Shown: positions 1-64,000 of the stretch, piece by piece
Layout: every line of letters begins with the position of its first letter
Position numbering within the stretch: the stretch's first letter is position 1
From: a virus
Reading direction: 5' to 3' (one strand)
Virus record (IMG/VR): IMGVR_UViG_3300008267_012518
Length of the DNA stretch: 64,000 nt
Translations under genes and position numbers: made by a program
The notes under the pieces: generated by a model
Database searches by the model: none
What the model was told of the DNA's origin: nothing
The model's input: the letters and a program-made list of their open reading frames with translations, nothing else

Positions 1-750
1 GGTAAAATATTTGCGAAAAGTAAAACAAGTTTCAATTCAGACCAAGCTGTAAAATCCCAAGAACTGTTTGAAAATAATCAGGACTTTAATACCAAAATAA
101 AAAACTTATTGGATAAAGGATTATCTCCAATTTTTGAATTAGTTGGTCCTAACAACAGAGTTGTAGTCAAATATAGTTTGACCGACCTCATTTTAATTAG
201 ACTGAGGAATAATGTTACTGGTGAGTATGTGGATATTGAAGAACGAGGTCTGAATATACCACATAAATATAATTTCTCATTAAGAGATTTAATAAGTTTA
301 AAGTCTGAATTGATAGATATGGAAGGTTGGATTGTAGAGTTTTTAGATGGTCAGAAAGTAAAAATTAAAACTGATTGGTATTTATCCTTACATAGAATTT
401 ATACTGATTATTCTCAAAGAGAAGATTATTTGATCGACCTGATTTTGGATGAAAAGATTGATGATATTCTATCCACTTTAGAGGATGGATGTGAGAACAA
501 AATCTTCGTTGAAAAAGTCATTAAACAAACTTACACTAATATTCTATCGATTAGAAATCAGGTTGATGAAATGTTGATTGATTATGATGGTGATAGAAAA
601 TTATTTGCTCAGAAATACAAAAATCATAAATACTTTCCAATATCGGTAAAGTGTCTATCCAATTTCGACAAACACGAAATTATAAAAGATTATATTAAAA
701 AAACAACCTATAGACTTGGTGAAGCTAGGAATTGGTTATCGAATTGTTGA
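1..750 (+). CDS. T4 Rnl1-like RNA ligase, 5'-truncated by the window edge
   Basis: Frame is open from base 1 (GKIFAKSKTSF...). Ligase-like motifs IFELVGPNNRVVVKY and EGWIVEF...KVKIKTDWY. Confidence 0.75.
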   Translation, partial: GKIFAKSKTSFNSDQAVKSQELFENNQDFNTKIKNLLDKGLSPIFELVGPNNRVVVKYSLTDLILIRLRNNVTGEYVDIEERGLNIPHKYNFSLRDLISLKSELIDMEGWIVEFLDGQKVKIKTDWYLSLHRIYTDYSQREDYLIDLILDEKIDDILSTLEDGCENKIFVEKVIKQTYTNILSIRNQVDEMLIDYDGDRKLFAQKYKNHKYFPISVKCLSNFDKHEIIKDYIKKTTYRLGEARNWLSNC

Positions 751-1669
751 AATTGTCTACTAAAGTCATGACTAATTCCTCGTATGGTTTTCCATTCAAA
801 TCGTATTCGAGGAGTTGTGTGAGGGTAGAACTTATTACCAGTTGCCATAACTCCTTATATTTGAATACCTTTTTCATCCCCCAAACGTGTTTGATATTAT
901 AAAATTTTATTTGTTCTTCATTAGTGGAATTTTCAAGTCTTGGGCACCATTCAGAACCATCTTGATAATCGATATTTTGTGTAATATATTTTTGAGAAAT
1001 GAAAGTACCATAATTAAGTTTTTGTTCAGATAATAAAATAGGCAGAAGTCTTTGTTCAATGAAACACATTTTTGTGGACGAATGTTCATTTACTTCGGAT
1101 TTACCGAAATTAAATCTGGCAACTTCAAAACTAGTTTTTATCCAATGATTTATATTTTTTGAATTTTTAACATACAAAAGGGCACCATTTGTTGGTAGGA
1201 TAGATTTATCCAAATTCAAAGATTTCAAATGATCTGGTAACATATAATCAAAATCCACATAAATATTTTTATGGAAATTCAAATCAAATTCTTCTTCGTG
1301 ATACATAACCACGTCCAAATTATCATCTATTTCCAAAGGAGCCCTTATCCACAAATCATTATCTAACAAAGTGAATGATTGATCTTTATTGACCAAATGA
1401 TCCAATACAATGAATTTAGAAAAGGCCCAATACTGTTTGTAGTCAATGTCATTTGGTTTATTCTGTAGAACATCTACATTTATGTAATCATAGACAGTTT
1501 CTACTCCCCATTTTTCAAGAGTATTCAGAAATTCTTGATTGCAATATAAATGAATTGGACCTTGAAATCTCTTCCAACTGAGTGCTGAAATAAGATTGAA
1601 TGTGACTATTTCTAGTTCCCAATTTAGATCTCCGTATTGTTCGAAGACGTGTACACCTAATTTATTCAT
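725..1669 (-). CDS. Putative glycosyltransferase-fold protein (DUF6734-like)
   Basis: SALSWKR...YWAFSKF...LLDNDLW has a DxD motif; family assignment is from memory. Confidence 0.4.
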   Translation of the reverse strand: MNKLGVHVFEQYGDLNWELEIVTFNLISALSWKRFQGPIHLYCNQEFLNTLEKWGVETVYDYINVDVLQNKPNDIDYKQYWAFSKFIVLDHLVNKDQSFTLLDNDLWIRAPLEIDDNLDVVMYHEEEFDLNFHKNIYVDFDYMLPDHLKSLNLDKSILPTNGALLYVKNSKNINHWIKTSFEVARFNFGKSEVNEHSSTKMCFIEQRLLPILLSEQKLNYGTFISQKYITQNIDYQDGSEWCPRLENSTNEEQIKFYNIKHVWGMKKVFKYKELWQLVISSTLTQLLEYDLNGKPYEELVMTLVDNFNNSITNS

Positions 1670-1985
1670 CGAAGTTTTTATCTGGGAATATAGCTTTTAA
1701 ATAAGGTTTTACATCAAGAGGATCTATAGAGTCTATTAATTCGTTGTGTGGTATTACTTTTCTCAAACAAAGTTTCAATATTTGTGGATATTCTGGTGTT
1801 TCTTTTATATCACCAATTATTTCCTCGACTTCTTCCGAAACAGTCAAAATCATTTTCGTATCAGTATAAAAAAAAGTTGCATCAAAACTTATGTCTTCGG
1901 ATGGTATCGTAATGGCTATGAGTACAATAATACCATTATCAACTTTACCCAAATATTTAATGACTGAGACGTCGATATCATTCAT
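1662..1985 (-). CDS. Hypothetical protein
   Basis: 107-aa ORF overlapping its same-strand neighbours. Confidence 0.6.
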   Translation of the reverse strand: MNDIDVSVIKYLGKVDNGIIVLIAITIPSEDISFDATFFYTDTKMILTVSEEVEEIIGDIKETPEYPQILKLCLRKVIPHNELIDSIDPLDVKPYLKAIFPDKNFDE

Positions 1986-2208
1986 TTGTTAGAACATCAA
2001 GTTTAGTTTCTCTTTCAACGAGATTTCTATTTTTTATGTAACCACCCATTTCGAGTGTATTAAAATATGATTGTACCATATCTTTAGAAGATGAATCTGC
2101 AAGTCTATGTAACATATCTCTGTACATATCTACAATGAGATTTCTTTTGGGACTTGGTAAATCTATTACTGAATCCAATACAAGATAATAGTCTTTAATA
2201 TTGTTCAT
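1978..2208 (-). CDS. Small hypothetical protein with C-terminal RETKLDVL motif
   Basis: 76-aa ORF coupled to its neighbours. Confidence 0.6.
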   Translation of the reverse strand: MNNIKDYYLVLDSVIDLPSPKRNLIVDMYRDMLHRLADSSSKDMVQSYFNTLEMGGYIKNRNLVERETKLDVLTNE

Positions 2209-2209
2209 A

Positions 2210-2473
2210 TTAATCGATTAAAATTTCAATTTTTTTAATTTTATCATCTGTGTCTGTGAAAATCACACCTAATTTTGATAGTTTTTTGAATTCTTTGGAT
2301 TCACCAGTTACTTCGTTGACCATTACATCTTTTTCATAACTAACTTCGATAGTTGGTCTTTCACCGAGGAACCTCTTCATATCTTCCTCAACTTGAACAT
2401 ATGACCAATTACCTCTTTTCCAATCAATTTTGGAAATATATTCTCTTATAGCACTTTCTTTTAATGAGTACAT
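2210..2473 (-). CDS. Hypothetical protein
   Basis: 87-aa ORF with an AT-rich leader. Confidence 0.6.
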   Translation of the reverse strand: MYSLKESAIREYISKIDWKRGNWSYVQVEEDMKRFLGERPTIEVSYEKDVMVNEVTGESKEFKKLSKLGVIFTDTDDKIKKIEILID

Positions 2474-2499
2474 AACAATAAATTTATTTTTATATTTTA

Positions 2500-2835
2500 T
2501 TAGATCAAAAATGTTTTGGGATTTTTAAAAGTTGAATTTTTAATCGTCTCTTGAAAATAATTATCCAAGTTCACACAATCTTTCTCAAATTGTTCAACAT
2601 CCATTTCAGACAACTCAAACCATTCCCCATTAATTCTATTTGATGAAAATTTCCTATGTAGTATAGCTTCAATCTTGGTTCCCCATTTGGATTGATGGAT
2701 TTTCTCAATAATAAAATCATTTGAATTACCTGTTTTCATTTGACTAATTCTTTTATCCACAGAGTTTTTTGTAAATCCGATCTTGTATCGTTTATTGAAA
2801 CCGTTATCGACTGAAATTAGATATACGTTATACAC
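2500..2835 (-). CDS. GIY-YIG superfamily nuclease, T5orf172 type
   Basis: VYLI...YKIGFT...KRISQMKTGN...EAILHRKF...NGEWF. Confidence 0.8.
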   Translation of the reverse strand: MYNVYLISVDNGFNKRYKIGFTKNSVDKRISQMKTGNSNDFIIEKIHQSKWGTKIEAILHRKFSSNRINGEWFELSEMDVEQFEKDCVNLDNYFQETIKNSTFKNPKTFLI

Positions 2836-2869
2836 AAATTATATATCACCAACAAGCTCTCCAAAATAA

Positions 2870-2900
2870 AAAAAACCCTCCGAATATCAGAGGGTTTTTT
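2870..2900 (-). terminator. Intrinsic terminator downstream of dnaK (symmetric)
   Basis: AAAAAACCCTC-cgaatatca-GAGGGTTTTTT inverted repeat. Confidence 0.85.
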
Positions 2901-2917
2901 AATTGAAATTATCAGTT

Positions 2918-4798
2918 TTACTTTACTTCTTCAAACTGAGTGTCTTCCACTTTAGCTTCGGATGTAGTTTCATCAGGTGTTATTTCTGATTGAGCTTCTG
3001 AGTATAATCTCTCCGATATTTTACCCCAAGTCTCTGTCAATTTACCCATGTCATTTTCAATCTTATCCAAATCTTTTTCTTGATGTGATGATTTTAAAGA
3101 ATTCAGAGCCTCGTTAAGTGAATTTTTATCATCCTCTGTTAATTTTTCTTCATATTCTTTAATCTGCTTTTCTGTTTGGAAGATCATAGAGTCAGCGGAG
3201 TTTAGTTTTTCAACTTTCTCTCTTTCCAACTTATCCGATTCTGCAAACTCCTCAGCCTCTCTTTTCATCTTTTCAATTTCCTCTTTTGAAAGCTGTGAAC
3301 CACCCTCAATCCGGATTTTATTTTCTTTGTTGGTAGCTTTATCTTTTGCACTAACTGATAGAATTCCGTTAGCGTCGATATCGAAAGTTACTTCTATTTG
3401 TGGAATTCCTCTTGGTGCTGGCATAATTCCATCCAAGTGGAACCTTCCAAGTGAACGGTTATCTTTCGCCATCGGTCTCTCACCTTGCTGAACGTGAATT
3501 TCAACAGAAGGTTGGTTATCGGAAGCCGTTGAAAAAGTCTCGGATTTCCTTGTAGGAATTGTTGTGTTAGCTTCAATCAATTTGGTCATTACACCACCCA
3601 TAGTTTCGATACCTAGTGAAAGTGGAGTCACGTCTAGTAGAAGTACATCTGTGATATCACCTTGTAGCACTGCTCCTTGAATAGCTGCTCCGATAGCTAC
3701 AACCTCATCTGGGTTAACAGATTTATTTGCTTTCTTATCGAAGAACTTTTCAACTGCTTCTTGTACAGCCGGTACTCTTGTAGATCCACCAACGAGAATT
3801 ACCTCATCTATATCTTTAGCGGAAATCTTAGCATTTTTAAGAGCTGATTTACAACATTTGATTGTTTTATCAATGTAAGTTGAAATCATTTTTTCGAAAC
3901 TAGATCTGGTGAGAGTTTTAACGAAGTGTTGTGGGACACCATCAATTGCGGTGATATAAGGCAGATTGATTTCAGATTGACTCGACGAAGAAAGTTCGAT
4001 CTTAGCTTTTTCAGCTGCATCCTTCAAACGTTGAAGAGACATTGGATCTTTTGAGAGATCCATATTATTATCCTTCTTGAATTCTTCAACCATCCAATTG
4101 ATAATTGAGTTATCAAAGTCATCACCACCAAGGTGTGTATCACCATCTGTTGATTTTACTTCAAATACTCCATCACCAATTTCGAGGACTGAAATGTCGA
4201 ATGTACCACCACCAAGGTCATAGACGATAATTTTTTGATCAGAACCCTTCTTATCAAGACCGTAAGCTAGAGCCGCTGCGGTTGGTTCATTTATAATCCT
4301 TTCCACTTCTAGTCCAGCAATTTTACCAGCTTCGATAGTTGCAGTTCTTTCTGCGTCTCCGAAGTAAGCCGGCACTGTAATTACAGCCTTCTTCACTTCT
4401 TGGCCTAAATAATCTTCAGCAGTCTTTTTAAGTTTTTGTAAAATCATAGCTGAAATTTCCTGAGGGGTGTAATGACGGTCATCAATTTTAACACCAGGAA
4501 CGTTATTACCAGTATTCTCTACTTTATAGGGAACTCTTTTAACCTCATCGGTACAAACAGTGAAGTCTTTACCAATAAATCTCTTGATTGAGTAAACTGT
4601 TTTTGTAGGATTGGTTACTGCCTGACGTTTGGCTGGATCACCTACTTTTCTATCATTTTCAGTGAAACCTACAATTGATGGTGTTGTTCTTCTTCCTTCC
4701 GCGTTAGGGATTACAACTGGATCACCTGATTGAACGACTGCGAGGGCCGAGTTTGTGGTCCCAAGGTCAATTCCAATTACATATTCTTTTTTTGACAT
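2918..4798 (-). CDS. dnaK: Molecular chaperone DnaK (Hsp70), full length
   Basis: [32 protein letters not shown]; C-terminus EDTQFEEVK resembles Bacteroidota DnaK. Confidence 0.98.
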
Positions 4799-4828
4799 AA
4801 TAAATTATTTTTTTTAATTTAGATATTT

Positions 4829-4875
4829 ACAATTAGTATACCACAAAAAAATATATGACACAATGTCATATATTT
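4829..4875 (-). promoter_or_regulatory. Sigma54-like -24/-12 element plus an upstream inverted repeat in front of dnaK
   Basis: Minus strand reads TGGTATA-CTAA-TTGTA (4843-4828) with the correct 11-nt GG-to-G spacing. Perfect IR AAATATATGACA-caa-TGTCATATATTT at 4849-4875. Confidence 0.5.
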
Positions 4876-4925
4876 GTCTTTGTGTAGATAATATATTGTC
4901 AGAAAAGAAAAAGTTTAGAAAAAAA

Positions 4926-6209
4926 TTATAATGGTTCTCTGCTGCCCTCAGTATCTCTTAATTCATATTGAGGATTTATTATTTGGCCGTCATTGGATAG
5001 GACTCCAGATGAATCTCTTGTGTCAATTTCATTTAATTGAAGATATGATAGTGTATCTACATATGGATAATATTCATGGTCTGCCCATTTCAAATCTACT
5101 GAATAAGAAGGATCTTTAAATGCATTGCCTTTTTGCGCGGTGAACATATTACTTGAATTCTGAACTTTCTTACACCACCAACCATTCTTTTCAGCGAATT
5201 GTTTAAAAAGTTCTACATCAGAGTCGTTGTTGGTATAAATTCTATCCATAAACATATCACCTTGATTAGTTTTCCAAAGAAGTGCTCTTCCTTTGATAAC
5301 GTCACTTTTGTATTTACCATCCTTTATCCTCCCACCTCTGTCAGCATATAGAATTACTAATTTTACAACATCCGAATTTTCTGTGTAAATTCCGAAGTAA
5401 TTCTCACACTCTTCATAACGCATACAAGATCCACCTAATGTTGAATTATCAGTGTCATAAGTACCCTCATAGTACCAATTAGCTATATCATAACCACTCA
5501 CAACATCGAACTTTAGGAATGCATCATTCATCATATCCCAAGCTGATTTATAAGCATTGGAAAAATCTTCAACTTGTTTTGGTGTAACAGGTTGTTTTGC
5601 TGCTGACATAATTGAACTAACTAATCTACCAATTCTTATTGGATTTCTATTTGTTTTATAAAGTCTTTCCTCTGTATCAGAATATTGGTCAATAGCATCT
5701 TTATTCAAACAAATAAATTTGTCAGTACCACTATCATTCCATGCAAACAAAACATAGGTTTTACCGGTCAAACTACTTATGTGTTCAGACAATATCTTAC
5801 CAACTACATTTGGACCAGGAACTGGATGATTTTCACTTATTGGTTCTATTGGCTCAAATCCGAGAGCATCGAATATTTTTTTGTTTTTATATTCACCTTC
5901 ATTATTTTTATTGAATGTAAGGAACTTTGAACCTGGTAAACTTGAGTTTGTTCTCCAAACTGGAGGATTATCTCTTATAAGTTGTTGAGCTCTTCTATCT
6001 TGGATAAAAGTAACTTCTTCTTTATTATCAGATACATCGATATAATTTTGATTTAGAGTAAGGTCAGCACCTTTCATACCTAAGAGATAATTCTTAACCT
6101 CATTATCTCCTGGTATCATTGATAAGACCTTTTTAAACTTATCGGAAAACTCTAACCTACTTTCAAAAACTATAGATTCTAAGATGAACTCATAAAAATT
6201 ATCTAACAT
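4926..6209 (-). CDS. Phage protein of unknown function with a capsid-targeting-like N-terminus
   Basis: 427 aa; starts MLDNFYEFILES; motifs SCMR, GRALLW, FMDRIY. Confidence 0.6.
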   Translation of the reverse strand: MLDNFYEFILESIVFESRLEFSDKFKKVLSMIPGDNEVKNYLLGMKGADLTLNQNYIDVSDNKEEVTFIQDRRAQQLIRDNPPVWRTNSSLPGSKFLTFNKNNEGEYKNKKIFDALGFEPIEPISENHPVPGPNVVGKILSEHISSLTGKTYVLFAWNDSGTDKFICLNKDAIDQYSDTEERLYKTNRNPIRIGRLVSSIMSAAKQPVTPKQVEDFSNAYKSAWDMMNDAFLKFDVVSGYDIANWYYEGTYDTDNSTLGGSCMRYEECENYFGIYTENSDVVKLVILYADRGGRIKDGKYKSDVIKGRALLWKTNQGDMFMDRIYTNNDSDVELFKQFAEKNGWWCKKVQNSSNMFTAQKGNAFKDPSYSVDLKWADHEYYPYVDTLSYLQLNEIDTRDSSGVLSNDGQIINPQYELRDTEGSREPL

Positions 6210-6231
6210 ATCTTATATATTCAAGAATGGA

Positions 6232-6735
6232 TTATTTTTTTAATCTGTATGAACCCTTTTCATTTAAATAAGCTTGTAAATCCTCATATCTAACGCTACC
6301 AGGATTGTTAATCACTTTGTCGGCTACTCCTTTTTTTGCTTTTTTTGTTGAATTTTCCTTTTCTAAAACGATTTCTTGATAATCTTCTTTAGAAATTTTC
6401 AATATATGTCCCAAGTAAGCATCGATACCTTTTTCAGTAACTGATTTTTGATCAAATTCATAAATAAATTCTTCTCTGTCAATATACAATCTAAATTCCT
6501 TTTCGGAAATAAGGTGGTCCGTGTAAAATTCTATATCACCTATGATTCCTTGTTTCAAAATAGATGACTTATAATGATGATTATAAACAAATGCAAACTG
6601 GTCGTTTTTATTCATCACCCGTTCACCAGAACGGTCTTCCATCGTTATGGATTGTCCCAAATTGACTTTATAATACTTACTATTTTGTTTGATTATTGAG
6701 TTTATTGAGTAATTTGTTACTATGTTGTAGGTCAT
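6232..6735 (-). CDS. Hypothetical protein
   Basis: 167-aa ORF. Confidence 0.6.
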   Translation of the reverse strand: MTYNIVTNYSINSIIKQNSKYYKVNLGQSITMEDRSGERVMNKNDQFAFVYNHHYKSSILKQGIIGDIEFYTDHLISEKEFRLYIDREEFIYEFDQKSVTEKGIDAYLGHILKISKEDYQEIVLEKENSTKKAKKGVADKVINNPGSVRYEDLQAYLNEKGSYRLKK

Positions 6736-6750
6736 AGTATATTTATTCGA

Positions 6751-7299
6751 TTAGTCAGTTTCTATGGAAAATTCCTCATCATCTGTTTCGCCCGATGGAT
6801 AATTTTTTTCAAGCTCTATTAATAGTTCTTCAAAAAGACTTTCATTTATATCATCGATTGCGACTTTCTTTTCAAATTCACCAGCGGGTTCCGTACCTTC
6901 TTCCAAAGAATATCTTTTAAACTCAATATTGCACTCTTTTAAGTTTTCTGGATCGAATTCTTGACCCTCGGGTGCAACTGCATCCTTCAAATCAATAGTG
7001 AAGGTGGCGTCGTATCGGTATTCATCATCTGAGAAAATGAGTTTCACAGATTTATAAGTTTTGGAAAATTTAGCTTGTTCTATACTTTCCAAATTCAAAT
7101 TTTTAAATACATCGGATTTTTTATCAGTTTCTTGTTGTGATTGTCCAAATTTTTGAATTTCTCCACCCTCAATTGTATCTGAAGTGAATAATTTTTTCAA
7201 TTTCAGTTCTATTTGATCTATTTTCCTTTTAACATTAACTTCCACTTCTGCGGACGATTCTTTAATCAAGAAGTCATTGAATTTTCTAATTGAAACCAT
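6751..7299 (-). CDS. Acidic hypothetical protein with a capsid-targeting-like N-terminus
   Basis: Starts MVSIRKFNDFLIKES; AATATATA motif upstream at 7322-7329. Confidence 0.6.
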   Translation of the reverse strand: MVSIRKFNDFLIKESSAEVEVNVKRKIDQIELKLKKLFTSDTIEGGEIQKFGQSQQETDKKSDVFKNLNLESIEQAKFSKTYKSVKLIFSDDEYRYDATFTIDLKDAVAPEGQEFDPENLKECNIEFKRYSLEEGTEPAGEFEKKVAIDDINESLFEELLIELEKNYPSGETDDEEFSIETD

Positions 7300-7334
7300 T
7301 TCAAAAATAATTTTATAATCTTATATATTATTAT

Positions 7335-7342
7335 TACATTTG
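7335..7342 (+). promoter_or_regulatory. Bacteroidota sigma-A -7 element (TAnnTTTG) for uvsE
   Basis: TACATTTG 7 nt before the ATG; the same element recurs at 13604, 17947, 18293, 20876, 23074, 24595, 27463 and 27546. Confidence 0.7.
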
Positions 7343-7349
7343 TCAAATA

Positions 7350-8261
7350 ATGAACAGAGTTGGGTATTGTTGTATATCTTTGGGTATCAACGAAGGATTG
7401 AGGAAAAAAGACCATATTTCAGTTAACAGAAGTATGATCAAAAAGACTTTCGAAACGAAAGGTTTATCTTATGTTTCAGAACTTATCGTGTCCAATTTGG
7501 AAGATACTATAAAGGTTCTTCATTATAACATAAAAAAGAATATCAAAGTATATAGAATGTCTTCGGATAGTTTTCCGTGGATGAGTCATTACAATTTCTA
7601 CGACCTACCAAACTATGAGAAGATTGAAAAATTACTTACTACTATCGGTGGTATAGTAAAGCAACACGACATCCGTGTATCTTATCATCCTGGTCCATTC
7701 AACATCCTCGGTAGTGAGAAGGAAAACGTTGTACTCAAAACAATCGATGAACTTGATAAACACGCCGAATTGATGGACTTGATGGGTCTTGAACAATCAA
7801 CTTATTATCCAATCAATATCCACTTGAATGTCACTACACCTACCCACGAATTGGCGGCAAAAAGATTTTGTGATAATTTTCAGCGTTTAAAACCATCGAC
7901 TAAAGCAAGATTAACAATTGAAAATGATGACAAACCTTCACAGTATTCTGTGAAGATGTTATATGAATTAGTTCACAAAGTAATTGGAATACCAATTGTT
8001 GTGGATAGTTTACACTATTCTTGTCACTCAGATAATATGTCTTGGGAAGATACACTCAAATTGGGATTGTCAACTTGGAAAACAAAACCAATTTGTCACC
8101 ATTCTTCATCAAAAAAATTACATGAGGATAATACTGTTATTTTGTCAGCACATGCGGATTTTTTATATGAGGAGTTCAAATCTTGTGGTTTTGACATCGA
8201 CATAGAGTTGGAATGTAAGAAAAAAGATTTTGCGGTGGAAAAATATCTTTTAGACTACTAG
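7350..8261 (+). CDS. uvsE: UV DNA damage endonuclease
   Basis: YRMSSDSFP, SYHPGPF, IHL, RLTIENDDK, VVDSLH, HHS, HAD, ELECK. Confidence 0.92.
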   Translation: MNRVGYCCISLGINEGLRKKDHISVNRSMIKKTFETKGLSYVSELIVSNLEDTIKVLHYNIKKNIKVYRMSSDSFPWMSHYNFYDLPNYEKIEKLLTTIGGIVKQHDIRVSYHPGPFNILGSEKENVVLKTIDELDKHAELMDLMGLEQSTYYPINIHLNVTTPTHELAAKRFCDNFQRLKPSTKARLTIENDDKPSQYSVKMLYELVHKVIGIPIVVDSLHYSCHSDNMSWEDTLKLGLSTWKTKPICHHSSSKKLHEDNTVILSAHADFLYEEFKSCGFDIDIELECKKKDFAVEKYLLDY

Positions 8262-8305
8262 ATATATAATTTTAACCAGCGATGGTCAAAAAATAATCTC
8301 TTTTT

Positions 8306-9205
8306 ATGTTCAAAAAAAATATTTTCAAACAATTTTTGATTTTGTTTGGTGGTATTGTCATGTTTTCTTGTCAGAAACAAGAACCAATCTTACCACAAGA
8401 AAATCATGTCCACACACAGAGTGAAATCAATTCGATGGCTAGGTTAGCCACAGAAAATCTCACGATGGGTAATCCAAGTAACGCGGTGACAAGCACTACC
8501 TCACCCACTAATTATCTCCTAAGTAAATTTACTTGGGCTGCTAGTTACAACCGTGATTTAGGTAGACCCAATTGGGTTTCTTGGCATTTAAATAGCACTT
8601 GGATTGGATCAGCTTCAAGGTGTGATTGTTTTGCTTCTGACGCTACTTTACCTACAGGTTGGTATAGAGTTGGTAGTTCATCATATACCGGTTCAGGTTT
8701 TGACAGAGGACACAATTGTCCATCAGGTGATAGAACTTATAACTCAACTGATAATCGAGAGACATTTTTAATGACTAATATGATGCCTCAAGCACCTCTG
8801 AATAATCAACAAACTTGGGAGAAGTTAGAGTCATATTGTAGAAAACTCGTAACCCAAGGAAACGAGTGTTACATTATTTGTGGTTCTTATGGTGTAGGTG
8901 GGACTGGTTCGGCTGGATATAAAACAACATTAGATGCAGGTAGAGTGACTGTTCCATCAAATATTTGGAAAGTCGTTTTGGTATTGCCTAATGGGACAAA
9001 TGATGTCTCACGTGTCACAACATCGACAAGAGTTATTGCTGTTAATACTCCCAACACCCAATCAATAGTTACATCAACTTGGGGTGGTTATAGAACTACT
9101 GTGGATGCTATTGAGGCTGTTACAGGATATGATATTCTATCTGCTTTACCAGATGCAACCGAATCTATCCTCGAGTCAACAATAGATACTGGTCCTACTC
9201 TTTAG
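8306..9205 (+). CDS. DNA/RNA non-specific endonuclease (NucA/EndA type) with a lipoprotein signal peptide
   Basis: GFDRGHNCPSGDR catalytic motif, NMMPQ, LNNQQTWEKLE, VPSNIWKV; hydrophobic N-terminus ending MFSC followed by QKQE. Confidence 0.9.
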   Translation: MFKKNIFKQFLILFGGIVMFSCQKQEPILPQENHVHTQSEINSMARLATENLTMGNPSNAVTSTTSPTNYLLSKFTWAASYNRDLGRPNWVSWHLNSTWIGSASRCDCFASDATLPTGWYRVGSSSYTGSGFDRGHNCPSGDRTYNSTDNRETFLMTNMMPQAPLNNQQTWEKLESYCRKLVTQGNECYIICGSYGVGGTGSAGYKTTLDAGRVTVPSNIWKVVLVLPNGTNDVSRVTTSTRVIAVNTPNTQSIVTSTWGGYRTTVDAIEAVTGYDILSALPDATESILESTIDTGPTL

Positions 9206-9638
9206 TATTTTTTTCTTCCGAAGTTAGAAGCCCCTTTCCATATTTGCCGACCCTCTGATAGTATCTATCTTTAACTCGGTCAGATATGGACAAGGGGTTT
9301 CCTTCTTCATCTATTCTTACAAACTTAATATGTGTATGGGTTACAATTTCTTGATTTCCAGTGTATACATTATGTTTCCTAACTTCTATGTACAGAGTTA
9401 TGGAAGTTGTTCCAAAGTTTGTAACCTTACCATAAATCTTAATTAAATTGCCAACTTTGACCGGTTTTTTGAAAATTAATTGATCAATCATCACAGTCAC
9501 CATTCTTGGTGTATCACAAAGTTGCATTGCATAAACAACAGCTGATTCATCAATCAAACTAAGCATATGACCACCAAACATATTAGAATGAAGACCAGTT
9601 TCAGATGCTTTACATATATGGGTAGATATCAATTCCAT
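9195..9638 (-). CDS. Acyl-CoA thioesterase (hotdog fold, YciA-like)
   Basis: NMFGGHMLSLIDE, FKKPVKVG, FVRIDEEGNP. Confidence 0.88.
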   Translation of the reverse strand: MELISTHICKASETGLHSNMFGGHMLSLIDESAVVYAMQLCDTPRMVTVMIDQLIFKKPVKVGNLIKIYGKVTNFGTTSITLYIEVRKHNVYTGNQEIVTHTHIKFVRIDEEGNPLSISDRVKDRYYQRVGKYGKGLLTSEEKNTKE

Positions 9639-9651
9639 TTCTGATTATATC

Positions 9652-10095
9652 TCAATCCAACTGATTGTTCAAAAATAAAATATCTAACTTAGATTCGATA
9701 AGAAAATCAATCCCATCACTGTCTCTATATTGGCTATTATAAACAATCCTTTTTATACCTGATTGAAATATCAATTTTGAACATTCTTTACAAGGTGAGT
9801 GTGTGAGGTAAATGGTTGCGTCTTTACAAGAAACACCATTCTTGGCACATTTTAGGATAGCGTTTGCTTCGGAGTGTAGGATATACCAATGTGTATTGTT
9901 GTTAGTGTCCTCACAATTATTATCAAATCCAGTAGGAGCTCCGTTGAAACCGTCTGATATTATCATACCATCTTTGACGATGAGTGAACCGACTTTGTTT
10001 CGTTTACAACATGAAAGGGTGGCCCACTCAAGGGCCATTTTCATGTAAACCTTATCGTATTTTAACTGTTTCAAGTTATTTTGAAATATCGACAA
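9652..10095 (-). CDS. dCMP deaminase
   Basis: KVGSLIVKD, GFNGAP, HSEANAI, SPCKEC zinc motifs. Confidence 0.92.
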   Translation of the reverse strand: MSIFQNNLKQLKYDKVYMKMALEWATLSCCKRNKVGSLIVKDGMIISDGFNGAPTGFDNNCEDTNNNTHWYILHSEANAILKCAKNGVSCKDATIYLTHSPCKECSKLIFQSGIKRIVYNSQYRDSDGIDFLIESKLDILFLNNQLD

Positions 10096-10603
10096 GGGTT
10101 AAATCTACTACAGTAGCTCGACCGAAAATACTTACTTCAATTTTGACTTTATCCTTTTCGTAGTCCAAAGTTTGAATTTTACCTCTGAAACTTGAGAAGG
10201 GTCCGTTCACTACAGAGACTTCTTCGCCGATTGCATATAATCCCTTATCAATCGATTGTCTGTGCTCAACCTCACCATTCATTCTATCGATTTCAGATTT
10301 TCTCATTACAATAGGATTTCCTTGTGGATCTTTGAGCACACTTGTCATCCCGTTGATGATTTTTGCAAAGTGAAGTACCTTATCGACTGATTCTGTCTCT
10401 ACAAATATGTAACCTGGATAGAGTAGATGCTCTTTTTGTTTTACTTTGCCGTTTCTGATAATAGATATTTTTTGACTTGGAATAAGAACATTTACTTCTT
10501 CTTTGAAGTCTCTCATCATTTCTTGTTTCAGTTTTTCCGAAACAGATCTCTCTCGATTACTTTGTACCTTTACTGTGTACCACTTTTTCTCTTGTGTTTC
10601 CAT
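10076..10603 (-). CDS. nusG: Transcription termination/antitermination factor NusG
   Basis: NGN domain (WYTVKV, LYPGYIFVE) and KOW domain (GPFSSFRG...VSIFGRAT). Confidence 0.9.
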   Translation of the reverse strand: METQEKKWYTVKVQSNRERSVSEKLKQEMMRDFKEEVNVLIPSQKISIIRNGKVKQKEHLLYPGYIFVETESVDKVLHFAKIINGMTSVLKDPQGNPIVMRKSEIDRMNGEVEHRQSIDKGLYAIGEEVSVVNGPFSSFRGKIQTLDYEKDKVKIEVSIFGRATVVDLTLVDISK

Positions 10604-10994
10604 TTTTTTGTAATTTTAAATAATTTATTTCTTCTTGTATATCTTGGGGATAATTTTCTAAAATGAATTTCATTTCTTGATCTGTAAAACTATTGATCAT
10701 TTTCAACTCAGAGACAAATTCAGAATCTTCATCTTTTGTGCTTTTTTTACTTTTTGACCAAAACCACTGTGGATAGGGTTCGTTTTTCATTTTATTAAAC
10801 CACAAATCCATTCCGACAGACTTATCTATTGATTTATCATTCAAAAGTTGGGCAAAATCAATATATCGTCTTGAGAAATATCTATTAAAAATGAAAAAGA
10901 ATTGCTCTTTTTGTTCATCAGTAACAAATTTCCAATGTTGTTTATTAGTAAACATAACTTTGGAAATTTCTAATATATTGTTCTCAATTCTCAT
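10557..10994 (-). CDS. Hypothetical protein, possibly a gp62-like clamp-loader small subunit
   Basis: 145 aa directly after the RNase H gene; only a weak resemblance (QWFWSKSKK). Confidence 0.3.
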   Translation of the reverse strand: MRIENNILEISKVMFTNKQHWKFVTDEQKEQFFFIFNRYFSRRYIDFAQLLNDKSIDKSVGMDLWFNKMKNEPYPQWFWSKSKKSTKDEDSEFVSELKMINSFTDQEMKFILENYPQDIQEEINYLKLQKNGNTREKVVHSKGTK

Positions 10995-11964
10995 TATCGG
11001 AGTAAACTATAGTCATCTTATTAAAAATATCACTTGGAATGTTTTTGGTATCCAAAAAAATTAACTTCATATTATTTTCGATATTCTTTTTTATTTCCCA
11101 TATATTACTTTTTGGTAACTTTTTCTTTTCACAAATTAAATCGGCAATGTTCTCTGTCAAATCGGGGTCAGAAATTTTTGGGTCACCAAAATTTGTAAGA
11201 TATTCATCAAAGATTGACTTTGCTCCTTTTTCCGCTATGCCACGTTTTTTACCGTTTTTAACTTGAGACCAACATGACGATATGTTGTCACTGTTATCAC
11301 CAGAAATTAATTTGATGATCAAACATTCAATGTCGTCTACCTCATTTATTTCGCACCTTTGAGTAAAATTTTTCAACATCTTAATAAATTCTTGACTGTC
11401 ATTGAGATTAAAAATATCATCTATGTCATTTTTATCGATGTGATTTAAAAATATTTGATAATTTTTTGGTAAAAAAACCTTTTGTTTACTTTGCATCTCA
11501 TTAGACATTAAGTTAATATAAGAAGGTTCTAAAGAAAAATTAATTAATTGTTTTATATCATGGTCATTAGAAATGACTATAGTAGACCTCTGATTTATGT
11601 TAGATTTTTCTATGATGAAAGATATCCAATCATCACCTTCGACGTGTGGAAGTTCAAGGACCTTTATTCCTCTTTTTTTCTGATCGGTTTTAAATTCATT
11701 ATAAGCAGTATAGACAAATTCCCAATCTATGTCAGTATCTTTTTTTCTGTTAGACTTATAGTTGTTATTGATTTTCTTTCTCCAAGACTTTTCTTTTGAA
11801 TCTGAGACTAAGTAGATATTTACAAATGGGTACCATTTTCTATAATTATTGACAGCCGTTTCTAAACTTTTATTTAATGCTCCGAACAAAAGATTATTCT
11901 TATGAAGAGTGAAAACCATTCGACTTAGGAGATAATTCCCGTCTATGATTAGATCACATAGCAT
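10984..11964 (-). CDS. rnh: T4-like RNase H / 5'-3' exonuclease
   Basis: IIDGNYL, YKSNR, EGDDWI, SNDHDIKQL, GDNSDNI. Confidence 0.85.
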   Translation of the reverse strand: MLCDLIIDGNYLLSRMVFTLHKNNLLFGALNKSLETAVNNYRKWYPFVNIYLVSDSKEKSWRKKINNNYKSNRKKDTDIDWEFVYTAYNEFKTDQKKRGIKVLELPHVEGDDWISFIIEKSNINQRSTIVISNDHDIKQLINFSLEPSYINLMSNEMQSKQKVFLPKNYQIFLNHIDKNDIDDIFNLNDSQEFIKMLKNFTQRCEINEVDDIECLIIKLISGDNSDNISSCWSQVKNGKKRGIAEKGAKSIFDEYLTNFGDPKISDPDLTENIADLICEKKKLPKSNIWEIKKNIENNMKLIFLDTKNIPSDIFNKMTIVYSDNEN

Positions 11965-12020
11965 AATAATATTTTATTTTTATATTATATGCCCTTCGTA
12001 AGGATTTAGTTTGTAAATTA

Positions 12021-13577
12021 CTAGGATTTATTTGAAACTATCCTAACATACATAGGACAATCAAAATTATAATTTTTGATCGCCATCGCGTAGTACAAAA
12101 TCTCCTGAGTTATTTTATCCAACATTTGGGTTGTTTCACCACTTAATCTACCCTCATCTTCATCAACTTTAGATAATTCCACCATCAAAACTCCGAATTT
12201 CAATGCCTGGTACTTAGAAATAAGACTCGGCATACCTTCGATATTTTTTTGTCTTGGGTTTTGTTTATCTGGTATAAATTTATTCATTCTTTGAATTTCT
12301 GATTTCAAAAATTCTTCTGTGTAACTGGCATTCTTTAAAATCATATCTTTTGTTGGGATTAAGTCATCTACCAAAATACCATTTTTTAAAAGAATTTTAT
12401 TGATCCATTCTAAACCAATCTTACCATATCTTGAGTGTTGACCTTCTACCTCACCACTTACATTACTATAATTATTACTTCCACCAAATGATCTTATATA
12501 CATTGTATCTTGGCCGTCTCTTAAAACTTCACTCTGAAAATTTGCAACTAATTTGACACCTAATGAACCAAATGGTGAATTAGAAGTGATGATACTGTCA
12601 AATCTATATGTTGGTGGTGGCGTCAATTTATTTATAACTAACTTAATAGACTCTGCATTACCTATTTTTTTGAGTGACACACCAACTAATTGACTTCTGA
12701 GAAATTGTGAATTGATTAACCTATTCAATTTTACAATCGTATTAGCACCATTCAACCTTGCAACTATTGTTGGTTCTACCATGGAATCTGAAACCCAAAT
12801 ATCAGCTGGATTCCATTTCGACATAGGAGATTCTTTTGTCACATTACTACGGTTGAAAGATCTAGATAGGGCATTTATGAGATCAGTGTCAGCACCAATT
12901 TGGTGAAAGTTATATTTTTTTTCTTTCTCAAATACTGTCCTTTTATCCTTACCAACAAGTTGTAAATCTTCTAGATATAATGCATTAGCAGTGTTAATGA
13001 AAGTTTCTACCCAACCTTCTTTGTTATCGTTTATAAAATTTCGTAAAAATTCAGCATCGATGTCTATGGGTATTTTCACATACTTCATAATTTCTGGGTC
13101 TAGATTATCCTCATTATCATAAAGAAACTCCAAATGAAAATGTTTCAGTGATGGTACTTTTATTAAATGTTGTTTAAGAGATAGGAAAATGCATTGAATT
13201 GATTCCATTAATCTTGTTTTTTGAAATCCTAGTGACGAGCCAGATGAGCTACCAAAGTACTCATCCTTTTTTATATCATTTAATTTATAATTTACATCAT
13301 CCTCACCTTGAAGAACTGGTTTAAATCTGGTTCCTTGTTTAAAAAACCTTGATGACTTACCTTTGTCGTAATTATTGTTTATAGTGATATCATCAACCAC
13401 GTCCTCAGCATTTTTGAAATTGACTTGTTTTTCACCCTTTCCCTTGATCGCAATTGTGAAATCTTGATCACCAGCTAATCTGTTAACTAATTTCTGGCCT
13501 CTTGACTCACCGTCCTTAGATGTCTTGTCGAGTATTTCAAGATTAAGATTAGACTCATTAAACCTTTTTAGTTTCAT
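12021..13577 (-). CDS. Putative PD-(D/E)xK restriction-endonuclease-fold protein with a capsid-targeting-like N-terminus
   Basis: KWNPADIWV...LVGVSLKK; starts MKLKRFNES; AATATATA upstream at 13584-13591. Confidence 0.5.
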   Translation of the reverse strand: MKLKRFNESNLNLEILDKTSKDGESRGQKLVNRLAGDQDFTIAIKGKGEKQVNFKNAEDVVDDITINNNYDKGKSSRFFKQGTRFKPVLQGEDDVNYKLNDIKKDEYFGSSSGSSLGFQKTRLMESIQCIFLSLKQHLIKVPSLKHFHLEFLYDNEDNLDPEIMKYVKIPIDIDAEFLRNFINDNKEGWVETFINTANALYLEDLQLVGKDKRTVFEKEKKYNFHQIGADTDLINALSRSFNRSNVTKESPMSKWNPADIWVSDSMVEPTIVARLNGANTIVKLNRLINSQFLRSQLVGVSLKKIGNAESIKLVINKLTPPPTYRFDSIITSNSPFGSLGVKLVANFQSEVLRDGQDTMYIRSFGGSNNYSNVSGEVEGQHSRYGKIGLEWINKILLKNGILVDDLIPTKDMILKNASYTEEFLKSEIQRMNKFIPDKQNPRQKNIEGMPSLISKYQALKFGVLMVELSKVDEDEGRLSGETTQMLDKITQEILYYAMAIKNYNFDCPMYVRIVSNKS

Positions 13578-13616
13578 AATTATTATATATTAAATAAAAT
13601 TCATATCTTTGTAGTT

Positions 13617-13937
13617 ATGGAAAGGGGAAGAGCTTGGAGAAGAACCAAATCTGAATGTCACTTTTTGAAAAGAATCAAGAAGCAAACTTTTTATAATTTC
13701 GTTTATATGTTTTGGAGCAGTTATAGTCTTAAAAAATATAACTCAAAGTGGATGGATTTAATATCTTCAAATCAAGTTTACAAATACAAAGATGTAAGAA
13801 CTTGTAAATGGCAATCAAGAAACAAAGTTAAATATGGTAAAAAGGGCAAAAAGAATTTTGATTGGAGCAGTAGCCAAAATACTCGACCCAAAGATAAATC
13901 AAGGATCAGAAAGGAATTAGTTGATTATGGATATTGA
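13617..13937 (+). CDS. Basic hypothetical protein
   Basis: 106 aa, K/R-rich; TATCTTTG promoter element at 13604-13611. Confidence 0.55.
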   Translation: MERGRAWRRTKSECHFLKRIKKQTFYNFVYMFWSSYSLKKYNSKWMDLISSNQVYKYKDVRTCKWQSRNKVKYGKKGKKNFDWSSSQNTRPKDKSRIRKELVDYGY

Positions 13938-14469
13938 AGTTTTAATTCCAAATAAGGATAATAATTGGATTTGTAGAAATAACGTTCTATACTACAAGAA
14001 ATTTGCTTTGATACCTCTCGCATCTAAAATTGATGGTGAGCTGTATATAAACTTAGACAGTAGGTGTATCAAACCTCTTTTGAAATTATTAAATCACTGC
14101 ATCAATAAAGAAATAAATTTTCTTTTTTGTGATAAATTTACAATTACTGAAAAACATATATGGAATGAGCATATCGATGGAATAATTGCAAACAATTTAT
14201 GCATAATCGAAGAGCCTAAAATATTCAAATTGATCAAATCAAATAATTTAGATTACTTGAACATATTTTGCAAATTCCTTAGACTGTATGAGTGTCACAA
14301 CAGATTTATTAAAGTTTACAGTGAGTTGAAACGAGATCACTTCAGTGCTAGTTGGTTCGATTGGTACGACCATAAAATGCATTATAGAGTGAATGATGTT
14401 GAGGTGAGAGAATACTACGAATCTTTGTTCAGAGAAATGAAGATTTTACTTCTTTTCTTTGAGGATTGA
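13921..14469 (+). CDS. Hypothetical protein
   Basis: 182-aa ORF overlapping the previous gene. Confidence 0.6.
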   Translation: MIMDIEVLIPNKDNNWICRNNVLYYKKFALIPLASKIDGELYINLDSRCIKPLLKLLNHCINKEINFLFCDKFTITEKHIWNEHIDGIIANNLCIIEEPKIFKLIKSNNLDYLNIFCKFLRLYECHNRFIKVYSELKRDHFSASWFDWYDHKMHYRVNDVEVREYYESLFREMKILLLFFED

Positions 14470-14685
14470 TTTTATTCTGTTTTCCCTTTTTTTCATAGTA
14501 TAAGTTTGTAAATAATCATAGAGTTGGTCATCCATTTCCTGACCAGATAAGTTTGAATTTCTGTAATCAATAAGTAGATTTTCGAAAAAAATCATAAATC
14601 TTTCTTCAAATTGTGGGTCTTCTCCACACAATTTTGTGAATTTTTTTATTACACCCAAAGCTTCTTTATTAGGATTGGGATTCAA
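14446..14685 (-). CDS. Small hypothetical protein with C-terminal RENRIKSIL motif
   Basis: 79 aa, coupled to the stop codon of the topoisomerase gene. Confidence 0.55.
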   Translation of the reverse strand: MNPNPNKEALGVIKKFTKLCGEDPQFEERFMIFFENLLIDYRNSNLSGQEMDDQLYDYLQTYTMKKRENRIKSILKEKK

Positions 14686-16517
14686 TTCAACAGCTGATTT
14701 TTTCGCAAATCAGCATCTTTTCCAAACCAAGTGTATAGAGAATTCTTAGACATTTCATCGGATGAGATTTGTGTTAATTTAGGATTATTTATTATTTCCT
14801 TATATTCATTATCTAACAAAGCTCCAAGTCCCTTTTTATACTCAATTTCCCATTCCTTCGTGTTGATGGAATCCAACCAACCATTATAATCTTGTTGATT
14901 ATAAAAAGATATTTTCTTTTTGGTTTTATGGTTTTTACTCACGACAATTGGTGTTTCAGCTTTATAAACCATGGGATTTTCAAATAATTCTGGCCAATAC
15001 TTATAAAAAAAGTTGATTAACAACCCAACAATTGAACTCCCGTCATGGTCAGCATCACAATAAAAAAGTATTTTACCATACCTTAGCGTACCGGGCACGA
15101 CTTTCTGACCTAGTTTCAATCCAAGAGCTCCCATCAGATTAATAACTTCATTGTTAGAGACTAATTTCTGATTAGTAATCTCCATAGCATTAATAAATTT
15201 ACCTCTCAAGGAGAAAGCCCCCTGTGTTTGTGGATCTCGGTATTTTCTGAAAGCTGATGAAGCCGAATCTCCTTCAAAAATAGACAAAGAGCATTTCCAT
15301 CTATCACGACTTTTAGCATCTATTAACTTTTCTACTTTGATTTTAGCAAGATTTTTATTTAATTCTCTAGCTATTTTATTTTCCTCTGCGGATTTTTTCT
15401 GTTGTATCCAATCCAAAACTGAATTTACAATTTCAGACTTCAAAATAGACTTGATCAATTTCTCCGAAACCTCAAAAGTAAATCCAAAATCTTTTACTTC
15501 TGTGATAAGTTTTTCCTTGGTCTGTGAAGAAAATCCAGGATTAACAACAGTCGAACACAAGAAAATTTGTATATGGTTTTTCAACTCTGATGGCTTCACA
15601 TCTACTTTATGTTTCTTATGGAAAAATTCTCTTAATTGACTTATAATTTGGTTTAACACATAGTCTACGTGATTACCACCATCATAAGTTTCAGTTGAAT
15701 TAGCAAATGAGATTTGTTGAAAACCCTCACTGGAGTGGGAGATACCCAAACTCCAAGTTTTATCCTTATTTGTTTCAAAGAAATAATCGTGTCTATAAAA
15801 TTTAATGTAATCTTCAAAAGACTTTATGTTAATAACTTCATCATTGAAATAGATCTTCAAAGTCGGGTTACAACCAGCAATATCAACAACTCTTTTCTTA
15901 AACATTAAGAACATATCATTATCTAATTCAGTCAAACCAAATCTCTCGTAATCTGGTGTGAATTTGATTGAGGTGTGATTGTCTTTACTTTTCTTGATTG
16001 TGGGATCGGTTTTCTTCCCCATATTATCACTGAATATTTGGAAAAATGAATTCTTACCGTCACAAGTGGATATTATAAATTCTTTGGAATAAATGTTGGT
16101 CAAACTTGATCCGACACCATTGGTTCCAGCCCAAGTCCTTTCTTCCGTATCATCAAAGTTAGAACCAGCTTTTAAATTTGAGAAAATCATTTCTGGTATC
16201 CATTGATTTTCCTCTTTATGTTTGACTACGGGAACACCACCATTGTCCCAGACTTCTATTTGGTTTCCTTTAATATTAACTCTAATGGTATTTAATTTAC
16301 TACCAGCTCTTTTGTGCTCATCGACTGAGTTGGTGATAATCTCATCAAATATTTTAAGAAGTCCCGGATTGTAGGTAATCTCTTTTAGGATCATCTTACC
16401 ATCCTCAAGAATATACTTCTTTGAGGTATGTGGTTTAATGGAACCGATGTACATTGCTGGTCTTGAAAGTACGTGGGTCCTATCATCAAGTTTCCTAAAT
16501 TTCTTTTCAATCGACAT
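14682..16517 (-). CDS. Type IIA DNA topoisomerase ATPase/TOPRIM subunit (T4 gp39+60-like)
   Basis: EIITNSVD, GSNFDD, GTNGVG, FEGDSA, DADHDG, YKKGLG. ATG 16517 (MSIEKK) is preferred over the track's TTG at 16553. Confidence 0.95.
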   Translation of the reverse strand: MSIEKKFRKLDDRTHVLSRPAMYIGSIKPHTSKKYILEDGKMILKEITYNPGLLKIFDEIITNSVDEHKRAGSKLNTIRVNIKGNQIEVWDNGGVPVVKHKEENQWIPEMIFSNLKAGSNFDDTEERTWAGTNGVGSSLTNIYSKEFIISTCDGKNSFFQIFSDNMGKKTDPTIKKSKDNHTSIKFTPDYERFGLTELDNDMFLMFKKRVVDIAGCNPTLKIYFNDEVINIKSFEDYIKFYRHDYFFETNKDKTWSLGISHSSEGFQQISFANSTETYDGGNHVDYVLNQIISQLREFFHKKHKVDVKPSELKNHIQIFLCSTVVNPGFSSQTKEKLITEVKDFGFTFEVSEKLIKSILKSEIVNSVLDWIQQKKSAEENKIARELNKNLAKIKVEKLIDAKSRDRWKCSLSIFEGDSASSAFRKYRDPQTQGAFSLRGKFINAMEITNQKLVSNNEVINLMGALGLKLGQKVVPGTLRYGKILFYCDADHDGSSIVGLLINFFYKYWPELFENPMVYKAETPIVVSKNHKTKKKISFYNQQDYNGWLDSINTKEWEIEYKKGLGALLDNEYKEIINNPKLTQISSDEMSKNSLYTWFGKDADLRKNQLLN

Positions 16518-16588
16518 ATTCTGTGAAAATTTCAGTTTATATATATCCCTCAATAACTTTTGTTTAAAAACGAAATATATTCATCACT

Positions 16589-17932
16589 ATGGTAAACCAA
16601 AAAACAATCACTGAATTCCTATCTCAAGAGTATAAAGATTTTTCCTTATATACTATCGAAAATCGCGCAATTCCCTCAGTTATTGATGGTTTTAAACCTA
16701 CTCACAGAAAGATTATTCATATATCAAATCAAATCTGGAGAAATGAATCAGAGAAACCCTTAAAAGTATTTCAACTCGCAGGTAAAGTAGCATCTGATGC
16801 ATTCTACCATCACGGTAATTCTAGTCTAGAATCCGCAATAATAACCCTTGCACAGAGTTTTAAGAACAATTTGCCCCTTCTTGAAGAGATAGGTCAATTT
16901 GGATCATTGAGGTCACCAGAGCCTGCCGCTGCTCGTTATATTGGAACCAAACTCAATAAAAACTTTAGACTCCTTTATAAAGATTTCGAATTGTTAACAA
17001 ATAAAGAGGAAGAAGGTGAGATTATCGAACCTCATTTTTTCTTACCCATAGTTCCAACAGTCCTTATAAATGGATCATCAGGAATTGCTGTGGGGTTTTC
17101 ATCCAATATTCTTAATAGAAATCCAATTGATATTGTAAATGCTTGTGAATCGATACTCAAGGGTAAAAAAATACAAGACATAAAACCATATAATCAATTC
17201 TTCAATGGGGATTATATTAGAGATACTGAAAACCCTAAGAAATGGTATATCAGAGGTAACCTACAAATTATTAACACAACTACAGTAAAAATATCTGAAT
17301 TACCACCTTCTATGACATTTGAAAAGTATGAAACTATTTTAGATGGATTAGTTGATAACAAAATAATTGTATCCTATGAGGATAATTCTAAAGACTCAAT
17401 TGATTACACAATAAAATTTACAAGAGAGTCCTTATCACAGTATGATGAGGAGAAACTATACAAACTTCTGAAATTGGAGGAAACTGAAACAGAAATATTC
17501 ACAACCCTTGATGAGAATGGTAAATTGAAGATTTTCGAAAATGATTATGACATAATATCCTATTTTGTAAAATTCAGACTGAATTACTACGTTAAAAGGA
17601 AAGAGTTTTTACTAAATAAATTAAAAAATGAACTAAAAATTCTTTCGAACAGAGGTCGTTTCATAAAGGCTATACTTGATGGTAAAATAGAAATCAAAAA
17701 CACACCCAAAGAACAAATAATAAAGTCAATCGTAGCATTTGGATTGGACCAACAAGACGATTCATATGATTACTTACTAAGAATGCCACTTTGGTCGCTA
17801 ACCAAAGAATTATTTGAAAAGTTGAAACTAGATTATACCAACAAGAAGGGTGAAATTGAAACATTGGAAAAAGTAGAACCACAAGATATGTATCTTGGAG
17901 AATTAACTGAGTTAAAAAAGAAGTTGAAATAG
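16589..17932 (+). CDS. gp52: Type IIA DNA topoisomerase breakage-reunion subunit (T4 gp52-like)
   Basis: IDGFKP, YHHGNSS, catalytic AAARY, LINGSSGIAVGF, LLRMPLWSLT. Confidence 0.95.
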   Translation: MVNQKTITEFLSQEYKDFSLYTIENRAIPSVIDGFKPTHRKIIHISNQIWRNESEKPLKVFQLAGKVASDAFYHHGNSSLESAIITLAQSFKNNLPLLEEIGQFGSLRSPEPAAARYIGTKLNKNFRLLYKDFELLTNKEEEGEIIEPHFFLPIVPTVLINGSSGIAVGFSSNILNRNPIDIVNACESILKGKKIQDIKPYNQFFNGDYIRDTENPKKWYIRGNLQIINTTTVKISELPPSMTFEKYETILDGLVDNKIIVSYEDNSKDSIDYTIKFTRESLSQYDEEKLYKLLKLEETETEIFTTLDENGKLKIFENDYDIISYFVKFRLNYYVKRKEFLLNKLKNELKILSNRGRFIKAILDGKIEIKNTPKEQIIKSIVAFGLDQQDDSYDYLLRMPLWSLTKELFEKLKLDYTNKKGEIETLEKVEPQDMYLGELTELKKKLK

Positions 17933-17958
17933 TAAATTTTTATTATTACATTTGTAGT

Positions 17959-18282
17959 ATGAACTTATCTAAGAGATTACTGCTAATAAACCATATGAAC
18001 ACTTTCATTATGGATCAGTTCGGTATTGGGGAGAAAACTGACGATATATTAGCCATGTTGAAGTATAAAAGTGATAAGTATAAAGAAAGTGAAAAAGATC
18101 TTGGTCCGAATTCTATTAGAAAGATGTATCTTTCAAATTATAGCCTTTTATTAATCAAACGAATAATTGATTTTCAATTTTTCAGAAACAAAAAAGAATT
18201 AATGGAGTTCTCAGATGTGCAGATTTTTAAATTGATTGACTTTAGAGATAAAATTATTTTCAAAAAAATTTTCAAAGATTAA
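17959..18282 (+). CDS. Hypothetical protein
   Basis: 107 aa; TACATTTG at 17947-17954. Confidence 0.55.
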   Translation: MNLSKRLLLINHMNTFIMDQFGIGEKTDDILAMLKYKSDKYKESEKDLGPNSIRKMYLSNYSLLLIKRIIDFQFFRNKKELMEFSDVQIFKLIDFRDKIIFKKIFKD

Positions 18283-18307
18283 ATTTTAATTTTAATTTTG
18301 TATTTAT

Positions 18308-19486
18308 ATGAAAGAGAAAAATAAAAAACCAAAAAAGGGTAATTTCAAAACAAAACTTAGATTTTTAGAATTTATAGGCGGTAAAGGATTTGTAAATTTT
18401 ATATCAAATGAAGCAATAATCACCGCAAATCAGTTATCTGGTCTTGGTATGGATGGTATCAAATTGAAAATGACTATCTGTGAAGACTCATCTGTGTCTT
18501 TTGATGAAATTGATACCAACCTCACCACAGATGATCAACGTCAAAGGCTTTTGGAAATAATAGAAGAGAAAACTGTAACATCATACCGTGGTAGAACTGT
18601 AATACAAGAGTTGGATTTCATATCAGTGACTAAAGTTAAGGATCAGAATGTTCCTTTATACCTGGCTGTGGATATATCAAAACCAATAGAGGTTTTAGCA
18701 TCAGTGTTAGACAATCCTATACAGGCAACTCAACAAGCTCTCGGAAGGCTAAGTGAGTTGTTAGACACTTGGGCGATTGACGATGATGAAGTCGAACCAG
18801 AAATGGATAAAGGACCACAAATCATGAAAGATCATGATACACTAAATAATAGTGTTGTAGATCAAATAAAAAATTCTTTCGGGTCTATGAAACAAGATAA
18901 ATTGAATGAGTTAAAGAATTCCACGATCAAGAAGGAGGCTGAGTTGGGTAAATTGACATTTCAACTAAATTCAACCCAACAAAGAATTGGTGAGTTGGAA
19001 AATGAAATAAAATTAAATCAAGATAGGATTGATGATCTTCAACCAATTGAAGATCCAACTGGTTACTATTTTAATGTGTCAGAACGTCAGAACGAAAAAA
19101 TTATTCTTGAACCAGAAATCGAAAAGATAATTAAGGATAAAGTTTCTAAAATAAAGTCAATCAATGCTGAGAATTTCATGAAACTTTTCACTGATGGGGA
19201 ATTTCATATAACATTAGGAAAAAATGAAAATGATAATATTGTCAAGGTCGAAGATTATAAGTCTCTTCCAAATGAAATCACTGAGAAACTAAATGGTTTG
19301 GATTTAAATTGGAGTGATGACAAATTCATTTATTTTGGGGACTTGACTTGGAGTCAATTAGTCAACAAAATGATAAAAAAGGGATTTGAAGAGAATGACG
19401 AATTCAATAAAATTTGTGGGAGTAATTCCTACCAATCAAACACAGAAATTAAAGAAAATTTAACAAAAAATAAAACAACCTTTTAA
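18308..19486 (+). CDS. Hypothetical protein with a central coiled coil
   Basis: 392 aa; heptad-like stretch KLNELKN...RIDDL. Confidence 0.65.
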   Translation: MKEKNKKPKKGNFKTKLRFLEFIGGKGFVNFISNEAIITANQLSGLGMDGIKLKMTICEDSSVSFDEIDTNLTTDDQRQRLLEIIEEKTVTSYRGRTVIQELDFISVTKVKDQNVPLYLAVDISKPIEVLASVLDNPIQATQQALGRLSELLDTWAIDDDEVEPEMDKGPQIMKDHDTLNNSVVDQIKNSFGSMKQDKLNELKNSTIKKEAELGKLTFQLNSTQQRIGELENEIKLNQDRIDDLQPIEDPTGYYFNVSERQNEKIILEPEIEKIIKDKVSKIKSINAENFMKLFTDGEFHITLGKNENDNIVKVEDYKSLPNEITEKLNGLDLNWSDDKFIYFGDLTWSQLVNKMIKKGFEENDEFNKICGSNSYQSNTEIKENLTKNKTTF

Positions 19487-19488
19487 TT

Positions 19489-20118
19489 ATGAAATTTTTT
19501 ATACTATCAGCAATTTTTACTTTGGGTTTTTTTTCACCAGTAATTTACCAAAACATTCTTATCGAAAATAATGGAATTCTTCTTTTACCTCTGTTTTCAA
19601 TTTTGATGGGATACATTGGTTACAGGGTAAGATTTAGAAGGAGGAATTCATTCAGAAATTTTTTGTACCGAAATTACATCAAATTCAGATGGATCGTAGA
19701 TGGTATCAATGACAAACTAAAAGCTCAACCAGAAAATACAGAAATATTACCCATACAGACAAAATCTATAAAACTTTGGAAACTATTACTTCGTGATGAT
19801 AAAAGTCAAATCTCTTGCTCTCTTGGAAATAGAATAAGACAGGTAGAGAAGGATAACATGCTTCTCATATTGGCACCTATCAACCAACAAGATTATCAAC
19901 TCACGATAATGGATGTGGACAATATAAAAAGTTGTTTATACGAAATACCTATGTATTCAAAACTATCAGAAGTCTTAATTGAGGTGTTTGATAATGAGAA
20001 TGAAAAAAGGATGCTTGAAGGACAGCTTGAAAAGAAACAATCTATTCATAATGATTTGGATAAGTTGATTTCACAACAACAAGAATACCTTAAGAGTATT
20101 GGTTTTACCAAAGTTTGA
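19489..20118 (+). CDS. Putative membrane protein
   Basis: Two N-terminal hydrophobic segments followed by a basic RVRFRRR stretch. Confidence 0.6.
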   Translation: MKFFILSAIFTLGFFSPVIYQNILIENNGILLLPLFSILMGYIGYRVRFRRRNSFRNFLYRNYIKFRWIVDGINDKLKAQPENTEILPIQTKSIKLWKLLLRDDKSQISCSLGNRIRQVEKDNMLLILAPINQQDYQLTIMDVDNIKSCLYEIPMYSKLSEVLIEVFDNENEKRMLEGQLEKKQSIHNDLDKLISQQQEYLKSIGFTKV

Positions 20119-20172
20119 TTTTCGAATCCAAGGATTAATATATAATATATATCCTATAAAAATTAAATTAAG

Positions 20173-20847
20173 GTGATGATCACTACTTTGGAAATCAAAC
20201 AGAAAATAAACAAATTGGATTACCAATTGAAAGAAATATTCGAAAATGTTTACATTCATGAAAAATCAATCGGTAACCAATTTTTCTTCTCTATCAATTG
20301 TAATGGTGACTTTTGGAATTTAAATGAATCAAAAGCTTATCAAAAAGTTGAGGTAAAGATTGTTATCCACAAGTCTGATTTACTCAAAGATCCTATTCAT
20401 TGGTCTTATTCTTCGAACCCTACAAATGAGAATGCTCATTGGGTCGATAAGATTTCCACACTCGATAAATTATCTACAGATGTTCAAGATGTTGTACTAA
20501 ACTGTAGGATGGATGAAAATTACATAAAAAGTTTACCATTTGTCCTTGAGGATTTGAATGAGGATTCTCCAGAGGAGTATGTTGATGGGGATGGTGAATT
20601 TCTAAAAAAGAAAATCCAAAGTATGGGTATCGATATAGATGAAGTTGACCAAGATGATAAAATCAAACTAGAAACCAACTCATTTATGACTACTAAACCC
20701 GAAAAGAAATATTCCTTTTACCACCACAGCGATATAACTATGGCTGATAAGTTTATTCTTGAACAAGAATTGAATAAAATTGATGGAGTTAACTACACCA
20801 TTTTGAAAGAAGGTGTTATAGAAATTAATTTTACTCCAATTCAATAA
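20173..20847 (+). CDS. Hypothetical protein
   Basis: 224 aa; tandem AATATATA at 20137-20151. Confidence 0.6.
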   Translation: MMITTLEIKQKINKLDYQLKEIFENVYIHEKSIGNQFFFSINCNGDFWNLNESKAYQKVEVKIVIHKSDLLKDPIHWSYSSNPTNENAHWVDKISTLDKLSTDVQDVVLNCRMDENYIKSLPFVLEDLNEDSPEEYVDGDGEFLKKKIQSMGIDIDEVDQDDKIKLETNSFMTTKPEKKYSFYHHSDITMADKFILEQELNKIDGVNYTILKEGVIEINFTPIQ

Positions 20848-20901
20848 TTTTTTTGATTTTTGATTTTTTTTGTTCTATCTTTGTAGAAACTTAAATAAGA
20901 T

Positions 20902-22296
20902 ATGAACATCAAGAATATACACGAAAAACTGATGGAGTCAATCCAACAGATGTTGATTGACACTAAAGTAAATCTACCTTACTATGGTAACTTTAACCTC
21001 TTTGTCAATTTTAAAGAAAGAAAGGACATTGATACTTGTGCTGTAAATATGACAGCTAAGGGAATGAATTTCTTTTATAATTCGGAGTTCCTAAATCGTC
21101 TGTCTCAGAAAGAAGTGAATTTTATCACTCTCCATGAAGATTTCCATCTTCTTTGGAACCATCCAAAACGGACTATTACGGGTCAGTATGATCACAAGCT
21201 GGCTAACATCGCCCAAGATATGATTATTAACCATATTATTTGGGAAGATATTCCACATCGGTACGTTGAGATACCGAAAGACGCTGATGGTAAAAATATG
21301 GCGCTCTTTGTACCAAAGGAGTACAACGGTAAACTTATCTTCGAAGAAATTTATGAGTGGTTGCGTGACGAAAAAGAAAAACGTGACAAACAAAAGAAAC
21401 AAAATCAGTGTCAGTCATGTGATGGCACTGGTCAGAAACAAGATGGTGGCCAAGATCCAAGTGACCAAGATGGTCAAGGTCAAGATTGTCCAGATTGTAA
21501 CGGTTCTGGTCAAAAAGATGGTGGTCAAGATGGTAGTGGTTCTTATGGTCCATTCGGTAAAGATCCTAGAAATCAGAATGGTACGTTAGATACCTGGTCT
21601 CTAGATCAAATACTTGATAACTTGGATAAAAATCAAGGTCAATACTTAGACCAACACCTAGGCGATGAAGTTCCCGAAGAAATGAGGGAAGCTATGGTTA
21701 AAGATGCGATGGAAAGATTATCAGCTCGTGGTCTATCTGGTGGTAACATTGAACAAACTCTTGATAAACTTCGTAAGCAAAGAAAAGATTATCTAAAGCA
21801 TATCAAACGAACCGTGTCAAATGTTATGTTCGGTACAACTAAAACGAGGACAATCACTCGTCCAAATCGTCGTGGTATCATCGGTATCAAAGGAAATAAA
21901 AAAATAAAAAATAAAATCAACTGCATACTTGATACAAGTGGTAGTATGGGTGGCACATTCGAGCGTGTATTGTCATACATTTATCGAAATGATATCGAAG
22001 TTAATTTGATCGAAGCTGATACGGAGGTAAAGTGGGTTGAGAATATCAAATCCAAAAAGAAATTAGAGTCAATCAAAATTGCGGGACTTGGTGGAACAAT
22101 GTTGATGCCGGCTGTGAAGTATGTTGAGGATAACTTCAATCAATATAACACACTGATAATCACGGATGGTTATTGTGATAGTCTCGACCTATCAAAACTC
22201 CAAGGCAATGTTTTGATGATTACAATTGGAGTTGAGGTACCAATCACTAAATCAAACGGAAAGGTCAAACAAATTAAAGTAGACCTGGATGACTAA
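20902..22296 (+). CDS. DUF2201-type putative metallopeptidase + VWA-like domain protein (likely MoxR partner)
   Basis: LHEDFH (HExxH), ANIAQDMIIN, ILDTSGSMG, GGT, ITDG; CxxCxGxG pair in a G/Q/D-rich linker. Confidence 0.85.
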   Translation: MNIKNIHEKLMESIQQMLIDTKVNLPYYGNFNLFVNFKERKDIDTCAVNMTAKGMNFFYNSEFLNRLSQKEVNFITLHEDFHLLWNHPKRTITGQYDHKLANIAQDMIINHIIWEDIPHRYVEIPKDADGKNMALFVPKEYNGKLIFEEIYEWLRDEKEKRDKQKKQNQCQSCDGTGQKQDGGQDPSDQDGQGQDCPDCNGSGQKDGGQDGSGSYGPFGKDPRNQNGTLDTWSLDQILDNLDKNQGQYLDQHLGDEVPEEMREAMVKDAMERLSARGLSGGNIEQTLDKLRKQRKDYLKHIKRTVSNVMFGTTKTRTITRPNRRGIIGIKGNKKIKNKINCILDTSGSMGGTFERVLSYIYRNDIEVNLIEADTEVKWVENIKSKKKLESIKIAGLGGTMLMPAVKYVEDNFNQYNTLIITDGYCDSLDLSKLQGNVLMITIGVEVPITKSNGKVKQIKVDLDD

Positions 22297-22804
22297 AACT
22301 ATCAAAGTCAACTATTTTACGATAGTTGACTTTTTCCATTTTAAAAGAGTGTTTATCACCATCGAGAAAATTCATTTTATTTCGGTCTATCTTGAAATTT
22401 GACATAACAGATAAAAATTCTATGATGGATTTTATACCTTCTTCATCAAAATAAAATTTATACTTTGGATCAAATTTGGAATTGTATCCATTATAGTGAC
22501 CTACTTTGATCTCACCATTTTTAAGTACGTCGAATGAAAACATTACATTATCACCATAAGTTATATCACACTTACACTTTTTTGGTTCACTAATAAATTG
22601 AACATCGAACCCAAGATAATCTGGTTCTCCATCTGACAGAACATTGCCAGTTTTGTCTGGTGTGAAGTGGTGATATGTAATAAAAACCTGAGGTGGAGCC
22701 ACAGTACAATCAGATTTCATCAATTCGAATTCACCATTCGATGTAACGATCTTGAGTTTTTGTGGTAAAATGTTTTTTAACGAATTGGAGTCAAATAAAT
22801 TCAT
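22274..22804 (-). CDS. Hypothetical protein
   Basis: 176-aa ORF coupled to the upstream gene. Confidence 0.6.
   Translation of the reverse strand: MNLFDSNSLKNILPQKLKIVTSNGEFELMKSDCTVAPPQVFITYHHFTPDKTGNVLSDGEPDYLGFDVQFISEPKKCKCDITYGDNVMFSFDVLKNGEIKVGHYNGYNSKFDPKYKFYFDEEGIKSIIEFLSVMSNFKIDRNKMNFLDGDKHSFKMEKVNYRKIVDFDSFSHPGLL
22304..22337 (+). terminator. Hairpin where the VWA gene converges with the next gene
   Basis: AAAGTCAACTAT-tttacg-ATAGTTGACTTT followed by T residues. Confidence 0.6.
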
Positions 22805-23049
22805 TGTTCAATTTCTTCTACGTTTTTCAAATCCACATAATAAATACCATTATTTACAGACACAGCAATTTCGTTATTGTCCGTGTCAATACTTACTATT
22901 TTCAAATAATCATCATTATTGTGACTTGGTAAGTCCTTTACTATATTTGATTTTATTCCTTTACGTAATTTTCTAGCGGTTTCAATATTTTCGATATTAA
23001 ACTTACCATCACCATATTCTTCGAATAATTTCAAAAATTTCAAATTCAT
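22801..23049 (-). CDS. Small hypothetical protein with a capsid-targeting-like N-terminus
   Basis: Starts MNLKFLKLFEEY; AATATATA upstream at 23072-23079. Confidence 0.55.
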   Translation of the reverse strand: MNLKFLKLFEEYGDGKFNIENIETARKLRKGIKSNIVKDLPSHNNDDYLKIVSIDTDNNEIAVSVNNGIYYVDLKNVEEIEQ

Positions 23050-23096
23050 TTATTATTTTGATTAGATAATATATATATTTGTAAAACAATTCAATA

Positions 23097-23840
23097 ATGA
23101 GATATTACACAACAATTATAAAAGATAGTACTGGTAAAAATTTTTTGGGAATTGAGTTAGATCACAATTCAGTAAAGCCATTCCTAAACCAACTCCAAGA
23201 GATACTTGGAGATACATTCGATCAATATACAAAACTTCAACAAGAACGTGATAGTGGTAAATATCACATCACCTTGATGAACGTTTCTGAATTCAACCAC
23301 ACATCAAAAGAAATGGGGTTTGATAAATTTACAAATCAACTTCAACATCTATTCAAAGTCGCTTTTGACGATATCAGATTATTGGGGATTGGATCATCAG
23401 AAAAGTCAGGAAATATTGCTTACTATGTTGTTGTGAAGTCTGAATTATTAGATGAGTCAAGAAACACATTTGGATTGAACCCCAAAGATTTTCATATAAC
23501 CCTAGGTTTTAAATGGAAAGATGTTCATGGTGTACCCAAAAACGAAGTTATCAAATTAAATCAAAGTTTTATGATGAAATTGAAATCGTCATATGTAAAG
23601 GAGGGTGGTACATTTGAATTTATCAAGGGTCTAGAAAATTTTGACTACGATTTCTTTAAACAAATCGAACCAATTGAAATAAATGAAACAAATGCTAAAT
23701 TTCGTTGTGGTATGAGCGATTATTTTCAAGTTTCACTAATTGATAATAGATTATCCATAACAGCAAAGTGGCAGGACACAAATAAATTACCAATTTTATC
23801 TAATACATTAGTAGAAAAAAAATTTAAACAAACTCAATAA
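23097..23840 (+). CDS. 2H phosphoesterase (RNA-repair cyclic phosphodiesterase-like)
   Basis: Two HxT motifs: YHITL and FHITLGF. Confidence 0.75.
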   Translation: MRYYTTIIKDSTGKNFLGIELDHNSVKPFLNQLQEILGDTFDQYTKLQQERDSGKYHITLMNVSEFNHTSKEMGFDKFTNQLQHLFKVAFDDIRLLGIGSSEKSGNIAYYVVVKSELLDESRNTFGLNPKDFHITLGFKWKDVHGVPKNEVIKLNQSFMMKLKSSYVKEGGTFEFIKGLENFDYDFFKQIEPIEINETNAKFRCGMSDYFQVSLIDNRLSITAKWQDTNKLPILSNTLVEKKFKQTQ

Positions 23841-23841
23841 A

Positions 23842-24123
23842 ATGCTAAGTAAATATTATAGTCTTGATGAATGTTATTCAAAAGACAAAATTTTTGATTA
23901 TTTGGAAGATCTTCAAAATGAAGAACTGATCGTATTTGAAATTATCGACAGTGATGTTATTAAAATTAAAGACATTGGTCTGAGTGAAAAGCAGATCAAG
24001 GAACTAACAACACTTCTCGATGAAAATGATGTTATAGATTATCCAGATTTTGAAGAGTATGATGATGAAGAGGATGATTATGATGAAGATGGATTTAATC
24101 CAAATGATGATTACTTTTTATAA
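23842..24123 (+). CDS. Highly acidic small protein
   Basis: 93 aa ending FEEYDDEEDDYDEDGFNPNDDYFL. Confidence 0.6.
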   Translation: MLSKYYSLDECYSKDKIFDYLEDLQNEELIVFEIIDSDVIKIKDIGLSEKQIKELTTLLDENDVIDYPDFEEYDDEEDDYDEDGFNPNDDYFL

Positions 24124-24452
24124 TGATAACTATAACTCAACAAGCTAGGGATAAGACTGTTGCACTTCTAATAGAAAAGGGAAACAGTATAGAAACACAC
24201 TTTATTAGAGTTGGTGTTAAGGGTGGTGGTTGCTCAGGACTATCATATGAATTGGATTTTGATTGTGATATCAAACAAGGTGACCAAATATTTGAGAATG
24301 ATGGTTTAAGGATAGTTTGTGATAAAAAAAGTTTATTGTACCTACTCGGTACCGAATTGGATTATTCTGATGGTCTCAAGGGTAAAGGTTTCGAATTCAA
24401 AAATCCGAACGCTCAAAGGGTTTGTTCTTGTGGTGAAAGTTTTTCAGTTTAA
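24123..24452 (+). CDS. iscA: A-type Fe-S cluster carrier (IscA/HesB family)
   Basis: GGGCSGLSY, ELDYSDGL, NPNA, CSCGESF. Confidence 0.93.
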   Translation: MITITQQARDKTVALLIEKGNSIETHFIRVGVKGGGCSGLSYELDFDCDIKQGDQIFENDGLRIVCDKKSLLYLLGTELDYSDGLKGKGFEFKNPNAQRVCSCGESFSV

Positions 24453-24571
24453 TTCAGTATATAGAAATTAGAAACATCCTTTTCGACCTCACACTTTGTG
24501 ATAATTCTATTCATCTCTCAGACATTAAATCTGAGAAATCTGTATTATTTCAAAAAAAAACAAAATATTAC

Positions 24572-24602
24572 TTGACAAGAGGTGATTTTTTTCATACCTT
24601 TG
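24572..24602 (+). promoter_or_regulatory. Candidate strong early promoter, TTGACA-N17-TACCTTTG
   Basis: Same layout as 27523-27553 (TTGACA-N17-TATCTTTG). Confidence 0.75.
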
Positions 24603-24636
24603 TGAAACAAATCCGATAACAAAACACTAACATATT

Positions 24637-25260
24637 ATGGCAACAAAAAATCTCTTCTCTAAAGCTAAGGCTACCGCTCCTAAATCATCTGCTAAGAAAG
24701 ATGAAAAACTACGTATCAATTTGAATGATGCTGATTTCTTCGATAAGATCTCGATGCTTGAGACACTCCAAGATCGTATGAAATCCGATAAAGCACAGGC
24801 AGATATGTTGTCTGATGAAATCAAAGACCTCTCTAAAGAAGAGTGGGTACGTGTCTATGAGAAATCCGGTAAGAATCCTGGTTCCATCTTCGTAGAAACA
24901 ATTCAAGATGGTAAGACAGCTCAAGTAATGTTTGTTCCGAGTGATAAATACATCACACTAAATGCTGACCGCGCTGAGGTTCTGGTTGAGAAATATGGTC
25001 AAGATATTGTTGAAGAAAAAACTACATTCGCATTTGATAATGATATGATTGAGAAATATGGTGAAGTCCTTTCCACTTTGATTATGAATTGTGATGATAT
25101 CTCAGATGATGATAAGGAGAGAATTATCAAAGCTTCTACATCATATAGTGTAGCTAAAGGAACGATTGATAAAATGAAAGATTTTGGCCCGATTTTCGAG
25201 ATAGTCGAGGAAATCAAACCAGTAATCTCACTGAAAAATGTTGAAGTTGTTAAAGGTTAA
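24637..25260 (+). CDS. Hypothetical protein with its own promoter and terminator
   Basis: 207 aa; promoter upstream, terminator downstream. Confidence 0.7.
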   Translation: MATKNLFSKAKATAPKSSAKKDEKLRINLNDADFFDKISMLETLQDRMKSDKAQADMLSDEIKDLSKEEWVRVYEKSGKNPGSIFVETIQDGKTAQVMFVPSDKYITLNADRAEVLVEKYGQDIVEEKTTFAFDNDMIEKYGEVLSTLIMNCDDISDDDKERIIKASTSYSVAKGTIDKMKDFGPIFEIVEEIKPVISLKNVEVVKG

Positions 25261-25262
25261 AA

Positions 25263-25291
25263 AAAAACCCCCACTCATGGTGGGGGTTTTT
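25263..25291. terminator. Bidirectional intrinsic terminator
   Basis: AAAAACCCCCAC-tcatg-GTGGGGGTTTTT between convergent genes. Confidence 0.88.
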
Positions 25292-25294
25292 ATT

Positions 25295-27433
25295 TTATTT
25301 GATACTTATTCTACATCTTTGTATTTCAGATGTTTGTTGATTTTTTGTGAGTATTTGATAAATGCCAGTAGGTAGATTTATTTTTATTTGGTTTTCAACT
25401 CCATATAAATCACCAGATTCCAAAACTTGTCCTACAGAATTTATTAATTTATAACCAACTGGTTTTCCAGTTTTATTTATTATAAACATCTTATCACTTG
25501 CTGGATTTGGCATAATTGAAACATTACCTCCGATTTGTGGTTTAGTACTAGTCGAAGGGTCTAACACATCTGAGTTATTTCTTGGTAAGAGTTTCATATT
25601 TGAAAAACTATAAGTTAAGATACCTCTGATACTGATTAATTGTTGTCCAGGTTGTACAACTATCACGGGGACATTCATCGTCCCATCTGTAGTTGCCCAA
25701 AGTGGTGAATTAACATAACTCACATTTAATGAGGAGAAACTTGAACTAGCTTGGCGACCTGTTAGGATTCTACAACCACTACTCGGATCATTTACATCGT
25801 TACCTACTCTCCACTCACCATTATTTCTCAATTGAGCAGCATCAACATTTGTATCAACTACAAAAAGATCACCAACCGGATTCTGCAATTCAACCAACAT
25901 ACTTTCGTACTTTTCATTGGTCGCGAAATCATAAGTGGTCAATAAATTTGGATTTAATACTGTGGGTGAGGGTGGGGTTTGACCAGTCTGAATGACTTGA
26001 ACATTCGAGATATTACTAAGTCTAGTCAGACCAAAATATTCCTCAACCACTCCAGTAACAGCAACTCTGTCACCAATAGATAGATTGGTGATCAAACTGC
26101 CACCATTGACCCAAATACCGGACCAAGCTAACTCACCATCTTGTTGAATGTAAACATATCCCAAGTTATTATTCTCAGAAGATGCGGTGACTATTCCTCT
26201 CAATGTCAAGGTATCTCCAACATATCCAGATCTACCAATAGGATATGGTGTGTATTGTATATCTCTGATAGTACACCCAACATTACTTATCGTGTAAAAT
26301 AAAGGGACGGATTGACCAGGTACATTTGGTAAAACGGTGGTATTATTAACATTATCTTTAGCTCTAAAATAATACCTAACCAAAGTCCCTACAGGTTGTG
26401 GTGGAATTGAAGCTGAATACCTCGCTCCTAGTGGAGTTGCAGTCAATGCTGTATAATTGGTACCGTCAGTTGAATATAAAACTTCAACAGATGTAACTAG
26501 ACTATCGTCCGTAATGTCAGCAGAGACTATTAATGGGTTCAAGGAATTGGGACAAGGTTGACTTTTTCTCATGTTTCCAATCGATGGTGATGAAGCTCCT
26601 TTAGTATAATGGGTCAGACTAAAAGGGTTTATGTTATAACCTCTATTGTTTGGTGAGGTGTTACTACACCCGTTCTTCCAACCCTCAATTACTCCTTTGA
26701 TAGTTGTATATTGGTCTCCAATGTTGGGTGGTACAAAACCATTTGTTAGTCTTTGTGTTTTAAATCTATCATAAACCCAAATATGATTTTCATTAGCGTC
26801 TTTTACTAAGAGTCTACATCTATCACCACTCAAAGTAACATTGACTACAGTGACATTCGAAATTTCAACAAAATTACCCTCTAATGGTTCACCTGTTATG
26901 ATATGGTTAGCAGGCTGTCCATCACTGTTTAGATTACCATTGAGTTGACCGACAGATACTGGGGAGGATTGTGGTGATGGACCAGGACTGAAACTAATTA
27001 GCGTGACTCCATTATCAACTGGTGTGAGTTGAGTTTCGCCATTATTTGCACCTTGAGAACCTAGAAATTCTGTGACTGTACCAACCACTTCGATAGTATC
27101 TCCTGCAACAAGAGTGTTGATATCAGTTGGTGTTGTAGCTGATGAAGCTCTTACGGTGATATTTCCGAAAGGCGTGGATGGCGTAGCCGTTACATCTCGA
27201 ATCCATATCCATCTGGTTTGTCCAGTAGTTTCATTGAGACCACCTGGTGTTACAACAACAGCCCTTACTTTGACTACTTGATTTAAATAAAGAGGATTTG
27301 GTCCATCTGTACATGAATCTGGTACAAATTGACCAGACCATCCTTGTATTTCTTGTATTGTGACATTTGGTATTTGAGAAAAACCAAATGAAAAAATAAA
27401 AGAAAATAAACAAAAGAGAATATTTTTTTTCAT
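25295..27433 (-). CDS. Secreted OB-fold/Ig-like protein with a type IX secretion (T9SS) C-terminal domain
   Basis: Sec signal MKKNILFCLFSFIFSFGFSQ; two OB-fold-like repeats (TIQEIQG...GDTIEVVGTVTEF; TIRDIQY...GDRVAVTGVVEEY); terminal MPNPAS...LINSVGQ...LPTGIYQI. Confidence 0.75.
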   Translation of the reverse strand: MKKNILFCLFSFIFSFGFSQIPNVTIQEIQGWSGQFVPDSCTDGPNPLYLNQVVKVRAVVVTPGGLNETTGQTRWIWIRDVTATPSTPFGNITVRASSATTPTDINTLVAGDTIEVVGTVTEFLGSQGANNGETQLTPVDNGVTLISFSPGPSPQSSPVSVGQLNGNLNSDGQPANHIITGEPLEGNFVEISNVTVVNVTLSGDRCRLLVKDANENHIWVYDRFKTQRLTNGFVPPNIGDQYTTIKGVIEGWKNGCSNTSPNNRGYNINPFSLTHYTKGASSPSIGNMRKSQPCPNSLNPLIVSADITDDSLVTSVEVLYSTDGTNYTALTATPLGARYSASIPPQPVGTLVRYYFRAKDNVNNTTVLPNVPGQSVPLFYTISNVGCTIRDIQYTPYPIGRSGYVGDTLTLRGIVTASSENNNLGYVYIQQDGELAWSGIWVNGGSLITNLSIGDRVAVTGVVEEYFGLTRLSNISNVQVIQTGQTPPSPTVLNPNLLTTYDFATNEKYESMLVELQNPVGDLFVVDTNVDAAQLRNNGEWRVGNDVNDPSSGCRILTGRQASSSFSSLNVSYVNSPLWATTDGTMNVPVIVVQPGQQLISIRGILTYSFSNMKLLPRNNSDVLDPSTSTKPQIGGNVSIMPNPASDKMFIINKTGKPVGYKLINSVGQVLESGDLYGVENQIKINLPTGIYQILTKNQQTSEIQRCRISIK

Positions 27434-27522
27434 TAATAATTTTTTTTTACAGATTATATTATTACATTTGTGTGTTGTTCAAAGGAAATAAGGATCACAA
27501 AAAAAAAACTTTATAAAATTCC

Positions 27523-27553
27523 TTGACAAGTTCGAAAAAATATACTATCTTTG
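27523..27553 (+). promoter_or_regulatory. Candidate strong early promoter, TTGACA-N17-TATCTTTG
   Basis: The track's TTG start at 27523 is the -35 hexamer itself. Confidence 0.75.
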
Positions 27554-27576
27554 TAAAACAAAATCAAATAAGAAAT

Positions 27577-28725
27577 ATGACAAACTTTATAGACTTATCC
27601 ACCGTAGCAGATTTCAAAGTAATGCCACAAGAAATTCGTGATCGCATTCAAAACCTTTCATCCCGTGAGCGGAAATACTTCCGCACAATGTGGCCAAAGT
27701 CTGGTGTACTCTACATCACTTCTAAGCCAGGTATCGCCAAATCAGCAATCGCTCGTTCAATTGCGGAAAAAATGGGTTTTCGTTATATGGATATGAGACT
27801 TTCTATGAATGATGAAAGTGACTTTAAATTCCCATACCTTCGTGAAGAAAATTACGATGGTAAAGACATCAAGGTAAGTGGTACGGCTGTACCAGAATGG
27901 GCATATGAGGCTAACCAACAACCAACCATCATTCACTTCGAAGAGTTGAATAGAGCACCTCAATTCGTTAGAAACGCAGCTCTTCAAATTCTACTCGAGC
28001 GACAAATCGGAGAATTCAAATTCAACGATGGTGTACTTATGATGGCCTCAGGCAATCTTGGTGATGAAGATGGTACTGATGTTGAAGAGTTCGACAACGC
28101 ACTCAATAACCGACTTATTCATTATAGTCACACACTTAGTACAACAGAGTGGATTGATGGATACGCCAAAGATAATATCCACAGTGTGGTACTGTCTTAC
28201 ATCAAAGCTTACCCTGAGAAGTTGTATCAAAATCCAACCGAAAACACCAAGGCCTTCGCTACACCTCGTTCTTGGACTTTCTTGAGTGACTTTATCATTC
28301 AGAACTTCGGTAAGGAATCAACTCCCCGTGAGTTTATTACAGACTTGATGGAAGTTGCACACGGTTACATCGGTAACGGAGCTCAAAGGTTCATTCAATA
28401 CTGTCAAGAAATGATTAACATCACAATCCAAGACGTGATTGACCGTTACGACAAGATTGAGAAGGAACTTGATAAGTATAATCGTGACAAAAATTCTGAA
28501 CTTATCAACTCTTTGAAAGAGTATGAAATCAAGAAGTTTTCCGATAAACAACTTGATAATGTGACTAAGTTTCTGAAGAGAGTTGGTGAAGATGAACTCA
28601 CAGCATATCTACTACACGTACTCGATAACGTTCCCGACGTTTCGGATCCAAAGGTTAAGAAGTTTATGCAAAGTTTTCGTGATGTGTTGATAAACATCAA
28701 ACGGATTAACAAACCGACCAAATAA
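27577..28725 (+). CDS. MoxR-like AAA+ ATPase
   Basis: Walker A variant SKPGIAKS, Walker B IHFEELNRA, ASGN, ALNNR, TPRSW. Start placed at ATG 27577, downstream of the promoter. Confidence 0.88.
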   Translation: MTNFIDLSTVADFKVMPQEIRDRIQNLSSRERKYFRTMWPKSGVLYITSKPGIAKSAIARSIAEKMGFRYMDMRLSMNDESDFKFPYLREENYDGKDIKVSGTAVPEWAYEANQQPTIIHFEELNRAPQFVRNAALQILLERQIGEFKFNDGVLMMASGNLGDEDGTDVEEFDNALNNRLIHYSHTLSTTEWIDGYAKDNIHSVVLSYIKAYPEKLYQNPTENTKAFATPRSWTFLSDFIIQNFGKESTPREFITDLMEVAHGYIGNGAQRFIQYCQEMINITIQDVIDRYDKIEKELDKYNRDKNSELINSLKEYEIKKFSDKQLDNVTKFLKRVGEDELTAYLLHVLDNVPDVSDPKVKKFMQSFRDVLINIKRINKPTK

Positions 28726-28737
28726 AAATATAATCAC

Positions 28738-28763
28738 ACAAGGTCCTTTCGGACCTTGTTTTT
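28738..28763 (+). terminator. Intrinsic terminator
   Basis: ACAAGGTCC-tttc-GGACCTTGT followed by a T run. Confidence 0.85.
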
Positions 28764-28778
28764 AATTCATTTTAAAAA

Positions 28779-29447
28779 ATGTTGAATAATAAAATACCAC
28801 TCAAATCTAGGTTTAAAAAATTCGGAGGCGAATTTATACCAGATATAATTGAATACCTCAAGGAACAAATTGAACGAGATCCTTACATTACTATTAGCTT
28901 AGGGTGTGATTCGGTTCAGAGACATAGGAAAACTTTATATGCAGTAACCTTGATGATTTATAATACTGACATAAGGAATGGTGCTCACGTTGTCTTTTTC
29001 AGAGATAACCAAATGAGGGTAAGAGATAATCAAGAAAGGTTACAGAAGGAAGCCTTGATTATTCATGAAATTGCTGAATATTTGAATGAGGAACTTTCCA
29101 AATTTTATGTCAGAAAAGATTTGACAGATTTATCTAGAAGAGAATATAAATATCATTTAGAAAGATGTCTTGGTAAGTTTGATTACGTAAAAATGATAGA
29201 TGAAGAAAATGTAATCAAAAATTTAACATTGACTGAAAATGAAAAACAAGTAAAATTTAACTTGATAGATCTACACCTTGACTTCAATCCAAATGAAGGA
29301 AAGGTTGACAGCAGAGGTTACTCTCAAAATAAATCTAATGTGACTTATAAATCTTATGTACCTTGGCTAAGGAGTATAGGCTACAGGGTTTGGGTAAAAC
29401 CTTTAGCACACGCCAGTACAAGTGCTGCTGATTTACTTTTACAATAA
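28779..29447 (+). CDS. RNase H-like YkuK-family (DUF458) protein
   Basis: LGCDS, RLQKE, HLDFN, KP...STSAAD. Confidence 0.7.
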   Translation: MLNNKIPLKSRFKKFGGEFIPDIIEYLKEQIERDPYITISLGCDSVQRHRKTLYAVTLMIYNTDIRNGAHVVFFRDNQMRVRDNQERLQKEALIIHEIAEYLNEELSKFYVRKDLTDLSRREYKYHLERCLGKFDYVKMIDEENVIKNLTLTENEKQVKFNLIDLHLDFNPNEGKVDSRGYSQNKSNVTYKSYVPWLRSIGYRVWVKPLAHASTSAADLLLQ

Positions 29448-29480
29448 TGAAACTTTGAATAATTTTAAAAATAGAACTGT

Positions 29481-30071
29481 ATGAAATTTAAAGAGCTAAA
29501 AATCGTTGGTTTGTCTTATAGTAAATCACAAATGGGACAATATATTTTAGTGCTTGGTGAAAAGAAAGGTAGTTTAAAAATCCCTATTATAATTAAGGAA
29601 CATGAGGCTCAGTATATAGCTTTAAACCTTGAGGGTATCAAAACTCAAAAAACTCCAATATATGAAATCGTCAAAAGTATGACTGATAGTCTTGGTGCTG
29701 ATATCTTTCAGGCTTCAATTACACACATCCTAGAAGGAATCTTTTATTCAAAAATTCAAATGTCGAATATGGTCGATGAATTCGAGATAAATTGTGGTGT
29801 TGGTGATATGGTCTGTTTAGCTTTGAGTTACGGTTGTCCAATCTATGCTAGTTCTGATGTACTTAAAATATCTGGTATTTTGATGGATGATGAAGGGAAT
29901 ATCGACGAAGATCAACACAAGAAAAACACTCAAAAAAATAGAGATTACAAATCTGTTTTGACTGTACCGGATTTGGAAAAATTACTCAATAAGGCTTTAG
30001 AGAACGAGGAGTATGAAATTGCTTCTCAGATAAGAGATAGAATTACAGAAATAAAAGAAAAAACAAAATAA
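29481..30071 (+). CDS. Bifunctional nuclease-family (DUF151) protein with a C-terminal UVR domain
   Basis: IPIIIKEHEAQYIAL, HILEGIFYS; LEKLLNKALENEEYEIASQIRDRI. Confidence 0.8.
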   Translation: MKFKELKIVGLSYSKSQMGQYILVLGEKKGSLKIPIIIKEHEAQYIALNLEGIKTQKTPIYEIVKSMTDSLGADIFQASITHILEGIFYSKIQMSNMVDEFEINCGVGDMVCLALSYGCPIYASSDVLKISGILMDDEGNIDEDQHKKNTQKNRDYKSVLTVPDLEKLLNKALENEEYEIASQIRDRITEIKEKTK

Positions 30072-30889
30072 TGCCGGTAAGTTACATAGGTGGAAAATCA
30101 AGAATTGGTAAATGGATAAGGAATTATATTCCGAATGACATTGAAACATACGTAGAATGTTTTGGTGGTATGTATTGGACATTTTTTTGCCTTGATTTAT
30201 CGAAATATAAAAACTTGAAAACAGTTGTATACAATGACTTCAACCCATTGAATGTAAATGTTTTCAATTGTTTGAAAAACCATAAAGAGTTTTATGACGT
30301 GATTAAGACATATAAATCACAAGACCGTGAATTGTTCAATAAATTTCAAAAAGAACTCTTTGGTGGTGATTTTGTTGTAGATCTATCAAAGCCAGATTAC
30401 CATGCTGCTTGTAAGTATCTCTATCTATTAACACAGGTTTGGTCTGGTACTAATCCAGAAAAGGGTAAATTTATAGATCTGAAGGGGAAATACAATTCCA
30501 AATTTGATTCTTTCAAAAAGAAACTACAAAGTCCAAAATGGCATAACTTTTTCGAAAAGATAAATGTAATAGAAAATTTAGATTTTCAAGAGTTAGTCGA
30601 AAAATACGATAGTCAAACCACTTACTTTTACTGCGATCCACCGTACTATAAAACTGAAAATTACTATGCTAATCATGAGTTTGGTTTGAGTTCACACGAA
30701 AGATTAGCTAATTGTCTTAAGAATATCAAGGGTAAATTTTCACTCAGTTATTATTACTTTGACAAATTAACAGAGTGGTTCCCATCCCAAAATTACGCTT
30801 GGGCAAATAGACAATTTTCCAAGGCTGCTATGGCTAAATCAGGTAAAGAACAAACAAAAGCTACTGAACTTCTAATCATGAACTACTAA
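30071..30889 (+). CDS. dam: DNA adenine methyltransferase (Dam/D12 class)
   Basis: YIGGKS, YVECFGG, YNDFN, FYCDPPY, ELLIMNY. Confidence 0.9.
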   Translation: MPVSYIGGKSRIGKWIRNYIPNDIETYVECFGGMYWTFFCLDLSKYKNLKTVVYNDFNPLNVNVFNCLKNHKEFYDVIKTYKSQDRELFNKFQKELFGGDFVVDLSKPDYHAACKYLYLLTQVWSGTNPEKGKFIDLKGKYNSKFDSFKKKLQSPKWHNFFEKINVIENLDFQELVEKYDSQTTYFYCDPPYYKTENYYANHEFGLSSHERLANCLKNIKGKFSLSYYYFDKLTEWFPSQNYAWANRQFSKAAMAKSGKEQTKATELLIMNY

Positions 30890-30890
30890 T

Positions 30891-31280
30891 ATGTGGGTAA
30901 TAATTGCTAAGACTGGTCTAGATAAACATAGAGAAGATATCATTTCAGATATCTTAGATCAAGAACCAAATCTCGAACCAGACCTTTTCATAAAAAAGAA
31001 GGGGACAAAATATAATGTAACAGGTAGTATGTCTGAGGCTCAATTTTATAAATTAGAATCCTCTTGTAAAAAACTTATTCAGAGGTTTCAAAAGTCTAAA
31101 GCTACAAACATTGTTCCGTACTACGATAAATTTTACTGGGTGAAGGATTATCACCTTTCCTACAAAAAAGTCACCAAAGATGAGTGGAACAAAATGTGTG
31201 ACAGTGACATAAACTTACTAACACAAAGCTTTCATTATCAGAAGTCTTTAATCGAAAATCGTAGGAAGTCATTCAAATGA
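30891..31280 (+). CDS. Hypothetical protein
   Basis: 129-aa ORF in the same operon. Confidence 0.55.
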   Translation: MWVIIAKTGLDKHREDIISDILDQEPNLEPDLFIKKKGTKYNVTGSMSEAQFYKLESSCKKLIQRFQKSKATNIVPYYDKFYWVKDYHLSYKKVTKDEWNKMCDSDINLLTQSFHYQKSLIENRRKSFK

Positions 31281-31561
31281 TGAGGTCTAAAACTTGGGTT
31301 AAAGATAAATCTTTTGAGTATAAATCAGGAGATATTGTAAAGTTAGTTAGGAAAAAGAAAAATGGACACCCAAGGACTTTGGATTTCGGAGTCATCTATA
31401 AGGTTTTGAAAGTTGAGAATGAAGATTTATATGTCCAAAAATTAGATGAAGAAGAACTACATCTAGGAGATATTCGCATTAAAAAAGTAAATAAAAATTA
31501 CTTTGCCCCAATTCAAAAGATGAGGGACGAACTAATAAATGACATTTTGAATAATGATTAA
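31277..31561 (+). CDS. Small SH3-like hypothetical protein with C-terminal RDELINDIL motif
   Basis: YKSGDIVKL...YKVLKV. Confidence 0.55.
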   Translation: MMRSKTWVKDKSFEYKSGDIVKLVRKKKNGHPRTLDFGVIYKVLKVENEDLYVQKLDEEELHLGDIRIKKVNKNYFAPIQKMRDELINDILNND

Positions 31562-31778
31562 GGTAGGTGATTTAGTGATAAAAAATACAGGTGGGAATAA
31601 AATGAGAGTTGTTTCCATTGTTGATAATAAAGCTGAGTGTGCTTGGATTACCGAATCATTCAATCAAGATTTTTTTCCAGTAAAAGATTTACTACCACTC
31701 AGTGAATATGGATCTCTTTTCACAGAAGAAAAGAGAAACGATAAAATTCAAAGTATATTAAATTGGACCCAATCATAA
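31554..31778 (+). CDS. YodC/DUF2158-like small protein with C-terminal RNDKIQSIL motif
   Basis: IKVGDLV...GGNKMRV...AECAW. Confidence 0.6.
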   Translation: MIKVGDLVIKNTGGNKMRVVSIVDNKAECAWITESFNQDFFPVKDLLPLSEYGSLFTEEKRNDKIQSILNWTQS

Positions 31779-34364
31779 AAATATTACTGAAGATCCATTA
31801 TTAGAATTCGAGCTTGGTACAGGTGAAGCATTAAGCCAATATTTGAAACCTTTAGTCGCATTTTGTTTAGAGATAAACATATCATCGACATTCACCCAAC
31901 CAGCGGTTCCGTCACAGTCAACAACTATTTCAAAGGCCGAATTGTCTGATGCGATTGGGGTTACTCCACTAATATATTCAAAAGCACCACTTGACGCAGC
32001 ACTTGCAGTTGCCAAAATAATATCTGTTGAACCTGTCCAAGTGGCTGAATTAACTTTACAAACAAGTCTGGGGAAATTTCCACTGTAAGTAGCTCCATCA
32101 CCTATAACAGATTTTCTTACCCAAACACCAACTGTAATAGTTTTTCCAGTTTCTACTGGCACGTAAACAGGATTTGATTCTATTTTATAAGTTGCATTTA
32201 ATGGTGATAACCTCAATGAGCTCGGAGAAGTTCTAAATATTGTTAAATCACTACGTATCGTCCCATTAAATTTATATATGAGGTGAGTACCATCAACCTG
32301 ACCATCTCTAGCTGAGTAAACATAACTAGGTCTACTAAATAAAGTAGTCGGTGATTGAACTTTTGTCGTGGAAAGAAATGAACTATTTTTGAATATCAAT
32401 TGACTGATAGCGCCAGTTTGAACTAATGATACATCCGCAGTCGAGTGGGTACTCATAATGAAATTTTCAAATGTAATTGGTACTAGGGGGTTTAAAGACC
32501 TCACTCCTATTGGTGAAGCTTGCGTTGGTCCACCATAAAGGGTTGCACCTAAGAACCTAAAATCTCCAGATACGGATAAGTTAACATTAGCAGTTGCATT
32601 TGAAAATGCTTCAAATTGTCCAATTATCCAACCCCAAGAATACCCAGTACCCGCCGCTCCCGCAAATCCAAACTGAGCGTTTAAATACATTCGATTATTG
32701 GATATGTCATGTTGCTCACCGATATTGGTATAAGCGCCAGAATTCGGTGCAAAACTAATTCCATTAGTAGTGTTACACTTAAACACAGAATTTCTAATTA
32801 TGATAGGACCAGTATCATAAGAACTATTATTTCCGAATAAAATACCAGATCCAGCGGAAGCGATAAATCTACAATTATCTATGGTGAAAGCATTGTTAGC
32901 ACTTGGATAAGACCAGTTACTGACAGCCCTTATACCCCAAGAGTTAGTAAACTTTACAGTTGATTGTGTACTACTAACTAAGTTACCTGCTCCAAACATT
33001 GAGTTATAGTTGTGAAATACACAATCATCAAAACTCATAGTCACACCTGCCGGAATGGCACTATCGGTTATAAGATTTCTTGAGCTACTACCCCAAAAAG
33101 AACATCCTACAAAATTTATTAAACTAGTCGATGTTGTTTCGGTTGCTGAATTTGATATTGCACCAAAATTAAATTCAGTATAATCCATATCGATTGTTAT
33201 TTGACCATTATAAGTATGTAAAGAATCAACGGAGCTACTTAGCCCCCCCACAATCTTAACATTTCTAGTCAAATTAATTATTTCACAATCTGTATTAGCC
33301 CATATTGTTTTTGCATTTGATAATGTTCCAGTCAAGGTTATTGTTGTACCGGAAGCCGTTGCCGACATTGTAAGAAAGTTAAAACCAGCGGAACTATTTG
33401 TGGTTGGAGCAATAACGATGTTGTCACTTCGATTCCAACCAGTCGAAGTTGAAGTTGTTATTGATGAAGTACCCAAAGAAGCATTAGATCCAAGTAGTGC
33501 TCTACCACTTTTGGTTGCTCCATAACTATACAAATACCCAAATTGTCTAACATTAATTTGGAATTGATTGTTAGTTGACATTGTAAACCTTATCAAAGCT
33601 GAAGAACTTGATGGGATCGGATTTCCAGAAGTACCAATATTCAATATACCTCCACCCCCAATATTTATAGCACCATTACAAACCAATTGATATGATGTAC
33701 TTGCACTTATACCAAAGTTAACAATTCCCCTTCTACCAATTTCAAGAGATGGAAAAACAGCACTTGCACTTCCAAAAATTGTGGAGGTGGTGTTATTCAT
33801 TGTAACCGTGTAGTCAACACCAACTCCGGCAGCAGTGTGTTCTCCAGCAACAATTAGTGTGTCTGTAGAAGATGGTGTAGCATTTGTTGAAGTTACTAAA
33901 CATCTTATCCAGTTTGAACCAATTAAAGAATGCCCAAGTGAAACCTGTGAGGTCACTGATGTGGCTGCTTGAACATTATATGCAGTAGCAGCTAACAATG
34001 TAACCGGTGATGCAAACTTGAAATAACACCAATAAAAGGAGGTTGGTACTGAAAGAGTGGTTAGTGGTAAATCAGAAACATTTAAAGTAACTGTAGTACC
34101 AGTAACTGCAGATCCACCAGTAGATAACCTTATAGTTATAGTACCACTTGGACTAGCTACTCTACTCGTTACCTTTACTGCGATCCCTTCTACTGTAATA
34201 GCACCTGGAGTAAATGCACTAGAAGTTTGAAAGGTTGTTATAAGTGTTGTAGCACTAGTTTCTGTATTCGCAAATGATGTTGGATCAACTACTTTCCAAG
34301 TTGTTGATGTTGTCCAATCGCCTGATTGTACTGAAAATAAAACCGCCATTATAAATTCTCCCAA
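31773..34364 (-). CDS. Large S/T/G-rich virion protein, tail spike/fibre-like with a probable beta-helix
   Basis: 863 aa with repeated beta-strand/turn patterns (FTIDNCRF, IIRNSVF, HDISNNRM); downstream of the collagen-like fibre gene. Confidence 0.55.
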   Translation of the reverse strand: MGEFIMAVLFSVQSGDWTTSTTWKVVDPTSFANTETSATTLITTFQTSSAFTPGAITVEGIAVKVTSRVASPSGTITIRLSTGGSAVTGTTVTLNVSDLPLTTLSVPTSFYWCYFKFASPVTLLAATAYNVQAATSVTSQVSLGHSLIGSNWIRCLVTSTNATPSSTDTLIVAGEHTAAGVGVDYTVTMNNTTSTIFGSASAVFPSLEIGRRGIVNFGISASTSYQLVCNGAINIGGGGILNIGTSGNPIPSSSSALIRFTMSTNNQFQINVRQFGYLYSYGATKSGRALLGSNASLGTSSITTSTSTGWNRSDNIVIAPTTNSSAGFNFLTMSATASGTTITLTGTLSNAKTIWANTDCEIINLTRNVKIVGGLSSSVDSLHTYNGQITIDMDYTEFNFGAISNSATETTSTSLINFVGCSFWGSSSRNLITDSAIPAGVTMSFDDCVFHNYNSMFGAGNLVSSTQSTVKFTNSWGIRAVSNWSYPSANNAFTIDNCRFIASAGSGILFGNNSSYDTGPIIIRNSVFKCNTTNGISFAPNSGAYTNIGEQHDISNNRMYLNAQFGFAGAAGTGYSWGWIIGQFEAFSNATANVNLSVSGDFRFLGATLYGGPTQASPIGVRSLNPLVPITFENFIMSTHSTADVSLVQTGAISQLIFKNSSFLSTTKVQSPTTLFSRPSYVYSARDGQVDGTHLIYKFNGTIRSDLTIFRTSPSSLRLSPLNATYKIESNPVYVPVETGKTITVGVWVRKSVIGDGATYSGNFPRLVCKVNSATWTGSTDIILATASAASSGAFEYISGVTPIASDNSAFEIVVDCDGTAGWVNVDDMFISKQNATKGFKYWLNASPVPSSNSNNGSSVIFL

Positions 34365-34540
34365 TAGGTCGTAGCCTCATCAATTGAAAGCTGCTTCCAT
34401 AGTTCTATATTTTCGTCAGTTACCTTATCATCAGTAACTGATATTTCTTTGAAATAATACCTACCATCTTCATTATCTACACGAATGAAACATTCATAAA
34501 ATCCACCATATTGGTAAAAATTTGCAATCGAAGCTGTCAT
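34349..34540 (-). CDS. Small protein between the fibre genes (possible assembly chaperone)
   Basis: 63 aa overlapping both neighbours. Confidence 0.45.
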   Translation of the reverse strand: MTASIANFYQYGGFYECFIRVDNEDGRYYFKEISVTDDKVTDENIELWKQLSIDEATTYWENL

Positions 34541-37500
34541 GTTCTTTTTCCTATTAATTCTACCAACCCCGTAGAAGCCATAAAATATAAATGGGTTCTT
34601 GAATTAGCTGTGTAATTTAGATCTGTATCAATATCACCAGTATTATACTGCGTATCATATGATAAAGTTCTTGAACCAGTACCATCTTGTGTAACAATTA
34701 CACCAAAATATTTTACATCAGTCCCTGTTGGCATATTAGTTGGGTTTTCTAAAGTTCTATTACCTCCCAATGTAACACTAAATATGGAACTATTAGAGTC
34801 GGTTATATCAATCGAAATTGTAGCGGCATCTATCAAAACAGTAGGTGTGATACTTCCACCACCCCCACCACCTGATCCGGCTGGTCCTTGTGGACCAGTT
34901 GGGCCCTGAGAACCAGTTGATCCCTTAGCCGATAATTGATCCCACCCATTTGCTACAGAGGGTGTTACGGACAAAGGTCCCCCCGAATTATTATACCAGG
35001 TCTCACCATTATAGGTGACTATATCACCCACAGCATAAATACTTGGTGGTGCCTGCCAGGTACCTTGAAAATACCAATCTGGAGTTGTGCCACTATCACC
35101 TGCTGGACCTGTTGACCCCTGAGGGCCAGTGGGTCCTTGGGATCCAGTTGCACCAGTAGCACCTCTAGATCCTTGAGAACCAGTTGCACCACCGGATAAT
35201 TCCGAAATAGTATAGATAGAACCACTCGATAATGTACCACCACCTGAAACGAATGTTAAACCCCAATTCCAAGTAGGTGTAGGAATACCATGAGAAGTAA
35301 GACGATATATGCCATAATTTGAAGAATTTCCTACTTCTGATATTTGTGCAGTTATTGGCTTTGGTGCCAGATAGTCAGTGAAAATATTCACTAACCAATT
35401 ATAGATAATATTTCCATAAATATCTGTAGGATATCCTGTAGGGGATGGTGGTGAATTGAAACTAATACTTGAGATAGAGCTAAAACTATAACCACCTGAT
35501 GTACCAAAGTTAACATTAAAACTACCAGTCGCACTTGGTGTGCTCGAAGCGGAAGATCCAAATGAAAGCCTTACTGAATTTGGACCGTCAGATCCTGTTA
35601 ATCCAGTCGATCCTTGTGGACCAGTAGTTCCTTGAAATCCAGTTGATCCCTGAAAACCTTGAGGTCCTTGTGGACCAGTAGCACCAATTGACGATATAAC
35701 TAATATAACTTCGTGATTGTTTGGAAAATTAGTATATCCAAGACCAGTAGCAGTCACTAAACTTACTGGTATCTCTACATAAGTATTTGGTACTATAGTC
35801 AATGATCCATTAACTAACCATTGTTGGTAAGAGGTAGAATCATTTCTATCTTGGATAATTATTTTATCACCAGCAGATATTAATTCTAAAAATATATCTA
35901 CATCATCTCCTGACTCATCTATGTGTGACACGGATAATGCAGTAGCTGATATTTGTGTTGGGTTATTCCAAATTATATATCCTGTGGGTGCAACGTAACC
36001 ATCTACAAAATAAGAACCTGTTACATATGACTCTACAGTTGAACTAGTAATTGCTAAATAGTTGAAAAATTGATTCGACTGTCCTTTTTGACCCTGAGGA
36101 CCTTGTGGACCTGTATTTCCTTGAAATCCTTGTGGACCAGTAAATCCTTGTGGTCCGGTTGTTCCTTGGGTTCCTGTATTTCCTTGTGGACCAGTGTTTC
36201 CTTGGGTTCCAGTCGAACCTTGGGATCCACTACCTTGCGGACCTGTTTCACCTTGTGGTCCGGTTGTTCCTTGGTCACCAGTAAATCCTTGTGAACCAGT
36301 TACACCCTGATAACCTGTAAATCCTTGTGGACCTGTTGAACCTTGACTACCGGTGGGTCCAGTACTTCCGGAACCTGTTCCGCCACCCGCTGGACCTTGA
36401 GGACCTGTCGTACCCTGGGGACCGGTTGTTCCAGAACCTGTACCACCAGTTGATGGTTTAGCCTCCCATCTCGAATTTGTGCCACTCCATTGTAGAACAT
36501 CACCATCGTTTGGAGTTGTATAAAAGACATCATGTAATTCTTTTAATTCATATCCAGTATCAACCTTGACAAATATTTTCCCATTGTTTTGATGAGCATA
36601 TACCACATATCCAACAATTATTATGTGATTTGGAGCCTGTGGAATGACATTCGTTATACCACCTGGTACACTAGATGACAGATATAAAACATCTCCATCG
36701 GACCAAGATTCGCCATGAAAACTAGTAGCCGTGGTATTTATACCGTTAACAAGTCCAAAGGTAGTTATAAAACCTTCCTCATTATTTAATATTGTTTCAG
36801 TTACTATACCTAGTGTAGTAGTTGAGTCTGGATCATTATCACCTTGTGATAGAACAACTGCTAATCTTTGACCTTGAGAACCACCCTCAGTTGTTATACG
36901 TATCCTAACTACCTTATATTCTGATTCTAATAAATCACTGCCCGACTTATTAACTACTCTTACTACATTCTCTTGACCAATTTGAAGATTGACATTACCA
37001 CCCTTTAAACCTAAATTTAATGTACCATCAGTATCATTCCAATAAAGTCGACCTGGTGATGAGATAGATGTGCTCTGTGTGTAAAAATCTATATAATCTA
37101 AATTGGTAATCTCGTGGTTCAACATATTAATTGATGTTGAAGCGGTATTTCCCTGTGTCAAAACAATTGACAGTGATGGTGTAGGACCGAGTGGACCAGT
37201 CACTCCTTGATATCCTTGTGGACCAGTCACTCCTTGATATCCTTGTGGACCACCAGCGGGCCCAGATGGTCCAGCTGGACCTTGATTACCAGCACCGCCA
37301 CCAATAATTATTGTACCACTTAATGTAGCACCAAAATTTATATCGATTGAATATGTGGATGTGTGTATAATGGAAGCGGGAAAGATATTGTTTCCCAAAT
37401 CATCAATAATTTGAACCAATGGATAAGAACCACTACTGTGTGTGACAGTTATATTATCAACAAGTATGAATGGGATATTTAATGAAGGAGCAGCTGAAGG

Positions 37501-37773
37501 ACCAGTAACACCCTGTGATCCGGTAACACCTTGTATTCCTGTAGATCCTTGTGGTCCGGTAGATCCTTGTGACCCATCTATACCAGTAGATCCAGCATCT
37601 CCTACTGGTCCTTGTGGGCCAGTAGGACCCACATCTCCTTGAGGTCCAACTGAAACAGAACCTATTATAGAAAAAAGTTCGTTACCAAACCCATCATAAT
37701 AGGTATCACCTATTACTTGCACTAATCTACCATAAGTTGAGGACACCGTTTGACCGGTTAAACTATATGTCAT
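34537..37773 (-). CDS. Collagen-like mosaic tail-fibre protein
   Basis: Several Gly-X-Y blocks (GPQG-x-T) between globular modules; CBM5/12-like YAVGDIVTYNGETWY; C-terminal VTLGGNRTL...VTQDGTGSRTL. Confidence 0.8.
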   Translation of the reverse strand: MTYSLTGQTVSSTYGRLVQVIGDTYYDGFGNELFSIIGSVSVGPQGDVGPTGPQGPVGDAGSTGIDGSQGSTGPQGSTGIQGVTGSQGVTGPSAAPSLNIPFILVDNITVTHSSGSYPLVQIIDDLGNNIFPASIIHTSTYSIDINFGATLSGTIIIGGGAGNQGPAGPSGPAGGPQGYQGVTGPQGYQGVTGPLGPTPSLSIVLTQGNTASTSINMLNHEITNLDYIDFYTQSTSISSPGRLYWNDTDGTLNLGLKGGNVNLQIGQENVVRVVNKSGSDLLESEYKVVRIRITTEGGSQGQRLAVVLSQGDNDPDSTTTLGIVTETILNNEEGFITTFGLVNGINTTATSFHGESWSDGDVLYLSSSVPGGITNVIPQAPNHIIIVGYVVYAHQNNGKIFVKVDTGYELKELHDVFYTTPNDGDVLQWSGTNSRWEAKPSTGGTGSGTTGPQGTTGPQGPAGGGTGSGSTGPTGSQGSTGPQGFTGYQGVTGSQGFTGDQGTTGPQGETGPQGSGSQGSTGTQGNTGPQGNTGTQGTTGPQGFTGPQGFQGNTGPQGPQGQKGQSNQFFNYLAITSSTVESYVTGSYFVDGYVAPTGYIIWNNPTQISATALSVSHIDESGDDVDIFLELISAGDKIIIQDRNDSTSYQQWLVNGSLTIVPNTYVEIPVSLVTATGLGYTNFPNNHEVILVISSIGATGPQGPQGFQGSTGFQGTTGPQGSTGLTGSDGPNSVRLSFGSSASSTPSATGSFNVNFGTSGGYSFSSISSISFNSPPSPTGYPTDIYGNIIYNWLVNIFTDYLAPKPITAQISEVGNSSNYGIYRLTSHGIPTPTWNWGLTFVSGGGTLSSGSIYTISELSGGATGSQGSRGATGATGSQGPTGPQGSTGPAGDSGTTPDWYFQGTWQAPPSIYAVGDIVTYNGETWYNNSGGPLSVTPSVANGWDQLSAKGSTGSQGPTGPQGPAGSGGGGGGSITPTVLIDAATISIDITDSNSSIFSVTLGGNRTLENPTNMPTGTDVKYFGVIVTQDGTGSRTLSYDTQYNTGDIDTDLNYTANSRTHLYFMASTGLVELIGKRT
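37191..37252. repeat. 27-bp tandem repeat inside a collagen block
   Basis: GTGGACCAGTCACTCCTTGATATCCTT twice plus a partial third copy; encodes GPQGYQGVT. Confidence 0.85.
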
Positions 37774-37780
37774 ATCCTAT

Positions 37781-37824
37781 TATATATTAACAATAGTCCC
37801 TTGGAAAGGGATACTAAATATATA
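37781..37824. promoter_or_regulatory. Back-to-back putative late promoters (AATATATA on each strand) around a small hairpin
   Basis: TATATATT at 37781-37788 and AATATATA at 37817-37824, 7 and 5 nt from their ATGs. Confidence 0.55.
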
Positions 37825-37829
37825 CGGTA

Positions 37830-38168
37830 ATGGCGACTAAAGTTTTTCTTGAATGGGAAAATGTTAATTTTACTTGGGATAACCTAGATATGTTATGGGA
37901 AGATGTTGCCATACTAATTGAGGTAGGACAAGTCGTAAAAAAAGGTGGTGGTGGACTTGCTGAATATGTCCGTGGTAATCCTTGGGATGTTACAAAAAGA
38001 GAATTAGGTGAGGAGAAAACTAAAAAATTCATTAAGATATTTTGTAGAGTAAATAATTTGGATTTTGAGGAAGTTATTGAACCGAATTCGAAAGTCAAAG
38101 TCACGGTCGAACAAATGGAAAAAACGCTTAATGAGTCTCTTAAAATAGGCGTAAAAATTGACTTTTAA
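37830..38168 (+). CDS. Hypothetical protein, likely late/virion
   Basis: 112 aa; AATATATA immediately upstream. Confidence 0.6.
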   Translation: MATKVFLEWENVNFTWDNLDMLWEDVAILIEVGQVVKKGGGGLAEYVRGNPWDVTKRELGEEKTKKFIKIFCRVNNLDFEEVIEPNSKVKVTVEQMEKTLNESLKIGVKIDF

Positions 38169-38185
38169 AAATAATATATAATCTT

Positions 38186-38869
38186 ATGGAAAACAAGGAC
38201 ATTATCAACTTTTCTAAATTCTTTGAGTCATCTGGTAAGACCAATACATTCAAAAGAGAAGATTTTTCTGATTTTTTTGTGAATGATAATGAAACAGAAA
38301 CAGAAAATGAATCCAAGAGTGAGATAGAATTCGATCCTTCTAAAATATTCAAAATTGAAGAACCTGAGTTACAAGAACCATTTGATCCACCCATCAAACC
38401 AGAGGAATTTGTCATTGACGAAGAGGATCCTGAGGAACTTGATTTTGAAGAATCATTACCAGAACCCAAACATAAAATTAAGGAAAACGTTTCTAATGAC
38501 GATTTCTATGCTGTTTATAAAGATAAATCGGAAAATTTCTCTTGTGATGTTTTAGTTGAAGGTGCTAGTATAAATGACACTCAAGCAAGACTTATTTTAG
38601 AATCTGATGATTGGACTTTAATGTTCGAGGGTGATATTGATAGAAATGGAAAATGTACTATACCTATCAAAAAACTTAACATCCTTAACGAAGGTACTAT
38701 GGGTAGAATTAGATTGGAGGTTATCGCTGATAATACTGTTTTTATTCCTTGGGAAGATGATTTCAAGGTAAAGATGAGTAAGAGAGTAACGGTTCAGGTT
38801 AATGAAGGTAGGAGAAATCAACCAGTACGTCAAAATAGAGAATCCAACGTCAAAGTTAAACTTAGATAA
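38186..38869 (+). CDS. Acidic hypothetical protein with a capsid-targeting-like N-terminus
   Basis: Starts MENKDIINFSKFFES; E/P/D-rich linker; AATATATA at 38173-38180. Confidence 0.6.
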   Translation: MENKDIINFSKFFESSGKTNTFKREDFSDFFVNDNETETENESKSEIEFDPSKIFKIEEPELQEPFDPPIKPEEFVIDEEDPEELDFEESLPEPKHKIKENVSNDDFYAVYKDKSENFSCDVLVEGASINDTQARLILESDDWTLMFEGDIDRNGKCTIPIKKLNILNEGTMGRIRLEVIADNTVFIPWEDDFKVKMSKRVTVQVNEGRRNQPVRQNRESNVKVKLR

Positions 38870-39117
38870 TGAAACATCTTCTTAGATTTGAAGAATTAAG
38901 TGAGGGGGCTCTACCTAGAAAATCAACAGTATCACAACTGAAAAGATTGAGGAAACTCACCAAGGGCACCGACATCGGTGATAAAATTTCCGATATGAAC
39001 AAACAAGGTGCAAATATTCATTACATACACAATCCTGTAGATACTGGTGTAGAATCATATGAGGACTATATTAGTAAAGCTGAACCACAAAAAATTGTAT
39101 CTAGTAAATCCAAATGA
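38869..39117 (+). CDS. Small hypothetical protein with a capsid-targeting-like N-terminus
   Basis: Starts MKHLLRFEELSE. Confidence 0.55.
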   Translation: MKHLLRFEELSEGALPRKSTVSQLKRLRKLTKGTDIGDKISDMNKQGANIHYIHNPVDTGVESYEDYISKAEPQKIVSSKSK

Positions 39118-39662
39118 TTATTAAAACATTTGAAAAATTTATTCTTTTTTTGGAAAAGGATTCGAAAATGTATGAGTATGGGTGTTTGATGGTTTATTTA
39201 AATTTACCATATTGGGATCAATTTTTATCAAAAATCCAACCTGAGGACTTATATCAAACAGATAACGATAGGTATGGTTTAGAAACAGAACCACATTGTA
39301 CTATTTTGTATGGTATACACTCAGATGTAAATGATGAAGATGTATTCAAATTATTTGATGGAATTAAAAAATCCGACTTTGATTTATCGATAGATGGTAT
39401 TGATTGTTTTTATAATAAAGACTATGATGTTTTGAAAATGAATGTGAAATCTGAAAAACTAAATGAATTAAATTCTCTCGCAAAATCATTACCACACACA
39501 TCACATTTCCAAGACTATAAACCACATTTAACTCTAGCTTATTTACAAAAAGGAGAAGGAAGAAAATACATAGATCCAACTTTCATGATGGAAATTAATA
39601 GTATTGACAAAATAGTATATTCTAAACCAAGTGGTGAAAAGATTGATATTACCCTTTTATAG
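39114..39662 (+). CDS. 2H phosphodiesterase, Acb1 (T4 gp57B)-like
   Basis: PHCTILYG and DYKPHLTLAY parallel T4 Acb1 HSTICY and DYTPHITLSY as recalled. Confidence 0.7.
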   Translation: MIIKTFEKFILFLEKDSKMYEYGCLMVYLNLPYWDQFLSKIQPEDLYQTDNDRYGLETEPHCTILYGIHSDVNDEDVFKLFDGIKKSDFDLSIDGIDCFYNKDYDVLKMNVKSEKLNELNSLAKSLPHTSHFQDYKPHLTLAYLQKGEGRKYIDPTFMMEINSIDKIVYSKPSGEKIDITLL

Positions 39663-39809
39663 GATTTGGATGGTATATTCCAAATATTCTAACAACCGAA
39701 TCGAGACCAGAAAAAACTGGTAAGAAACCAAAACTTTTACTCCCCACCAACTATAAATATTAACCATACGAAATACGTATTGGTATAAATAAAAATTAAT
39801 AAAAAAATT

Positions 39810-40760
39810 ATGGCAAATTTAAATGAAATGGATGATTTATTTGGAGGCAATCTAGACAGTAAAATGGACTTCCTAAATGAAAAGAAAAGTGTAAATGCTG
39901 ATGGTATTTATCGTATTGATCTTACCAAAGCAAAAGACAAAAAGAAAGGATATAAATCTATTATTAGATTTCTACCCAATCTGACCAAAGAAGGAAAAGT
40001 TGGTCAAGCCGCAATTGAAAAAATTGCACATTATGTAGACATCAAAAATCAAAAAGAAATCTCTGGTTGGTTTGACTCAGCTAAGAACTTCAATGAGAAA
40101 TGTCCACTTACTGACCTTTATTACAGTATGGTTAATTCTAAAAACGCAATTCTCCAAGAGAAGGCAAAAAGTCTGAAATACACCAAGAAATACTATTCAT
40201 ATTGTTTGGTTATTGAAGATGAACAACAACCAGAACTAGTCGGTAAAATTATGATTTTCCAATATGGAAAAACTATTAAGGATAAAATCGCAGCTGAGCG
40301 AAATGGTGAAATCACTGGTGTTCCTTGTAACGTATTCGATCTTTCTCAAGGTAAAGATTTTGTAATCCTCGTTAAAGAAATTTCTACTGGTGATGAAAGT
40401 TATCCAGACTATAAGAACTCTATGTTCAAACCAGAAATGACTTCTCTCCCAATCTACAACGAAGAGAAGAGTGTTTTCAAAAATGTACCTGTATCTGATG
40501 GTAAAGTTGACGCTAGGGCTCAAGGTATGGTTAAAGATTTCCTTATGAAGAGGGATCACGACTTAGAAGAATTCGCACCAAAGAAACTTACCGATGAGCA
40601 GTTAGTTAAAGTAAATCAGATCACTGCTTATCTTACTGGTAAATCAAGTGGTAATTCTTTCTCAAATGCACCGAGTTCAGATGATTTTGAACTAGAGGGT
40701 ATGGTCACTTCTGGTACTAAAGCCACAGAAGATGAGGATGATTTTTTCTCTGATTTCTAA
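39810..40760 (+). CDS. gp32: T4-like single-stranded DNA-binding protein
   Basis: IIRFLP, CP, KKYYSYCLVIED, GKIMIFQYGKTIKDKI, FDLSQGKDF, acidic tail EDEDDFFSDF. Confidence 0.88.
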   Translation: MANLNEMDDLFGGNLDSKMDFLNEKKSVNADGIYRIDLTKAKDKKKGYKSIIRFLPNLTKEGKVGQAAIEKIAHYVDIKNQKEISGWFDSAKNFNEKCPLTDLYYSMVNSKNAILQEKAKSLKYTKKYYSYCLVIEDEQQPELVGKIMIFQYGKTIKDKIAAERNGEITGVPCNVFDLSQGKDFVILVKEISTGDESYPDYKNSMFKPEMTSLPIYNEEKSVFKNVPVSDGKVDARAQGMVKDFLMKRDHDLEEFAPKKLTDEQLVKVNQITAYLTGKSSGNSFSNAPSSDDFELEGMVTSGTKATEDEDDFFSDF

Positions 40761-40769
40761 TAAATAAAA

Positions 40770-40798
40770 AAAGGGGGAGTGTTTCTACACCCCCCTTT
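40770..40798 (+). terminator. Intrinsic terminator after gp32
   Basis: AAAGGGGGAGTGT-ttct-ACACCCCCCTTT with a single bulge. Confidence 0.75.
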
Positions 40799-40810
40799 AT
40801 AATTTTTAAT

Positions 40811-41605
40811 ATGAAAAATCGAAAATTCAAAGACTTGTCTAATGATCGAGTTGTCAAGGTAACTGATCAATTCGAAGACATCATAATTTTAGATGGTAAA
40901 AATAAAATTAGAATGAACCAATTACTAGATAAAAGACTTTTCGAGGAATATGTTGATCCATCATCTTTCTTCAATAATGAGGGTTTGATAAACTCTTTTG
41001 CGGAACAGATTAAAAAGATACCGTTAGACGATTGGAATAATCGAATACCGGCCGAAGAAATGGGTTACGAAAATAAAGATTTATATCCCAATATGAATGA
41101 AAGTGCTGTTGTACCATATGATCCAGAAATCGAAAAACAAGAATTATTGAGAAAGGCTCAAACAGTTTACAACATGGGTAACACAAATGACCTATTGCAA
41201 AAACAAAAAGAATCTCTTAGGGATATACTGGAAGAAGACGATGAAATATCTCAAACTATAACAAACACTCAGAACATCTCTGTTACATCACAACAAGTTA
41301 GGATGGAAAATATACAACAAGAAACAATACAAGAAAAGAAAATGGATCCCATCCTAGAAATGTTTAAAAATGTAAAAAGGAACACAAGTTTCAAAATAGA
41401 GTTCACTGTTGAAAATAAAATACCAAGAGTTGACTTTATCGAAATGATGGAAGATTCTTACAATACTAGTATCATAGATTTTTTAGCTCAGGAATTCACA
41501 GATGATATCCTCAGAGATCCAACAATTATCAAGGAAAGAATCAAGAAAAAACTAACTGACTTGGTATACCCAGAGGTCGAAAATTTAAAGAAAAGTCATG
41601 ATTGA
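40811..41605 (+). CDS. Hypothetical protein
   Basis: 264-aa ORF. Confidence 0.65.
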   Translation: MKNRKFKDLSNDRVVKVTDQFEDIIILDGKNKIRMNQLLDKRLFEEYVDPSSFFNNEGLINSFAEQIKKIPLDDWNNRIPAEEMGYENKDLYPNMNESAVVPYDPEIEKQELLRKAQTVYNMGNTNDLLQKQKESLRDILEEDDEISQTITNTQNISVTSQQVRMENIQQETIQEKKMDPILEMFKNVKRNTSFKIEFTVENKIPRVDFIEMMEDSYNTSIIDFLAQEFTDDILRDPTIIKERIKKKLTDLVYPEVENLKKSHD

Positions 41606-41987
41606 AGAAAGATTTATTGCAGCTGCCAGAGAAATAAGAAAAAAATACAAACAGTTATCTGATGAACTAGATAATCATAAAGGCGATTTGAAAGAATTGA
41701 CCAATTATTTACAAAATAAAATTGATGAATTAAATTCTTTCAAAGTGGAACTAGCCAAAAAGAAGATAAAGACAAAGGAGGAGATTTTTGAAGTATCCAA
41801 GGAATTATTGAAAAAAATGTCCGAAATAGAAACCCAAGAAAAAAATCTGTCAAAAAAAATTGATGAGGTTGATACAAGAATGTCAAAACTTCGTGATGAA
41901 GAAACTACATTAATGGTGAAAATGAGAGAAAAGTATCCAGAAAAAACACCCGAAGAAATAAAAGATGAACTTCACTCTAGGATCTAA
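41598..41987 (+). CDS. Coiled-coil hypothetical protein
   Basis: 129 aa, E/K-rich heptads. Confidence 0.6.
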   Translation: MIEERFIAAAREIRKKYKQLSDELDNHKGDLKELTNYLQNKIDELNSFKVELAKKKIKTKEEIFEVSKELLKKMSEIETQEKNLSKKIDEVDTRMSKLRDEETTLMVKMREKYPEKTPEEIKDELHSRI

Positions 41988-41989
41988 AC

Positions 41990-42018
41990 AAAAACCCTCA
42001 AATTGTTGAGGGTTTTTT
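41990..42018 (+). terminator. Intrinsic terminator
   Basis: AAAAACCCTCAA-attg-TTGAGGGTTTTT. Confidence 0.88.
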
Positions 42019-42052
42019 AATTTTAATATATATTCAAAATCATTTTTTATAA

Positions 42053-44188
42053 GTGAGAGTTTCAAAATTTGTCAAAGCACACAAGGACATTTTAGTTGAG
42101 TATATCTATGACGATGGCAATAACATAAGTGAAGGCTACAAAGTTTTAGTAAATTCAAGAGAAAATACTTATTCTTTTGTATCTACAAAAACATCTGGTT
42201 CTAATAACACAGAATTGAACCAATTGTTTCCTTTGGATAGAGTTACAGACTACTATGGTATAGTCGATACAAAAAACTATAGTTTTCTACAATATAAAGA
42301 TTATTCGGCTGGTTTTCCAATAAGATTTGATACCATCAAAATACACCTACCAATAAATTATACTTTCGGTGAGTATTTGGGTTGTTATATTAGAGTTTAT
42401 ACTCTAGATACGGATAACAAAAAAGAATATAGTCTAAGTAATTTCTATTATGATCAAACAAATGTAGAACTATCTAAGATCATAAATTTTACAGCACCAC
42501 CACTCAGATTTCAAGAAAAACTTTGGGGTAAATCTTTAGATATAAATGTACCATCTGCTTATTTTGTCTCAAGACAGATCAGTGGAATAGCTCCAAAAAA
42601 CAACACAGTTAATGCAAATTTAACAAATGGTAAGGGTTTAAGTCAAACTGCTCCAATATTCATAGATTTTTCTTTTATAACTAAGAAAACAACGATTAAT
42701 TCTATAACATCATACTATCTGACAACTCCGAAAAAAATAAGTTTTGCACAAACGCCAGAATTCGAAAACTTAGGAGTTAAAATAGAAGAATCCGTGAATG
42801 GTGACTTTTTCGAGATATATGGGATATTTAATGGTTCGTTAGCAGATTTCAAGAAATTTATTGATGACTCTAGACTTCAAGGAAAAAGGTTTCATGTGGA
42901 ATTTGATATCACACTTTTCGAACAAAATATTAGAGGCAAATCTATCAATGTAACAGTAACATCAAATTTTAACGAAAAAGTAGAATATAGACCTATAATA
43001 AAATACACAACCACTACCGCTGTAATAGATGTCGAAATGAGATTAGTTGATACTGTAGACGATTCAATCATTTATAGGAGAGCATCTTACGGGATGTTAC
43101 AAGATGAGGTCAGTAAGTATAGTCTGAACATGACCAAAATCAACATTTCAAGGGCAAACAAACCAAAAATTTACGGTCTGAAGAATTTGACCACAAACTC
43201 TGGAGATATGAGTGGTCTTTTAGGGAATAGAATTTTTCTAGAACCAATTAGAGTTGACAGAACGGTTCTAGTGGATAAATTTAATCTAATAGCAAAGAGT
43301 GATAGTGTTAATGTAGGCAAGAATGTATTTTATGGTTTGGGTAAATTGAAAATTGTGTTACAACCATTTGATAACACATTATTGTTTATAATAGCACGAG
43401 ACATATCCACTGAGCAAACACCTGGTATAAATAATATTGGGGATCTAGCATTTGTTAAAGCTCCAGAATACTTGGATATGAGTAATATGGGGGAAATAAG
43501 TTTTATCATAAAAAATGACACACTCAAATTTGAAACTGGTTTGTATGAAACATCTGGTTCAATAGACTTGACAAGGGGACAATGTGTTTTCAGAATACCC
43601 GAATCAAAAATGAGGGACATAAAGAGTATATTTGAGAGTGGAAGAAATTTATTTTACATAACAAGTAAGTTGAATTCACAGACCGCTGTGATTTATTCAG
43701 GTTTATTCGATATATTTGATAGTCAATCTAATATTGATACAATAAATGCTGAACAAATTGATATTATTAGGAGTGTGGAGCAATCAGAGACACTTATAGA
43801 CACGTATAGTCAAAACACAGCAATAGTCTACAGAAGAAGGATTACCACACCTACAGCTACGGGCGCGACCTCTAGCTCCACTAACTCAGTTACAAACTCT
43901 TCACTACCAGCGACAACAAAACTAGAAGGAGTGACCTATACAATCAATCAAAATTCATCACTTTTAATCGATGGATATGAGTGGACCACACAACAAATTA
44001 AAACTGCACTCGCGCTAGATACAAATCCTATTGGACTATCATTCAGAACAGACAGTTTATTTTCATCAGACAAATTCTTGGATACTCTTTTGGCTCTATC
44101 AAAGAAATTACAAAATCTATTGACCACCACAGAAGAAAAAACGAAATACGAACAGACGCAACAAAATTTCAAAAATACTAATCCATAA
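42053..44188 (+). CDS. Large hypothetical protein, likely virion/baseplate
   Basis: 711 aa, beta-rich; AATATATA at 42025-42032; coupled to the tail-tube-like gene. Confidence 0.5.
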   Translation: MRVSKFVKAHKDILVEYIYDDGNNISEGYKVLVNSRENTYSFVSTKTSGSNNTELNQLFPLDRVTDYYGIVDTKNYSFLQYKDYSAGFPIRFDTIKIHLPINYTFGEYLGCYIRVYTLDTDNKKEYSLSNFYYDQTNVELSKIINFTAPPLRFQEKLWGKSLDINVPSAYFVSRQISGIAPKNNTVNANLTNGKGLSQTAPIFIDFSFITKKTTINSITSYYLTTPKKISFAQTPEFENLGVKIEESVNGDFFEIYGIFNGSLADFKKFIDDSRLQGKRFHVEFDITLFEQNIRGKSINVTVTSNFNEKVEYRPIIKYTTTTAVIDVEMRLVDTVDDSIIYRRASYGMLQDEVSKYSLNMTKINISRANKPKIYGLKNLTTNSGDMSGLLGNRIFLEPIRVDRTVLVDKFNLIAKSDSVNVGKNVFYGLGKLKIVLQPFDNTLLFIIARDISTEQTPGINNIGDLAFVKAPEYLDMSNMGEISFIIKNDTLKFETGLYETSGSIDLTRGQCVFRIPESKMRDIKSIFESGRNLFYITSKLNSQTAVIYSGLFDIFDSQSNIDTINAEQIDIIRSVEQSETLIDTYSQNTAIVYRRRITTPTATGATSSSTNSVTNSSLPATTKLEGVTYTINQNSSLLIDGYEWTTQQIKTALALDTNPIGLSFRTDSLFSSDKFLDTLLALSKKLQNLLTTTEEKTKYEQTQQNFKNTNP

Positions 44189-44787
44189 TGAGGTTATCAT
44201 CACAAAATTCACAATTCGTATTCAATTTACCATCTGATTTTTTACCTGGTGAAATTATTAGCACATATAAACCAATACTAGAAAAAAATTGGGTCCAATA
44301 TGAAAATGTAATTGATTATCTGAATTCTACGATCAAATCTGTGTCTTACCCAGGATTAAATATCACCACACCCGAACAAACCTTAATACGTGGTAAAAAA
44401 AGATCTTATAAACCAGCAACCAACGTTCAAGACATTTTAACATCTAGAGAAATAGACATAACCTTCCGTTCAGTAGACGCAGATTTAAACTATTGGATTT
44501 TATATGACATATTTATTAAACATTATTTAGATGTAATAAATCTTTATATAAATCCGTTTGTATTGACAGCGGTAGATATATGGAGAGATGCCATCTACAG
44601 AATAAAGTTTTATGAAATAATAGCGATGTCTTTGAGTGAAAATAAATTTGACTATAGTCAACAAAAAGTTAATGCAAAGGATTTCACTATAAAATTCAAA
44701 TTCAATTTTTCTGAGGTTGAATTCCTACTCAACAAATCCAAAGTTCTAGAACTCGGATCAGTTCCGAAGATTATCCAAAGGCTTTGA
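44188..44787 (+). CDS. Tail-tube-fold protein (gp19/gp3/gp54-like)
   Basis: IKSVSYPGL, EIDITFRSVD..LNYW, LTAVD, IKFYEI..MSLSE..FDY, FTIKFKF pattern. Confidence 0.55.
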   Translation: MRLSSQNSQFVFNLPSDFLPGEIISTYKPILEKNWVQYENVIDYLNSTIKSVSYPGLNITTPEQTLIRGKKRSYKPATNVQDILTSREIDITFRSVDADLNYWILYDIFIKHYLDVINLYINPFVLTAVDIWRDAIYRIKFYEIIAMSLSENKFDYSQQKVNAKDFTIKFKFNFSEVEFLLNKSKVLELGSVPKIIQRL

Positions 44788-45228
44788 ACCAACCTTGTAT
44801 AACTGCACGTAATCACTACAAATTCCAAAACATTTACTGAAATCATCATCAAAAATTTCTGGTAGTACGGCAATACTATTGATAATTGGTTGTTTACCAG
44901 GGTATACCCACATAAATTTTCGAGAGGTTAGTGTTAGTGTGTCTTCTTGATGCCAGAAAAAGTTCAAATCAAAATTCAGAGACAACAAATGACTAACAAG
45001 TGGTGTATTTTTACAGTGTATCCACAAATTATTTTGTCTCTCTAAAATCCAATCTAAACTTATTGGTGTTTTAGGCTCATCATGACCCAAATAAAGAATA
45101 TCATCAACAATCCATAGATCTATTTCAACATCAAATCCTTGTGACAAGGCATCATCTATATAATCTTGTTGATTTTCTCTATCCGAGTTTCTTCCGTTAG
45201 TATTTCCCCTATGAGATATGTATTTCAT
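44758..45228 (-). CDS. Short GDPD/PI-PLC-like phosphodiesterase-fold protein
   Basis: ISHRGN, FDVEIDL, LGHD, WIHCKN; start overlaps the RLP stop codon. Confidence 0.65.
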   Translation of the reverse strand: MKYISHRGNTNGRNSDRENQQDYIDDALSQGFDVEIDLWIVDDILYLGHDEPKTPISLDWILERQNNLWIHCKNTPLVSHLLSLNFDLNFFWHQEDTLTLTSRKFMWVYPGKQPIINSIAVLPEIFDDDFSKCFGICSDYVQLYKVGSKPLDNLRN

Positions 45229-46457
45229 TAAAAAATTCTATAAGCTAAATCTTCATGAAAATTCTTTACACCCCATTTTTCGATTGCTGCCAAATACTCT
45301 TTTTCAGTAGTGTGTCCATCGATAGATTGTCTCATCGCTCTACCACCAGCTAGTGTGCCCATCGGGTGACCATGCATCGCACCACCAACATTAGCCATCC
45401 AATCATGTGATTTCAGATACTCATTGACGTACTGAACCAATCCTGGATGCATTCCACAACTCAAAGCTGGAACGACATTATACTTCCATAAAACCTCAAG
45501 GGCATCTTTGAGTTCGGTATCATCTTGGTTCATATATCCACCAATCATACCAGCGTGAATTGAATCAACACCGGACCATCCAGCAATCTTACAAAGTACA
45601 GGCCAGTAAATGTGATTTGGAGCACGTTTATCGGTGAAAAACTTATCACCACTTTTCTGAAAATGTATCCAAAGGTTTGGATTTTGTTTTCGAATTGCTC
45701 TAAATACCCCCAATCCACTCCAAACATTTATATGAATTCCGGTTCCACCTTCTTGAGCAACAAAATTAGCTCTTTCGAGAGCATATGGAGAATCACCATT
45801 TATACAAAAGGTATAAATTACATCAGGTGCATTTTTTTGTAACCAGTTAGAAATTAAAGGAACCCTTTGTTTTAAAGAACAGTGGTTTGGATCTCCAAGT
45901 AACTCATCTTCTTTGATAAAGTTGACACCACCATCTACCATCTCCTTGACAGCTTCTAACAGTATTGTTGGTGACATTCCAACCTTTGGTTTGATGATAC
46001 CACCGAAAAACGGTTTTTCATGTGTGTTGGAATATTTTCTAAAACCATCAATACCATACGCAGGTTTCAGTCTAAAACTGTTTTCAATATCTTTTGGTAA
46101 TTCAATATCCAAAACATGACATTGTTCGATTTCTAATATATCAACCTGACCACCAGCAATATGACATAAAATTTGTGAAATACCATCTTCCTCAAGATTG
46201 ATGTTTTCAAAAGGGAAAGCGATTTTTACTATTCCCTCATTCTTGGATTTTAGTACACTCTCATCCTCTAAAATAAAACAAGAATGATCCAAAAACATTT
46301 GGTCGGTCTCCCAAACACTTCTATTGTTTGGATTACCAATGCTTTGACCTATTGCCAAATTCCAAGCGGCATCTCTAAGTGAAGTTTTACCTTTGAGGAA
46401 GTATGTAACTATGAAGTATTTGTCGTAATCTATAATATCAGTAAATATATTGACCAT
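45228..46457 (-). CDS. RuBisCO-like protein (RLP) with a divergent active site
   Basis: IIKPKVG (K175/K177), GVNFIKEDE (K201/D203/E204), DSIHAG, PALSCG, VGGAMHGHPMG. Confidence 0.93.
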   Translation of the reverse strand: MVNIFTDIIDYDKYFIVTYFLKGKTSLRDAAWNLAIGQSIGNPNNRSVWETDQMFLDHSCFILEDESVLKSKNEGIVKIAFPFENINLEEDGISQILCHIAGGQVDILEIEQCHVLDIELPKDIENSFRLKPAYGIDGFRKYSNTHEKPFFGGIIKPKVGMSPTILLEAVKEMVDGGVNFIKEDELLGDPNHCSLKQRVPLISNWLQKNAPDVIYTFCINGDSPYALERANFVAQEGGTGIHINVWSGLGVFRAIRKQNPNLWIHFQKSGDKFFTDKRAPNHIYWPVLCKIAGWSGVDSIHAGMIGGYMNQDDTELKDALEVLWKYNVVPALSCGMHPGLVQYVNEYLKSHDWMANVGGAMHGHPMGTLAGGRAMRQSIDGHTTEKEYLAAIEKWGVKNFHEDLAYRIF

Positions 46458-46496
46458 TTATTTTTTTTATTTTTATATTAAAAACCTAGCATAAGT

Positions 46497-47609
46497 TTAA
46501 TCTCCATCACTGAGTGATATTTTTTTTGTTTTTGATAGGGCTGAACCAATTACTTGGTGCATGTCATAATATTTATATTCCGCTAATCTTCCACCAAAAA
46601 TAAATTTATTATCATCCATTGATAATTTTTTATATTGATCATAAATTTTATTATTTGTGTCATCATTGATCGGATAATAAGCTTCATTGTTTATCGAAAA
46701 GTCCTGTGGGTATTCTTTTGTAATTATGGTATAATTAGTATTTTTGAATTCGAAGTGTTTGTGTTCGATTATTCTAGTCCAAGGTATGTCTTTATCGGTG
46801 TAATTCACACCAGCCACTCCTTGATAGTTATCTACATCAACTAATTCGTTTACAAACTTGAGACTTCTATATTTTAACTTACCGTACCGGTATCCGTAAA
46901 ACTCATCTATCTTTCCAGTGAAAACTATTTTTTTAGCTATACCATTCCAATAATCTTTACTATTGAAATAGTCAACATTCAATTTAATCTCGATTCCATC
47001 TAATATGTTACTCACCATCTGTGTATATCCACCGATTGGAATTCCTTGGTACAGATCATTAAAATAATTATTATCGTAATTAAATCTGAGTGGTATTCTT
47101 TTTATAATAGATACAGGTAAATTTTTTGGATCCGTACCCCATTGTTTGTAGGTGTATCCGTATATGAGTTTTTCATAGATATCTTTACCAACATTACTTA
47201 GAGCAAACTCCTCAAGATTGTTACAAAATTCAAAATTTATTAAATCTTGATTGATCTTTTTTCTGGCCTCGTTTGGTGTAGTAACCCCCCAAAGACCCTT
47301 GAAAGTGTTCATATTGAAAGGTAGATTATAAAGTTGATCCCCATATCTTGCTAATGGTTCATACCGAAAATTATTGAAACTTATAAATCTGTTTACATAA
47401 TCCCAAATACCTTTGTCAGATGTGTGAAAGATATGTGGTCCGTATTTGTGAACATTTATACCATCCAAATTTTCAGTAAATACATTCCCCCCTATATGAT
47501 TTCTTTTGTCTATAATCAGACAACTTTTACCTCGATCTGTCATCTCTCGAGCAAATACAGCACCAAATAACCCACATCCAACGATCAGATAATCGTATTC
47601 ATATTTCAT
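46497..47609 (-). CDS. glf: UDP-galactopyranose mutase
   Basis: GCGLFG, HIGGN, HKYGPHIFHT, YTYKQWG, YQGIP, TRIIEHKHF, GGRLAEYKYYDMHQ. Confidence 0.96.
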   Translation of the reverse strand: MKYEYDYLIVGCGLFGAVFAREMTDRGKSCLIIDKRNHIGGNVFTENLDGINVHKYGPHIFHTSDKGIWDYVNRFISFNNFRYEPLARYGDQLYNLPFNMNTFKGLWGVTTPNEARKKINQDLINFEFCNNLEEFALSNVGKDIYEKLIYGYTYKQWGTDPKNLPVSIIKRIPLRFNYDNNYFNDLYQGIPIGGYTQMVSNILDGIEIKLNVDYFNSKDYWNGIAKKIVFTGKIDEFYGYRYGKLKYRSLKFVNELVDVDNYQGVAGVNYTDKDIPWTRIIEHKHFEFKNTNYTIITKEYPQDFSINNEAYYPINDDTNNKIYDQYKKLSMDDNKFIFGGRLAEYKYYDMHQVIGSALSKTKKISLSDGD

Positions 47610-47620
47610 ATATAAAAAAT

Positions 47621-48322
47621 TTAAAATGATTTGATGATATATGCTGTAGGTGCTATGAAATTCAAGTTCTTCACTTTAAGTCCCCTTTCTTTAAGAAATC
47701 TGTCGACACCAATAGACTCGCTCCACTTAGAGTGAGCATATTCATCAAATACTACTATACCACCAATTGAGACATAATCCCAAAGGTTTACTAAAGTGTT
47801 GTAAGTAGGAACTTCTAAATCGAGATCAATGTATAATATTGATATTTTCAAACCAGGATTATCATCAACATATTTTTTTGATGTTATAGATATATCACCT
47901 TTAACAAGTTCGAAATCTGTTTGTTTGAAACCGTGTCCTTTAAGGTTCTGTTCTAAGTATAATTTATAATCTGAATTATGCTCAAAATTTCTTCCTTGGA
48001 AAAGCGTATCCATGGTTTTACGTTGAACCTCATCATTTATTGTTGATAGAAGTTGAAATGTATCAAACATATCAAACCCAACAACTTTCTTTATGCTATT
48101 TGGATTTAACACTTCTTTCAATTTCAGAAAAGTGTAGAGTCCAGATCCCTTGAAAACTCCACATTCTAGTATGTCACCTGTAATATTTTTTACTTTATTA
48201 TAGATAAGTGTTCTGGCAACGAGTTTCTGAAATACTTTTCTATCATCACTAATTATAAAACCGTTAAAATCATCAAAAATTTTTTGGGTTGTTGAAATCA
48301 TCTCTATAGTTTTTATATCCAT
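47621..48322 (-). CDS. TylF/MycF-family O-methyltransferase
   Basis: GDILECGVFKG, GFDMF, YIDLD, GGIVVFDEY. Confidence 0.8.
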   Translation of the reverse strand: MDIKTIEMISTTQKIFDDFNGFIISDDRKVFQKLVARTLIYNKVKNITGDILECGVFKGSGLYTFLKLKEVLNPNSIKKVVGFDMFDTFQLLSTINDEVQRKTMDTLFQGRNFEHNSDYKLYLEQNLKGHGFKQTDFELVKGDISITSKKYVDDNPGLKISILYIDLDLEVPTYNTLVNLWDYVSIGGIVVFDEYAHSKWSESIGVDRFLKERGLKVKNLNFIAPTAYIIKSF

Positions 48323-48328
48323 AAATTT

Positions 48329-48649
48329 TCAAATTATATATTTGTCACCGACAATCGAAGGTGATTTTATTACTAAAATATTACAATCGGTCAGAAATAT
48401 AGGATCAGCAATCTCATTTGGTCTTAATATAAAAATATCATCCTTTTTTAATTTACGACCTTGAATGATCATCTTTCCCTTTAGAATAAGGTTAATCTCC
48501 GTTGCTAATTTATGAAAATGGGTTGGCCATTTTTCGCCCTTTTTGTGTGTGAGGATCCCGACTTCAAAATCACCTTGTTTAAAACAAGAAGGTTCGAAGT
48601 CACCAATAAACCAACCTCTGTGAAAATTATTGAGTTTGAATGTTTCCAT
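48329..48649 (-). CDS. Cupin-fold protein (possible sugar epimerase/isomerase)
   Basis: GWFIGDFEP and the metal motif HFHKLATE. Confidence 0.7.
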   Translation of the reverse strand: METFKLNNFHRGWFIGDFEPSCFKQGDFEVGILTHKKGEKWPTHFHKLATEINLILKGKMIIQGRKLKKDDIFILRPNEIADPIFLTDCNILVIKSPSIVGDKYII

Positions 48650-49328
48650 TTTGTAGATATTTTTTTAAATCGTCTGGAGTACCAATAGGAAAGTGTTGAT
48701 TAAAAAGGTATATACCGATTTTTTGATTATTTTTGATTAGATAGTTATATGTTGGTGCAACATAATATTCACCATTTGTTTTGTCTTCATTTTTTACCAT
48801 TTGTTCATAAGATTCAAAAAAATCCGAGGCTTTATTCCAATAATGCAACCCGTTTGTGGCTAAATTAGATATTACTTGTTTTTCCTTCACATCTTTGACT
48901 AAATTATTTTCGTCAATTTGAACATAAGAATTTTTTTGGTGGTTGGATATAAAACATCCAAAACATCCATCAAATTGCCTAGCATATCTGATAAATAAAT
49001 CTAAATTCCAATCTTTTATTATTTGGTCACAGTTTGTTATGATTAATTCTGAATTAGGATCAATCGAATCTTTGGCTAAATAAGCTGTCGAAGCAGGTCC
49101 CTCTGTCGTATAATCGATTTCTATTACTTTCGATCCAAAAGATTGGAAACTATGTCCCTTTCTTCCAATGACTGTTATATCAATTTTTTGATCTACAAAA
49201 TTATTGATTACGTGCTCGATCATATTTCTACCATCCCAAGAAATCAAAGGTTTTGGCTCGATCCACTCAGAATTAATAAATCTAGTCCCCCTACCCGCAG
49301 CTAATATAATTAAATTTATTTTATCCAT
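48627..49328 (-). CDS. Sugar-phosphate nucleotidyltransferase (RmlA/GlmU fold)
   Basis: ILAAGRGTRF, PKPLI, TNCDQ, GTPDDL. Confidence 0.82.
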   Translation of the reverse strand: MDKINLIILAAGRGTRFINSEWIEPKPLISWDGRNMIEHVINNFVDQKIDITVIGRKGHSFQSFGSKVIEIDYTTEGPASTAYLAKDSIDPNSELIITNCDQIIKDWNLDLFIRYARQFDGCFGCFISNHQKNSYVQIDENNLVKDVKEKQVISNLATNGLHYWNKASDFFESYEQMVKNEDKTNGEYYVAPTYNYLIKNNQKIGIYLFNQHFPIGTPDDLKKYLQNGNIQTQ

Positions 49329-49331
49329 AGT

Positions 49332-50069
49332 TTATCTATAAACACCAATGTGAATTGAACAATGTTCGACTACCAAGTCATTAATTTTCTCTAGGTGAAC
49401 TTTTAAATTAGATTCATCATAACTAGCATATTGGTTGGTCTTAATAATTTCGGGATAATTATCATATACAAGACTATACTTTTTCATTGCTTCTGATGTT
49501 CCAATTGCAAATAAATTTGAACACCCATGCCCATCAGGCCAATCGTATCCTGGATTTACCAAAATTAGTTTGGGATTTTCGTCTATCCGCTTTTTTATAT
49601 TTTCCCAATCAACTATGGTTTTATCCCATTCAACGTCATGATCCATCCTATATTTGATTGCGTATTTATAAGATACATTATTTTCATTTTCATACTGTTC
49701 TTTGACCTCGAATGCTTTTTTTATAGAATAAAACTGTGACCACGATGACCAAACTTTGTTTATGGGATTTCTATATCCTGGTGAAACGCTAGTATTTTTA
49801 TAAAAGTCGGTTTTATCATAATCCTCAATTATGTATTTTTTAGGTTTATATAATTCAACGAATTGTGTCGCGTCATGAACTTTACTTTGCTTATTTTCCC
49901 AACCCATCTGGTCTCCCCAACTACTCAATAATTTATCATGTTGCCAAATATGACCAAATACGTCATATTCAAGCCCATTAAACAAATTTAAAAAATCCTC
50001 ATATCCCTTCTCGACACACCTTGGTTGTCCACTAAAACAAATTCCAAAATCCTTTATAATTTTTTCCAT
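49332..50069 (-). CDS. Putative glycosyltransferase of the CxSGQxR...RxD family
   Basis: ICFSGQPR, DVFGHIW, SQFYSIK, KYRMD, NLFAIG; paralogous to 52309-52959. Confidence 0.5.
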   Translation of the reverse strand: MEKIIKDFGICFSGQPRCVEKGYEDFLNLFNGLEYDVFGHIWQHDKLLSSWGDQMGWENKQSKVHDATQFVELYKPKKYIIEDYDKTDFYKNTSVSPGYRNPINKVWSSWSQFYSIKKAFEVKEQYENENNVSYKYAIKYRMDHDVEWDKTIVDWENIKKRIDENPKLILVNPGYDWPDGHGCSNLFAIGTSEAMKKYSLVYDNYPEIIKTNQYASYDESNLKVHLEKINDLVVEHCSIHIGVYR

Positions 50070-50153
50070 TAAATCTTATATGAAATATATCATTTGAGTT
50101 TTTAAATTTAAAAAACTTTTCTCTGATTTATATTTATAATAAATAAAATTATT

Positions 50154-50876
50154 ATGAATTACAATCCAACCCAAAAATATAACTTCAAATTTGAAGTGGA
50201 TCAATTTGGTTTTAATCATTTGGATAAAGATTTTTTTGATCGTGATGAGATTATTCTTATTGAAAAATTCGAAAAATTATGCCAAATAATAAAAATCTAT
50301 GATCAAAAAAAATACAAAATGATTGAATTGGGATGCAATCAATGTTTCTATTCTTTATTCTTTAAATTTATATTAGGTATTAACAATACAAACACTGTTC
50401 TCGTAGAACCATATAAACCTTTCCTAGAGAGGGGTAAGAGAAATTTTCATATCAACGGTCTTGATTGTGAAATAATAAACAAGTGTGTTGGAAGGAAGAA
50501 ATGGCTGGGTACAAGTTCACCAGATTATGAATTCGATGTTGAACTTACTACTTTAAATGAATTGATGTGTGGTGATACTTTCGATATACTCCATTCAGAT
50601 ATTGATGGTAATGAATTATATATGTTACTAGAAAACAAAGATATATTCCAAGAAAAAAAAATAAAAAATATATTTCTTTTGACCCACGGTGGTAGTGTTC
50701 ACTTCAATGAAATGCTTGAAAATGACAGACCAGATACAACACATTATAAATGCAAAGAATTTTTTACAAACACTGAGTATAAATTAATATATGAGTGTGA
50801 AGAGTGGGAAGTTGGTGGTGATTCATTATTGATTTATTCGATCGATGAAAACGTTATATCAAGTTTTCAGAATTGA
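50154..50876 (+). CDS. FkbM-like SAM-dependent methyltransferase, opposite orientation to the cluster
   Basis: IELGCNQCFYS, LVEP, ILHSDIDGNE. Confidence 0.65.
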   Translation: MNYNPTQKYNFKFEVDQFGFNHLDKDFFDRDEIILIEKFEKLCQIIKIYDQKKYKMIELGCNQCFYSLFFKFILGINNTNTVLVEPYKPFLERGKRNFHINGLDCEIINKCVGRKKWLGTSSPDYEFDVELTTLNELMCGDTFDILHSDIDGNELYMLLENKDIFQEKKIKNIFLLTHGGSVHFNEMLENDRPDTTHYKCKEFFTNTEYKLIYECEEWEVGGDSLLIYSIDENVISSFQN

Positions 50877-50879
50877 TTT

Positions 50880-50913
50880 ATAGAAAATATGACTACGTAG
50901 TCATATTTTCTAT
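50880..50913. repeat. 34-bp perfect palindrome between convergent genes
   Basis: ATAGAAAATATGACTACGTAGTCATATTTTCTAT is its own reverse complement. Confidence 0.9.
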
Positions 50914-50923
50914 GGAATTAATA

Positions 50924-52291
50924 TTATTTATAATTTTCTAAAAAATAATTTAGATCTTCTGGTGTACCCAATCCCCACATATTTTCGACATGGTAAGTTT
51001 TTATTTTTTTACCATCATTAATCGCCAGATTATAAACAGGACACACATAAAATTCACCATTTATCCTCATATTCTTTTCAATCATTTCCTCCGAATATTT
51101 AACAAAATCACTACCACGTTTCCAATAATAAAAACCAACGGTTGCTAAATCCGATATTGGGTTTTTTTCCGAAACTTCACTAACATAACCATCTTCACCT
51201 ACTCTAGCGAATGACCACTTTGGGTGAGTTGAAGTAAATGTCACTATACCACCATCCAAATCACACTCATTCATTTTGTAAAAAAAATCGTTGGAATCCC
51301 ACTCTACAAACTGATCCGAATTAGCAAAAAACAATGGTAGGTCTACATTTATAATATCTTTAGATAAAAGAGCACTACAAGCGGCCCCTTCGGTCACACC
51401 ATCAACTTCTACGATTTTACAATTTGGAGTAATTAGGTTTAGTAGTGTTCCTAAATTATATTTTTCCTTATGTGACTTTTGAACAATGTAAATGTAGTTA
51501 GCTTTGATATTCAAATTTTCAACAACAACTTGAATCATGGGTTTATTCCTAACATCAATTAGTGGCTTAGGAAAAGTATACCCAACTTTTTCAAATCTCG
51601 AACCTTGTCCAGCCATGGGTATAATCACATTTAATTTCTCATCAGACCAATAAGGTATTGGATTTTTTTTATCCATCTCCAAAATGTTGATTTTACTCTT
51701 GATGAAATCCGAAGTTATTTCAGATGGTGAATTTATCCTTATAACATTCGATTTACTATTTGAGGCCGCGTACAATCCTGGTGGCGAATCTTCTAAAATT
51801 AAAGTTTCGTTGGGTAAAAAACCGAAGTAGGACATCGCTTTCCAATAAATCTCAGGATGTGGTTTTGGAAATTCAACATCTTCATTTGACAAAAGTAAGT
51901 CAAAGAATTCTATAATACCCAATCTAGATAATGAAGTTAAAACGGTTTTCTTAATACTATTTGAACAAACAGCGATTTTATATTTCTCTGATAACTCAGT
52001 TAAACAATCTATGAGGTTATTGTTAATACTCAAACTTTGTAGTTTTTGTAAGGTGATTTTTTGTTTTTTCTGCCAAATTTCGTCATACTCCGTTACTGGT
52101 AAATTTTTCTCCAGTGTCAAAATTTGTAATTTCTGATTTGTTTTAAGACCATCAAATTTTGACAAATGATCTTCCCAAGATATAGAGTATTTATCACCAA
52201 GTGCCAAATTCAAGGCTTCGTAATGAATCTTTTTAGCATCAACTAAGACACCATCAAGATCAAAAATAATAAATTTAATTTTGTTTTTCAA
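50924..52291 (-). CDS. HAD phosphatase fused to a sugar-phosphate nucleotidyltransferase
   Basis: FDLDGVL, KPHPEIY, ILEDS; then IPMAGQGSRF, PKPLI, ANSDQ, GLGTPEDL. Confidence 0.88.
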   Translation of the reverse strand: MKNKIKFIIFDLDGVLVDAKKIHYEALNLALGDKYSISWEDHLSKFDGLKTNQKLQILTLEKNLPVTEYDEIWQKKQKITLQKLQSLSINNNLIDCLTELSEKYKIAVCSNSIKKTVLTSLSRLGIIEFFDLLLSNEDVEFPKPHPEIYWKAMSYFGFLPNETLILEDSPPGLYAASNSKSNVIRINSPSEITSDFIKSKINILEMDKKNPIPYWSDEKLNVIIPMAGQGSRFEKVGYTFPKPLIDVRNKPMIQVVVENLNIKANYIYIVQKSHKEKYNLGTLLNLITPNCKIVEVDGVTEGAACSALLSKDIINVDLPLFFANSDQFVEWDSNDFFYKMNECDLDGGIVTFTSTHPKWSFARVGEDGYVSEVSEKNPISDLATVGFYYWKRGSDFVKYSEEMIEKNMRINGEFYVCPVYNLAINDGKKIKTYHVENMWGLGTPEDLNYFLENYK

Positions 52292-52308
52292 TTTTTATTT
52301 TTATTTTT

Positions 52309-52959
52309 TCATAAGACTATTCTACCATCAGATCTGACTAAATCAAAAGTCCTTGGGATTGAATTGTTACCAATATTATGATGGCTCAAATGTTCCGAAA
52401 TTATTCCCTCAGGACACATTTGATTAATCCTTTCTGTTTGGTCATATTCGTCAAAAATATTCGAATAAATGTCCATCAACTCCGAACTTCCGTATGCAAA
52501 CCAATCATTTAATCCACCACAACCACCAGATCTGTTGATTAGGTTTATTCCACCATTTGAAATATCAAAAGATATCCTTTGGTTATACTTCAGATCGTAC
52601 CTCGCTCTGATGCAAACATCATATTTAAAATTATTTAATAATTCATAGTCAACCTTCATTCTATTTGATTCACGTATAGAATAAAACATACTTCTTGTAG
52701 GAACATCAATAGATGGATGATCAAATCGGAAAGATTTTGGCTTCAATGTATTCAAAACGTCAATAATATCATCCATAGAGTATCCCCCAAAATCTGTTGG
52801 ATCATAATTCCAAAAATTTTGGTATTTACTGTTATCATACTTATACCAAGAATGACAAAAAATATCCACGTCGTTATTTTCTAAAATATTTTCAATCAAA
52901 CTTTGTTTCACCAGTGGGAAACTTCTGATTTGTCCAGATAAGCAAAGGGCAATTTTCAT
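52309..52959 (-). CDS. Putative glycosyltransferase of the CxSGQxR...RxD family
   Basis: KIALCLSGQIR, DIFCHSW, SMFYSI, RARYD, NDWFAYG. Confidence 0.5.
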   Translation of the reverse strand: MKIALCLSGQIRSFPLVKQSLIENILENNDVDIFCHSWYKYDNSKYQNFWNYDPTDFGGYSMDDIIDVLNTLKPKSFRFDHPSIDVPTRSMFYSIRESNRMKVDYELLNNFKYDVCIRARYDLKYNQRISFDISNGGINLINRSGGCGGLNDWFAYGSSELMDIYSNIFDEYDQTERINQMCPEGIISEHLSHHNIGNNSIPRTFDLVRSDGRIVL

Positions 52960-53963
52960 AATGAATATTTACTTTCTATATAATTTTTAATCCATTTATA
53001 GTTGAAATATTTATCTACAATATAAATCTGATTCAATAAGCATTTTTGATAAAGGAATTCATCCTTTTGTAACAACGTATACTTCTCTACAAATTCCTCA
53101 GCGGTTGAAAATAAAGTTTCTTCTGAAAAATAATCACCATCCTCAAATGGAAAAACCAAATCTGTTCTTTGCATCAACATAAGTGAGTTTGTAGATAATC
53201 CCTCAAAAAACCTTTTACATAAATGACCAGTACCGTTAAGATTAAGGAAATATTTAAAACTTGAAATTGCTTTAATAAAGTCAGCGTTGCTCAAGTTATT
53301 AGCAGTCAATAGATATGGATGAATTTTTTGCAAAATTTCCAAGCGGTTACAATACTCATCTGGGTATGGTTCTCTTGTTCTGTATATTGCTGTCCCAGCC
53401 CAAAAACAAGATGGTATTCTATTTTCTGGAATTATTTTAATTCTCTCCTCATAAAGTGTCCAAGGAGCATTTGGTTTACCATAAACAATAAACGGAAATG
53501 GGAAAACATCATCATCATACTCATCAATCCAATCCTTTCTGTATTCTCTTTTGAAAACAAAATCACATTTCATATTGTTTTCTCTGAGCCACATCAATCC
53601 ACCTCGGACCACTGCTCTGTCAGTGTCGTCCAAATAAATAACTCTATTTATTTTGATGTTTGAAAGTTTATCGTAGATCATTTTGAAATACTCTCTTCTT
53701 TCTGAGGTATTTGGTGTGTATGGCATGTCATTGAATGTATGGACTGGCCAAATGAATACTACCATATCATATTCATTTTCCAAAAGAGACCAATCTTCAA
53801 TAACATCGATACCGTATCTATCCTCACAATATTTTTTGTCCGGAATAACTTGAAGTTCCTTAAATTGATCCAAGGGAATGAATGGAGAAAAATAATCACA
53901 AGGTTCAAAAAGATGAAAAGCTGGTGGAAAATGTTTCTCTAAATCGATGATTAAATTTTTCAT
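52956..53963 (-). CDS. Putative glycosyltransferase (CgeB/GT47-like C-terminus)
   Basis: CFWAG, FLNLNGTGHLCKRFFEGL. Confidence 0.5.
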   Translation of the reverse strand: MKNLIIDLEKHFPPAFHLFEPCDYFSPFIPLDQFKELQVIPDKKYCEDRYGIDVIEDWSLLENEYDMVVFIWPVHTFNDMPYTPNTSERREYFKMIYDKLSNIKINRVIYLDDTDRAVVRGGLMWLRENNMKCDFVFKREYRKDWIDEYDDDVFPFPFIVYGKPNAPWTLYEERIKIIPENRIPSCFWAGTAIYRTREPYPDEYCNRLEILQKIHPYLLTANNLSNADFIKAISSFKYFLNLNGTGHLCKRFFEGLSTNSLMLMQRTDLVFPFEDGDYFSEETLFSTAEEFVEKYTLLQKDEFLYQKCLLNQIYIVDKYFNYKWIKNYIESKYSL

Positions 53964-54865
53964 AGTGTGTTTAAATTTTTTTTAATCCAATCAATAACAT
54001 CAACTCTTGGTTCAAATCCAAGTACCTCCCTAATTTTACTAATATCAGCGAGAGTATTTTCGGCCTCACCAGGTCTATAATCCAAGTGTACTTGTTTACT
54101 ACTGATAAGATCTGCTATTTCTTTTATTGATATGTTTTTACCAGAACCAACATTTAATACAGTGGCTCCAATTTTATTTTTTGAATTCATCGCTAAAATA
54201 TTTACATCAACTACGTCACCAACATAGATGAAGTCCCTTCTTTTATCACCCATCCCAACAATAGTTAAATCTTGTTGTTTTTCAAATTGATCCAAGAAAA
54301 TACCTAAAACAGGAGCGTAATTACCCTTCACTGGGCTTCTTTCTCCAAACACATTAAAGTACCTGAAAATGACTGAATCTAATTTGTGCATTTTCCAATA
54401 ATATCTGAAGATATCCTCTCCCAAAAATTTTGAATGTGAGTATGGATTAAGAAAATCAGTCGAATTGTCTTCCTTAGTAGGTAGATTTTCAGTCAAACCA
54501 TATACAGATGATGTAGATGAATACATTACCCTTTTTATCCCATGTTTGAGAGATAAATCTAGAATATTTAACGTGCCTATTACATTCACATTATATGCTC
54601 GATGAGGGTTTTGTATTGCGGGTTGAATCCTTGATTCTGCAGCTAAGTGAAAAACATAGTCCACCCCAACAAATAGACAGTCTATTTGTTCCTTATCACA
54701 AATATCAAATTTGTGATAAGTTGTCCTCTCATTGAAGTAAAATTTATCATTTTCGGATGCTGATAAGTCATCAATAACAACTACTTCATGACCTAGATTG
54801 ACCAACTTATCAACTAGATTACTCCCAATAAACCCAGAACCACCGGTTACTATTATTTTATACAT
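53960..54865 (-). CDS. NAD-dependent nucleotide-sugar epimerase/dehydratase
   Basis: TGGSGFIG, SSTSSVYG, YSHSK, FRYFNVFG, RDFIYVGD. Confidence 0.9.
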   Translation of the reverse strand: MYKIIVTGGSGFIGSNLVDKLVNLGHEVVVIDDLSASENDKFYFNERTTYHKFDICDKEQIDCLFVGVDYVFHLAAESRIQPAIQNPHRAYNVNVIGTLNILDLSLKHGIKRVMYSSTSSVYGLTENLPTKEDNSTDFLNPYSHSKFLGEDIFRYYWKMHKLDSVIFRYFNVFGERSPVKGNYAPVLGIFLDQFEKQQDLTIVGMGDKRRDFIYVGDVVDVNILAMNSKNKIGATVLNVGSGKNISIKEIADLISSKQVHLDYRPGEAENTLADISKIREVLGFEPRVDVIDWIKKNLNTL

Positions 54866-54869
54866 AATT

Positions 54870-55586
54870 TTATTGTTCTTTTATCATTTTTTTGAATTTG
54901 GTTGCCGACCAACCGTGTTTTCTTGGAATAAAAAATGTATTTATATTTAGTTTCAACCCATTATGGTCTTTACCAATATAATCATCTCCCAAAAAAAGTA
55001 TATCTGGTTTTACATTTTCAGTCAAAGAAATCAATTCACTTTCAGTATTATAAAAAAATACTTCATCAACATATTTTAATGAAGTCAATATTTTTTTTCT
55101 TTCTTCTTTGGAAAGTATTGGTTTGGGCTTACCCCTCTCAATCGAAGGATTATTGTGCAACCCAACCACCAAATACTCACAATTTTTCTTCGCCAATTCA
55201 AACATATGAATATATCCAGGATGAATTACATCAAAAGCGCCTGCTATAAAACCAATTTTGGGATTTGTATTCTTTTTGAAATCTTCAATAGATAAATTTT
55301 TATCATCTATAAAAAAATCAAAAGATGGTTTTCCTAAAATCAATTCATTATATTTTACACCCCACGATTTAAGCTGTGTAGTAGTCAGGTCAAATAAATT
55401 ATTATAAACTAAACTGACATTACCTTTGTAAGTTGTCATCCCTCTAGCCGTAAATATTTTTATATAATGACCCACATCAAACAAATTGTTGACTTTTAAG
55501 ATCATTTCATCATTTGGATAAGATGAGGAATAATTATTTGAGTCTGTACTACAAATAGTGTTATCTAGGTCGAAACAATAAATCAT
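54870..55586 (-). CDS. HAD-like phosphatase fused to a cytidylyltransferase-fold nucleotidyltransferase
   Basis: FDLDNTI...GKP..FIDDK; then GAFDVIHPGY, ER..IL.SLKYVDEV, GDDY. Confidence 0.8.
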   Translation of the reverse strand: MIYCFDLDNTICSTDSNNYSSSYPNDEMILKVNNLFDVGHYIKIFTARGMTTYKGNVSLVYNNLFDLTTTQLKSWGVKYNELILGKPSFDFFIDDKNLSIEDFKKNTNPKIGFIAGAFDVIHPGYIHMFELAKKNCEYLVVGLHNNPSIERGKPKPILSKEERKKILTSLKYVDEVFFYNTESELISLTENVKPDILFLGDDYIGKDHNGLKLNINTFFIPRKHGWSATKFKKMIKEQ

Positions 55587-55595
55587 AAAATTGAA

Positions 55596-56576
55596 TTAAT
55601 TAAAATTACCTAGAATAACTGAACCAAGTTTGTCTATGTCAAAATGTAACCTTTTATAACCTCTACCTGTCATAAAATTCTCAACTTCTGTGTGATTTTT
55701 TTCAGTGAACAGTAGTAAAAATCCACCACCACCAGCGCCCACTATTTTACCACCAAGAACGCCAAATAACTCCTTTGTCATTTCATAGGTCATATCAACT
55801 TCCGACACTGATATCTTATCAGAAAGACTCTTTTTCATTTTCCAATATTCGTCTAAGAGTATTCCATACTTCTTAAAGTCTCCAGACTCAAGAATACTCA
55901 ATACCTCATAAGCTTGCTGTTTTATTTTCAAGAGGGTTTCCTCTGAATTACCCTTTAATTGTTTCTGATCTTGTAAAACCTCTGATGCGTCTCTTTTGAC
56001 GTTTGTGTAATAAAGATGGACGTGCGAAAGAAATCTATTAAGCTCACTTTGTGATAAGTTTACCTCTTTTATATCAACGTTTCCATTGGTATCTATATCT
56101 AAGATTTTCAAACCACCAAACGCAGCAATATATTGATCCTGTTTACCAACTGGCTCACCTAACTTATCAATCTCAATATAACATGCCTCTTCTGCCAGAA
56201 CGATTGGTTCACGGTTTAACCTTTTGATTTCTCTAACAACGTTTGATAGACCCACTAAGAAACTACCCGAACTACCAAGACCGGTATTAGAAGGTAGATC
56301 AGCACAGGTGTTGACCTCAAATGAGTTAAACATATTGTGGTGTAAAAATAGTTCTTTAGCTCTATGATTTTTTAAATCTGATGCATTATCAACAATTTCA
56401 ATTTGAGAATACCTAAGTTTAAGGTAATTTTCGAATTCATCAGGTTTCAAAGTTATATAGATGTATTTGTTAATAGCTAGAGATATTACAAATCCTCCGT
56501 GTTTGGAGTAGAAGGATGGTAAGTCGGTACCACCACCAGCAATTGTTATTCTCAAAGGTGTTCTGGAAAGTATCAT
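55596..56576 (-). CDS. hddA: GHMP-family sugar 1-kinase, HddA/LmbP-like
   Basis: RTPLRITIAGGGTD, DLPSNTGLGSSG, GKQDQY, GAGGGGF. Confidence 0.85.
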   Translation of the reverse strand: MILSRTPLRITIAGGGTDLPSFYSKHGGFVISLAINKYIYITLKPDEFENYLKLRYSQIEIVDNASDLKNHRAKELFLHHNMFNSFEVNTCADLPSNTGLGSSGSFLVGLSNVVREIKRLNREPIVLAEEACYIEIDKLGEPVGKQDQYIAAFGGLKILDIDTNGNVDIKEVNLSQSELNRFLSHVHLYYTNVKRDASEVLQDQKQLKGNSEETLLKIKQQAYEVLSILESGDFKKYGILLDEYWKMKKSLSDKISVSEVDMTYEMTKELFGVLGGKIVGAGGGGFLLLFTEKNHTEVENFMTGRGYKRLHFDIDKLGSVILGNFN

Positions 56577-57271
56577 AGTTTATATCCAGCGTTTTTAGCG
56601 TCATCAAAAAACATTTGAACTGTTTCTCTTGAATATTCTGTCAAATCTTTATTAGACAAATTCAATTTTTTTATAAGATCTGGTGTAACAGTAATTATAT
56701 CACATCCAATTCTATCAGCTTCGAAGATATTGTATACTTCTCTAGTACTAGCCCATAAAATCTCATGCTTCGTAGAATCTCTTTTACCTAAAGCATACTC
56801 GATAATTGGTGATGGATTCACACCAGTGTCGGCGATTCGACCGGAAAAAATCGATATCACACTTTCGGTGTCTGAGTTCAATGAATTTAAAACATTATCT
56901 ATTTGTTCTTCAGTAAATACGGCTGTAATATTTAGTTTTATTTTCAGATCACTCATTTCCTTAATCAATTCATAAGTTGGAACACCTTTCGTATTCATAA
57001 CCGGAACTTTCACGTAAATATTTGGTGATATATTTGATAGTTTCATGATCTGAGATTTCATCTCTTGATAATCATCAGCGAAAATTTCAAAGGAAATTGG
57101 TAGATCCTTCACCTGATCAGTCACCTCCTTTATGAATGATAAATAATCTTTTACACCGGATTTCTTCATAAGTGAAGGGTTGGTTGTAAATCCACTCACC
57201 ATTGGATTGTTCTTGTATGTTTCCAATATTTCTGAGATATTAGAACCATCTGAAAAAATTTTTACTCTCAT
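56573..57271 (-). CDS. tal: Transaldolase (short class)
   Basis: GFTTNPSL, SFEIF, Schiff-base lysine in VKVP, NITAVF, SIFSGR, WASTRE. Confidence 0.9.
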   Translation of the reverse strand: MRVKIFSDGSNISEILETYKNNPMVSGFTTNPSLMKKSGVKDYLSFIKEVTDQVKDLPISFEIFADDYQEMKSQIMKLSNISPNIYVKVPVMNTKGVPTYELIKEMSDLKIKLNITAVFTEEQIDNVLNSLNSDTESVISIFSGRIADTGVNPSPIIEYALGKRDSTKHEILWASTREVYNIFEADRIGCDIITVTPDLIKKLNLSNKDLTEYSRETVQMFFDDAKNAGYKL

Positions 57272-57285
57272 ATTAAATATTTTTT

Positions 57286-57999
57286 TTAGGGTTTATAGAA
57301 AAATAACGCGTTTTCAGCGACGTGTGGTACTAAAAATCCAACATTTTTATTAGCGACGGCAGCTGGTCCTCTGTATTCTCTTTCACCAGTCTGTGATTGC
57401 CAATTTCTAAAATCATTAAAATCTTCCATCGCAATCTTTCTAATTTTGTTTGTTTCATCCTCATCGAATATGAAACCATACTCAGAAAATATTTGTTTCC
57501 AGTAGGTAAATGGTTGACAATTCACATGATTGTGACCAGACTGACCCGGTAAAGCGTGTGTCATAATCACACATTTAGACTTATCAAAGTCTTTCATAAA
57601 GTTGTGGACACCTAATTCATCAACGTGTTCAACAAATTCGACCGACCAACACAAATCAAAACTACCCGTAAGATCAGAAGGTCCAGTTGTGTAATCATGT
57701 GCTAAAATTTTTTCAGGAAAGAATGAAACGTCTCTAGCAATCTTAGAACCCTCAACTCCTTGTACCTCTAGACCTAAAAAATCCTTGAAATATTTAAGAT
57801 GGTATCCAAATCCACATCCGATATCTAAAACCGATTTAATATTGTATTTATCTACAATATATTTCCACATTTTCGGACACTCTGTTCCTGGGTCCCCATC
57901 GACATTACAACCACCTAAGTGACCATCGTTAAAACTCTGGTCAAAAAGTAATGATTCATGTTTATATTTTTTTATAGATTCTCTTATAGTATTAATCAT
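57286..57999 (-). CDS. Class I SAM-dependent methyltransferase
   Basis: VLDIGCGFG, GVEG, DLCWSVEFVEH. Confidence 0.8.
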   Translation of the reverse strand: MINTIRESIKKYKHESLLFDQSFNDGHLGGCNVDGDPGTECPKMWKYIVDKYNIKSVLDIGCGFGYHLKYFKDFLGLEVQGVEGSKIARDVSFFPEKILAHDYTTGPSDLTGSFDLCWSVEFVEHVDELGVHNFMKDFDKSKCVIMTHALPGQSGHNHVNCQPFTYWKQIFSEYGFIFDEDETNKIRKIAMEDFNDFRNWQSQTGEREYRGPAAVANKNVGFLVPHVAENALFFYKP

Positions 58000-58001
58000 A
58001 A

Positions 58002-58574
58002 TTATATTTTTTTATATAGAGCATTTACAACTAGGTGCAATATTACACCCTGCCATTCCTCTGCATGAGGTGTTATCTTTTCTTGGTCAACAACTGGTAT
58101 CAAAACACAACAATCGGATAATTCTTTTGATTTACCACCATCTCTAGACACAACTGATAACTTCATAGATCCAATCTCACTAGCGTATTCAAGACACCTA
58201 ACAAGGTTTAAGGAAACTTTATCGGTACCACCACCAACAGAAAAAATCAGAATAGCATCATTTTCACCAAACTGAGAAACCTTAAGCCAATTTAGATAAG
58301 AAGTTTCCCAACTTTCATCGTTTATTCTAGCGGTAAGTTCAGAAACATTCTCAGAAATTGAATATGATTCAATGTTGAGTATCTTTCTAAAATCATTCAC
58401 AGCATGAGCAGCATTTGCTGCACTCCCACCAACACCAGCGATGAACAATCTTCCTTTGCGATTTTTTAAAACTTGTATGTGATTTATAAAACTTATAATG
58501 TTTTCTTTATCAATCAAATCACATATTTGCTTTATCTGATTTAGGTAGTCACTTACGTAAATATTAAGATCCAT
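58002..58574 (-). CDS. gmhA: SIS-domain phosphosugar isomerase, GmhA/LmbN-like
   Basis: GVGGSAANAAH, NDFRK, LTARINDE, FSVGGG, HAEEWQ. Confidence 0.75.
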   Translation of the reverse strand: MDLNIYVSDYLNQIKQICDLIDKENIISFINHIQVLKNRKGRLFIAGVGGSAANAAHAVNDFRKILNIESYSISENVSELTARINDESWETSYLNWLKVSQFGENDAILIFSVGGGTDKVSLNLVRCLEYASEIGSMKLSVVSRDGGKSKELSDCCVLIPVVDQEKITPHAEEWQGVILHLVVNALYKKI

Positions 58575-58577
58575 AAT

Positions 58578-59252
58578 TTATTTTTTAATTATTCTGAAAC
58601 ACCCTTGGCTGTATCCTAAGTTTTGGTAAACTAGTGGTATGTAATCAAAACCAGTCTCAAGTAAAAATTCAGCAAATGCTTTAATTTCGTGATTTTTATA
58701 ATCAGGATAATCATTAATTTCATCAAATACTATGACTGTTCCATCAACAATTTTTTCTTTTAAATGTTTGAATATGGTTACCGCTGCGGAATAAATATCA
58801 CTATCGATGTGTATAAGGGCACAAACACCTGGTGTTTCCTGTACAAATTTAGGAAGAGTATCTTCGAACCACCCTTTTACTAAACTTACATTTTTTTTCC
58901 AGGGTTTTGTTCTGACGATAGCATTTGGAAGGAATGGTGAAACATTATCATCGTCTATAGATCCTGTAGGTATATTACCATTCAAATTAAACATACCTTG
59001 TGGATTATCATTATCCCATTTTTCAGGTAATCCCTCAAAAGAATCGAATCCATAAACAGGATTCTCTGTTCTATCAGCAAATTGAGCAAGACTTCTTCCT
59101 CTAAAAACACCAAATTCTATCCACATACCATCAATGGTTACTTGGTCAGCACATAGATTATGAAATGTTAGATGATTATCCCAAACGCCTACTGTGTTTG
59201 ATTCTTGCTTCATTCTATTTTCAATCTCGTCGATTTTTTCTTCAATTGTCAT
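58578..59252 (-). CDS. TylF/MycF-family O-methyltransferase
   Basis: IEFGVFRG, YGFDSFEGLPE, VKGWFEDTL, HIDSDIY, IVFDE. Confidence 0.85.
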   Translation of the reverse strand: MTIEEKIDEIENRMKQESNTVGVWDNHLTFHNLCADQVTIDGMWIEFGVFRGRSLAQFADRTENPVYGFDSFEGLPEKWDNDNPQGMFNLNGNIPTGSIDDDNVSPFLPNAIVRTKPWKKNVSLVKGWFEDTLPKFVQETPGVCALIHIDSDIYSAAVTIFKHLKEKIVDGTVIVFDEINDYPDYKNHEIKAFAEFLLETGFDYIPLVYQNLGYSQGCFRIIKK

Positions 59253-59293
59253 TTTTTTATTTTTTTATTTTATATAATTTTAAAAACTCAAGT

Positions 59294-60304
59294 TTAAATT
59301 TTTCTACTCAAAAACAAATTATCAAATTCAGACATAACTCTACTAGGTGAATATCTGTCCTTATAAACGTCCCAATCTTTTGATTCAATATCTTTTTTTG
59401 AAATATTTATCAATATGTTAGATATATCTTTATCATCAGAATAGTATATAGCCTGGTCACCAAACACATAAAAGTGTCCAAAATCATATGGTGGAAAATT
59501 AAAATTTGGTTTCCAAGTTATTATAGGTTTATTCCTTATCGAAAATTCAGCAAGTGATAAGCTAAATATTTCACCATCCTCTCTAGCATGAATCATCGCG
59601 TCACAAGTATTTACAAACTTAGATTTCAATGAAAAGTCGGATGTATAATCAATGTAAAAAATATTCTTATGTTTATAAAATACATCAGTATTTAGAAATA
59701 CAAAATAAATATCATTCCTGATATTTAAAACATCAATAATAGCCTTTTTAACAAAGTTCAAATTAAAAGTATCTTTACCACCATGTCTACCGAGGACAAT
59801 AGCCTCTTTTGGTATACCAAACTCCTCCCTAAAATTTGAAACATTATCTGAATCATCTCTCTCTACAATAGGATATAAACAAGGGAAATCCATTTTGTAT
59901 TTATCAACCAAGTACTTACAAAGTAATGTAAAAACAGAACCATGTGGTGATATCCCTGGTCCACCAACCGCAGATACACAAGTATCTACATTTGTAGGCA
60001 AAACCCCATCATTAGAACCCTGTTTAATTGACCAAAAGTGAGTAACATTATTTTCGGAACAAATCTTCTCATGGGCTTGTCTCATATGGGAATTATCTCC
60101 ACCCAAGTCATATGGACATAGAATTGTTTTGAATTCTTTGTTGAACATTTCAAAACTAGGAGTTGGTCTAGCTGACGTCGAAATTATCAATGATTCGTTA
60201 CCAAGTATTTCCCTATTGTATTTTGCATATTTATACATATGAATTTCAGTACCCCGCTCACCAAGTTGGTAGGAATGAAAAGCTACAACCTTTGACATAA
60301 TCAT
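59294..60304 (-). CDS. GT-B fold glycosyltransferase
   Basis: GRHGG, FVNTCDAMIHAREDGEIF..SLAEF, KPIIT. Confidence 0.65.
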   Translation of the reverse strand: MIMSKVVAFHSYQLGERGTEIHMYKYAKYNREILGNESLIISTSARPTPSFEMFNKEFKTILCPYDLGGDNSHMRQAHEKICSENNVTHFWSIKQGSNDGVLPTNVDTCVSAVGGPGISPHGSVFTLLCKYLVDKYKMDFPCLYPIVERDDSDNVSNFREEFGIPKEAIVLGRHGGKDTFNLNFVKKAIIDVLNIRNDIYFVFLNTDVFYKHKNIFYIDYTSDFSLKSKFVNTCDAMIHAREDGEIFSLSLAEFSIRNKPIITWKPNFNFPPYDFGHFYVFGDQAIYYSDDKDISNILINISKKDIESKDWDVYKDRYSPSRVMSEFDNLFLSRKI

Positions 60305-61203
60305 TATTTCTTATTTTTAATCATTGTTTGAAGTATACTCAAAGCCCTAGCTTCTGTAGTCCCATATTTTAGTAGCCATTCCCTCTGAGCGAATAAAAGA
60401 TCCACATATTCCTGTGTTGGGTTACCATCTTTAACCAATCTATTTATCGTGGATGTGAGTTCGTCAGGACTCGAGTATGATATACAAGGTAAATTTTGAG
60501 GAGCACACAAAGGTGGTTTTTTATCATAATCCCTGAATAGTAATAAAGCACCCGAGGCCATAATTTCATAATGTCTAAGACTATCCCACCCACCTTTCTT
60601 TGATGTAAGTCCAAAAAAAGACCTTGACATATCATCAAAATAATCTTCCTCGCTCTGAAATATGTGGTGAAATCTAGTTCCCAAATCAGTCGCTGGTTGA
60701 AATACTGAATGATAAGGTGTTGTCTTCTGATGAAATTGTTGTTTATTATTTAGATTAATGGGTCTAATTTGATAGTGGGGTATGCCAAAACCAGTCGGAT
60801 AAACATCATCATCTTCTGAAAACAATTCTCTTTTGAAGCAGGGTTTTCTTCTTATTCTTTCATCATCATGTCCATCTAAATACCAAACATTTGGAGTTAA
60901 TTTATTAATTTCAGGATATTCACTAATACCATATGCGTCAGTCACACCATATAGAACAAAATCGACGTTGTCGATATTTCTAAGGGAGTCGTCGATCTCC
61001 ATAATAGATCTCGTATAAAGTGTAAATCCCGAACCATGAAGTTCCCTCTGTGGAGTTTCTGAAAAATCTCTGTACATAACTTTTTTCTTTGGTAAATCAA
61101 CACAAGAATCACCAAGTATTGATCTGAGACCATTGAGAATCATGACCTCTTGAAAGTCACCTTGTACTCTTGGATTTACTGTTGTTAAATATAAAATTTT
61201 CAT
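60304..61203 (-). CDS. Putative glycosyltransferase (CgeB/GT47-like C-terminus)
   Basis: FGLTSKKGGWDSLRHYEIMASG. Confidence 0.55.
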   Translation of the reverse strand: MKILYLTTVNPRVQGDFQEVMILNGLRSILGDSCVDLPKKKVMYRDFSETPQRELHGSGFTLYTRSIMEIDDSLRNIDNVDFVLYGVTDAYGISEYPEINKLTPNVWYLDGHDDERIRRKPCFKRELFSEDDDVYPTGFGIPHYQIRPINLNNKQQFHQKTTPYHSVFQPATDLGTRFHHIFQSEEDYFDDMSRSFFGLTSKKGGWDSLRHYEIMASGALLLFRDYDKKPPLCAPQNLPCISYSSPDELTSTINRLVKDGNPTQEYVDLLFAQREWLLKYGTTEARALSILQTMIKNKK

Positions 61204-61991
61204 ATCTTAAATTTTTTTTGATCGATTATTTGCTCTTTAATTGATTTTATTGTATATTCGGATTCAAAAATAGTTTTTAAATTCCTCTTACATGATTTCA
61301 CATCATCATATTGATTTATCGATAAGTTAAGATCGTAGACATCATTCAATATATGAAGTAAATCAAACTTACTTAAATCTTCCGAAAAAAAATGTCTAGA
61401 GCCGATCCAATATTTTTTATTATCCACTACCCACTCTATAAATTTAGATAATTCTAAACAAGTGACACCATTCCAAATATGGTTCTCATACCCATTTACC
61501 TCATTCCCTTTGTTTGATTTCGCCCACTCAATAAGTGACAGTTTGTTTTTAATTTCCTCACCAATTATTGAGGTTCTTATTGAACAGTGTTCTCCCTCCC
61601 CGAGAGATTTTGATCTACCATAATCATCTTCAGCGTCATGTGGGTGATTCTCATCATAAAATCCTTTATTACCATTAAAAACACAATCTGTAGTTATATG
61701 TATAAAATTACAATTCAATTTTTTGGATATTTTATTTAAAATGTGGGGGAGTAAAGAATTTATCCTTATAGCTTCAAATTTATTGAAATTGCGTTGTTTT
61801 ATAATTCCTATACAATTGACAATCACATCTTGTTCCCCAATATCGATACCTTCAAAAAATTTGATTATTTCAGATTCTTCGGAAATAAAGTCAATATCTT
61901 TCCTAGTAATCTGCAATACTTTATTTTTCAATAATAAATATTTTGATAAATATGTACCCAACATACCATCACCTAATATAATATATTTCAT
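61200..61991 (-). CDS. RmlD-like NDP-4-keto-6-deoxysugar reductase
   Basis: GDGMLG, VNCIG, HITTDCVF, YGRSKSLGE, RTSIIG. Confidence 0.88.
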   Translation of the reverse strand: MKYIILGDGMLGTYLSKYLLLKNKVLQITRKDIDFISEESEIIKFFEGIDIGEQDVIVNCIGIIKQRNFNKFEAIRINSLLPHILNKISKKLNCNFIHITTDCVFNGNKGFYDENHPHDAEDDYGRSKSLGEGEHCSIRTSIIGEEIKNKLSLIEWAKSNKGNEVNGYENHIWNGVTCLELSKFIEWVVDNKKYWIGSRHFFSEDLSKFDLLHILNDVYDLNLSINQYDDVKSCKRNLKTIFESEYTIKSIKEQIIDQKKFKI

Positions 61992-62926
61992 GGTCTATAA
62001 AAATCTTTTTCTTTAAGAAATTTAAATAGTTCCTCTTTTGATAACATGAAGTCTTTTGACGAGTATTGATCGTTTTTGAAATTTAACTCATTGAATTCCT
62101 TACCAGGACACATTAAAAAAATATCACGTTCTTTTATGTACTCCATCCTCCTTATCTCTTCACTAGAAGCCATGATTTCGTGAATTTTCTCTCCAATTCT
62201 TGGCTCACCAATATCAAACTTCAATCCAAATTGATCAACATAAATTTCACATAGATCTAGTACGGAGAAAGATTTCGCATTTGGTATAACATTTACACCG
62301 TTATAATCCAAAGATTCTTTTATCAAAGAAATTGCGCTTTCGACAGTGAGTAAAAATCGTGTCATGTTTTTACCATAGAGGGTTAGTTTCCTATTCTCTT
62401 TAATAAATTCAAATATAAGAGGTATAATACTACCAGTTGAATTCATAACATTACCATACACTGCGGTTGATAAATTTATATCACCATTTGAGTGGGATAT
62501 AAATGACTCACCAGCGACATATTTCATAGACCCATATATTGTTGTAGCAGCTCTAGATTTATCCGTAGAAATGAAACAAGCGGATTTAAATCCATTTTCC
62601 TCAGCAACCCTCCGAGAGTTAAAAGATCCATCTATAATGACTTTACTAGCCTCTTCAAAATTGGTATCACAAGCATCAATTTGTTTTAATGAAGCCGCAA
62701 AAATACCAATTGTGTGGTTTGTAGATTTCCTTTTCATCAAATCATAATTTCTGATATCACCAATAGCAAAATTAACTCTTGGATATTTTTTCTTTAAAAA
62801 ATAATGTTTGGATTCATCTCTAGAATAAACTGTTATTTCATTATCCTCATATAAATCTTTGATGAGGTTTTTTCCTAGAAAACCAGCACCACCAGTTATG
62901 AATATTTTTTCGTTTTTTAAATCCAT
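61988..62926 (-). CDS. UDP-GlcNAc 4,6-dehydratase (FnlA/PseB/CapE-like)
   Basis: TGGAGFLG, SRDE, AASLKQ, STDK, YGSMK, YGNVMNSTGS, MTRF, GEKIHE. Confidence 0.88.
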   Translation of the reverse strand: MDLKNEKIFITGGAGFLGKNLIKDLYEDNEITVYSRDESKHYFLKKKYPRVNFAIGDIRNYDLMKRKSTNHTIGIFAASLKQIDACDTNFEEASKVIIDGSFNSRRVAEENGFKSACFISTDKSRAATTIYGSMKYVAGESFISHSNGDINLSTAVYGNVMNSTGSIIPLIFEFIKENRKLTLYGKNMTRFLLTVESAISLIKESLDYNGVNVIPNAKSFSVLDLCEIYVDQFGLKFDIGEPRIGEKIHEIMASSEEIRRMEYIKERDIFLMCPGKEFNELNFKNDQYSSKDFMLSKEELFKFLKEKDFYRP

Positions 62927-63675
62927 TAGATACTTGTGACTTTTCTGTATTCGTTACCGTTGTTATCCACAAACCAATGAGTTCTCGACAAAGAACCCCT
63001 TTCCCTGAAAAAAATATTGACTTTAGACTTGTCCCATCCAGTCCAGGTGTCTGAGATATCTGGTCTAGAAGGTCCTAATTTACCTTCATATTTTTCATAT
63101 GATTCTTCCGTAATAACTCTTTTGATTTCATCGTTGGTCACCTGCCATTTGGATTGGAAAAACGGTTCTGATTTCTCAAGTCTACGACCATCGATTGGTT
63201 GTAAGGGTGTCTTCCAACTCATATCATATTGACCTTCTAGTGACTCATAATAAGATAAATTCGCCATCCTCAACCTTAAAACAAAATCATCATCATCATA
63301 CCCACCACCATAATATCTTTCATCCCACCATCCAATTTTTCTAATTACTTCTTTAGACATAGCCATAAAAGCCACACTATATTTGGCGGATACAGCAAAT
63401 CCATTCTCCAACATTTCTAACATTTGGAGAACCTCATATGGCTTAGGGTGACATCTATCATTTATAAAAACTACTATCTCAGTGGGTGATGAAATTATAT
63501 CATCATTGATCATCTCAGAAAACGAATCATATGTATCTGGATGCCTTTCAATTCTTAAATTCCAGTGTACCTTAAATATTTGTTCAAGCGGCTTTAATAA
63601 ATTAATTTGATGATTTACTACATCCATTGAACAACCACAATGTAGACAAATTGTAATTTCTTTAATTTTTTCCAT
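62926..63675 (-). CDS. GT-A fold glycosyltransferase (GT2-like)
   Basis: VFINDR, GWWDERYYGGGYDDDDF. Confidence 0.65.
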   Translation of the reverse strand: MEKIKEITICLHCGCSMDVVNHQINLLKPLEQIFKVHWNLRIERHPDTYDSFSEMINDDIISSPTEIVVFINDRCHPKPYEVLQMLEMLENGFAVSAKYSVAFMAMSKEVIRKIGWWDERYYGGGYDDDDFVLRLRMANLSYYESLEGQYDMSWKTPLQPIDGRRLEKSEPFFQSKWQVTNDEIKRVITEESYEKYEGKLGPSRPDISDTWTGWDKSKVNIFFRERGSLSRTHWFVDNNGNEYRKVTSI

Positions 63676-63690
63676 AAAAATTTTTATTTT

Positions 63691-63999
63691 TTAAGATTCG
63701 TATCTACAATCCAGTAAAAAAAGTTTCTTACCACCCTTACATCTTATGTAAGCATTTGGATATGGAGAATTTAAACATCTTACTTTATTGTATAAGTACA
63801 CGGGGTCATTGTTGATTATTTCATCTAAAGTAATCTCACTTTCCAAAGACGTTCTTCTCTTGTACGTAGTTGAATTTGAATTATCTTGTTTAATTCTGAT
63901 AACTTGCAAATTTTCGAAATTTTCAATAATATATTTTATTCCATTAACCCCCAGATCTATTATTCTTCTAAATATATCTATCAAACTACCATCCAGAGA
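63691..63999 (-). CDS. N10-formyl-THF-dependent formyltransferase, C-terminal part (cut by the window edge)
   Basis: Frame is open to the edge (SLDGSLIDIF); LYNKVRCL..PYPNAYI. Confidence 0.6.
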   Translation of the reverse strand, partial: SLDGSLIDIFRRIIDLGVNGIKYIIENFENLQVIRIKQDNSNSTTYKRRTSLESEITLDEIINNDPVYLYNKVRCLNSPYPNAYIRCKGGKKLFLLDCRYES

Positions 64000-64000
64000 A

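What the first reader, a model, noticed from the sequence alone, without database searches (positions are those of the whole stretch)
44758..52959. RuBisCO-like protein with a remodelled active site inside a phage nucleotide-sugar cassette: candidate undescribed pathway
Seen: the 409-aa protein has a RuBisCO large-subunit fold. Aligned by eye to spinach numbering, it keeps K175, K177, the carbamylation/Mg loop K201-x-D203-E204, H327, S379 and G403/G404. It has replaced E60 (G), N123 (G, or Q with a one-residue shift), H294 (Q), R295 (K) and loop-6 K334 (Y). Its same-strand neighbours are a translationally coupled GDPD-like protein, a cupin, two nucleotidyltransferases, a HAD phosphatase, two CxSGQxR putative transferases, glf and a TylF methyltransferase. 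No phosphoribulokinase or methionine-salvage genes are in the window. Established: characterised RLPs do enolate chemistry on sugar-like phosphates (MtnW enolase, methylthioribulose-1-P isomerase, 3-oxo-isoapionate-4-P transcarboxylase in apiose catabolism), in salvage or catabolic routes. Inference: this RLP works anabolically, rearranging a ketose phosphate into an unusual ketose or branched sugar phosphate, which is then trimmed, NDP-activated and transferred to a glycan. I recall RuBisCO-like genes being reported in phage metagenomes, so the novelty is more the pathway than the viral location.
Basis: partly seen in the sequence, partly recalled or inferred. Interest (0 to 1): 0.9.

Follow-up and report, generated by a model that had tools for sequence, protein, structure and literature searches.

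The report
Phage RuBisCO-like enzyme in sugar-activation module
A jumbo phage carries a non-carboxylating RuBisCO relative locked into a conserved gene module with a sugar-activating enzyme, which suggests, but does not prove, that this old enzyme family has a so far undescribed role in making a building block for surface glycans.

Summary
It keeps the enolisation and Mg site (K175, K177, K201-x-D203-E204, H327, S379, G403/G404). It has lost every carboxylation and cleavage residue (E60G, N123G, H294Q, R295K, K334Y).

This signature is shared by a whole clade, the 'Form IV-like' phage RLPs reported without a function by Jaffe et al. 2019.

New here:
- The RLP sits in a near-obligate module ordered nucleotidyltransferase, 106-aa cupin, RLP, 156-aa minimal GDPD-like barrel. 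Of 80 cupin-seeded IMG/VR loci, 77 carry the RLP and 59 have this exact order.
- Fusion proteins link the parts: NTase-cupin, miniGDPD-RLP and HAD-NTase-miniGDPD-SGQxR.
- Neighbours are glycan genes.
- The module also occurs sporadically in cells (Nonomuraea rosea, a Pelagibacter chromosome, Verrucomicrobiae).
- The deepest clade member lies in a catabolic operon with a kinase, transketolase and a cupin-type phosphoglucose isomerase.

Best reading: the RLP isomerises or epimerises a ketose phosphate by enolisation, on the way to an NDP-sugar. Substrate and product are unknown. HAD, glf and TylF are not core parts. The earlier scan notes I retrieved (one look-up by place) all lie on this same genome.

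The parts
45228..46457 (-). RuBisCO-like protein (409 aa) of the 'Form IV-like' phage-type clade. The enolisation and Mg site is kept. The carboxylation residues are replaced (Q294, K295, Y334, G60, G123, C380).
   Evidence: Pfam; PDB alignments; clade-wide motif alignment; tree; AF2 model and Foldseek
44758..45228 (-). Minimal GDPD-like barrel (156 aa). Invariant HRG, EN, ExD and GHD motifs. Its start overlaps the RLP stop (TAATG).
   Evidence: Sequence; 25-sequence alignment; profile against PDB GDPDs, E 2e-4; AF2 pLDDT 94.6; Foldseek and VIA top hits are all GDPD/PLD, Z up to 10.6. Present in 50 of 58 and 67 of 80 loci. Fusions.
48329..48649 (-). 106-aa single-domain cupin with the metal motif G(x5)HxH(x4)E(x6)G. 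The family is almost exclusive to RLP loci.
   Evidence: Sequence; alignment; weak Cupin_7/Cupin_2 hits; PDB cupins. 77 of 80 cupin-seeded loci carry the RLP. NTase-cupin fusions.
48627..49328 (-). Nucleotidyltransferase (233 aa), RmlA/GlmU-N/HddC-like sugar-1-phosphate type. Overlaps the cupin gene by 23 nt.
   Evidence: Pfam. Full-length NCBIfam alignments to Arch_glmU, AglF, HddC and RmlA-long; only the N-terminus aligns to IspD or MobA. PDB 4evw 2.3e-15. Present in 80 of 80 and in about 53 of 58 loci plus fused forms.
49332..50069 (-). 245-aa CxSGQxR protein, a putative transferase and paralogue of 52309-52959. No known fold assigned.
   Evidence: Paralogy; family alignment A4; no PDB hit. 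Found in 25 of 58 loci, mostly just downstream of the module. Fused to miniGDPD and to HAD-NTase.
46497..47609 (-). UDP-galactopyranose mutase (glf), inserted between the cupin and the RLP in this phage. Not part of the conserved module.
   Evidence: Pfam GLF 1.4e-76. Found in 0 of 85 and 1 of 80 related loci.
47621..48322 (-). TylF-type O-methyltransferase. An accessory gene, found in a minority of loci.
   Evidence: Pfam. Found in 15 of 85 loci, usually upstream of the NTase.
50154..50876 (+). FkbM-family methyltransferase on the opposite strand.
   Evidence: NCBIfam TIGR01444, 2.8e-06, below its cut-off. FkbM-type genes are common neighbours.
50924..52291 (-). HAD (beta-phosphoglucomutase-like) fused to a second nucleotidyltransferase that is 35% identical to the first.
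   Evidence: Pfam and NCBIfam; paralogy. Found in only 7 of 58 loci. 50% identical over its full length to the Pelagibacter copy.
52309..52959 (-). 216-aa CxSGQxR / DUF7796 protein, partner of the HAD-NTase.
   Evidence: Pfam DUF7796 7.8e-10.
52956..63999 (-). Rest of the glycan cassette: GT-like protein, NDP-sugar epimerases and dehydratases, HAD-cytidylyltransferase, GHMP kinase, transaldolase, SIS isomerase, methyltransferases, GT2-like protein. Variable between phages.
   Evidence: Pfam

Best explanation
The RLP is the conserved centre of a mobile module, found mainly in phages, ordered nucleotidyltransferase, cupin, RLP and usually a minimal GDPD-like barrel. I read this module as making a nucleotide-activated sugar for a glycan.

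Shown here:
- The enzyme keeps the carbamyl-Lys/Mg2+ site and K175/K177 that RuBisCO-family enzymes use to form an enediolate.
- It lacks all residues needed to add CO2, hydrate and cleave.
- Its gene is almost never separated from the cupin and NTase genes. The parts occur as fusion proteins.
- The NTase is of the sugar-1-phosphate type.
- Neighbours are glycan enzymes.

Inferred:
- The RLP takes a common phosphorylated 2-ketose, enolises it, and reprotonates it to give an epimer or a carbonyl-shifted isomer. The clade-invariant Tyr at position 334 and Cys at position 380 are candidate new acid/base groups.
- The metal cupin then acts as an aldose-ketose phosphosugar isomerase, as in PMI-GMP enzymes.
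- After a phosphate shift to C1, the NTase makes the NDP-sugar. The mutase could be a host enzyme, a HAD, or possibly the mini-GDPD.
- CxSGQxR proteins or GT2 enzymes transfer the sugar.

The identity of the sugar, the role of the mini-GDPD, and the glycan target (host envelope or virion) are unknown.
For: Active site.

Clade: a separate 37-row clade with SH-aLRT 99. It scores far below every curated RuBisCO or RLP cut-off.

Synteny:
- 85 RLP-seeded loci, 58 after dereplication: NTase in 53, cupin in 45 plus about 8 fused forms, mini-GDPD in 50.
- 80 cupin-seeded loci: RLP in 77, NTase in 80, order NTase-cupin-RLP-miniGDPD in 59.

Fusions:
- NTase-cupin: 8 loci here and an Atlas cluster of 196 members.
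- miniGDPD-RLP: P0290 and P0179.
- HAD-NTase-miniGDPD-SGQxR: P0354, P0360, P0367.
- miniGDPD with a PMI-type cupin, with ribulose-phosphate 3-epimerase, with HAD mutase/phosphatases and with kinases. All of these partners are sugar-phosphate enzymes.

NTase type.

Glycan context.

Cellular versions:
- GT2 lies directly downstream, or a flippase is in the cluster.
- The Pelagibacter copy lies in an LPS heptose/GT9 region.

Outgroup: the deepest clade member shares GQS, Q294 and Y334. It sits beside a cupin-type phosphoglucose isomerase, an FGGY kinase, transketolase and a class II aldolase.

Substrate supply: no PRK, MtnA, MtnB or MtnP in the phage record.
Against: - No biochemical data exist, and no substrate or product can be named.
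- The phage cupin shows no specific homology to PMI or cPGI cupins (hhalign probability 2.8%; no PF01050 hit). 'Isomerase' is therefore an analogy.
- No recognised phosphomutase or anomeric kinase is in the core, so the route to a sugar-1-phosphate is incomplete.
- The GDPD catalytic set predicts phosphodiester chemistry, which a simple ketose-P to NDP-sugar route does not need.
- Only about a fifth of randomly sampled neighbours have recognisable glycan Pfam domains.
- The RLP-NTase fusion P0125 rests on one 2.5-kb contig.
Confidence: 0.55

Rival explanations
1. C-C bond chemistry rather than simple isomerisation. The RLP would catalyse an alpha-ketol (acyloin) rearrangement, or a decarboxylation or transcarboxylation of the OiaX/OiaC type. 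The product would be a branched-chain or shortened sugar phosphate that is then activated.
For: - The Mg2+/carbamate site is intact.
- OiaX is among the better-scoring curated models, at 119 bits.
- The superfamily is known to do beta-keto-acid chemistry (Carter et al. 2018, as cited in PMC6389311).
- A conserved dedicated enzyme would be easier to explain if it makes something that ordinary epimerases cannot.
Against: - The tree places the clade apart from the OiaX-like clade.
- The score is far below the OiaX cut-off (119 against 700).
- No kinase or oxidoreductase that would make a 3-oxo-acid substrate is in the core.
- There is no direct evidence for any rearrangement.
Confidence: 0.15
2. 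A salvage-type trio that copies known RLP-cupin pairs. Either an MtnW-like enolase works with a HAD phosphatase and an acireductone-dioxygenase-like cupin, or a 1,3-isomerase works with a cupin lyase as in the MTA-isoprenoid shunt. The pathway would recycle a by-product rather than build a sugar.
For: - RLP-cupin adjacency has an experimentally shown precedent in R. rubrum and R. palustris (PMC5893883).
- The cupin has an HxH...E metal motif like dioxygenases.
- A HAD is present in this window.
Against: - No MtnA/IF-2B, MtnB, MtnP or PRK is in the 178-kb record.
- The HAD is absent from 51 of 58 loci.
- The NTase is obligate and is fused to the cupin.
- MtnW models score far below their cut-offs, and the clade is separate from MtnW-like sequences.
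- The setting is glycan genes.
Confidence: 0.08
3. The module does make an activated sugar or sugar phosphate, but the target is not a surface glycan. It could be phage DNA hypermodification, or a phosphodiester-linked, teichoic-acid-like decoration in which the mini-GDPD acts as a phosphotransferase.
For: - The phage is T4-like in its replication genes (topoisomerase II, gp32).
- gp32 and helicase genes are frequent neighbours of the module.
- Another note from this scan reports no export or polymerase genes in the window; I did not verify this.
- The GDPD catalytic residues are intact.
- The fusions in the order HAD-NTase-miniGDPD-SGQxR would fit steps downstream of the NTase.
Against: - Cellular versions sit with GT2, a Wzx-like flippase or LPS core genes.
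- The window cassette has glf, O-methyltransferases and several GT-like genes, which is typical of polysaccharides.
- No DNA-modifying transferase was identified.
Confidence: 0.12
4. A bona fide CO2-fixing or RuBP-consuming RuBisCO that augments host carbon or nucleotide metabolism.
For: - The best-scoring curated model is type III RuBisCO, at 157 bits.
- The best structural matches include form III enzymes.
Against: - K334, H294, E60 and N123 are all replaced, and this holds across the whole clade.
- The score is 157 against a cut-off of 497.
- No PRK, AMP phosphorylase-type gene or R15P isomerase is in the record.
Confidence: 0.02

Closest known systems
'Form IV-like' phage RuBisCO-like proteins (Jaffe, Castelle, Dupont & Banfield 2019, Mol Biol Evol; PMC6389311)
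   Same: This is the same clade. It is phage-encoded, groups with Beckwithbacteria sequences, falls outside the other RLP clades, and has divergent key residues.
   Different: That paper left the function 'unclear' and does not mention glycosyl, nucleotidyl, polysaccharide or cupin context in its main text. The conserved module, the fusions, the cellular carriers and the catabolic outgroup are added here.
DeepYkr RLP plus cupin methylsulfurylase of the MTA-isoprenoid shunt (R. rubrum, R. palustris; PMC5893883)
   Same: An RLP that isomerises a ketose 1-phosphate by enolisation, encoded next to a small cupin that acts on its product.
   Different: - It belongs to a different RLP clade.
- The phage record has no MtnP or MtnA.
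- Here the partner is an obligate NTase, and the setting is glycan genes.
- Homology between the two cupins could not be tested.
MtnW (YkrW) enolase with MtnX (HAD) and MtnD (cupin) in methionine salvage
   Same: RLP, HAD and cupin occur in one pathway, and the enolisation residues are retained.
   Different: - MtnW models score 86-110 bits against cut-offs of 409-514.
- It is a separate clade.
- The HAD is not in the core.
- No other salvage genes are present.
Type II phosphomannose isomerase / GDP-mannose pyrophosphorylase (ManC, AlgA, XanB)
   Same: An NTase and a cupin in one polypeptide or operon. In these enzymes the cupin makes the aldose phosphate and the NTase activates the 1-phosphate.
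   Different: The phage cupin is 106 aa with no PF01050 match. The pathway contains an RLP, which is unprecedented in such routes.
OiaX / OiaC RLPs of D-apiose catabolism
   Same: Non-carboxylating RLPs that act on sugar-derived phosphates.
   Different: - They are catabolic.
- They belong to a different clade.
- The score is 119 against a cut-off of 700.
Glycerophosphodiester phosphodiesterases (GDPD/PLC-like barrels; for example TM1621, PDB 1o1z)
   Same: The 156-aa partner shares the fold (Z 10.6, 141 residues aligned) and the HRG, EN, ExD and HD catalytic motifs.
   Different: - It is about 90 residues shorter.
- The Pfam GDPD model misses it.
- It is cytoplasmic and fused to sugar-phosphate enzymes and NTases.
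- Its substrate is unknown.

Membership tests
RuBisCO large-subunit superfamily | N-terminal alpha/beta domain plus C-terminal TIM barrel | tested here: met
   Pfam PF02788 and PF00016. AF2 model TM about 0.8 to form III enzymes and RLPs.
RuBisCO large-subunit superfamily | Carbamylatable Lys201 with Mg ligands D203 and E204, plus K175/K177 | tested here: met
   KPK and KEDE are invariant in all 35 clade sequences examined.
Bona fide RuBisCO (forms I-III) | Loop-6 K334, H294, E60 and N123 for carboxylation, hydration and cleavage | tested here: not met
   Y, Q, G and G at these positions throughout the clade.
Bona fide RuBisCO (forms I-III) | Curated model score (TIGR03326, NF003252, NF010002) | tested here: not met
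   157, 141 and 92 bits against cut-offs of 497, 438 and 489.
Bona fide RuBisCO (forms I-III) | A supply of RuBP (PRK, or AMP phosphorylase with R15P isomerase) | tested here: not met
   No PF00485 or PF01008 match in the 178-kb record, which is 78% complete.
MtnW / YkrW enolase | Curated model score and methionine-salvage neighbours | tested here: not met
   110 and 86 bits against cut-offs of 409 and 514. No MtnA, MtnB or MtnP. Separate clade.
OiaX 3-oxo-isoapionate-4-P decarboxylase | Curated model score and clade membership | tested here: not met
   119 bits against a cut-off of 700. OiaX-like representatives (P0196, P0199) fall in another clade.
'Form IV-like' phage RLP clade (Jaffe et al. 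2019) | Phage-encoded, clusters with Beckwithbacteria sequences, lies outside the other RLP clades | tested here: met
   A Beckwithbacteria locus (L092) and phage loci share a 37-row clade with SH-aLRT 99, apart from 80 other representatives.
GDPD / PLC-like phosphodiesterase (for the 156-aa protein) | HRG, E-N, ExD and HD catalytic and metal motifs | tested here: met
   Invariant H6, R7, G8, E18, N19, E35, D37 and H49. Aligned to PDB GDPDs 7e0v and 3i10 at E 2e-4.
GDPD / PLC-like phosphodiesterase (for the 156-aa protein) | TIM-barrel GDPD fold | tested here: met
   The top 22 VIA hits are all GDPD/PLD, Z 7.7-10.6, with 136-149 of 156 residues aligned. Foldseek probability 0.99.
GDPD / PLC-like phosphodiesterase (for the 156-aa protein) | Match to the Pfam GDPD model; phosphodiesterase activity | tested here: inconclusive
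   0 of 25 members hit PF03009 at E<=1. Activity cannot be tested here.
Cupin superfamily (for the 106-aa protein) | Motif 1, G(x)5HxH(x)3-4E(x)6G, and a small beta-barrel | tested here: met
   The motif is present with W41, H44, H46, E51 and G58 invariant. Weak Cupin_7 hits in 16 of 19 members. PDB cupins at 1.5e-5. The Atlas model has pLDDT 0.93.
Type II PMI-GMP-like NTase-cupin pair | The cupin belongs to the MannoseP_isomer family (PF01050) or to cPGI (PF06560) | tested here: not met
   No PF01050 or PF06560 hit. hhalign against the cPGI next to P0139 gives probability 2.8%. The architectural analogy (NTase-cupin fusions) does hold.
Sugar-1-phosphate nucleotidyltransferase (RmlA/GlmU-N/HddC type) | Full-length similarity including the sugar-binding half, not only the N-terminal NTP loop | tested here: met
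   Residues 6-226 align to Arch_glmU, AglF, HddC and RmlA-long, all below their cut-offs. Only residues 6-54 align to IspD or MobA. PDB 4evw 2.3e-15.

The most novel reading that the evidence does not exclude
This clade is the first RuBisCO-superfamily enzyme committed to anabolism of a nucleotide sugar. Together with a dedicated cupin and a miniature GDPD barrel, it converts a central ketose phosphate into a sugar with no known biosynthetic route. The product could be a rare, a keto or a branched sugar. Hundreds of aquatic jumbo phages, and a few bacteria, would use it to remodel surface or virion glycans.
Probability: 0.45. Interest if true: 0.85.

Novelty: new variant of a known kind. Interest (0 to 1): 0.72.

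Why it matters
RuBisCO-like proteins are a textbook case of an old fold recruited to new enolate chemistry. Every characterised member works in salvage or catabolism. A biosynthetic member would add a new functional branch to the superfamily.

The case here is unusually clean:
- The enzyme is more conserved than its partners across the module. More than 120 sequence clusters are 77-94% identical to it.
- The module is present in at least several hundred viral contigs.
- It is bound to a sugar-activating enzyme.

A result would probably reveal a new activated sugar. It would also give a function to three widespread orphan families: the 106-aa cupin, the mini-GDPD barrel and the CxSGQxR/DUF7796 proteins. 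It bears on what large phages do with their big glycan cassettes.

It is directly testable. The module has four small genes, and a cultured carrier exists (Nonomuraea rosea JCM 17326).

Tried and rejected
- Complex prediction of RLP with mini-GDPD gave no verdict (score 0.01). It says nothing either way.
- The Pfam GDPD model does not detect the 156-aa family.
- The profile of the CxSGQxR family found nothing in the PDB, and no paper mentions DUF7796.
- hhalign found no specific relation between the phage cupin and the cPGI-type cupin beside the deepest RLP. That adjacency is analogy, not orthology.
- tblastn found no RLP in 50,697 GenBank phage records. No isolated phage carrier is known from that set, although records near the window may be hidden.
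- Named form I-IV reference sequences could not be fetched, because control-genome hits are not returned as loci. Outgroup clades were labelled only by motifs and by sub-threshold best NCBIfam hits.
- The tree is a quick LG+G4 search with SH-aLRT only and is unrooted.
- The RLP-NTase fusion P0125 is on a single 2.5-kb contig without retrievable DNA. I give it little weight.
- A recent preprint on envelope-related proteins of huge phages does not mention RuBisCO, ribulose, nucleotide sugar, cupin, glycerophospho or lipopolysaccharide.
- I considered IspD-like CDP-alditol chemistry. I rejected it because only the NTP loop resembles IspD and the core has no reductase.

Full report
SETTING

The window is bases 31271-95270 of a 178,052-bp IMG/VR virus record that CheckV rates 78% complete. 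This implies a phage of roughly 230 kb. It encodes T4-type topoisomerase II subunits, a gp32-like protein and a collagen-like tail fibre. Its nearest GenBank relatives for two proteins are uncultured 630-640-kb phages and, more distantly, Cellulophaga phages. From 44.7 kb to the window end, almost every gene on the minus strand is a sugar or glycan enzyme.

THE OBSERVATION

The 409-aa ORF at 45228-46457(-) matches both RuBisCO large-subunit Pfam domains. It folds with confidence (pLDDT 88.5) into the complete two-domain architecture, with TM about 0.8 to form III RuBisCO and to solved RLPs alike.

I also checked them on an alignment of 35 clade members with seven form III-like sequences that carry the canonical motifs. 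The results are:
- Kept: K175/K177 (KPK), K201/D203/E204 (KEDE), H327, S379, G381 and G403/G404.
- Changed: E60G, T65N and W66P (AAESSxGTW becomes AIGQSIGNP); N123G (GGQ); H294Q; R295K (R in some members); K334Y; G380C.

These are family-wide substitutions, not quirks of one gene. The enzyme therefore retains what the superfamily needs to bind Mg2+ and make an enediolate. It has lost what is needed to add CO2, hydrate and cleave.

Two details in the finding need correcting. The HAD is the N-terminal domain of the 455-aa second nucleotidyltransferase. A plus-strand FkbM-type methyltransferase at 50154-50876 was overlooked.

THE FAMILY

The protein has more than 120 database clusters (at 90% identity) that are 77-94% identical to it, and 2,648 hits overall. 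Many lie on contigs of 50-350 kb from lake metagenomes.

An exhaustive search of 1.8 billion representatives gives about 25 full-length 50%-identity clusters at 38% identity or more. Scores then drop to ordinary RuBisCO and RLP sequences at about 30% identity.

In a 117-sequence tree these form a 37-row clade (SH-aLRT 99), separate from 80 other representatives. Those 80 include sequences with full carboxylase motifs, OiaX-like sequences and MtnW-like sequences.

Against curated NCBIfam models the protein scores 157 bits at best (type III, cut-off 497). The ten other RLP representatives I scanned score 219-340 bits on that model.

This is the 'Form IV-like' clade that Jaffe et al. (2019) found on about 80 phage fragments and in Beckwithbacteria. 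They left its function open. Their main text does not discuss gene context.

THE MODULE

I fetched 85 loci through the RLP, which gave 58 after 95% dereplication.
- Homologues of the 233-aa nucleotidyltransferase were found in 53, plus fused forms.
- The 106-aa protein was found in 45, plus about 8 fusions.
- The 156-aa protein was found in 50.
All sit at fixed offsets on the same strand.

I then seeded from the 106-aa protein instead. That scan found 527 IMG/VR stretches. Of the best 80 loci, 77 carry the RLP, 80 the NTase and 67 the 156-aa gene. Of these, 59 have the exact order NTase-cupin-RLP-miniGDPD.

In this phage, glf and a TylF-type methyltransferase have been inserted between the cupin and the RLP. 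glf occurs in 0 of 85 and 1 of 80 related loci. The HAD-NTase fusion occurs in only 7 of 58. A CxSGQxR protein follows the module in 25 of 58.

Random neighbours are enriched in NDP-sugar epimerases and dehydratases, FkbM- and TylF-type methyltransferases, and GT2 or GT25. Most have no Pfam match.

THE PARTNERS

The 106-aa protein. It has a textbook cupin metal motif, with W41, H44, H46, E51 and G58 invariant. It gives weak Cupin_7 and Cupin_2 hits and matches small PDB cupins.

The 156-aa protein. Pfam misses it. It nevertheless carries invariant HRG, EN, ExD and GHD motifs that align to solved GDPDs. It folds at pLDDT 94.6 into a stripped-down barrel. Its 22 best structural matches are all GDPD/PLD enzymes, with Z 7.7-10.6 over 136-149 of its 156 residues.

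The NTase. It aligns end-to-end with sugar-1-phosphate nucleotidyltransferases, and only through its NTP loop with IspD or MobA.

Gene fusions tie the parts together:
- NTase-cupin: 8 loci here and an Atlas cluster of 196 viral members.
- miniGDPD-RLP: P0290 and P0179.
- HAD-NTase-miniGDPD-SGQxR in one chain of about 850 aa: P0354, P0360, P0367.
- miniGDPD fused to a PMI-type cupin, to ribulose-phosphate 3-epimerase, to beta-PGM-like and KdsC-like HADs, to P-loop kinases, to methyltransferases and to GT61- or GT-D-like domains.

The mini-GDPD is therefore a general accessory of this kind of sugar-phosphate and NTase pathway. It is not exclusive to the RLP.

CELLS AND THE OUTGROUP

The module occurs in these cellular genomes:
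- A complete Pelagibacter chromosome, in an LPS heptose/GT9 region, without a recognisable cupin.
- A Verrucomicrobiae chromosome.
- Beckwithbacteria.
- Balneola (RLP and NTase only).
- Nonomuraea rosea JCM 17326, where it sits beside a GT2 on an island flanked by integrases.

It is sporadic in cells. It was found in 2 of 151 sampled Pelagibacteraceae genomes and 1 of 151 in the order of Nonomuraea.

A divergent subclade has the order RLP, small ORF, cupin, NTase, GT2. Another member lies in a cluster with a Wzx-like flippase.

The deepest branch, P0139, still has GQS, Q294 and Y334. It lies in a catabolic operon with these genes:
- an FGGY sugar kinase
- a split transketolase
- a class II aldolase
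- an aldo-keto reductase
- glycosidases
- an ABC transporter
- immediately upstream, a genuine cupin-type phosphoglucose isomerase (2e-55 to Pyrococcus cPGI)

This points to ketose or aldose phosphates as the substrate class of the active-site design.

HOW IT PROBABLY WORKS

Shown:
- Enolisation machinery is retained and carboxylation machinery is lost.
- The RLP is obligately linked with a sugar-1-P-type NTase and a metal cupin.
- The setting is glycan genes.
- No RuBP- or MTR-supplying genes are in the record.

Inferred:
- The RLP enolises a common phosphorylated 2-ketose and reprotonates it to an epimer or carbonyl-shifted isomer. The invariant Tyr334 and Cys380 are candidate new acid/base groups.
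- The cupin isomerises ketose-P to aldose-P, by analogy with PMI-GMP enzymes and the cPGI neighbour of P0139.
- A mutase step follows, and then the NTase makes the NDP-sugar. The mutase could come from the host or a HAD. By elimination it could be the mini-GDPD, but that is low-confidence.
- CxSGQxR or GT2 proteins transfer the sugar.

I put about 0.55 on this general scheme, and much less on any particular substrate.

The mini-GDPD's intact phosphodiesterase residues are not explained by the simplest version of the scheme. This is the main unexplained point.

RIVALS

- C-C rearrangement or decarboxylation to a branched or shortened sugar: 0.15.
- The same module feeding DNA modification or a phosphodiester-linked decoration: 0.12.
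- A salvage-type RLP-cupin pair, as in the MTA-isoprenoid shunt (PMC5893883) or MtnW/MtnD: 0.08.
- True carboxylase: 0.02.

NOVELTY

The viral RLP clade itself is published. Its fixed partnership with an NTase, a dedicated cupin and a miniature GDPD barrel was not found in the literature searched. The same is true of the fusion proteins, the cellular carriers, the catabolic outgroup, and hence the proposal of an anabolic, nucleotide-sugar role.

No biochemical claim can be made from sequence alone. The experiments listed under next steps are small and decisive.

Noticed in passing
P0192 (583 aa; metagenomic protein): A TIR domain fused to an RLP. It belongs to a different, well-supported RLP clade with P0206 and P0268. 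This hints that some RLPs process TIR-derived ADP-ribose-type molecules in defence systems.
   Followed up: partly
P0160 and P0162 (726 and 742 aa): An IF-2B-family domain (ribose-1,5-bisphosphate isomerase/MtnA type) fused to a RuBisCO that has full carboxylase motifs. Two consecutive steps of the AMP pathway are in one chain.
   Followed up: partly
L178:1046-9287 (GCA_023488455.1 contig): A catabolic sugar operon: AKR, class II aldolase, GntR, FGGY kinase, split transketolase, cupin-type PGI and the deepest member of the phage-type RLP clade, followed by glycosidases and an ABC transporter. It is probably an uncharacterised sugar catabolic route that uses an RLP.
   Followed up: partly
L094:1362-14624 (Nonomuraea rosea JCM 17326): The module sits on an island flanked by integrase and transposase genes. 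Also present are a GT2, an AdoHcy-hydrolase-like NAD-binding protein, a deoxynucleoside-kinase-like protein, a radical SAM enzyme and an NDP-sugar epimerase.
   Followed up: partly
P0356, P0361, P0355: The mini-GDPD domain also occurs in chytrid fungi (Spizellomyces, Geranomyces) and in a giant-virus bin (Homavirus), fused to unannotated C-terminal regions.
   Followed up: no
window 53960-58574 (-): A separate heptose-like route: SIS isomerase, transaldolase, GHMP kinase, HAD-cytidylyltransferase fusion and an epimerase. It is not part of the conserved RLP module.
   Followed up: partly
window 39114-39662 (+): A 2H phosphoesterase with a Pfam Acb1 (anti-CBASS) match at 1.6e-06.
   Followed up: no
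L187:6001-7032 and L188:4044-5075: A stand-alone PMI-type cupin fused to a mini-GDPD, in a phage-like context (RtcB, collagen-like protein) with no NTase or RLP nearby.
   Followed up: no
window 34537-37773 (-): A 1,078-aa collagen-repeat tail-fibre protein just upstream of the glycan cassette region.
   Followed up: no

Follow-up and report, generated by a model that had tools for sequence, protein, structure and literature searches.

To our knowledge, octoses are a sugar class known only from the lincosamide antibiotics. In lincomycin synthesis, the GDP-octose is made by the transaldolase LmbR, the isomerase LmbN, the kinase LmbP, the phosphatase LmbK and the nucleotidyltransferase LmbO (PMC12945683, PMC5854111), and LmbN acts on octulose-8-phosphate (for LmbR/LmbN chemistry, see PMC5854111); LmbM, LmbL, LmbZ and LmbS then follow. 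The first-pass annotation of the DNA described here gave these functions correctly. The pathway to GDP-D-glycero-alpha-D-manno-heptose, found in S-layer, capsule and O-antigen clusters, uses GmhA, HddA, GmhB and HddC; it includes no transaldolase, and canonical heptose clusters do not require one. The zinc/catalytic ligands of GmhA are His, Glu, Gln and His (PMC5387315).

A sugar-nucleotide gene block in a large T4-like phage

The window analyzed here, a stretch of 64,000 nucleotides (IMG/VR record IMGVR_UViG_3300008267_012518), is DNA of a large T4-like phage. Domain calls with Pfam and NCBIfam models were made for the genes at positions 53960-58574, where six co-oriented genes lie on the minus strand and almost abut, with intergenic gaps of 2-14 nt and a single 4-nt overlap, between the transaldolase and GHMP kinase genes. 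Their adjacency and common orientation had been noted before, and the four motifs quoted for them (SFEIF, SIFSGR, NDFRK and HAEEWQ) are all present. In the direction of transcription, the genes encode a divergent GmhA-like SIS isomerase, an LmbN-like active-site variant (58002..58574, 190 aa; SIS_2, 19.6 bits), a class-I SAM methyltransferase (57286..57999; weak Methyltransf_23/11/25 matches), a TIGR02134-type transaldolase (56573..57271, 232 aa; TAL_FSA, 121 bits), an HddA-like GHMP sugar-1-kinase (55596..56576, 326 aa; GHMP_kinases_N/C), a fusion of a HAD domain with a cytidylyltransferase-fold nucleotidyltransferase (54870..55586; CTP_transf_like, 52 bits; TIGR01689, 57.6 bits) and an extended SDR nucleotide-sugar epimerase (53960..54865, 301 aa; Pfam Epimerase, 194 bits). 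The same gene order recurs in the viral contigs L009, L011 and L019, with 50-65% protein identity; thus, the arrangement is not due to chance.

Upstream of the isomerase gene, on the same strand, are genes for a TylF-type sugar O-methyltransferase (58578..59252; Pfam TylF, 54.9 bits) and an uncharacterized 336-aa protein (59294..60304), the latter with no match among the Pfam or NCBIfam models. Of 160 loci, 29 have a TylF-type homologue next to the cassette, and almost all of these are viral; weak homologues of the 336-aa protein (22-27% identity) occupy the same position in the nearest phage relatives (L006, L008, L009, L011, L012, L019 and L031). Because both genes accompany the cassette in related phages, the block reaches past 53960-58574. 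Homologues of the class-I methyltransferase were found in 17 of the 160 related loci, mostly viral, and their position is identical in L009, L011 and L019. The cassette copy is intact and phage-adapted, and it sits inside an island of about 19 kb with glycosyltransferases. The block contains one of each required activity and is conserved as a unit, in agreement with its earlier description as a self-contained higher-carbon sugar pathway.

The best model for the kinase was HddA (NF049969; 144 bits, cut-off 600), with which the lincosamide-type kinase scored 89 bits, and its nearest solved structures are heptose-7-phosphate kinases (4n3o, 3k85 and WcbL 4usk; E 1e-32 to 1e-34). In the fusion protein, residues 1-110 form the HAD phosphatase of TIGR01689 type and residues 104-238 the cytidylyltransferase-fold domain (PDB matches 9iqw, 3elb, 1coz and 5x9q). 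The best model for the latter was TIGR02199 rfaE_dom_II (78.8 bits, cut-off 181.5), and a TagD-type model gave 60.9 bits. Across 17 unique fused homologues, both the HAD motifs (DxDxT, TARG, KP and DD) and the nucleotidyltransferase motifs (FDxxHxG and RxHxxS) are conserved. In related viral loci, the fusion occurs 19 times, the transferase alone 23 times and the HAD domain alone four times. With the HAD-IIIA model, the phage HAD domain scored 18.9 bits (cut-off 44.6), and the phage block has neither an HddC-type RmlA-fold guanylyltransferase nor a HAD-IIIA GmhB phosphatase. The fusion noted in the first-pass annotation is real, but its nucleotidyltransferase domain is of the cytidylyltransferase fold and does not resemble LmbO or HddC. 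The SDR epimerase, which is 44-56% identical across related viral cassettes, scored 175.7 bits with the GalE model (cut-off 262) and 141 bits with the heptose 6-epimerase model TIGR02197 (cut-off 274.6); its best PDB match was 4zrm.

The block shares with the GDP-heptose pathway a GHMP kinase, here only HddA-like, a GmhA-superfamily SIS protein and a HAD phosphatase step, but the phage transferase and phosphatase are non-orthologous replacements. In the bacterial form of the cassette, the phosphatase is GmhB-like (111-137 bits) and the transferase has the RmlA fold, which at family level is as in the GDP-heptose pathway. These two enzymes are replaced in the phage variant by the fusion, and methyltransferases are added. 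The nucleotidyltransferase domain scores best with the model of the HldE domain II adenylyltransferase, and the SDR next to it is partly similar to HldD, which is reminiscent of the ADP-heptose pathway; however, the phage kinase is of the GHMP fold and not of the ribokinase fold, both domain scores are far under the cut-offs, and HPGY stands in place of HxGH. With the lincosamide sub-pathway, the block has in common the set of activities and the logic, in which a transaldolase owned by the pathway comes first. The differences are the cytidylyltransferase fold of the nucleotidyltransferase instead of the RmlA fold, the TIGR01689-type phosphatase, and the lack of an aminotransferase and of a carrier-protein domain in the phage block.

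Relationships of the transaldolase and the isomerase

The enzymes called lincosamide-type below come from Streptomyces clusters that were recognized by gene order and not by Lmb names, in a sample of 401 genomes reached via a codon-biased DNA pattern. The phage transaldolase narrowly passes the curated equivalog model TIGR02134 (283.8 bits, cut-off 281.95), and scored only 82.7 bits with that of the talC/FSA family, TIGR00875 (cut-off 245.95). Its catalytic set consists of Asp8, Glu62, Lys88, Phe142 and Arg145, of which the first four align with Asp6, Glu60, Lys86 and Phe132 of the Thermoplasma transaldolase and are invariant across our transaldolase alignment (A1). Fructose-6-phosphate aldolases have Gln and Tyr where transaldolases have Glu and Phe, and the Schiff-base Lys and an Asp also belong to the transaldolase set; the alignment to the Thermoplasma enzyme confirmed the transaldolase-type Glu (SFEIF, Glu62) and Phe (SIFSGR, Phe142) that had been read from the sequence. 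The lincosamide-type transaldolases score higher with TIGR00875 than with TIGR02134, have Gln and Leu at the positions of the phage Glu and Phe, and form a long branch that is not part of the cassette clade. An LmbR/CcbR-type identity of the phage transaldolase was thus rejected. In the tree, the cassette clade includes a viral subclade that contains the phage enzyme, and stand-alone transaldolases from Lactobacillales are also nested in the cassette clade. Although it resembles the "Staphylococcus-type" transaldolases of TIGR02134 in passing the cut-off and keeping all catalytic residues, most members found here adjoin the divergent isomerase in glycan clusters and are not stand-alone housekeeping enzymes.

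The phage isomerase has GmhA as its best PDB matches (E 1e-6) and scored 46 bits with the gmhA equivalog model TIGR00441 (cut-off 209.45). NDFRK and HAEEWQ occupy the positions of the GmhA zinc ligands, where both His are kept but Glu65 is changed to Asp (NDF) and Gln175 to Glu (HAEEW). Furthermore, the STSGNSPN-type loop of GmhA is FSVGGG with an insertion, and there is an xxTP insertion besides. The divergence from the canonical GmhA motifs, as first proposed, is therefore borne out by the model score, the metal ligands and the loop. Four derived features (Glu-to-Asp, Gln-to-Glu, the FSV[GH]GG insertion and the xxTP insertion) are common to the cassette and lincosamide-type isomerases, whereas canonical GmhA has none of them. 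In a quick-search tree, from which spurious long-branch rows were left out, the phage isomerase falls inside the cassette clade with 100% support, and the cassette and lincosamide-type isomerases together are split from canonical GmhA with an SH-aLRT of 91%. The cassette isomerases thus appear to be related to the lincosamide-type enzymes, although the clade is on long branches from both these and canonical GmhA, the phage and lincosamide-type isomerases are only about 29% identical, and the latter are not sister to the phage clade alone. As regards the comparison of Lmb and housekeeping phylogenies that the first-pass annotation had suggested, the isomerase appears to group with the lincosamide-type enzymes, whereas the transaldolase does not.

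Occurrence of the cassette in bacteria, archaea and phages

A scan of viral contigs with the phage transaldolase alone gave zero matches, whereas an alignment-based scan found homologues. The cassette is widespread and not peculiar to phages; it occurs in bacteria of many phyla, in some archaea and in numerous phages. A divergent SIS gene lies beside the transaldolase gene in 130 of the 160 transaldolase-centred loci, and a TIGR02134-type transaldolase is present in 52 of the 55 SIS-centred loci with a flank of at least 3 kb on each side; whichever gene is taken as the center, the coupling is nearly obligate. It is found even though a second transaldolase, of the ordinary kind, is present in four of five carrier genomes, and four of five contain, at another place, a gmhA match (118-192 bits) much stronger than the cassette SIS (39-56 bits). 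Overall, the better gmhA matches from carrier genomes score 118-214 bits. One locus (L121) contains two parallel sets in one cluster, a canonical-like GmhA without a transaldolase and the divergent SIS with one. The coupling is ancestral in the cellular cassettes, and the earlier proposal of a C7 supply controlled by the phage is therefore unsupported as an adaptation of phages. In about one-third of the bacterial cassettes, the same operon has genes for an NDP-sugar dehydrogenase and a GFO/IDH/MocA protein, which are the LmbL and LmbZ families; in extended cassettes, the LmbM, LmbL and LmbZ families are all encoded in a single operon.

No description of this cassette was found in the literature searched. 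In Coxiella burnetii, the O-antigen genes CBU0674-CBU0678 comprise one annotated as a phosphoheptose isomerase and a reversed, HldE-like one essential for phase I LPS (PMC5843353). A tie between the cassette and these genes is a tentative idea: of 81 genomes sampled from the taxonomic family of an uncultured Coxiellaceae MAG, 36 carry the transaldolase, but the literature searched, including supplements, never names a transaldolase at CBU0674-CBU0678.

Candidate products of the pathway

In the pathway that we propose, all reactions are predicted, as are the acceptor (and hence whether the sugar is C8 or C7), the identity of the nucleotide and the target glycan. The transaldolase would shift a three-carbon unit from fructose-6-phosphate (or sedoheptulose-7-phosphate) to an aldose phosphate, giving a ketose phosphate whose required form is not available from ordinary metabolism; most likely, ribose-5-phosphate would be converted to octulose-8-phosphate, as by LmbR in lincomycin synthesis. 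The coupled LmbN-like isomerase would turn the ketose phosphate into an aldose phosphate, the HddA-like kinase would phosphorylate C1, the HAD domain would remove the terminal phosphate, and the fused cytidylyltransferase-fold domain would form the NDP-sugar, in which the nucleotide may be ADP or CDP, not GDP. Epimerization by the SDR and O-methylation of the sugar or its glycan by the two adjacent methyltransferases may follow, and the glycosyltransferases of the island would transfer the sugar. Our main reading, to which we give a probability of about 0.5, is that the phage has a functional version of a transaldolase-primed sugar-nucleotide cassette that occurs widely, most likely acting via octulose-8-phosphate.

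The odds that an octose is the product of the cassette are roughly even. It is favored by the coupling of transaldolase and isomerase even beside a housekeeping transaldolase and canonical GmhA, by the derived active-site features common to the cassette and lincosamide-type isomerases, by L121 as an internal control in which the transaldolase occurs only with the divergent set, and by the LmbL- and LmbZ-family genes of the bacterial cassettes. However, the phage transaldolase is not LmbR-like, the kinase is more HddA-like than its lincosamide-type counterpart, and common ancestry of the isomerases does not set the length of the substrate. The earlier argument that a dedicated transaldolase points to a C8 sugar is thus favored by the coupling and the isomerase, and is weakened by the TIGR02134 clade to which the transaldolase belongs and by its classical catalytic residues. 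We also know of no report of an aldo-octose from any bacterial or phage glycan.

One possible alternative, somewhat short of an even chance, is an NDP-heptose pathway, in which the transaldolase would serve as an internal precursor source by making sedoheptulose-7-phosphate from fructose-6-phosphate and erythrose-4-phosphate, the divergent isomerase would act on this ketose phosphate, perhaps with non-manno stereochemistry at C2, and the kinase, phosphatase and transferase would give an NDP-heptose that is then epimerized and methylated. The classical transaldolase residues and TIGR02134 membership are consistent with this, and the stand-alone Lactobacillales enzymes in the same clade suggest ordinary S7P/F6P chemistry. 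The heptose-7-phosphate kinases as closest solved relatives of the kinase and the GmhB-like phosphatase of the bacterial cassettes point the same way, and heptoses, methylated ones included, are common in glycans. Furthermore, a transketolase-family gene was found in all five small-genome carriers tested (a methanogen, a DPANN archaeon and CPR bacteria), so that a supply of erythrose-4-phosphate and sedoheptulose-7-phosphate is possible, and the idea that such carriers cannot make erythrose-4-phosphate is unsupported. Nevertheless, such a pathway does not readily account for the near-obligate coupling in genomes with their own transaldolase and GmhA, for the transaldolase-free set in L121, or for the remodeling of the ligands and the STSGNSPN-position loop as in isomerases of the type of LmbN, an octulose-8-phosphate enzyme.

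The residues do not fix the acceptor, and with the long branches of the isomerase clade, this leaves room for arabinose-5-phosphate or a deoxy or amino aldose phosphate, leading to a higher sugar that is neither a lincosamide-type octose nor a glycero-manno-heptose; this is improbable, as no auxiliary acceptor-making enzyme is conserved beside the transaldolase-isomerase pair. Cyanophages are well known to carry transaldolases with which they redirect the carbon flow of the host, and neighboring genes of the region gave short matches in cyanophage records. That the transaldolase here is such a general pentose-phosphate auxiliary gene, like talC, merely lying within a glycan island, is nonetheless the least probable explanation and very unlikely: the gene overlaps the kinase gene and sits between pathway genes, belongs to TIGR02134 and not to the talC/FSA family, and has been inherited along with the isomerase in bacterial, archaeal and phage lineages alike.

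If the octose reading is correct, the phage, many bacterial lineages and some archaea would make a nucleotide-activated aldo-octose for a glycan, the lincomycin octose pathway would be a recruited offshoot of a widespread primary route to glycans that has been overlooked, and aldo-octoses would be common but missed by composition analyses, a proposal for which the chances are about equal either way. Octoses would then count among the common constituents of glycans in microbes and phages, and the origin of the lincosamide antibiotic pathway would be explained. If the product is a heptose, the cassette would add an undescribed third pathway to activated heptoses, one that supplies its own precursor and uses a remodeled isomerase. 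The cassette enzymes are small and soluble-looking, and thus convenient for in vitro chemistry. Either way, phages carry complete rare-sugar pathways, presumably for virion decoration or host-surface remodeling.

Gene content of the phage cassette and its island

The first-pass annotation had placed six genes at 53960-58574, encoding an SDR, a HAD::nucleotidyltransferase fusion, a GHMP kinase, a transaldolase, a methyltransferase and an SIS isomerase; these positions were exact, and all six lie on the minus strand, separated by spacers of 2 to 14 nt or overlapping by 4 nt. Domains were assigned with Pfam and NCBIfam models. The SDR is an extended SDR epimerase. The fusion joins a small HAD phosphatase of the TIGR01689 type to a cytidylyltransferase-fold domain with HldE domain II as its top model. 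The top model of the kinase is HddA, and its top solved relatives are heptose-7-phosphate kinases. The transaldolase narrowly passes the TIGR02134 cut-off, the class-I methyltransferase has a weak match only, and GmhA proteins, at low scores, are the sole relatives of the isomerase among curated families and solved structures. The motifs quoted in that annotation are likewise present: the residues distinguishing transaldolases from fructose-6-phosphate aldolases align with Glu62 and Phe142 of the phage enzyme, and NDFRK and HAEEWQ of the isomerase sit at GmhA metal-ligand positions.

The class-I methyltransferase gene sits between the isomerase and transaldolase genes, and a gene for a TylF-type O-methyltransferase precedes the isomerase gene; the eight-gene order was matched in three related loci (L009, L011 and L019) at 50-65% identity. 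In place of the GmhB-type HAD and RmlA-fold transferase of bacterial cassettes, the phage has the HAD of the TIGR01689 type and a small enzyme with the cytidylyltransferase fold, fused as a single protein. Among related viral loci the fusion was found in 19, the transferase alone in 23 and the HAD alone in 4. The HAD motifs, FDxxHxG and RxHxxS are conserved, and the last residue of HxGH is variable (Tyr in this phage). Because the transferase has a cytidylyltransferase fold and not an RmlA fold, the activating nucleotide may differ from GDP.

The window belongs to an IMG/VR virus record of 178 kb with an estimated completeness of 78%, in which replication genes of the T4 type encode a gp32-like single-strand-binding protein and both subunits of topoisomerase II. 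Across the whole record, neither a second transaldolase or GmhA-like gene nor any transketolase is present. Starting at about 44.7 kb and running to the end of the window, a continuous glycan island on one strand encodes nucleotidyltransferases, SDR enzymes, methyltransferases, glycosyltransferases, a UDP-galactopyranose mutase and, adjoining the mutase, a RuBisCO large-chain-like protein (45228-47609; Pfam RuBisCO_large, 117 bits). A second, distinct HAD::nucleotidyltransferase fusion of 455 aa (50924-52291; HAD_2 plus RmlA-fold NTP_transferase) and a stand-alone MobA-like transferase (48627-49328) are also present, and thus the island encodes at least three sugar-activating enzymes. Possible glycosylation targets are a protein of 1078 aa that has collagen triple-helix repeats and weakly matches a chitin-binding module (34537-37773) and a 712-aa protein with a below-threshold T9SS C-terminal sorting domain (25295-27433; 23 bits, cut-off 27). 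These two proteins give a weak hint of a Bacteroidota host. Among bacteria, the proteins closest to the phage isomerase (58002-58574) are 52-58% identical to it and come from Lachnospiraceae, other Clostridia and a Planctomycetota MAG (L091, L326-L349), which does not obviously fit that hint.

Coupling of transaldolase and isomerase beyond phages

Aligned transaldolase homologues served as the query for a search that returned 80 loci from viruses and 80 from bacteria, and these were compared with the window proteins by tblastn. The divergent SIS gene adjoins the transaldolase in 130 of these 160 loci, and the kinase and SDR are present in 108 and 99, respectively; loci without a neighbouring SIS are mostly short contigs or stand-alone Lactobacillales transaldolases. 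In the reverse test, querying with aligned cassette isomerases yielded 79 more loci, belonging to Planctomycetota, Clostridia, Chloroflexota, Acidobacteriota, Legionellales, Pelagibacteraceae, CPR bacteria, a Methanospirillum and a Micrarchaeota archaeon. Among loci flanked by 3 kb or more on each side, 52 of 55 contained a cassette-type transaldolase, mostly directly adjacent. The block is therefore a cassette found beyond phages and not a phage invention.

The usual bacterial form consists of an SDR, a GHMP kinase, an RmlA-fold nucleotidyltransferase, an SIS that is either fused to a GmhB-like HAD or next to one, and the transaldolase. Cultured strains, including Bradyrhizobium liaoningense NBRC 100396 (L431:1054-8699; also L409, L412, L413 and L420), carry a fixed nine-gene operon for an SDR, NDP-sugar dehydrogenase, short-chain dehydrogenase, GFO/IDH/MocA protein, GHMP kinase, nucleotidyltransferase, SIS, GmhB-like HAD and transaldolase. 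Skermanella aerolata KACC 11604 (L471) and Lachnospiraceae bacterium AC3007 (L334) are further cultured carriers of the cassette. In the family of an uncultured Coxiellaceae MAG (L112), the cassette-type transaldolase occurred in 36 of 81 sampled genomes (G420-G500). In Coxiella burnetii, the annotated phosphoheptose isomerase CBU0674 lies near CBU0678, a reversed HldE-like gene that is essential for phase I LPS (PMC5843353). Outside lincosamide biosynthesis, full-text literature searches turned up no account of a heptose or octose cassette that includes a transaldolase.

An ordinary second transaldolase is encoded elsewhere in four of five carrier genomes, and in four of five a gene at another site matches gmhA far better (118-192 bits, against 39-56 bits for the cassette isomerase); the cassette transaldolase and isomerase are dedicated paralogues.

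Comparison with the lincosamide pathway

Streptomyces was reached through a codon-biased DNA pattern, and 401 genomes were searched with a transaldolase profile. Six contain lincosamide-type clusters (L290-L293 and L288-L289; G392, G225, G127, G196, G356 and G220), recognised by gene order and standing in here for the Lmb proteins. Four of them encode an NDP-sugar dehydrogenase, SDR, SIS, GFO/IDH/MocA protein, GHMP kinase, nucleotidyltransferase, DegT aminotransferase and transaldolase in that order, which is the order lmbL-M-N-Z-P-O-S-R; the other two have a celesticetin-like set with a TldD/PmbA protein, an AMP-ligase and an O-methyltransferase.

The comparison with Lmb-type enzymes proposed in the first-pass annotation gave a split result, in which the isomerase shared features with the lincosamide type, the transaldolase was not close and the kinase was uninformative (the HddA model gives 144 bits for the phage kinase and 89 bits for the lincosamide-type kinase). 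Lincosamide-type transaldolases scored 62-112 bits with the cassette profile, against 95 bits for ordinary short transaldolases, preferred the talC/FSA model over TIGR02134, and lay on a long branch outside the cassette clade. At the positions of Glu and Phe in the phage enzyme and all aligned cassette enzymes, they have Gln, as in fructose-6-phosphate aldolases, and Leu, respectively. The isomerases, however, have four characters common to cassette and lincosamide-type proteins and absent from canonical GmhA: replacement of a Glu metal ligand by Asp and of a Gln metal ligand by Glu (ligand identities from PMC5387315), an FSV[GH]GG loop, lengthened by an insertion of 3-5 residues, where GmhA has STSGNSPN, and a four-residue xxTP insertion ahead of the E..H helix. 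In a quick-search tree of the cleaned isomerase alignment, the cassette clade had 100% support and the split of cassette plus lincosamide-type from canonical GmhA had 91% SH-aLRT support. Furthermore, about one third of bacterial cassettes have an NDP-sugar dehydrogenase and a GFO/IDH/MocA oxidoreductase within the same operon, and thus up to eight lincosamide sugar-pathway enzyme families co-occur, a similarity at the family level only.

Seven or eight carbons

A heptose product is a serious but less favoured possibility. The phage transaldolase is classical and not LmbR-like, stand-alone Lactobacillales transaldolases are nested within the cassette clade, the kinase is HddA-like, and the phosphatase of bacterial cassettes is GmhB-like; to our knowledge, moreover, no aldo-octose has been reported from glycans. 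Against a heptose stand the near-obligate coupling of transaldolase and isomerase, the locus with two gene sets described below and the isomerase characters shared with lincosamide-type proteins. It is improbable that the transaldolase uses some other acceptor, and more so that it is an auxiliary gene unlinked to the sugar pathway. An argument that carriers with small genomes cannot make erythrose 4-phosphate did not hold for the five tested, each of which has a transketolase-family gene.

We consider an octose to be the product with a probability of about 0.5. The same coupling, locus and isomerase characters favour eight carbons, as does the family-level parallel with the entire lmb sugar set; LmbN, of the lincosamide-type isomerase family, converts octulose 8-phosphate, as cited in PMC5854111. 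The locus, in an Ignavibacteriaceae MAG (L121:1067-12548; OY761615.1), has two parallel higher-sugar gene sets within one cluster and serves as a natural control for the transaldolase-isomerase link. At the position expected for a phosphatase, the transaldolase-linked set has a gene of the phosphofructokinase family (PRK03202, 224 bits). The first set comprises a kinase, SDR and transferase with a canonical-like GmhA and without a transaldolase, and the adjoining second set has the divergent isomerase and the transaldolase, which argues that the divergent isomerase acts specifically on the transaldolase product, and that the transaldolase does not merely top up a pool filled by ordinary metabolism.
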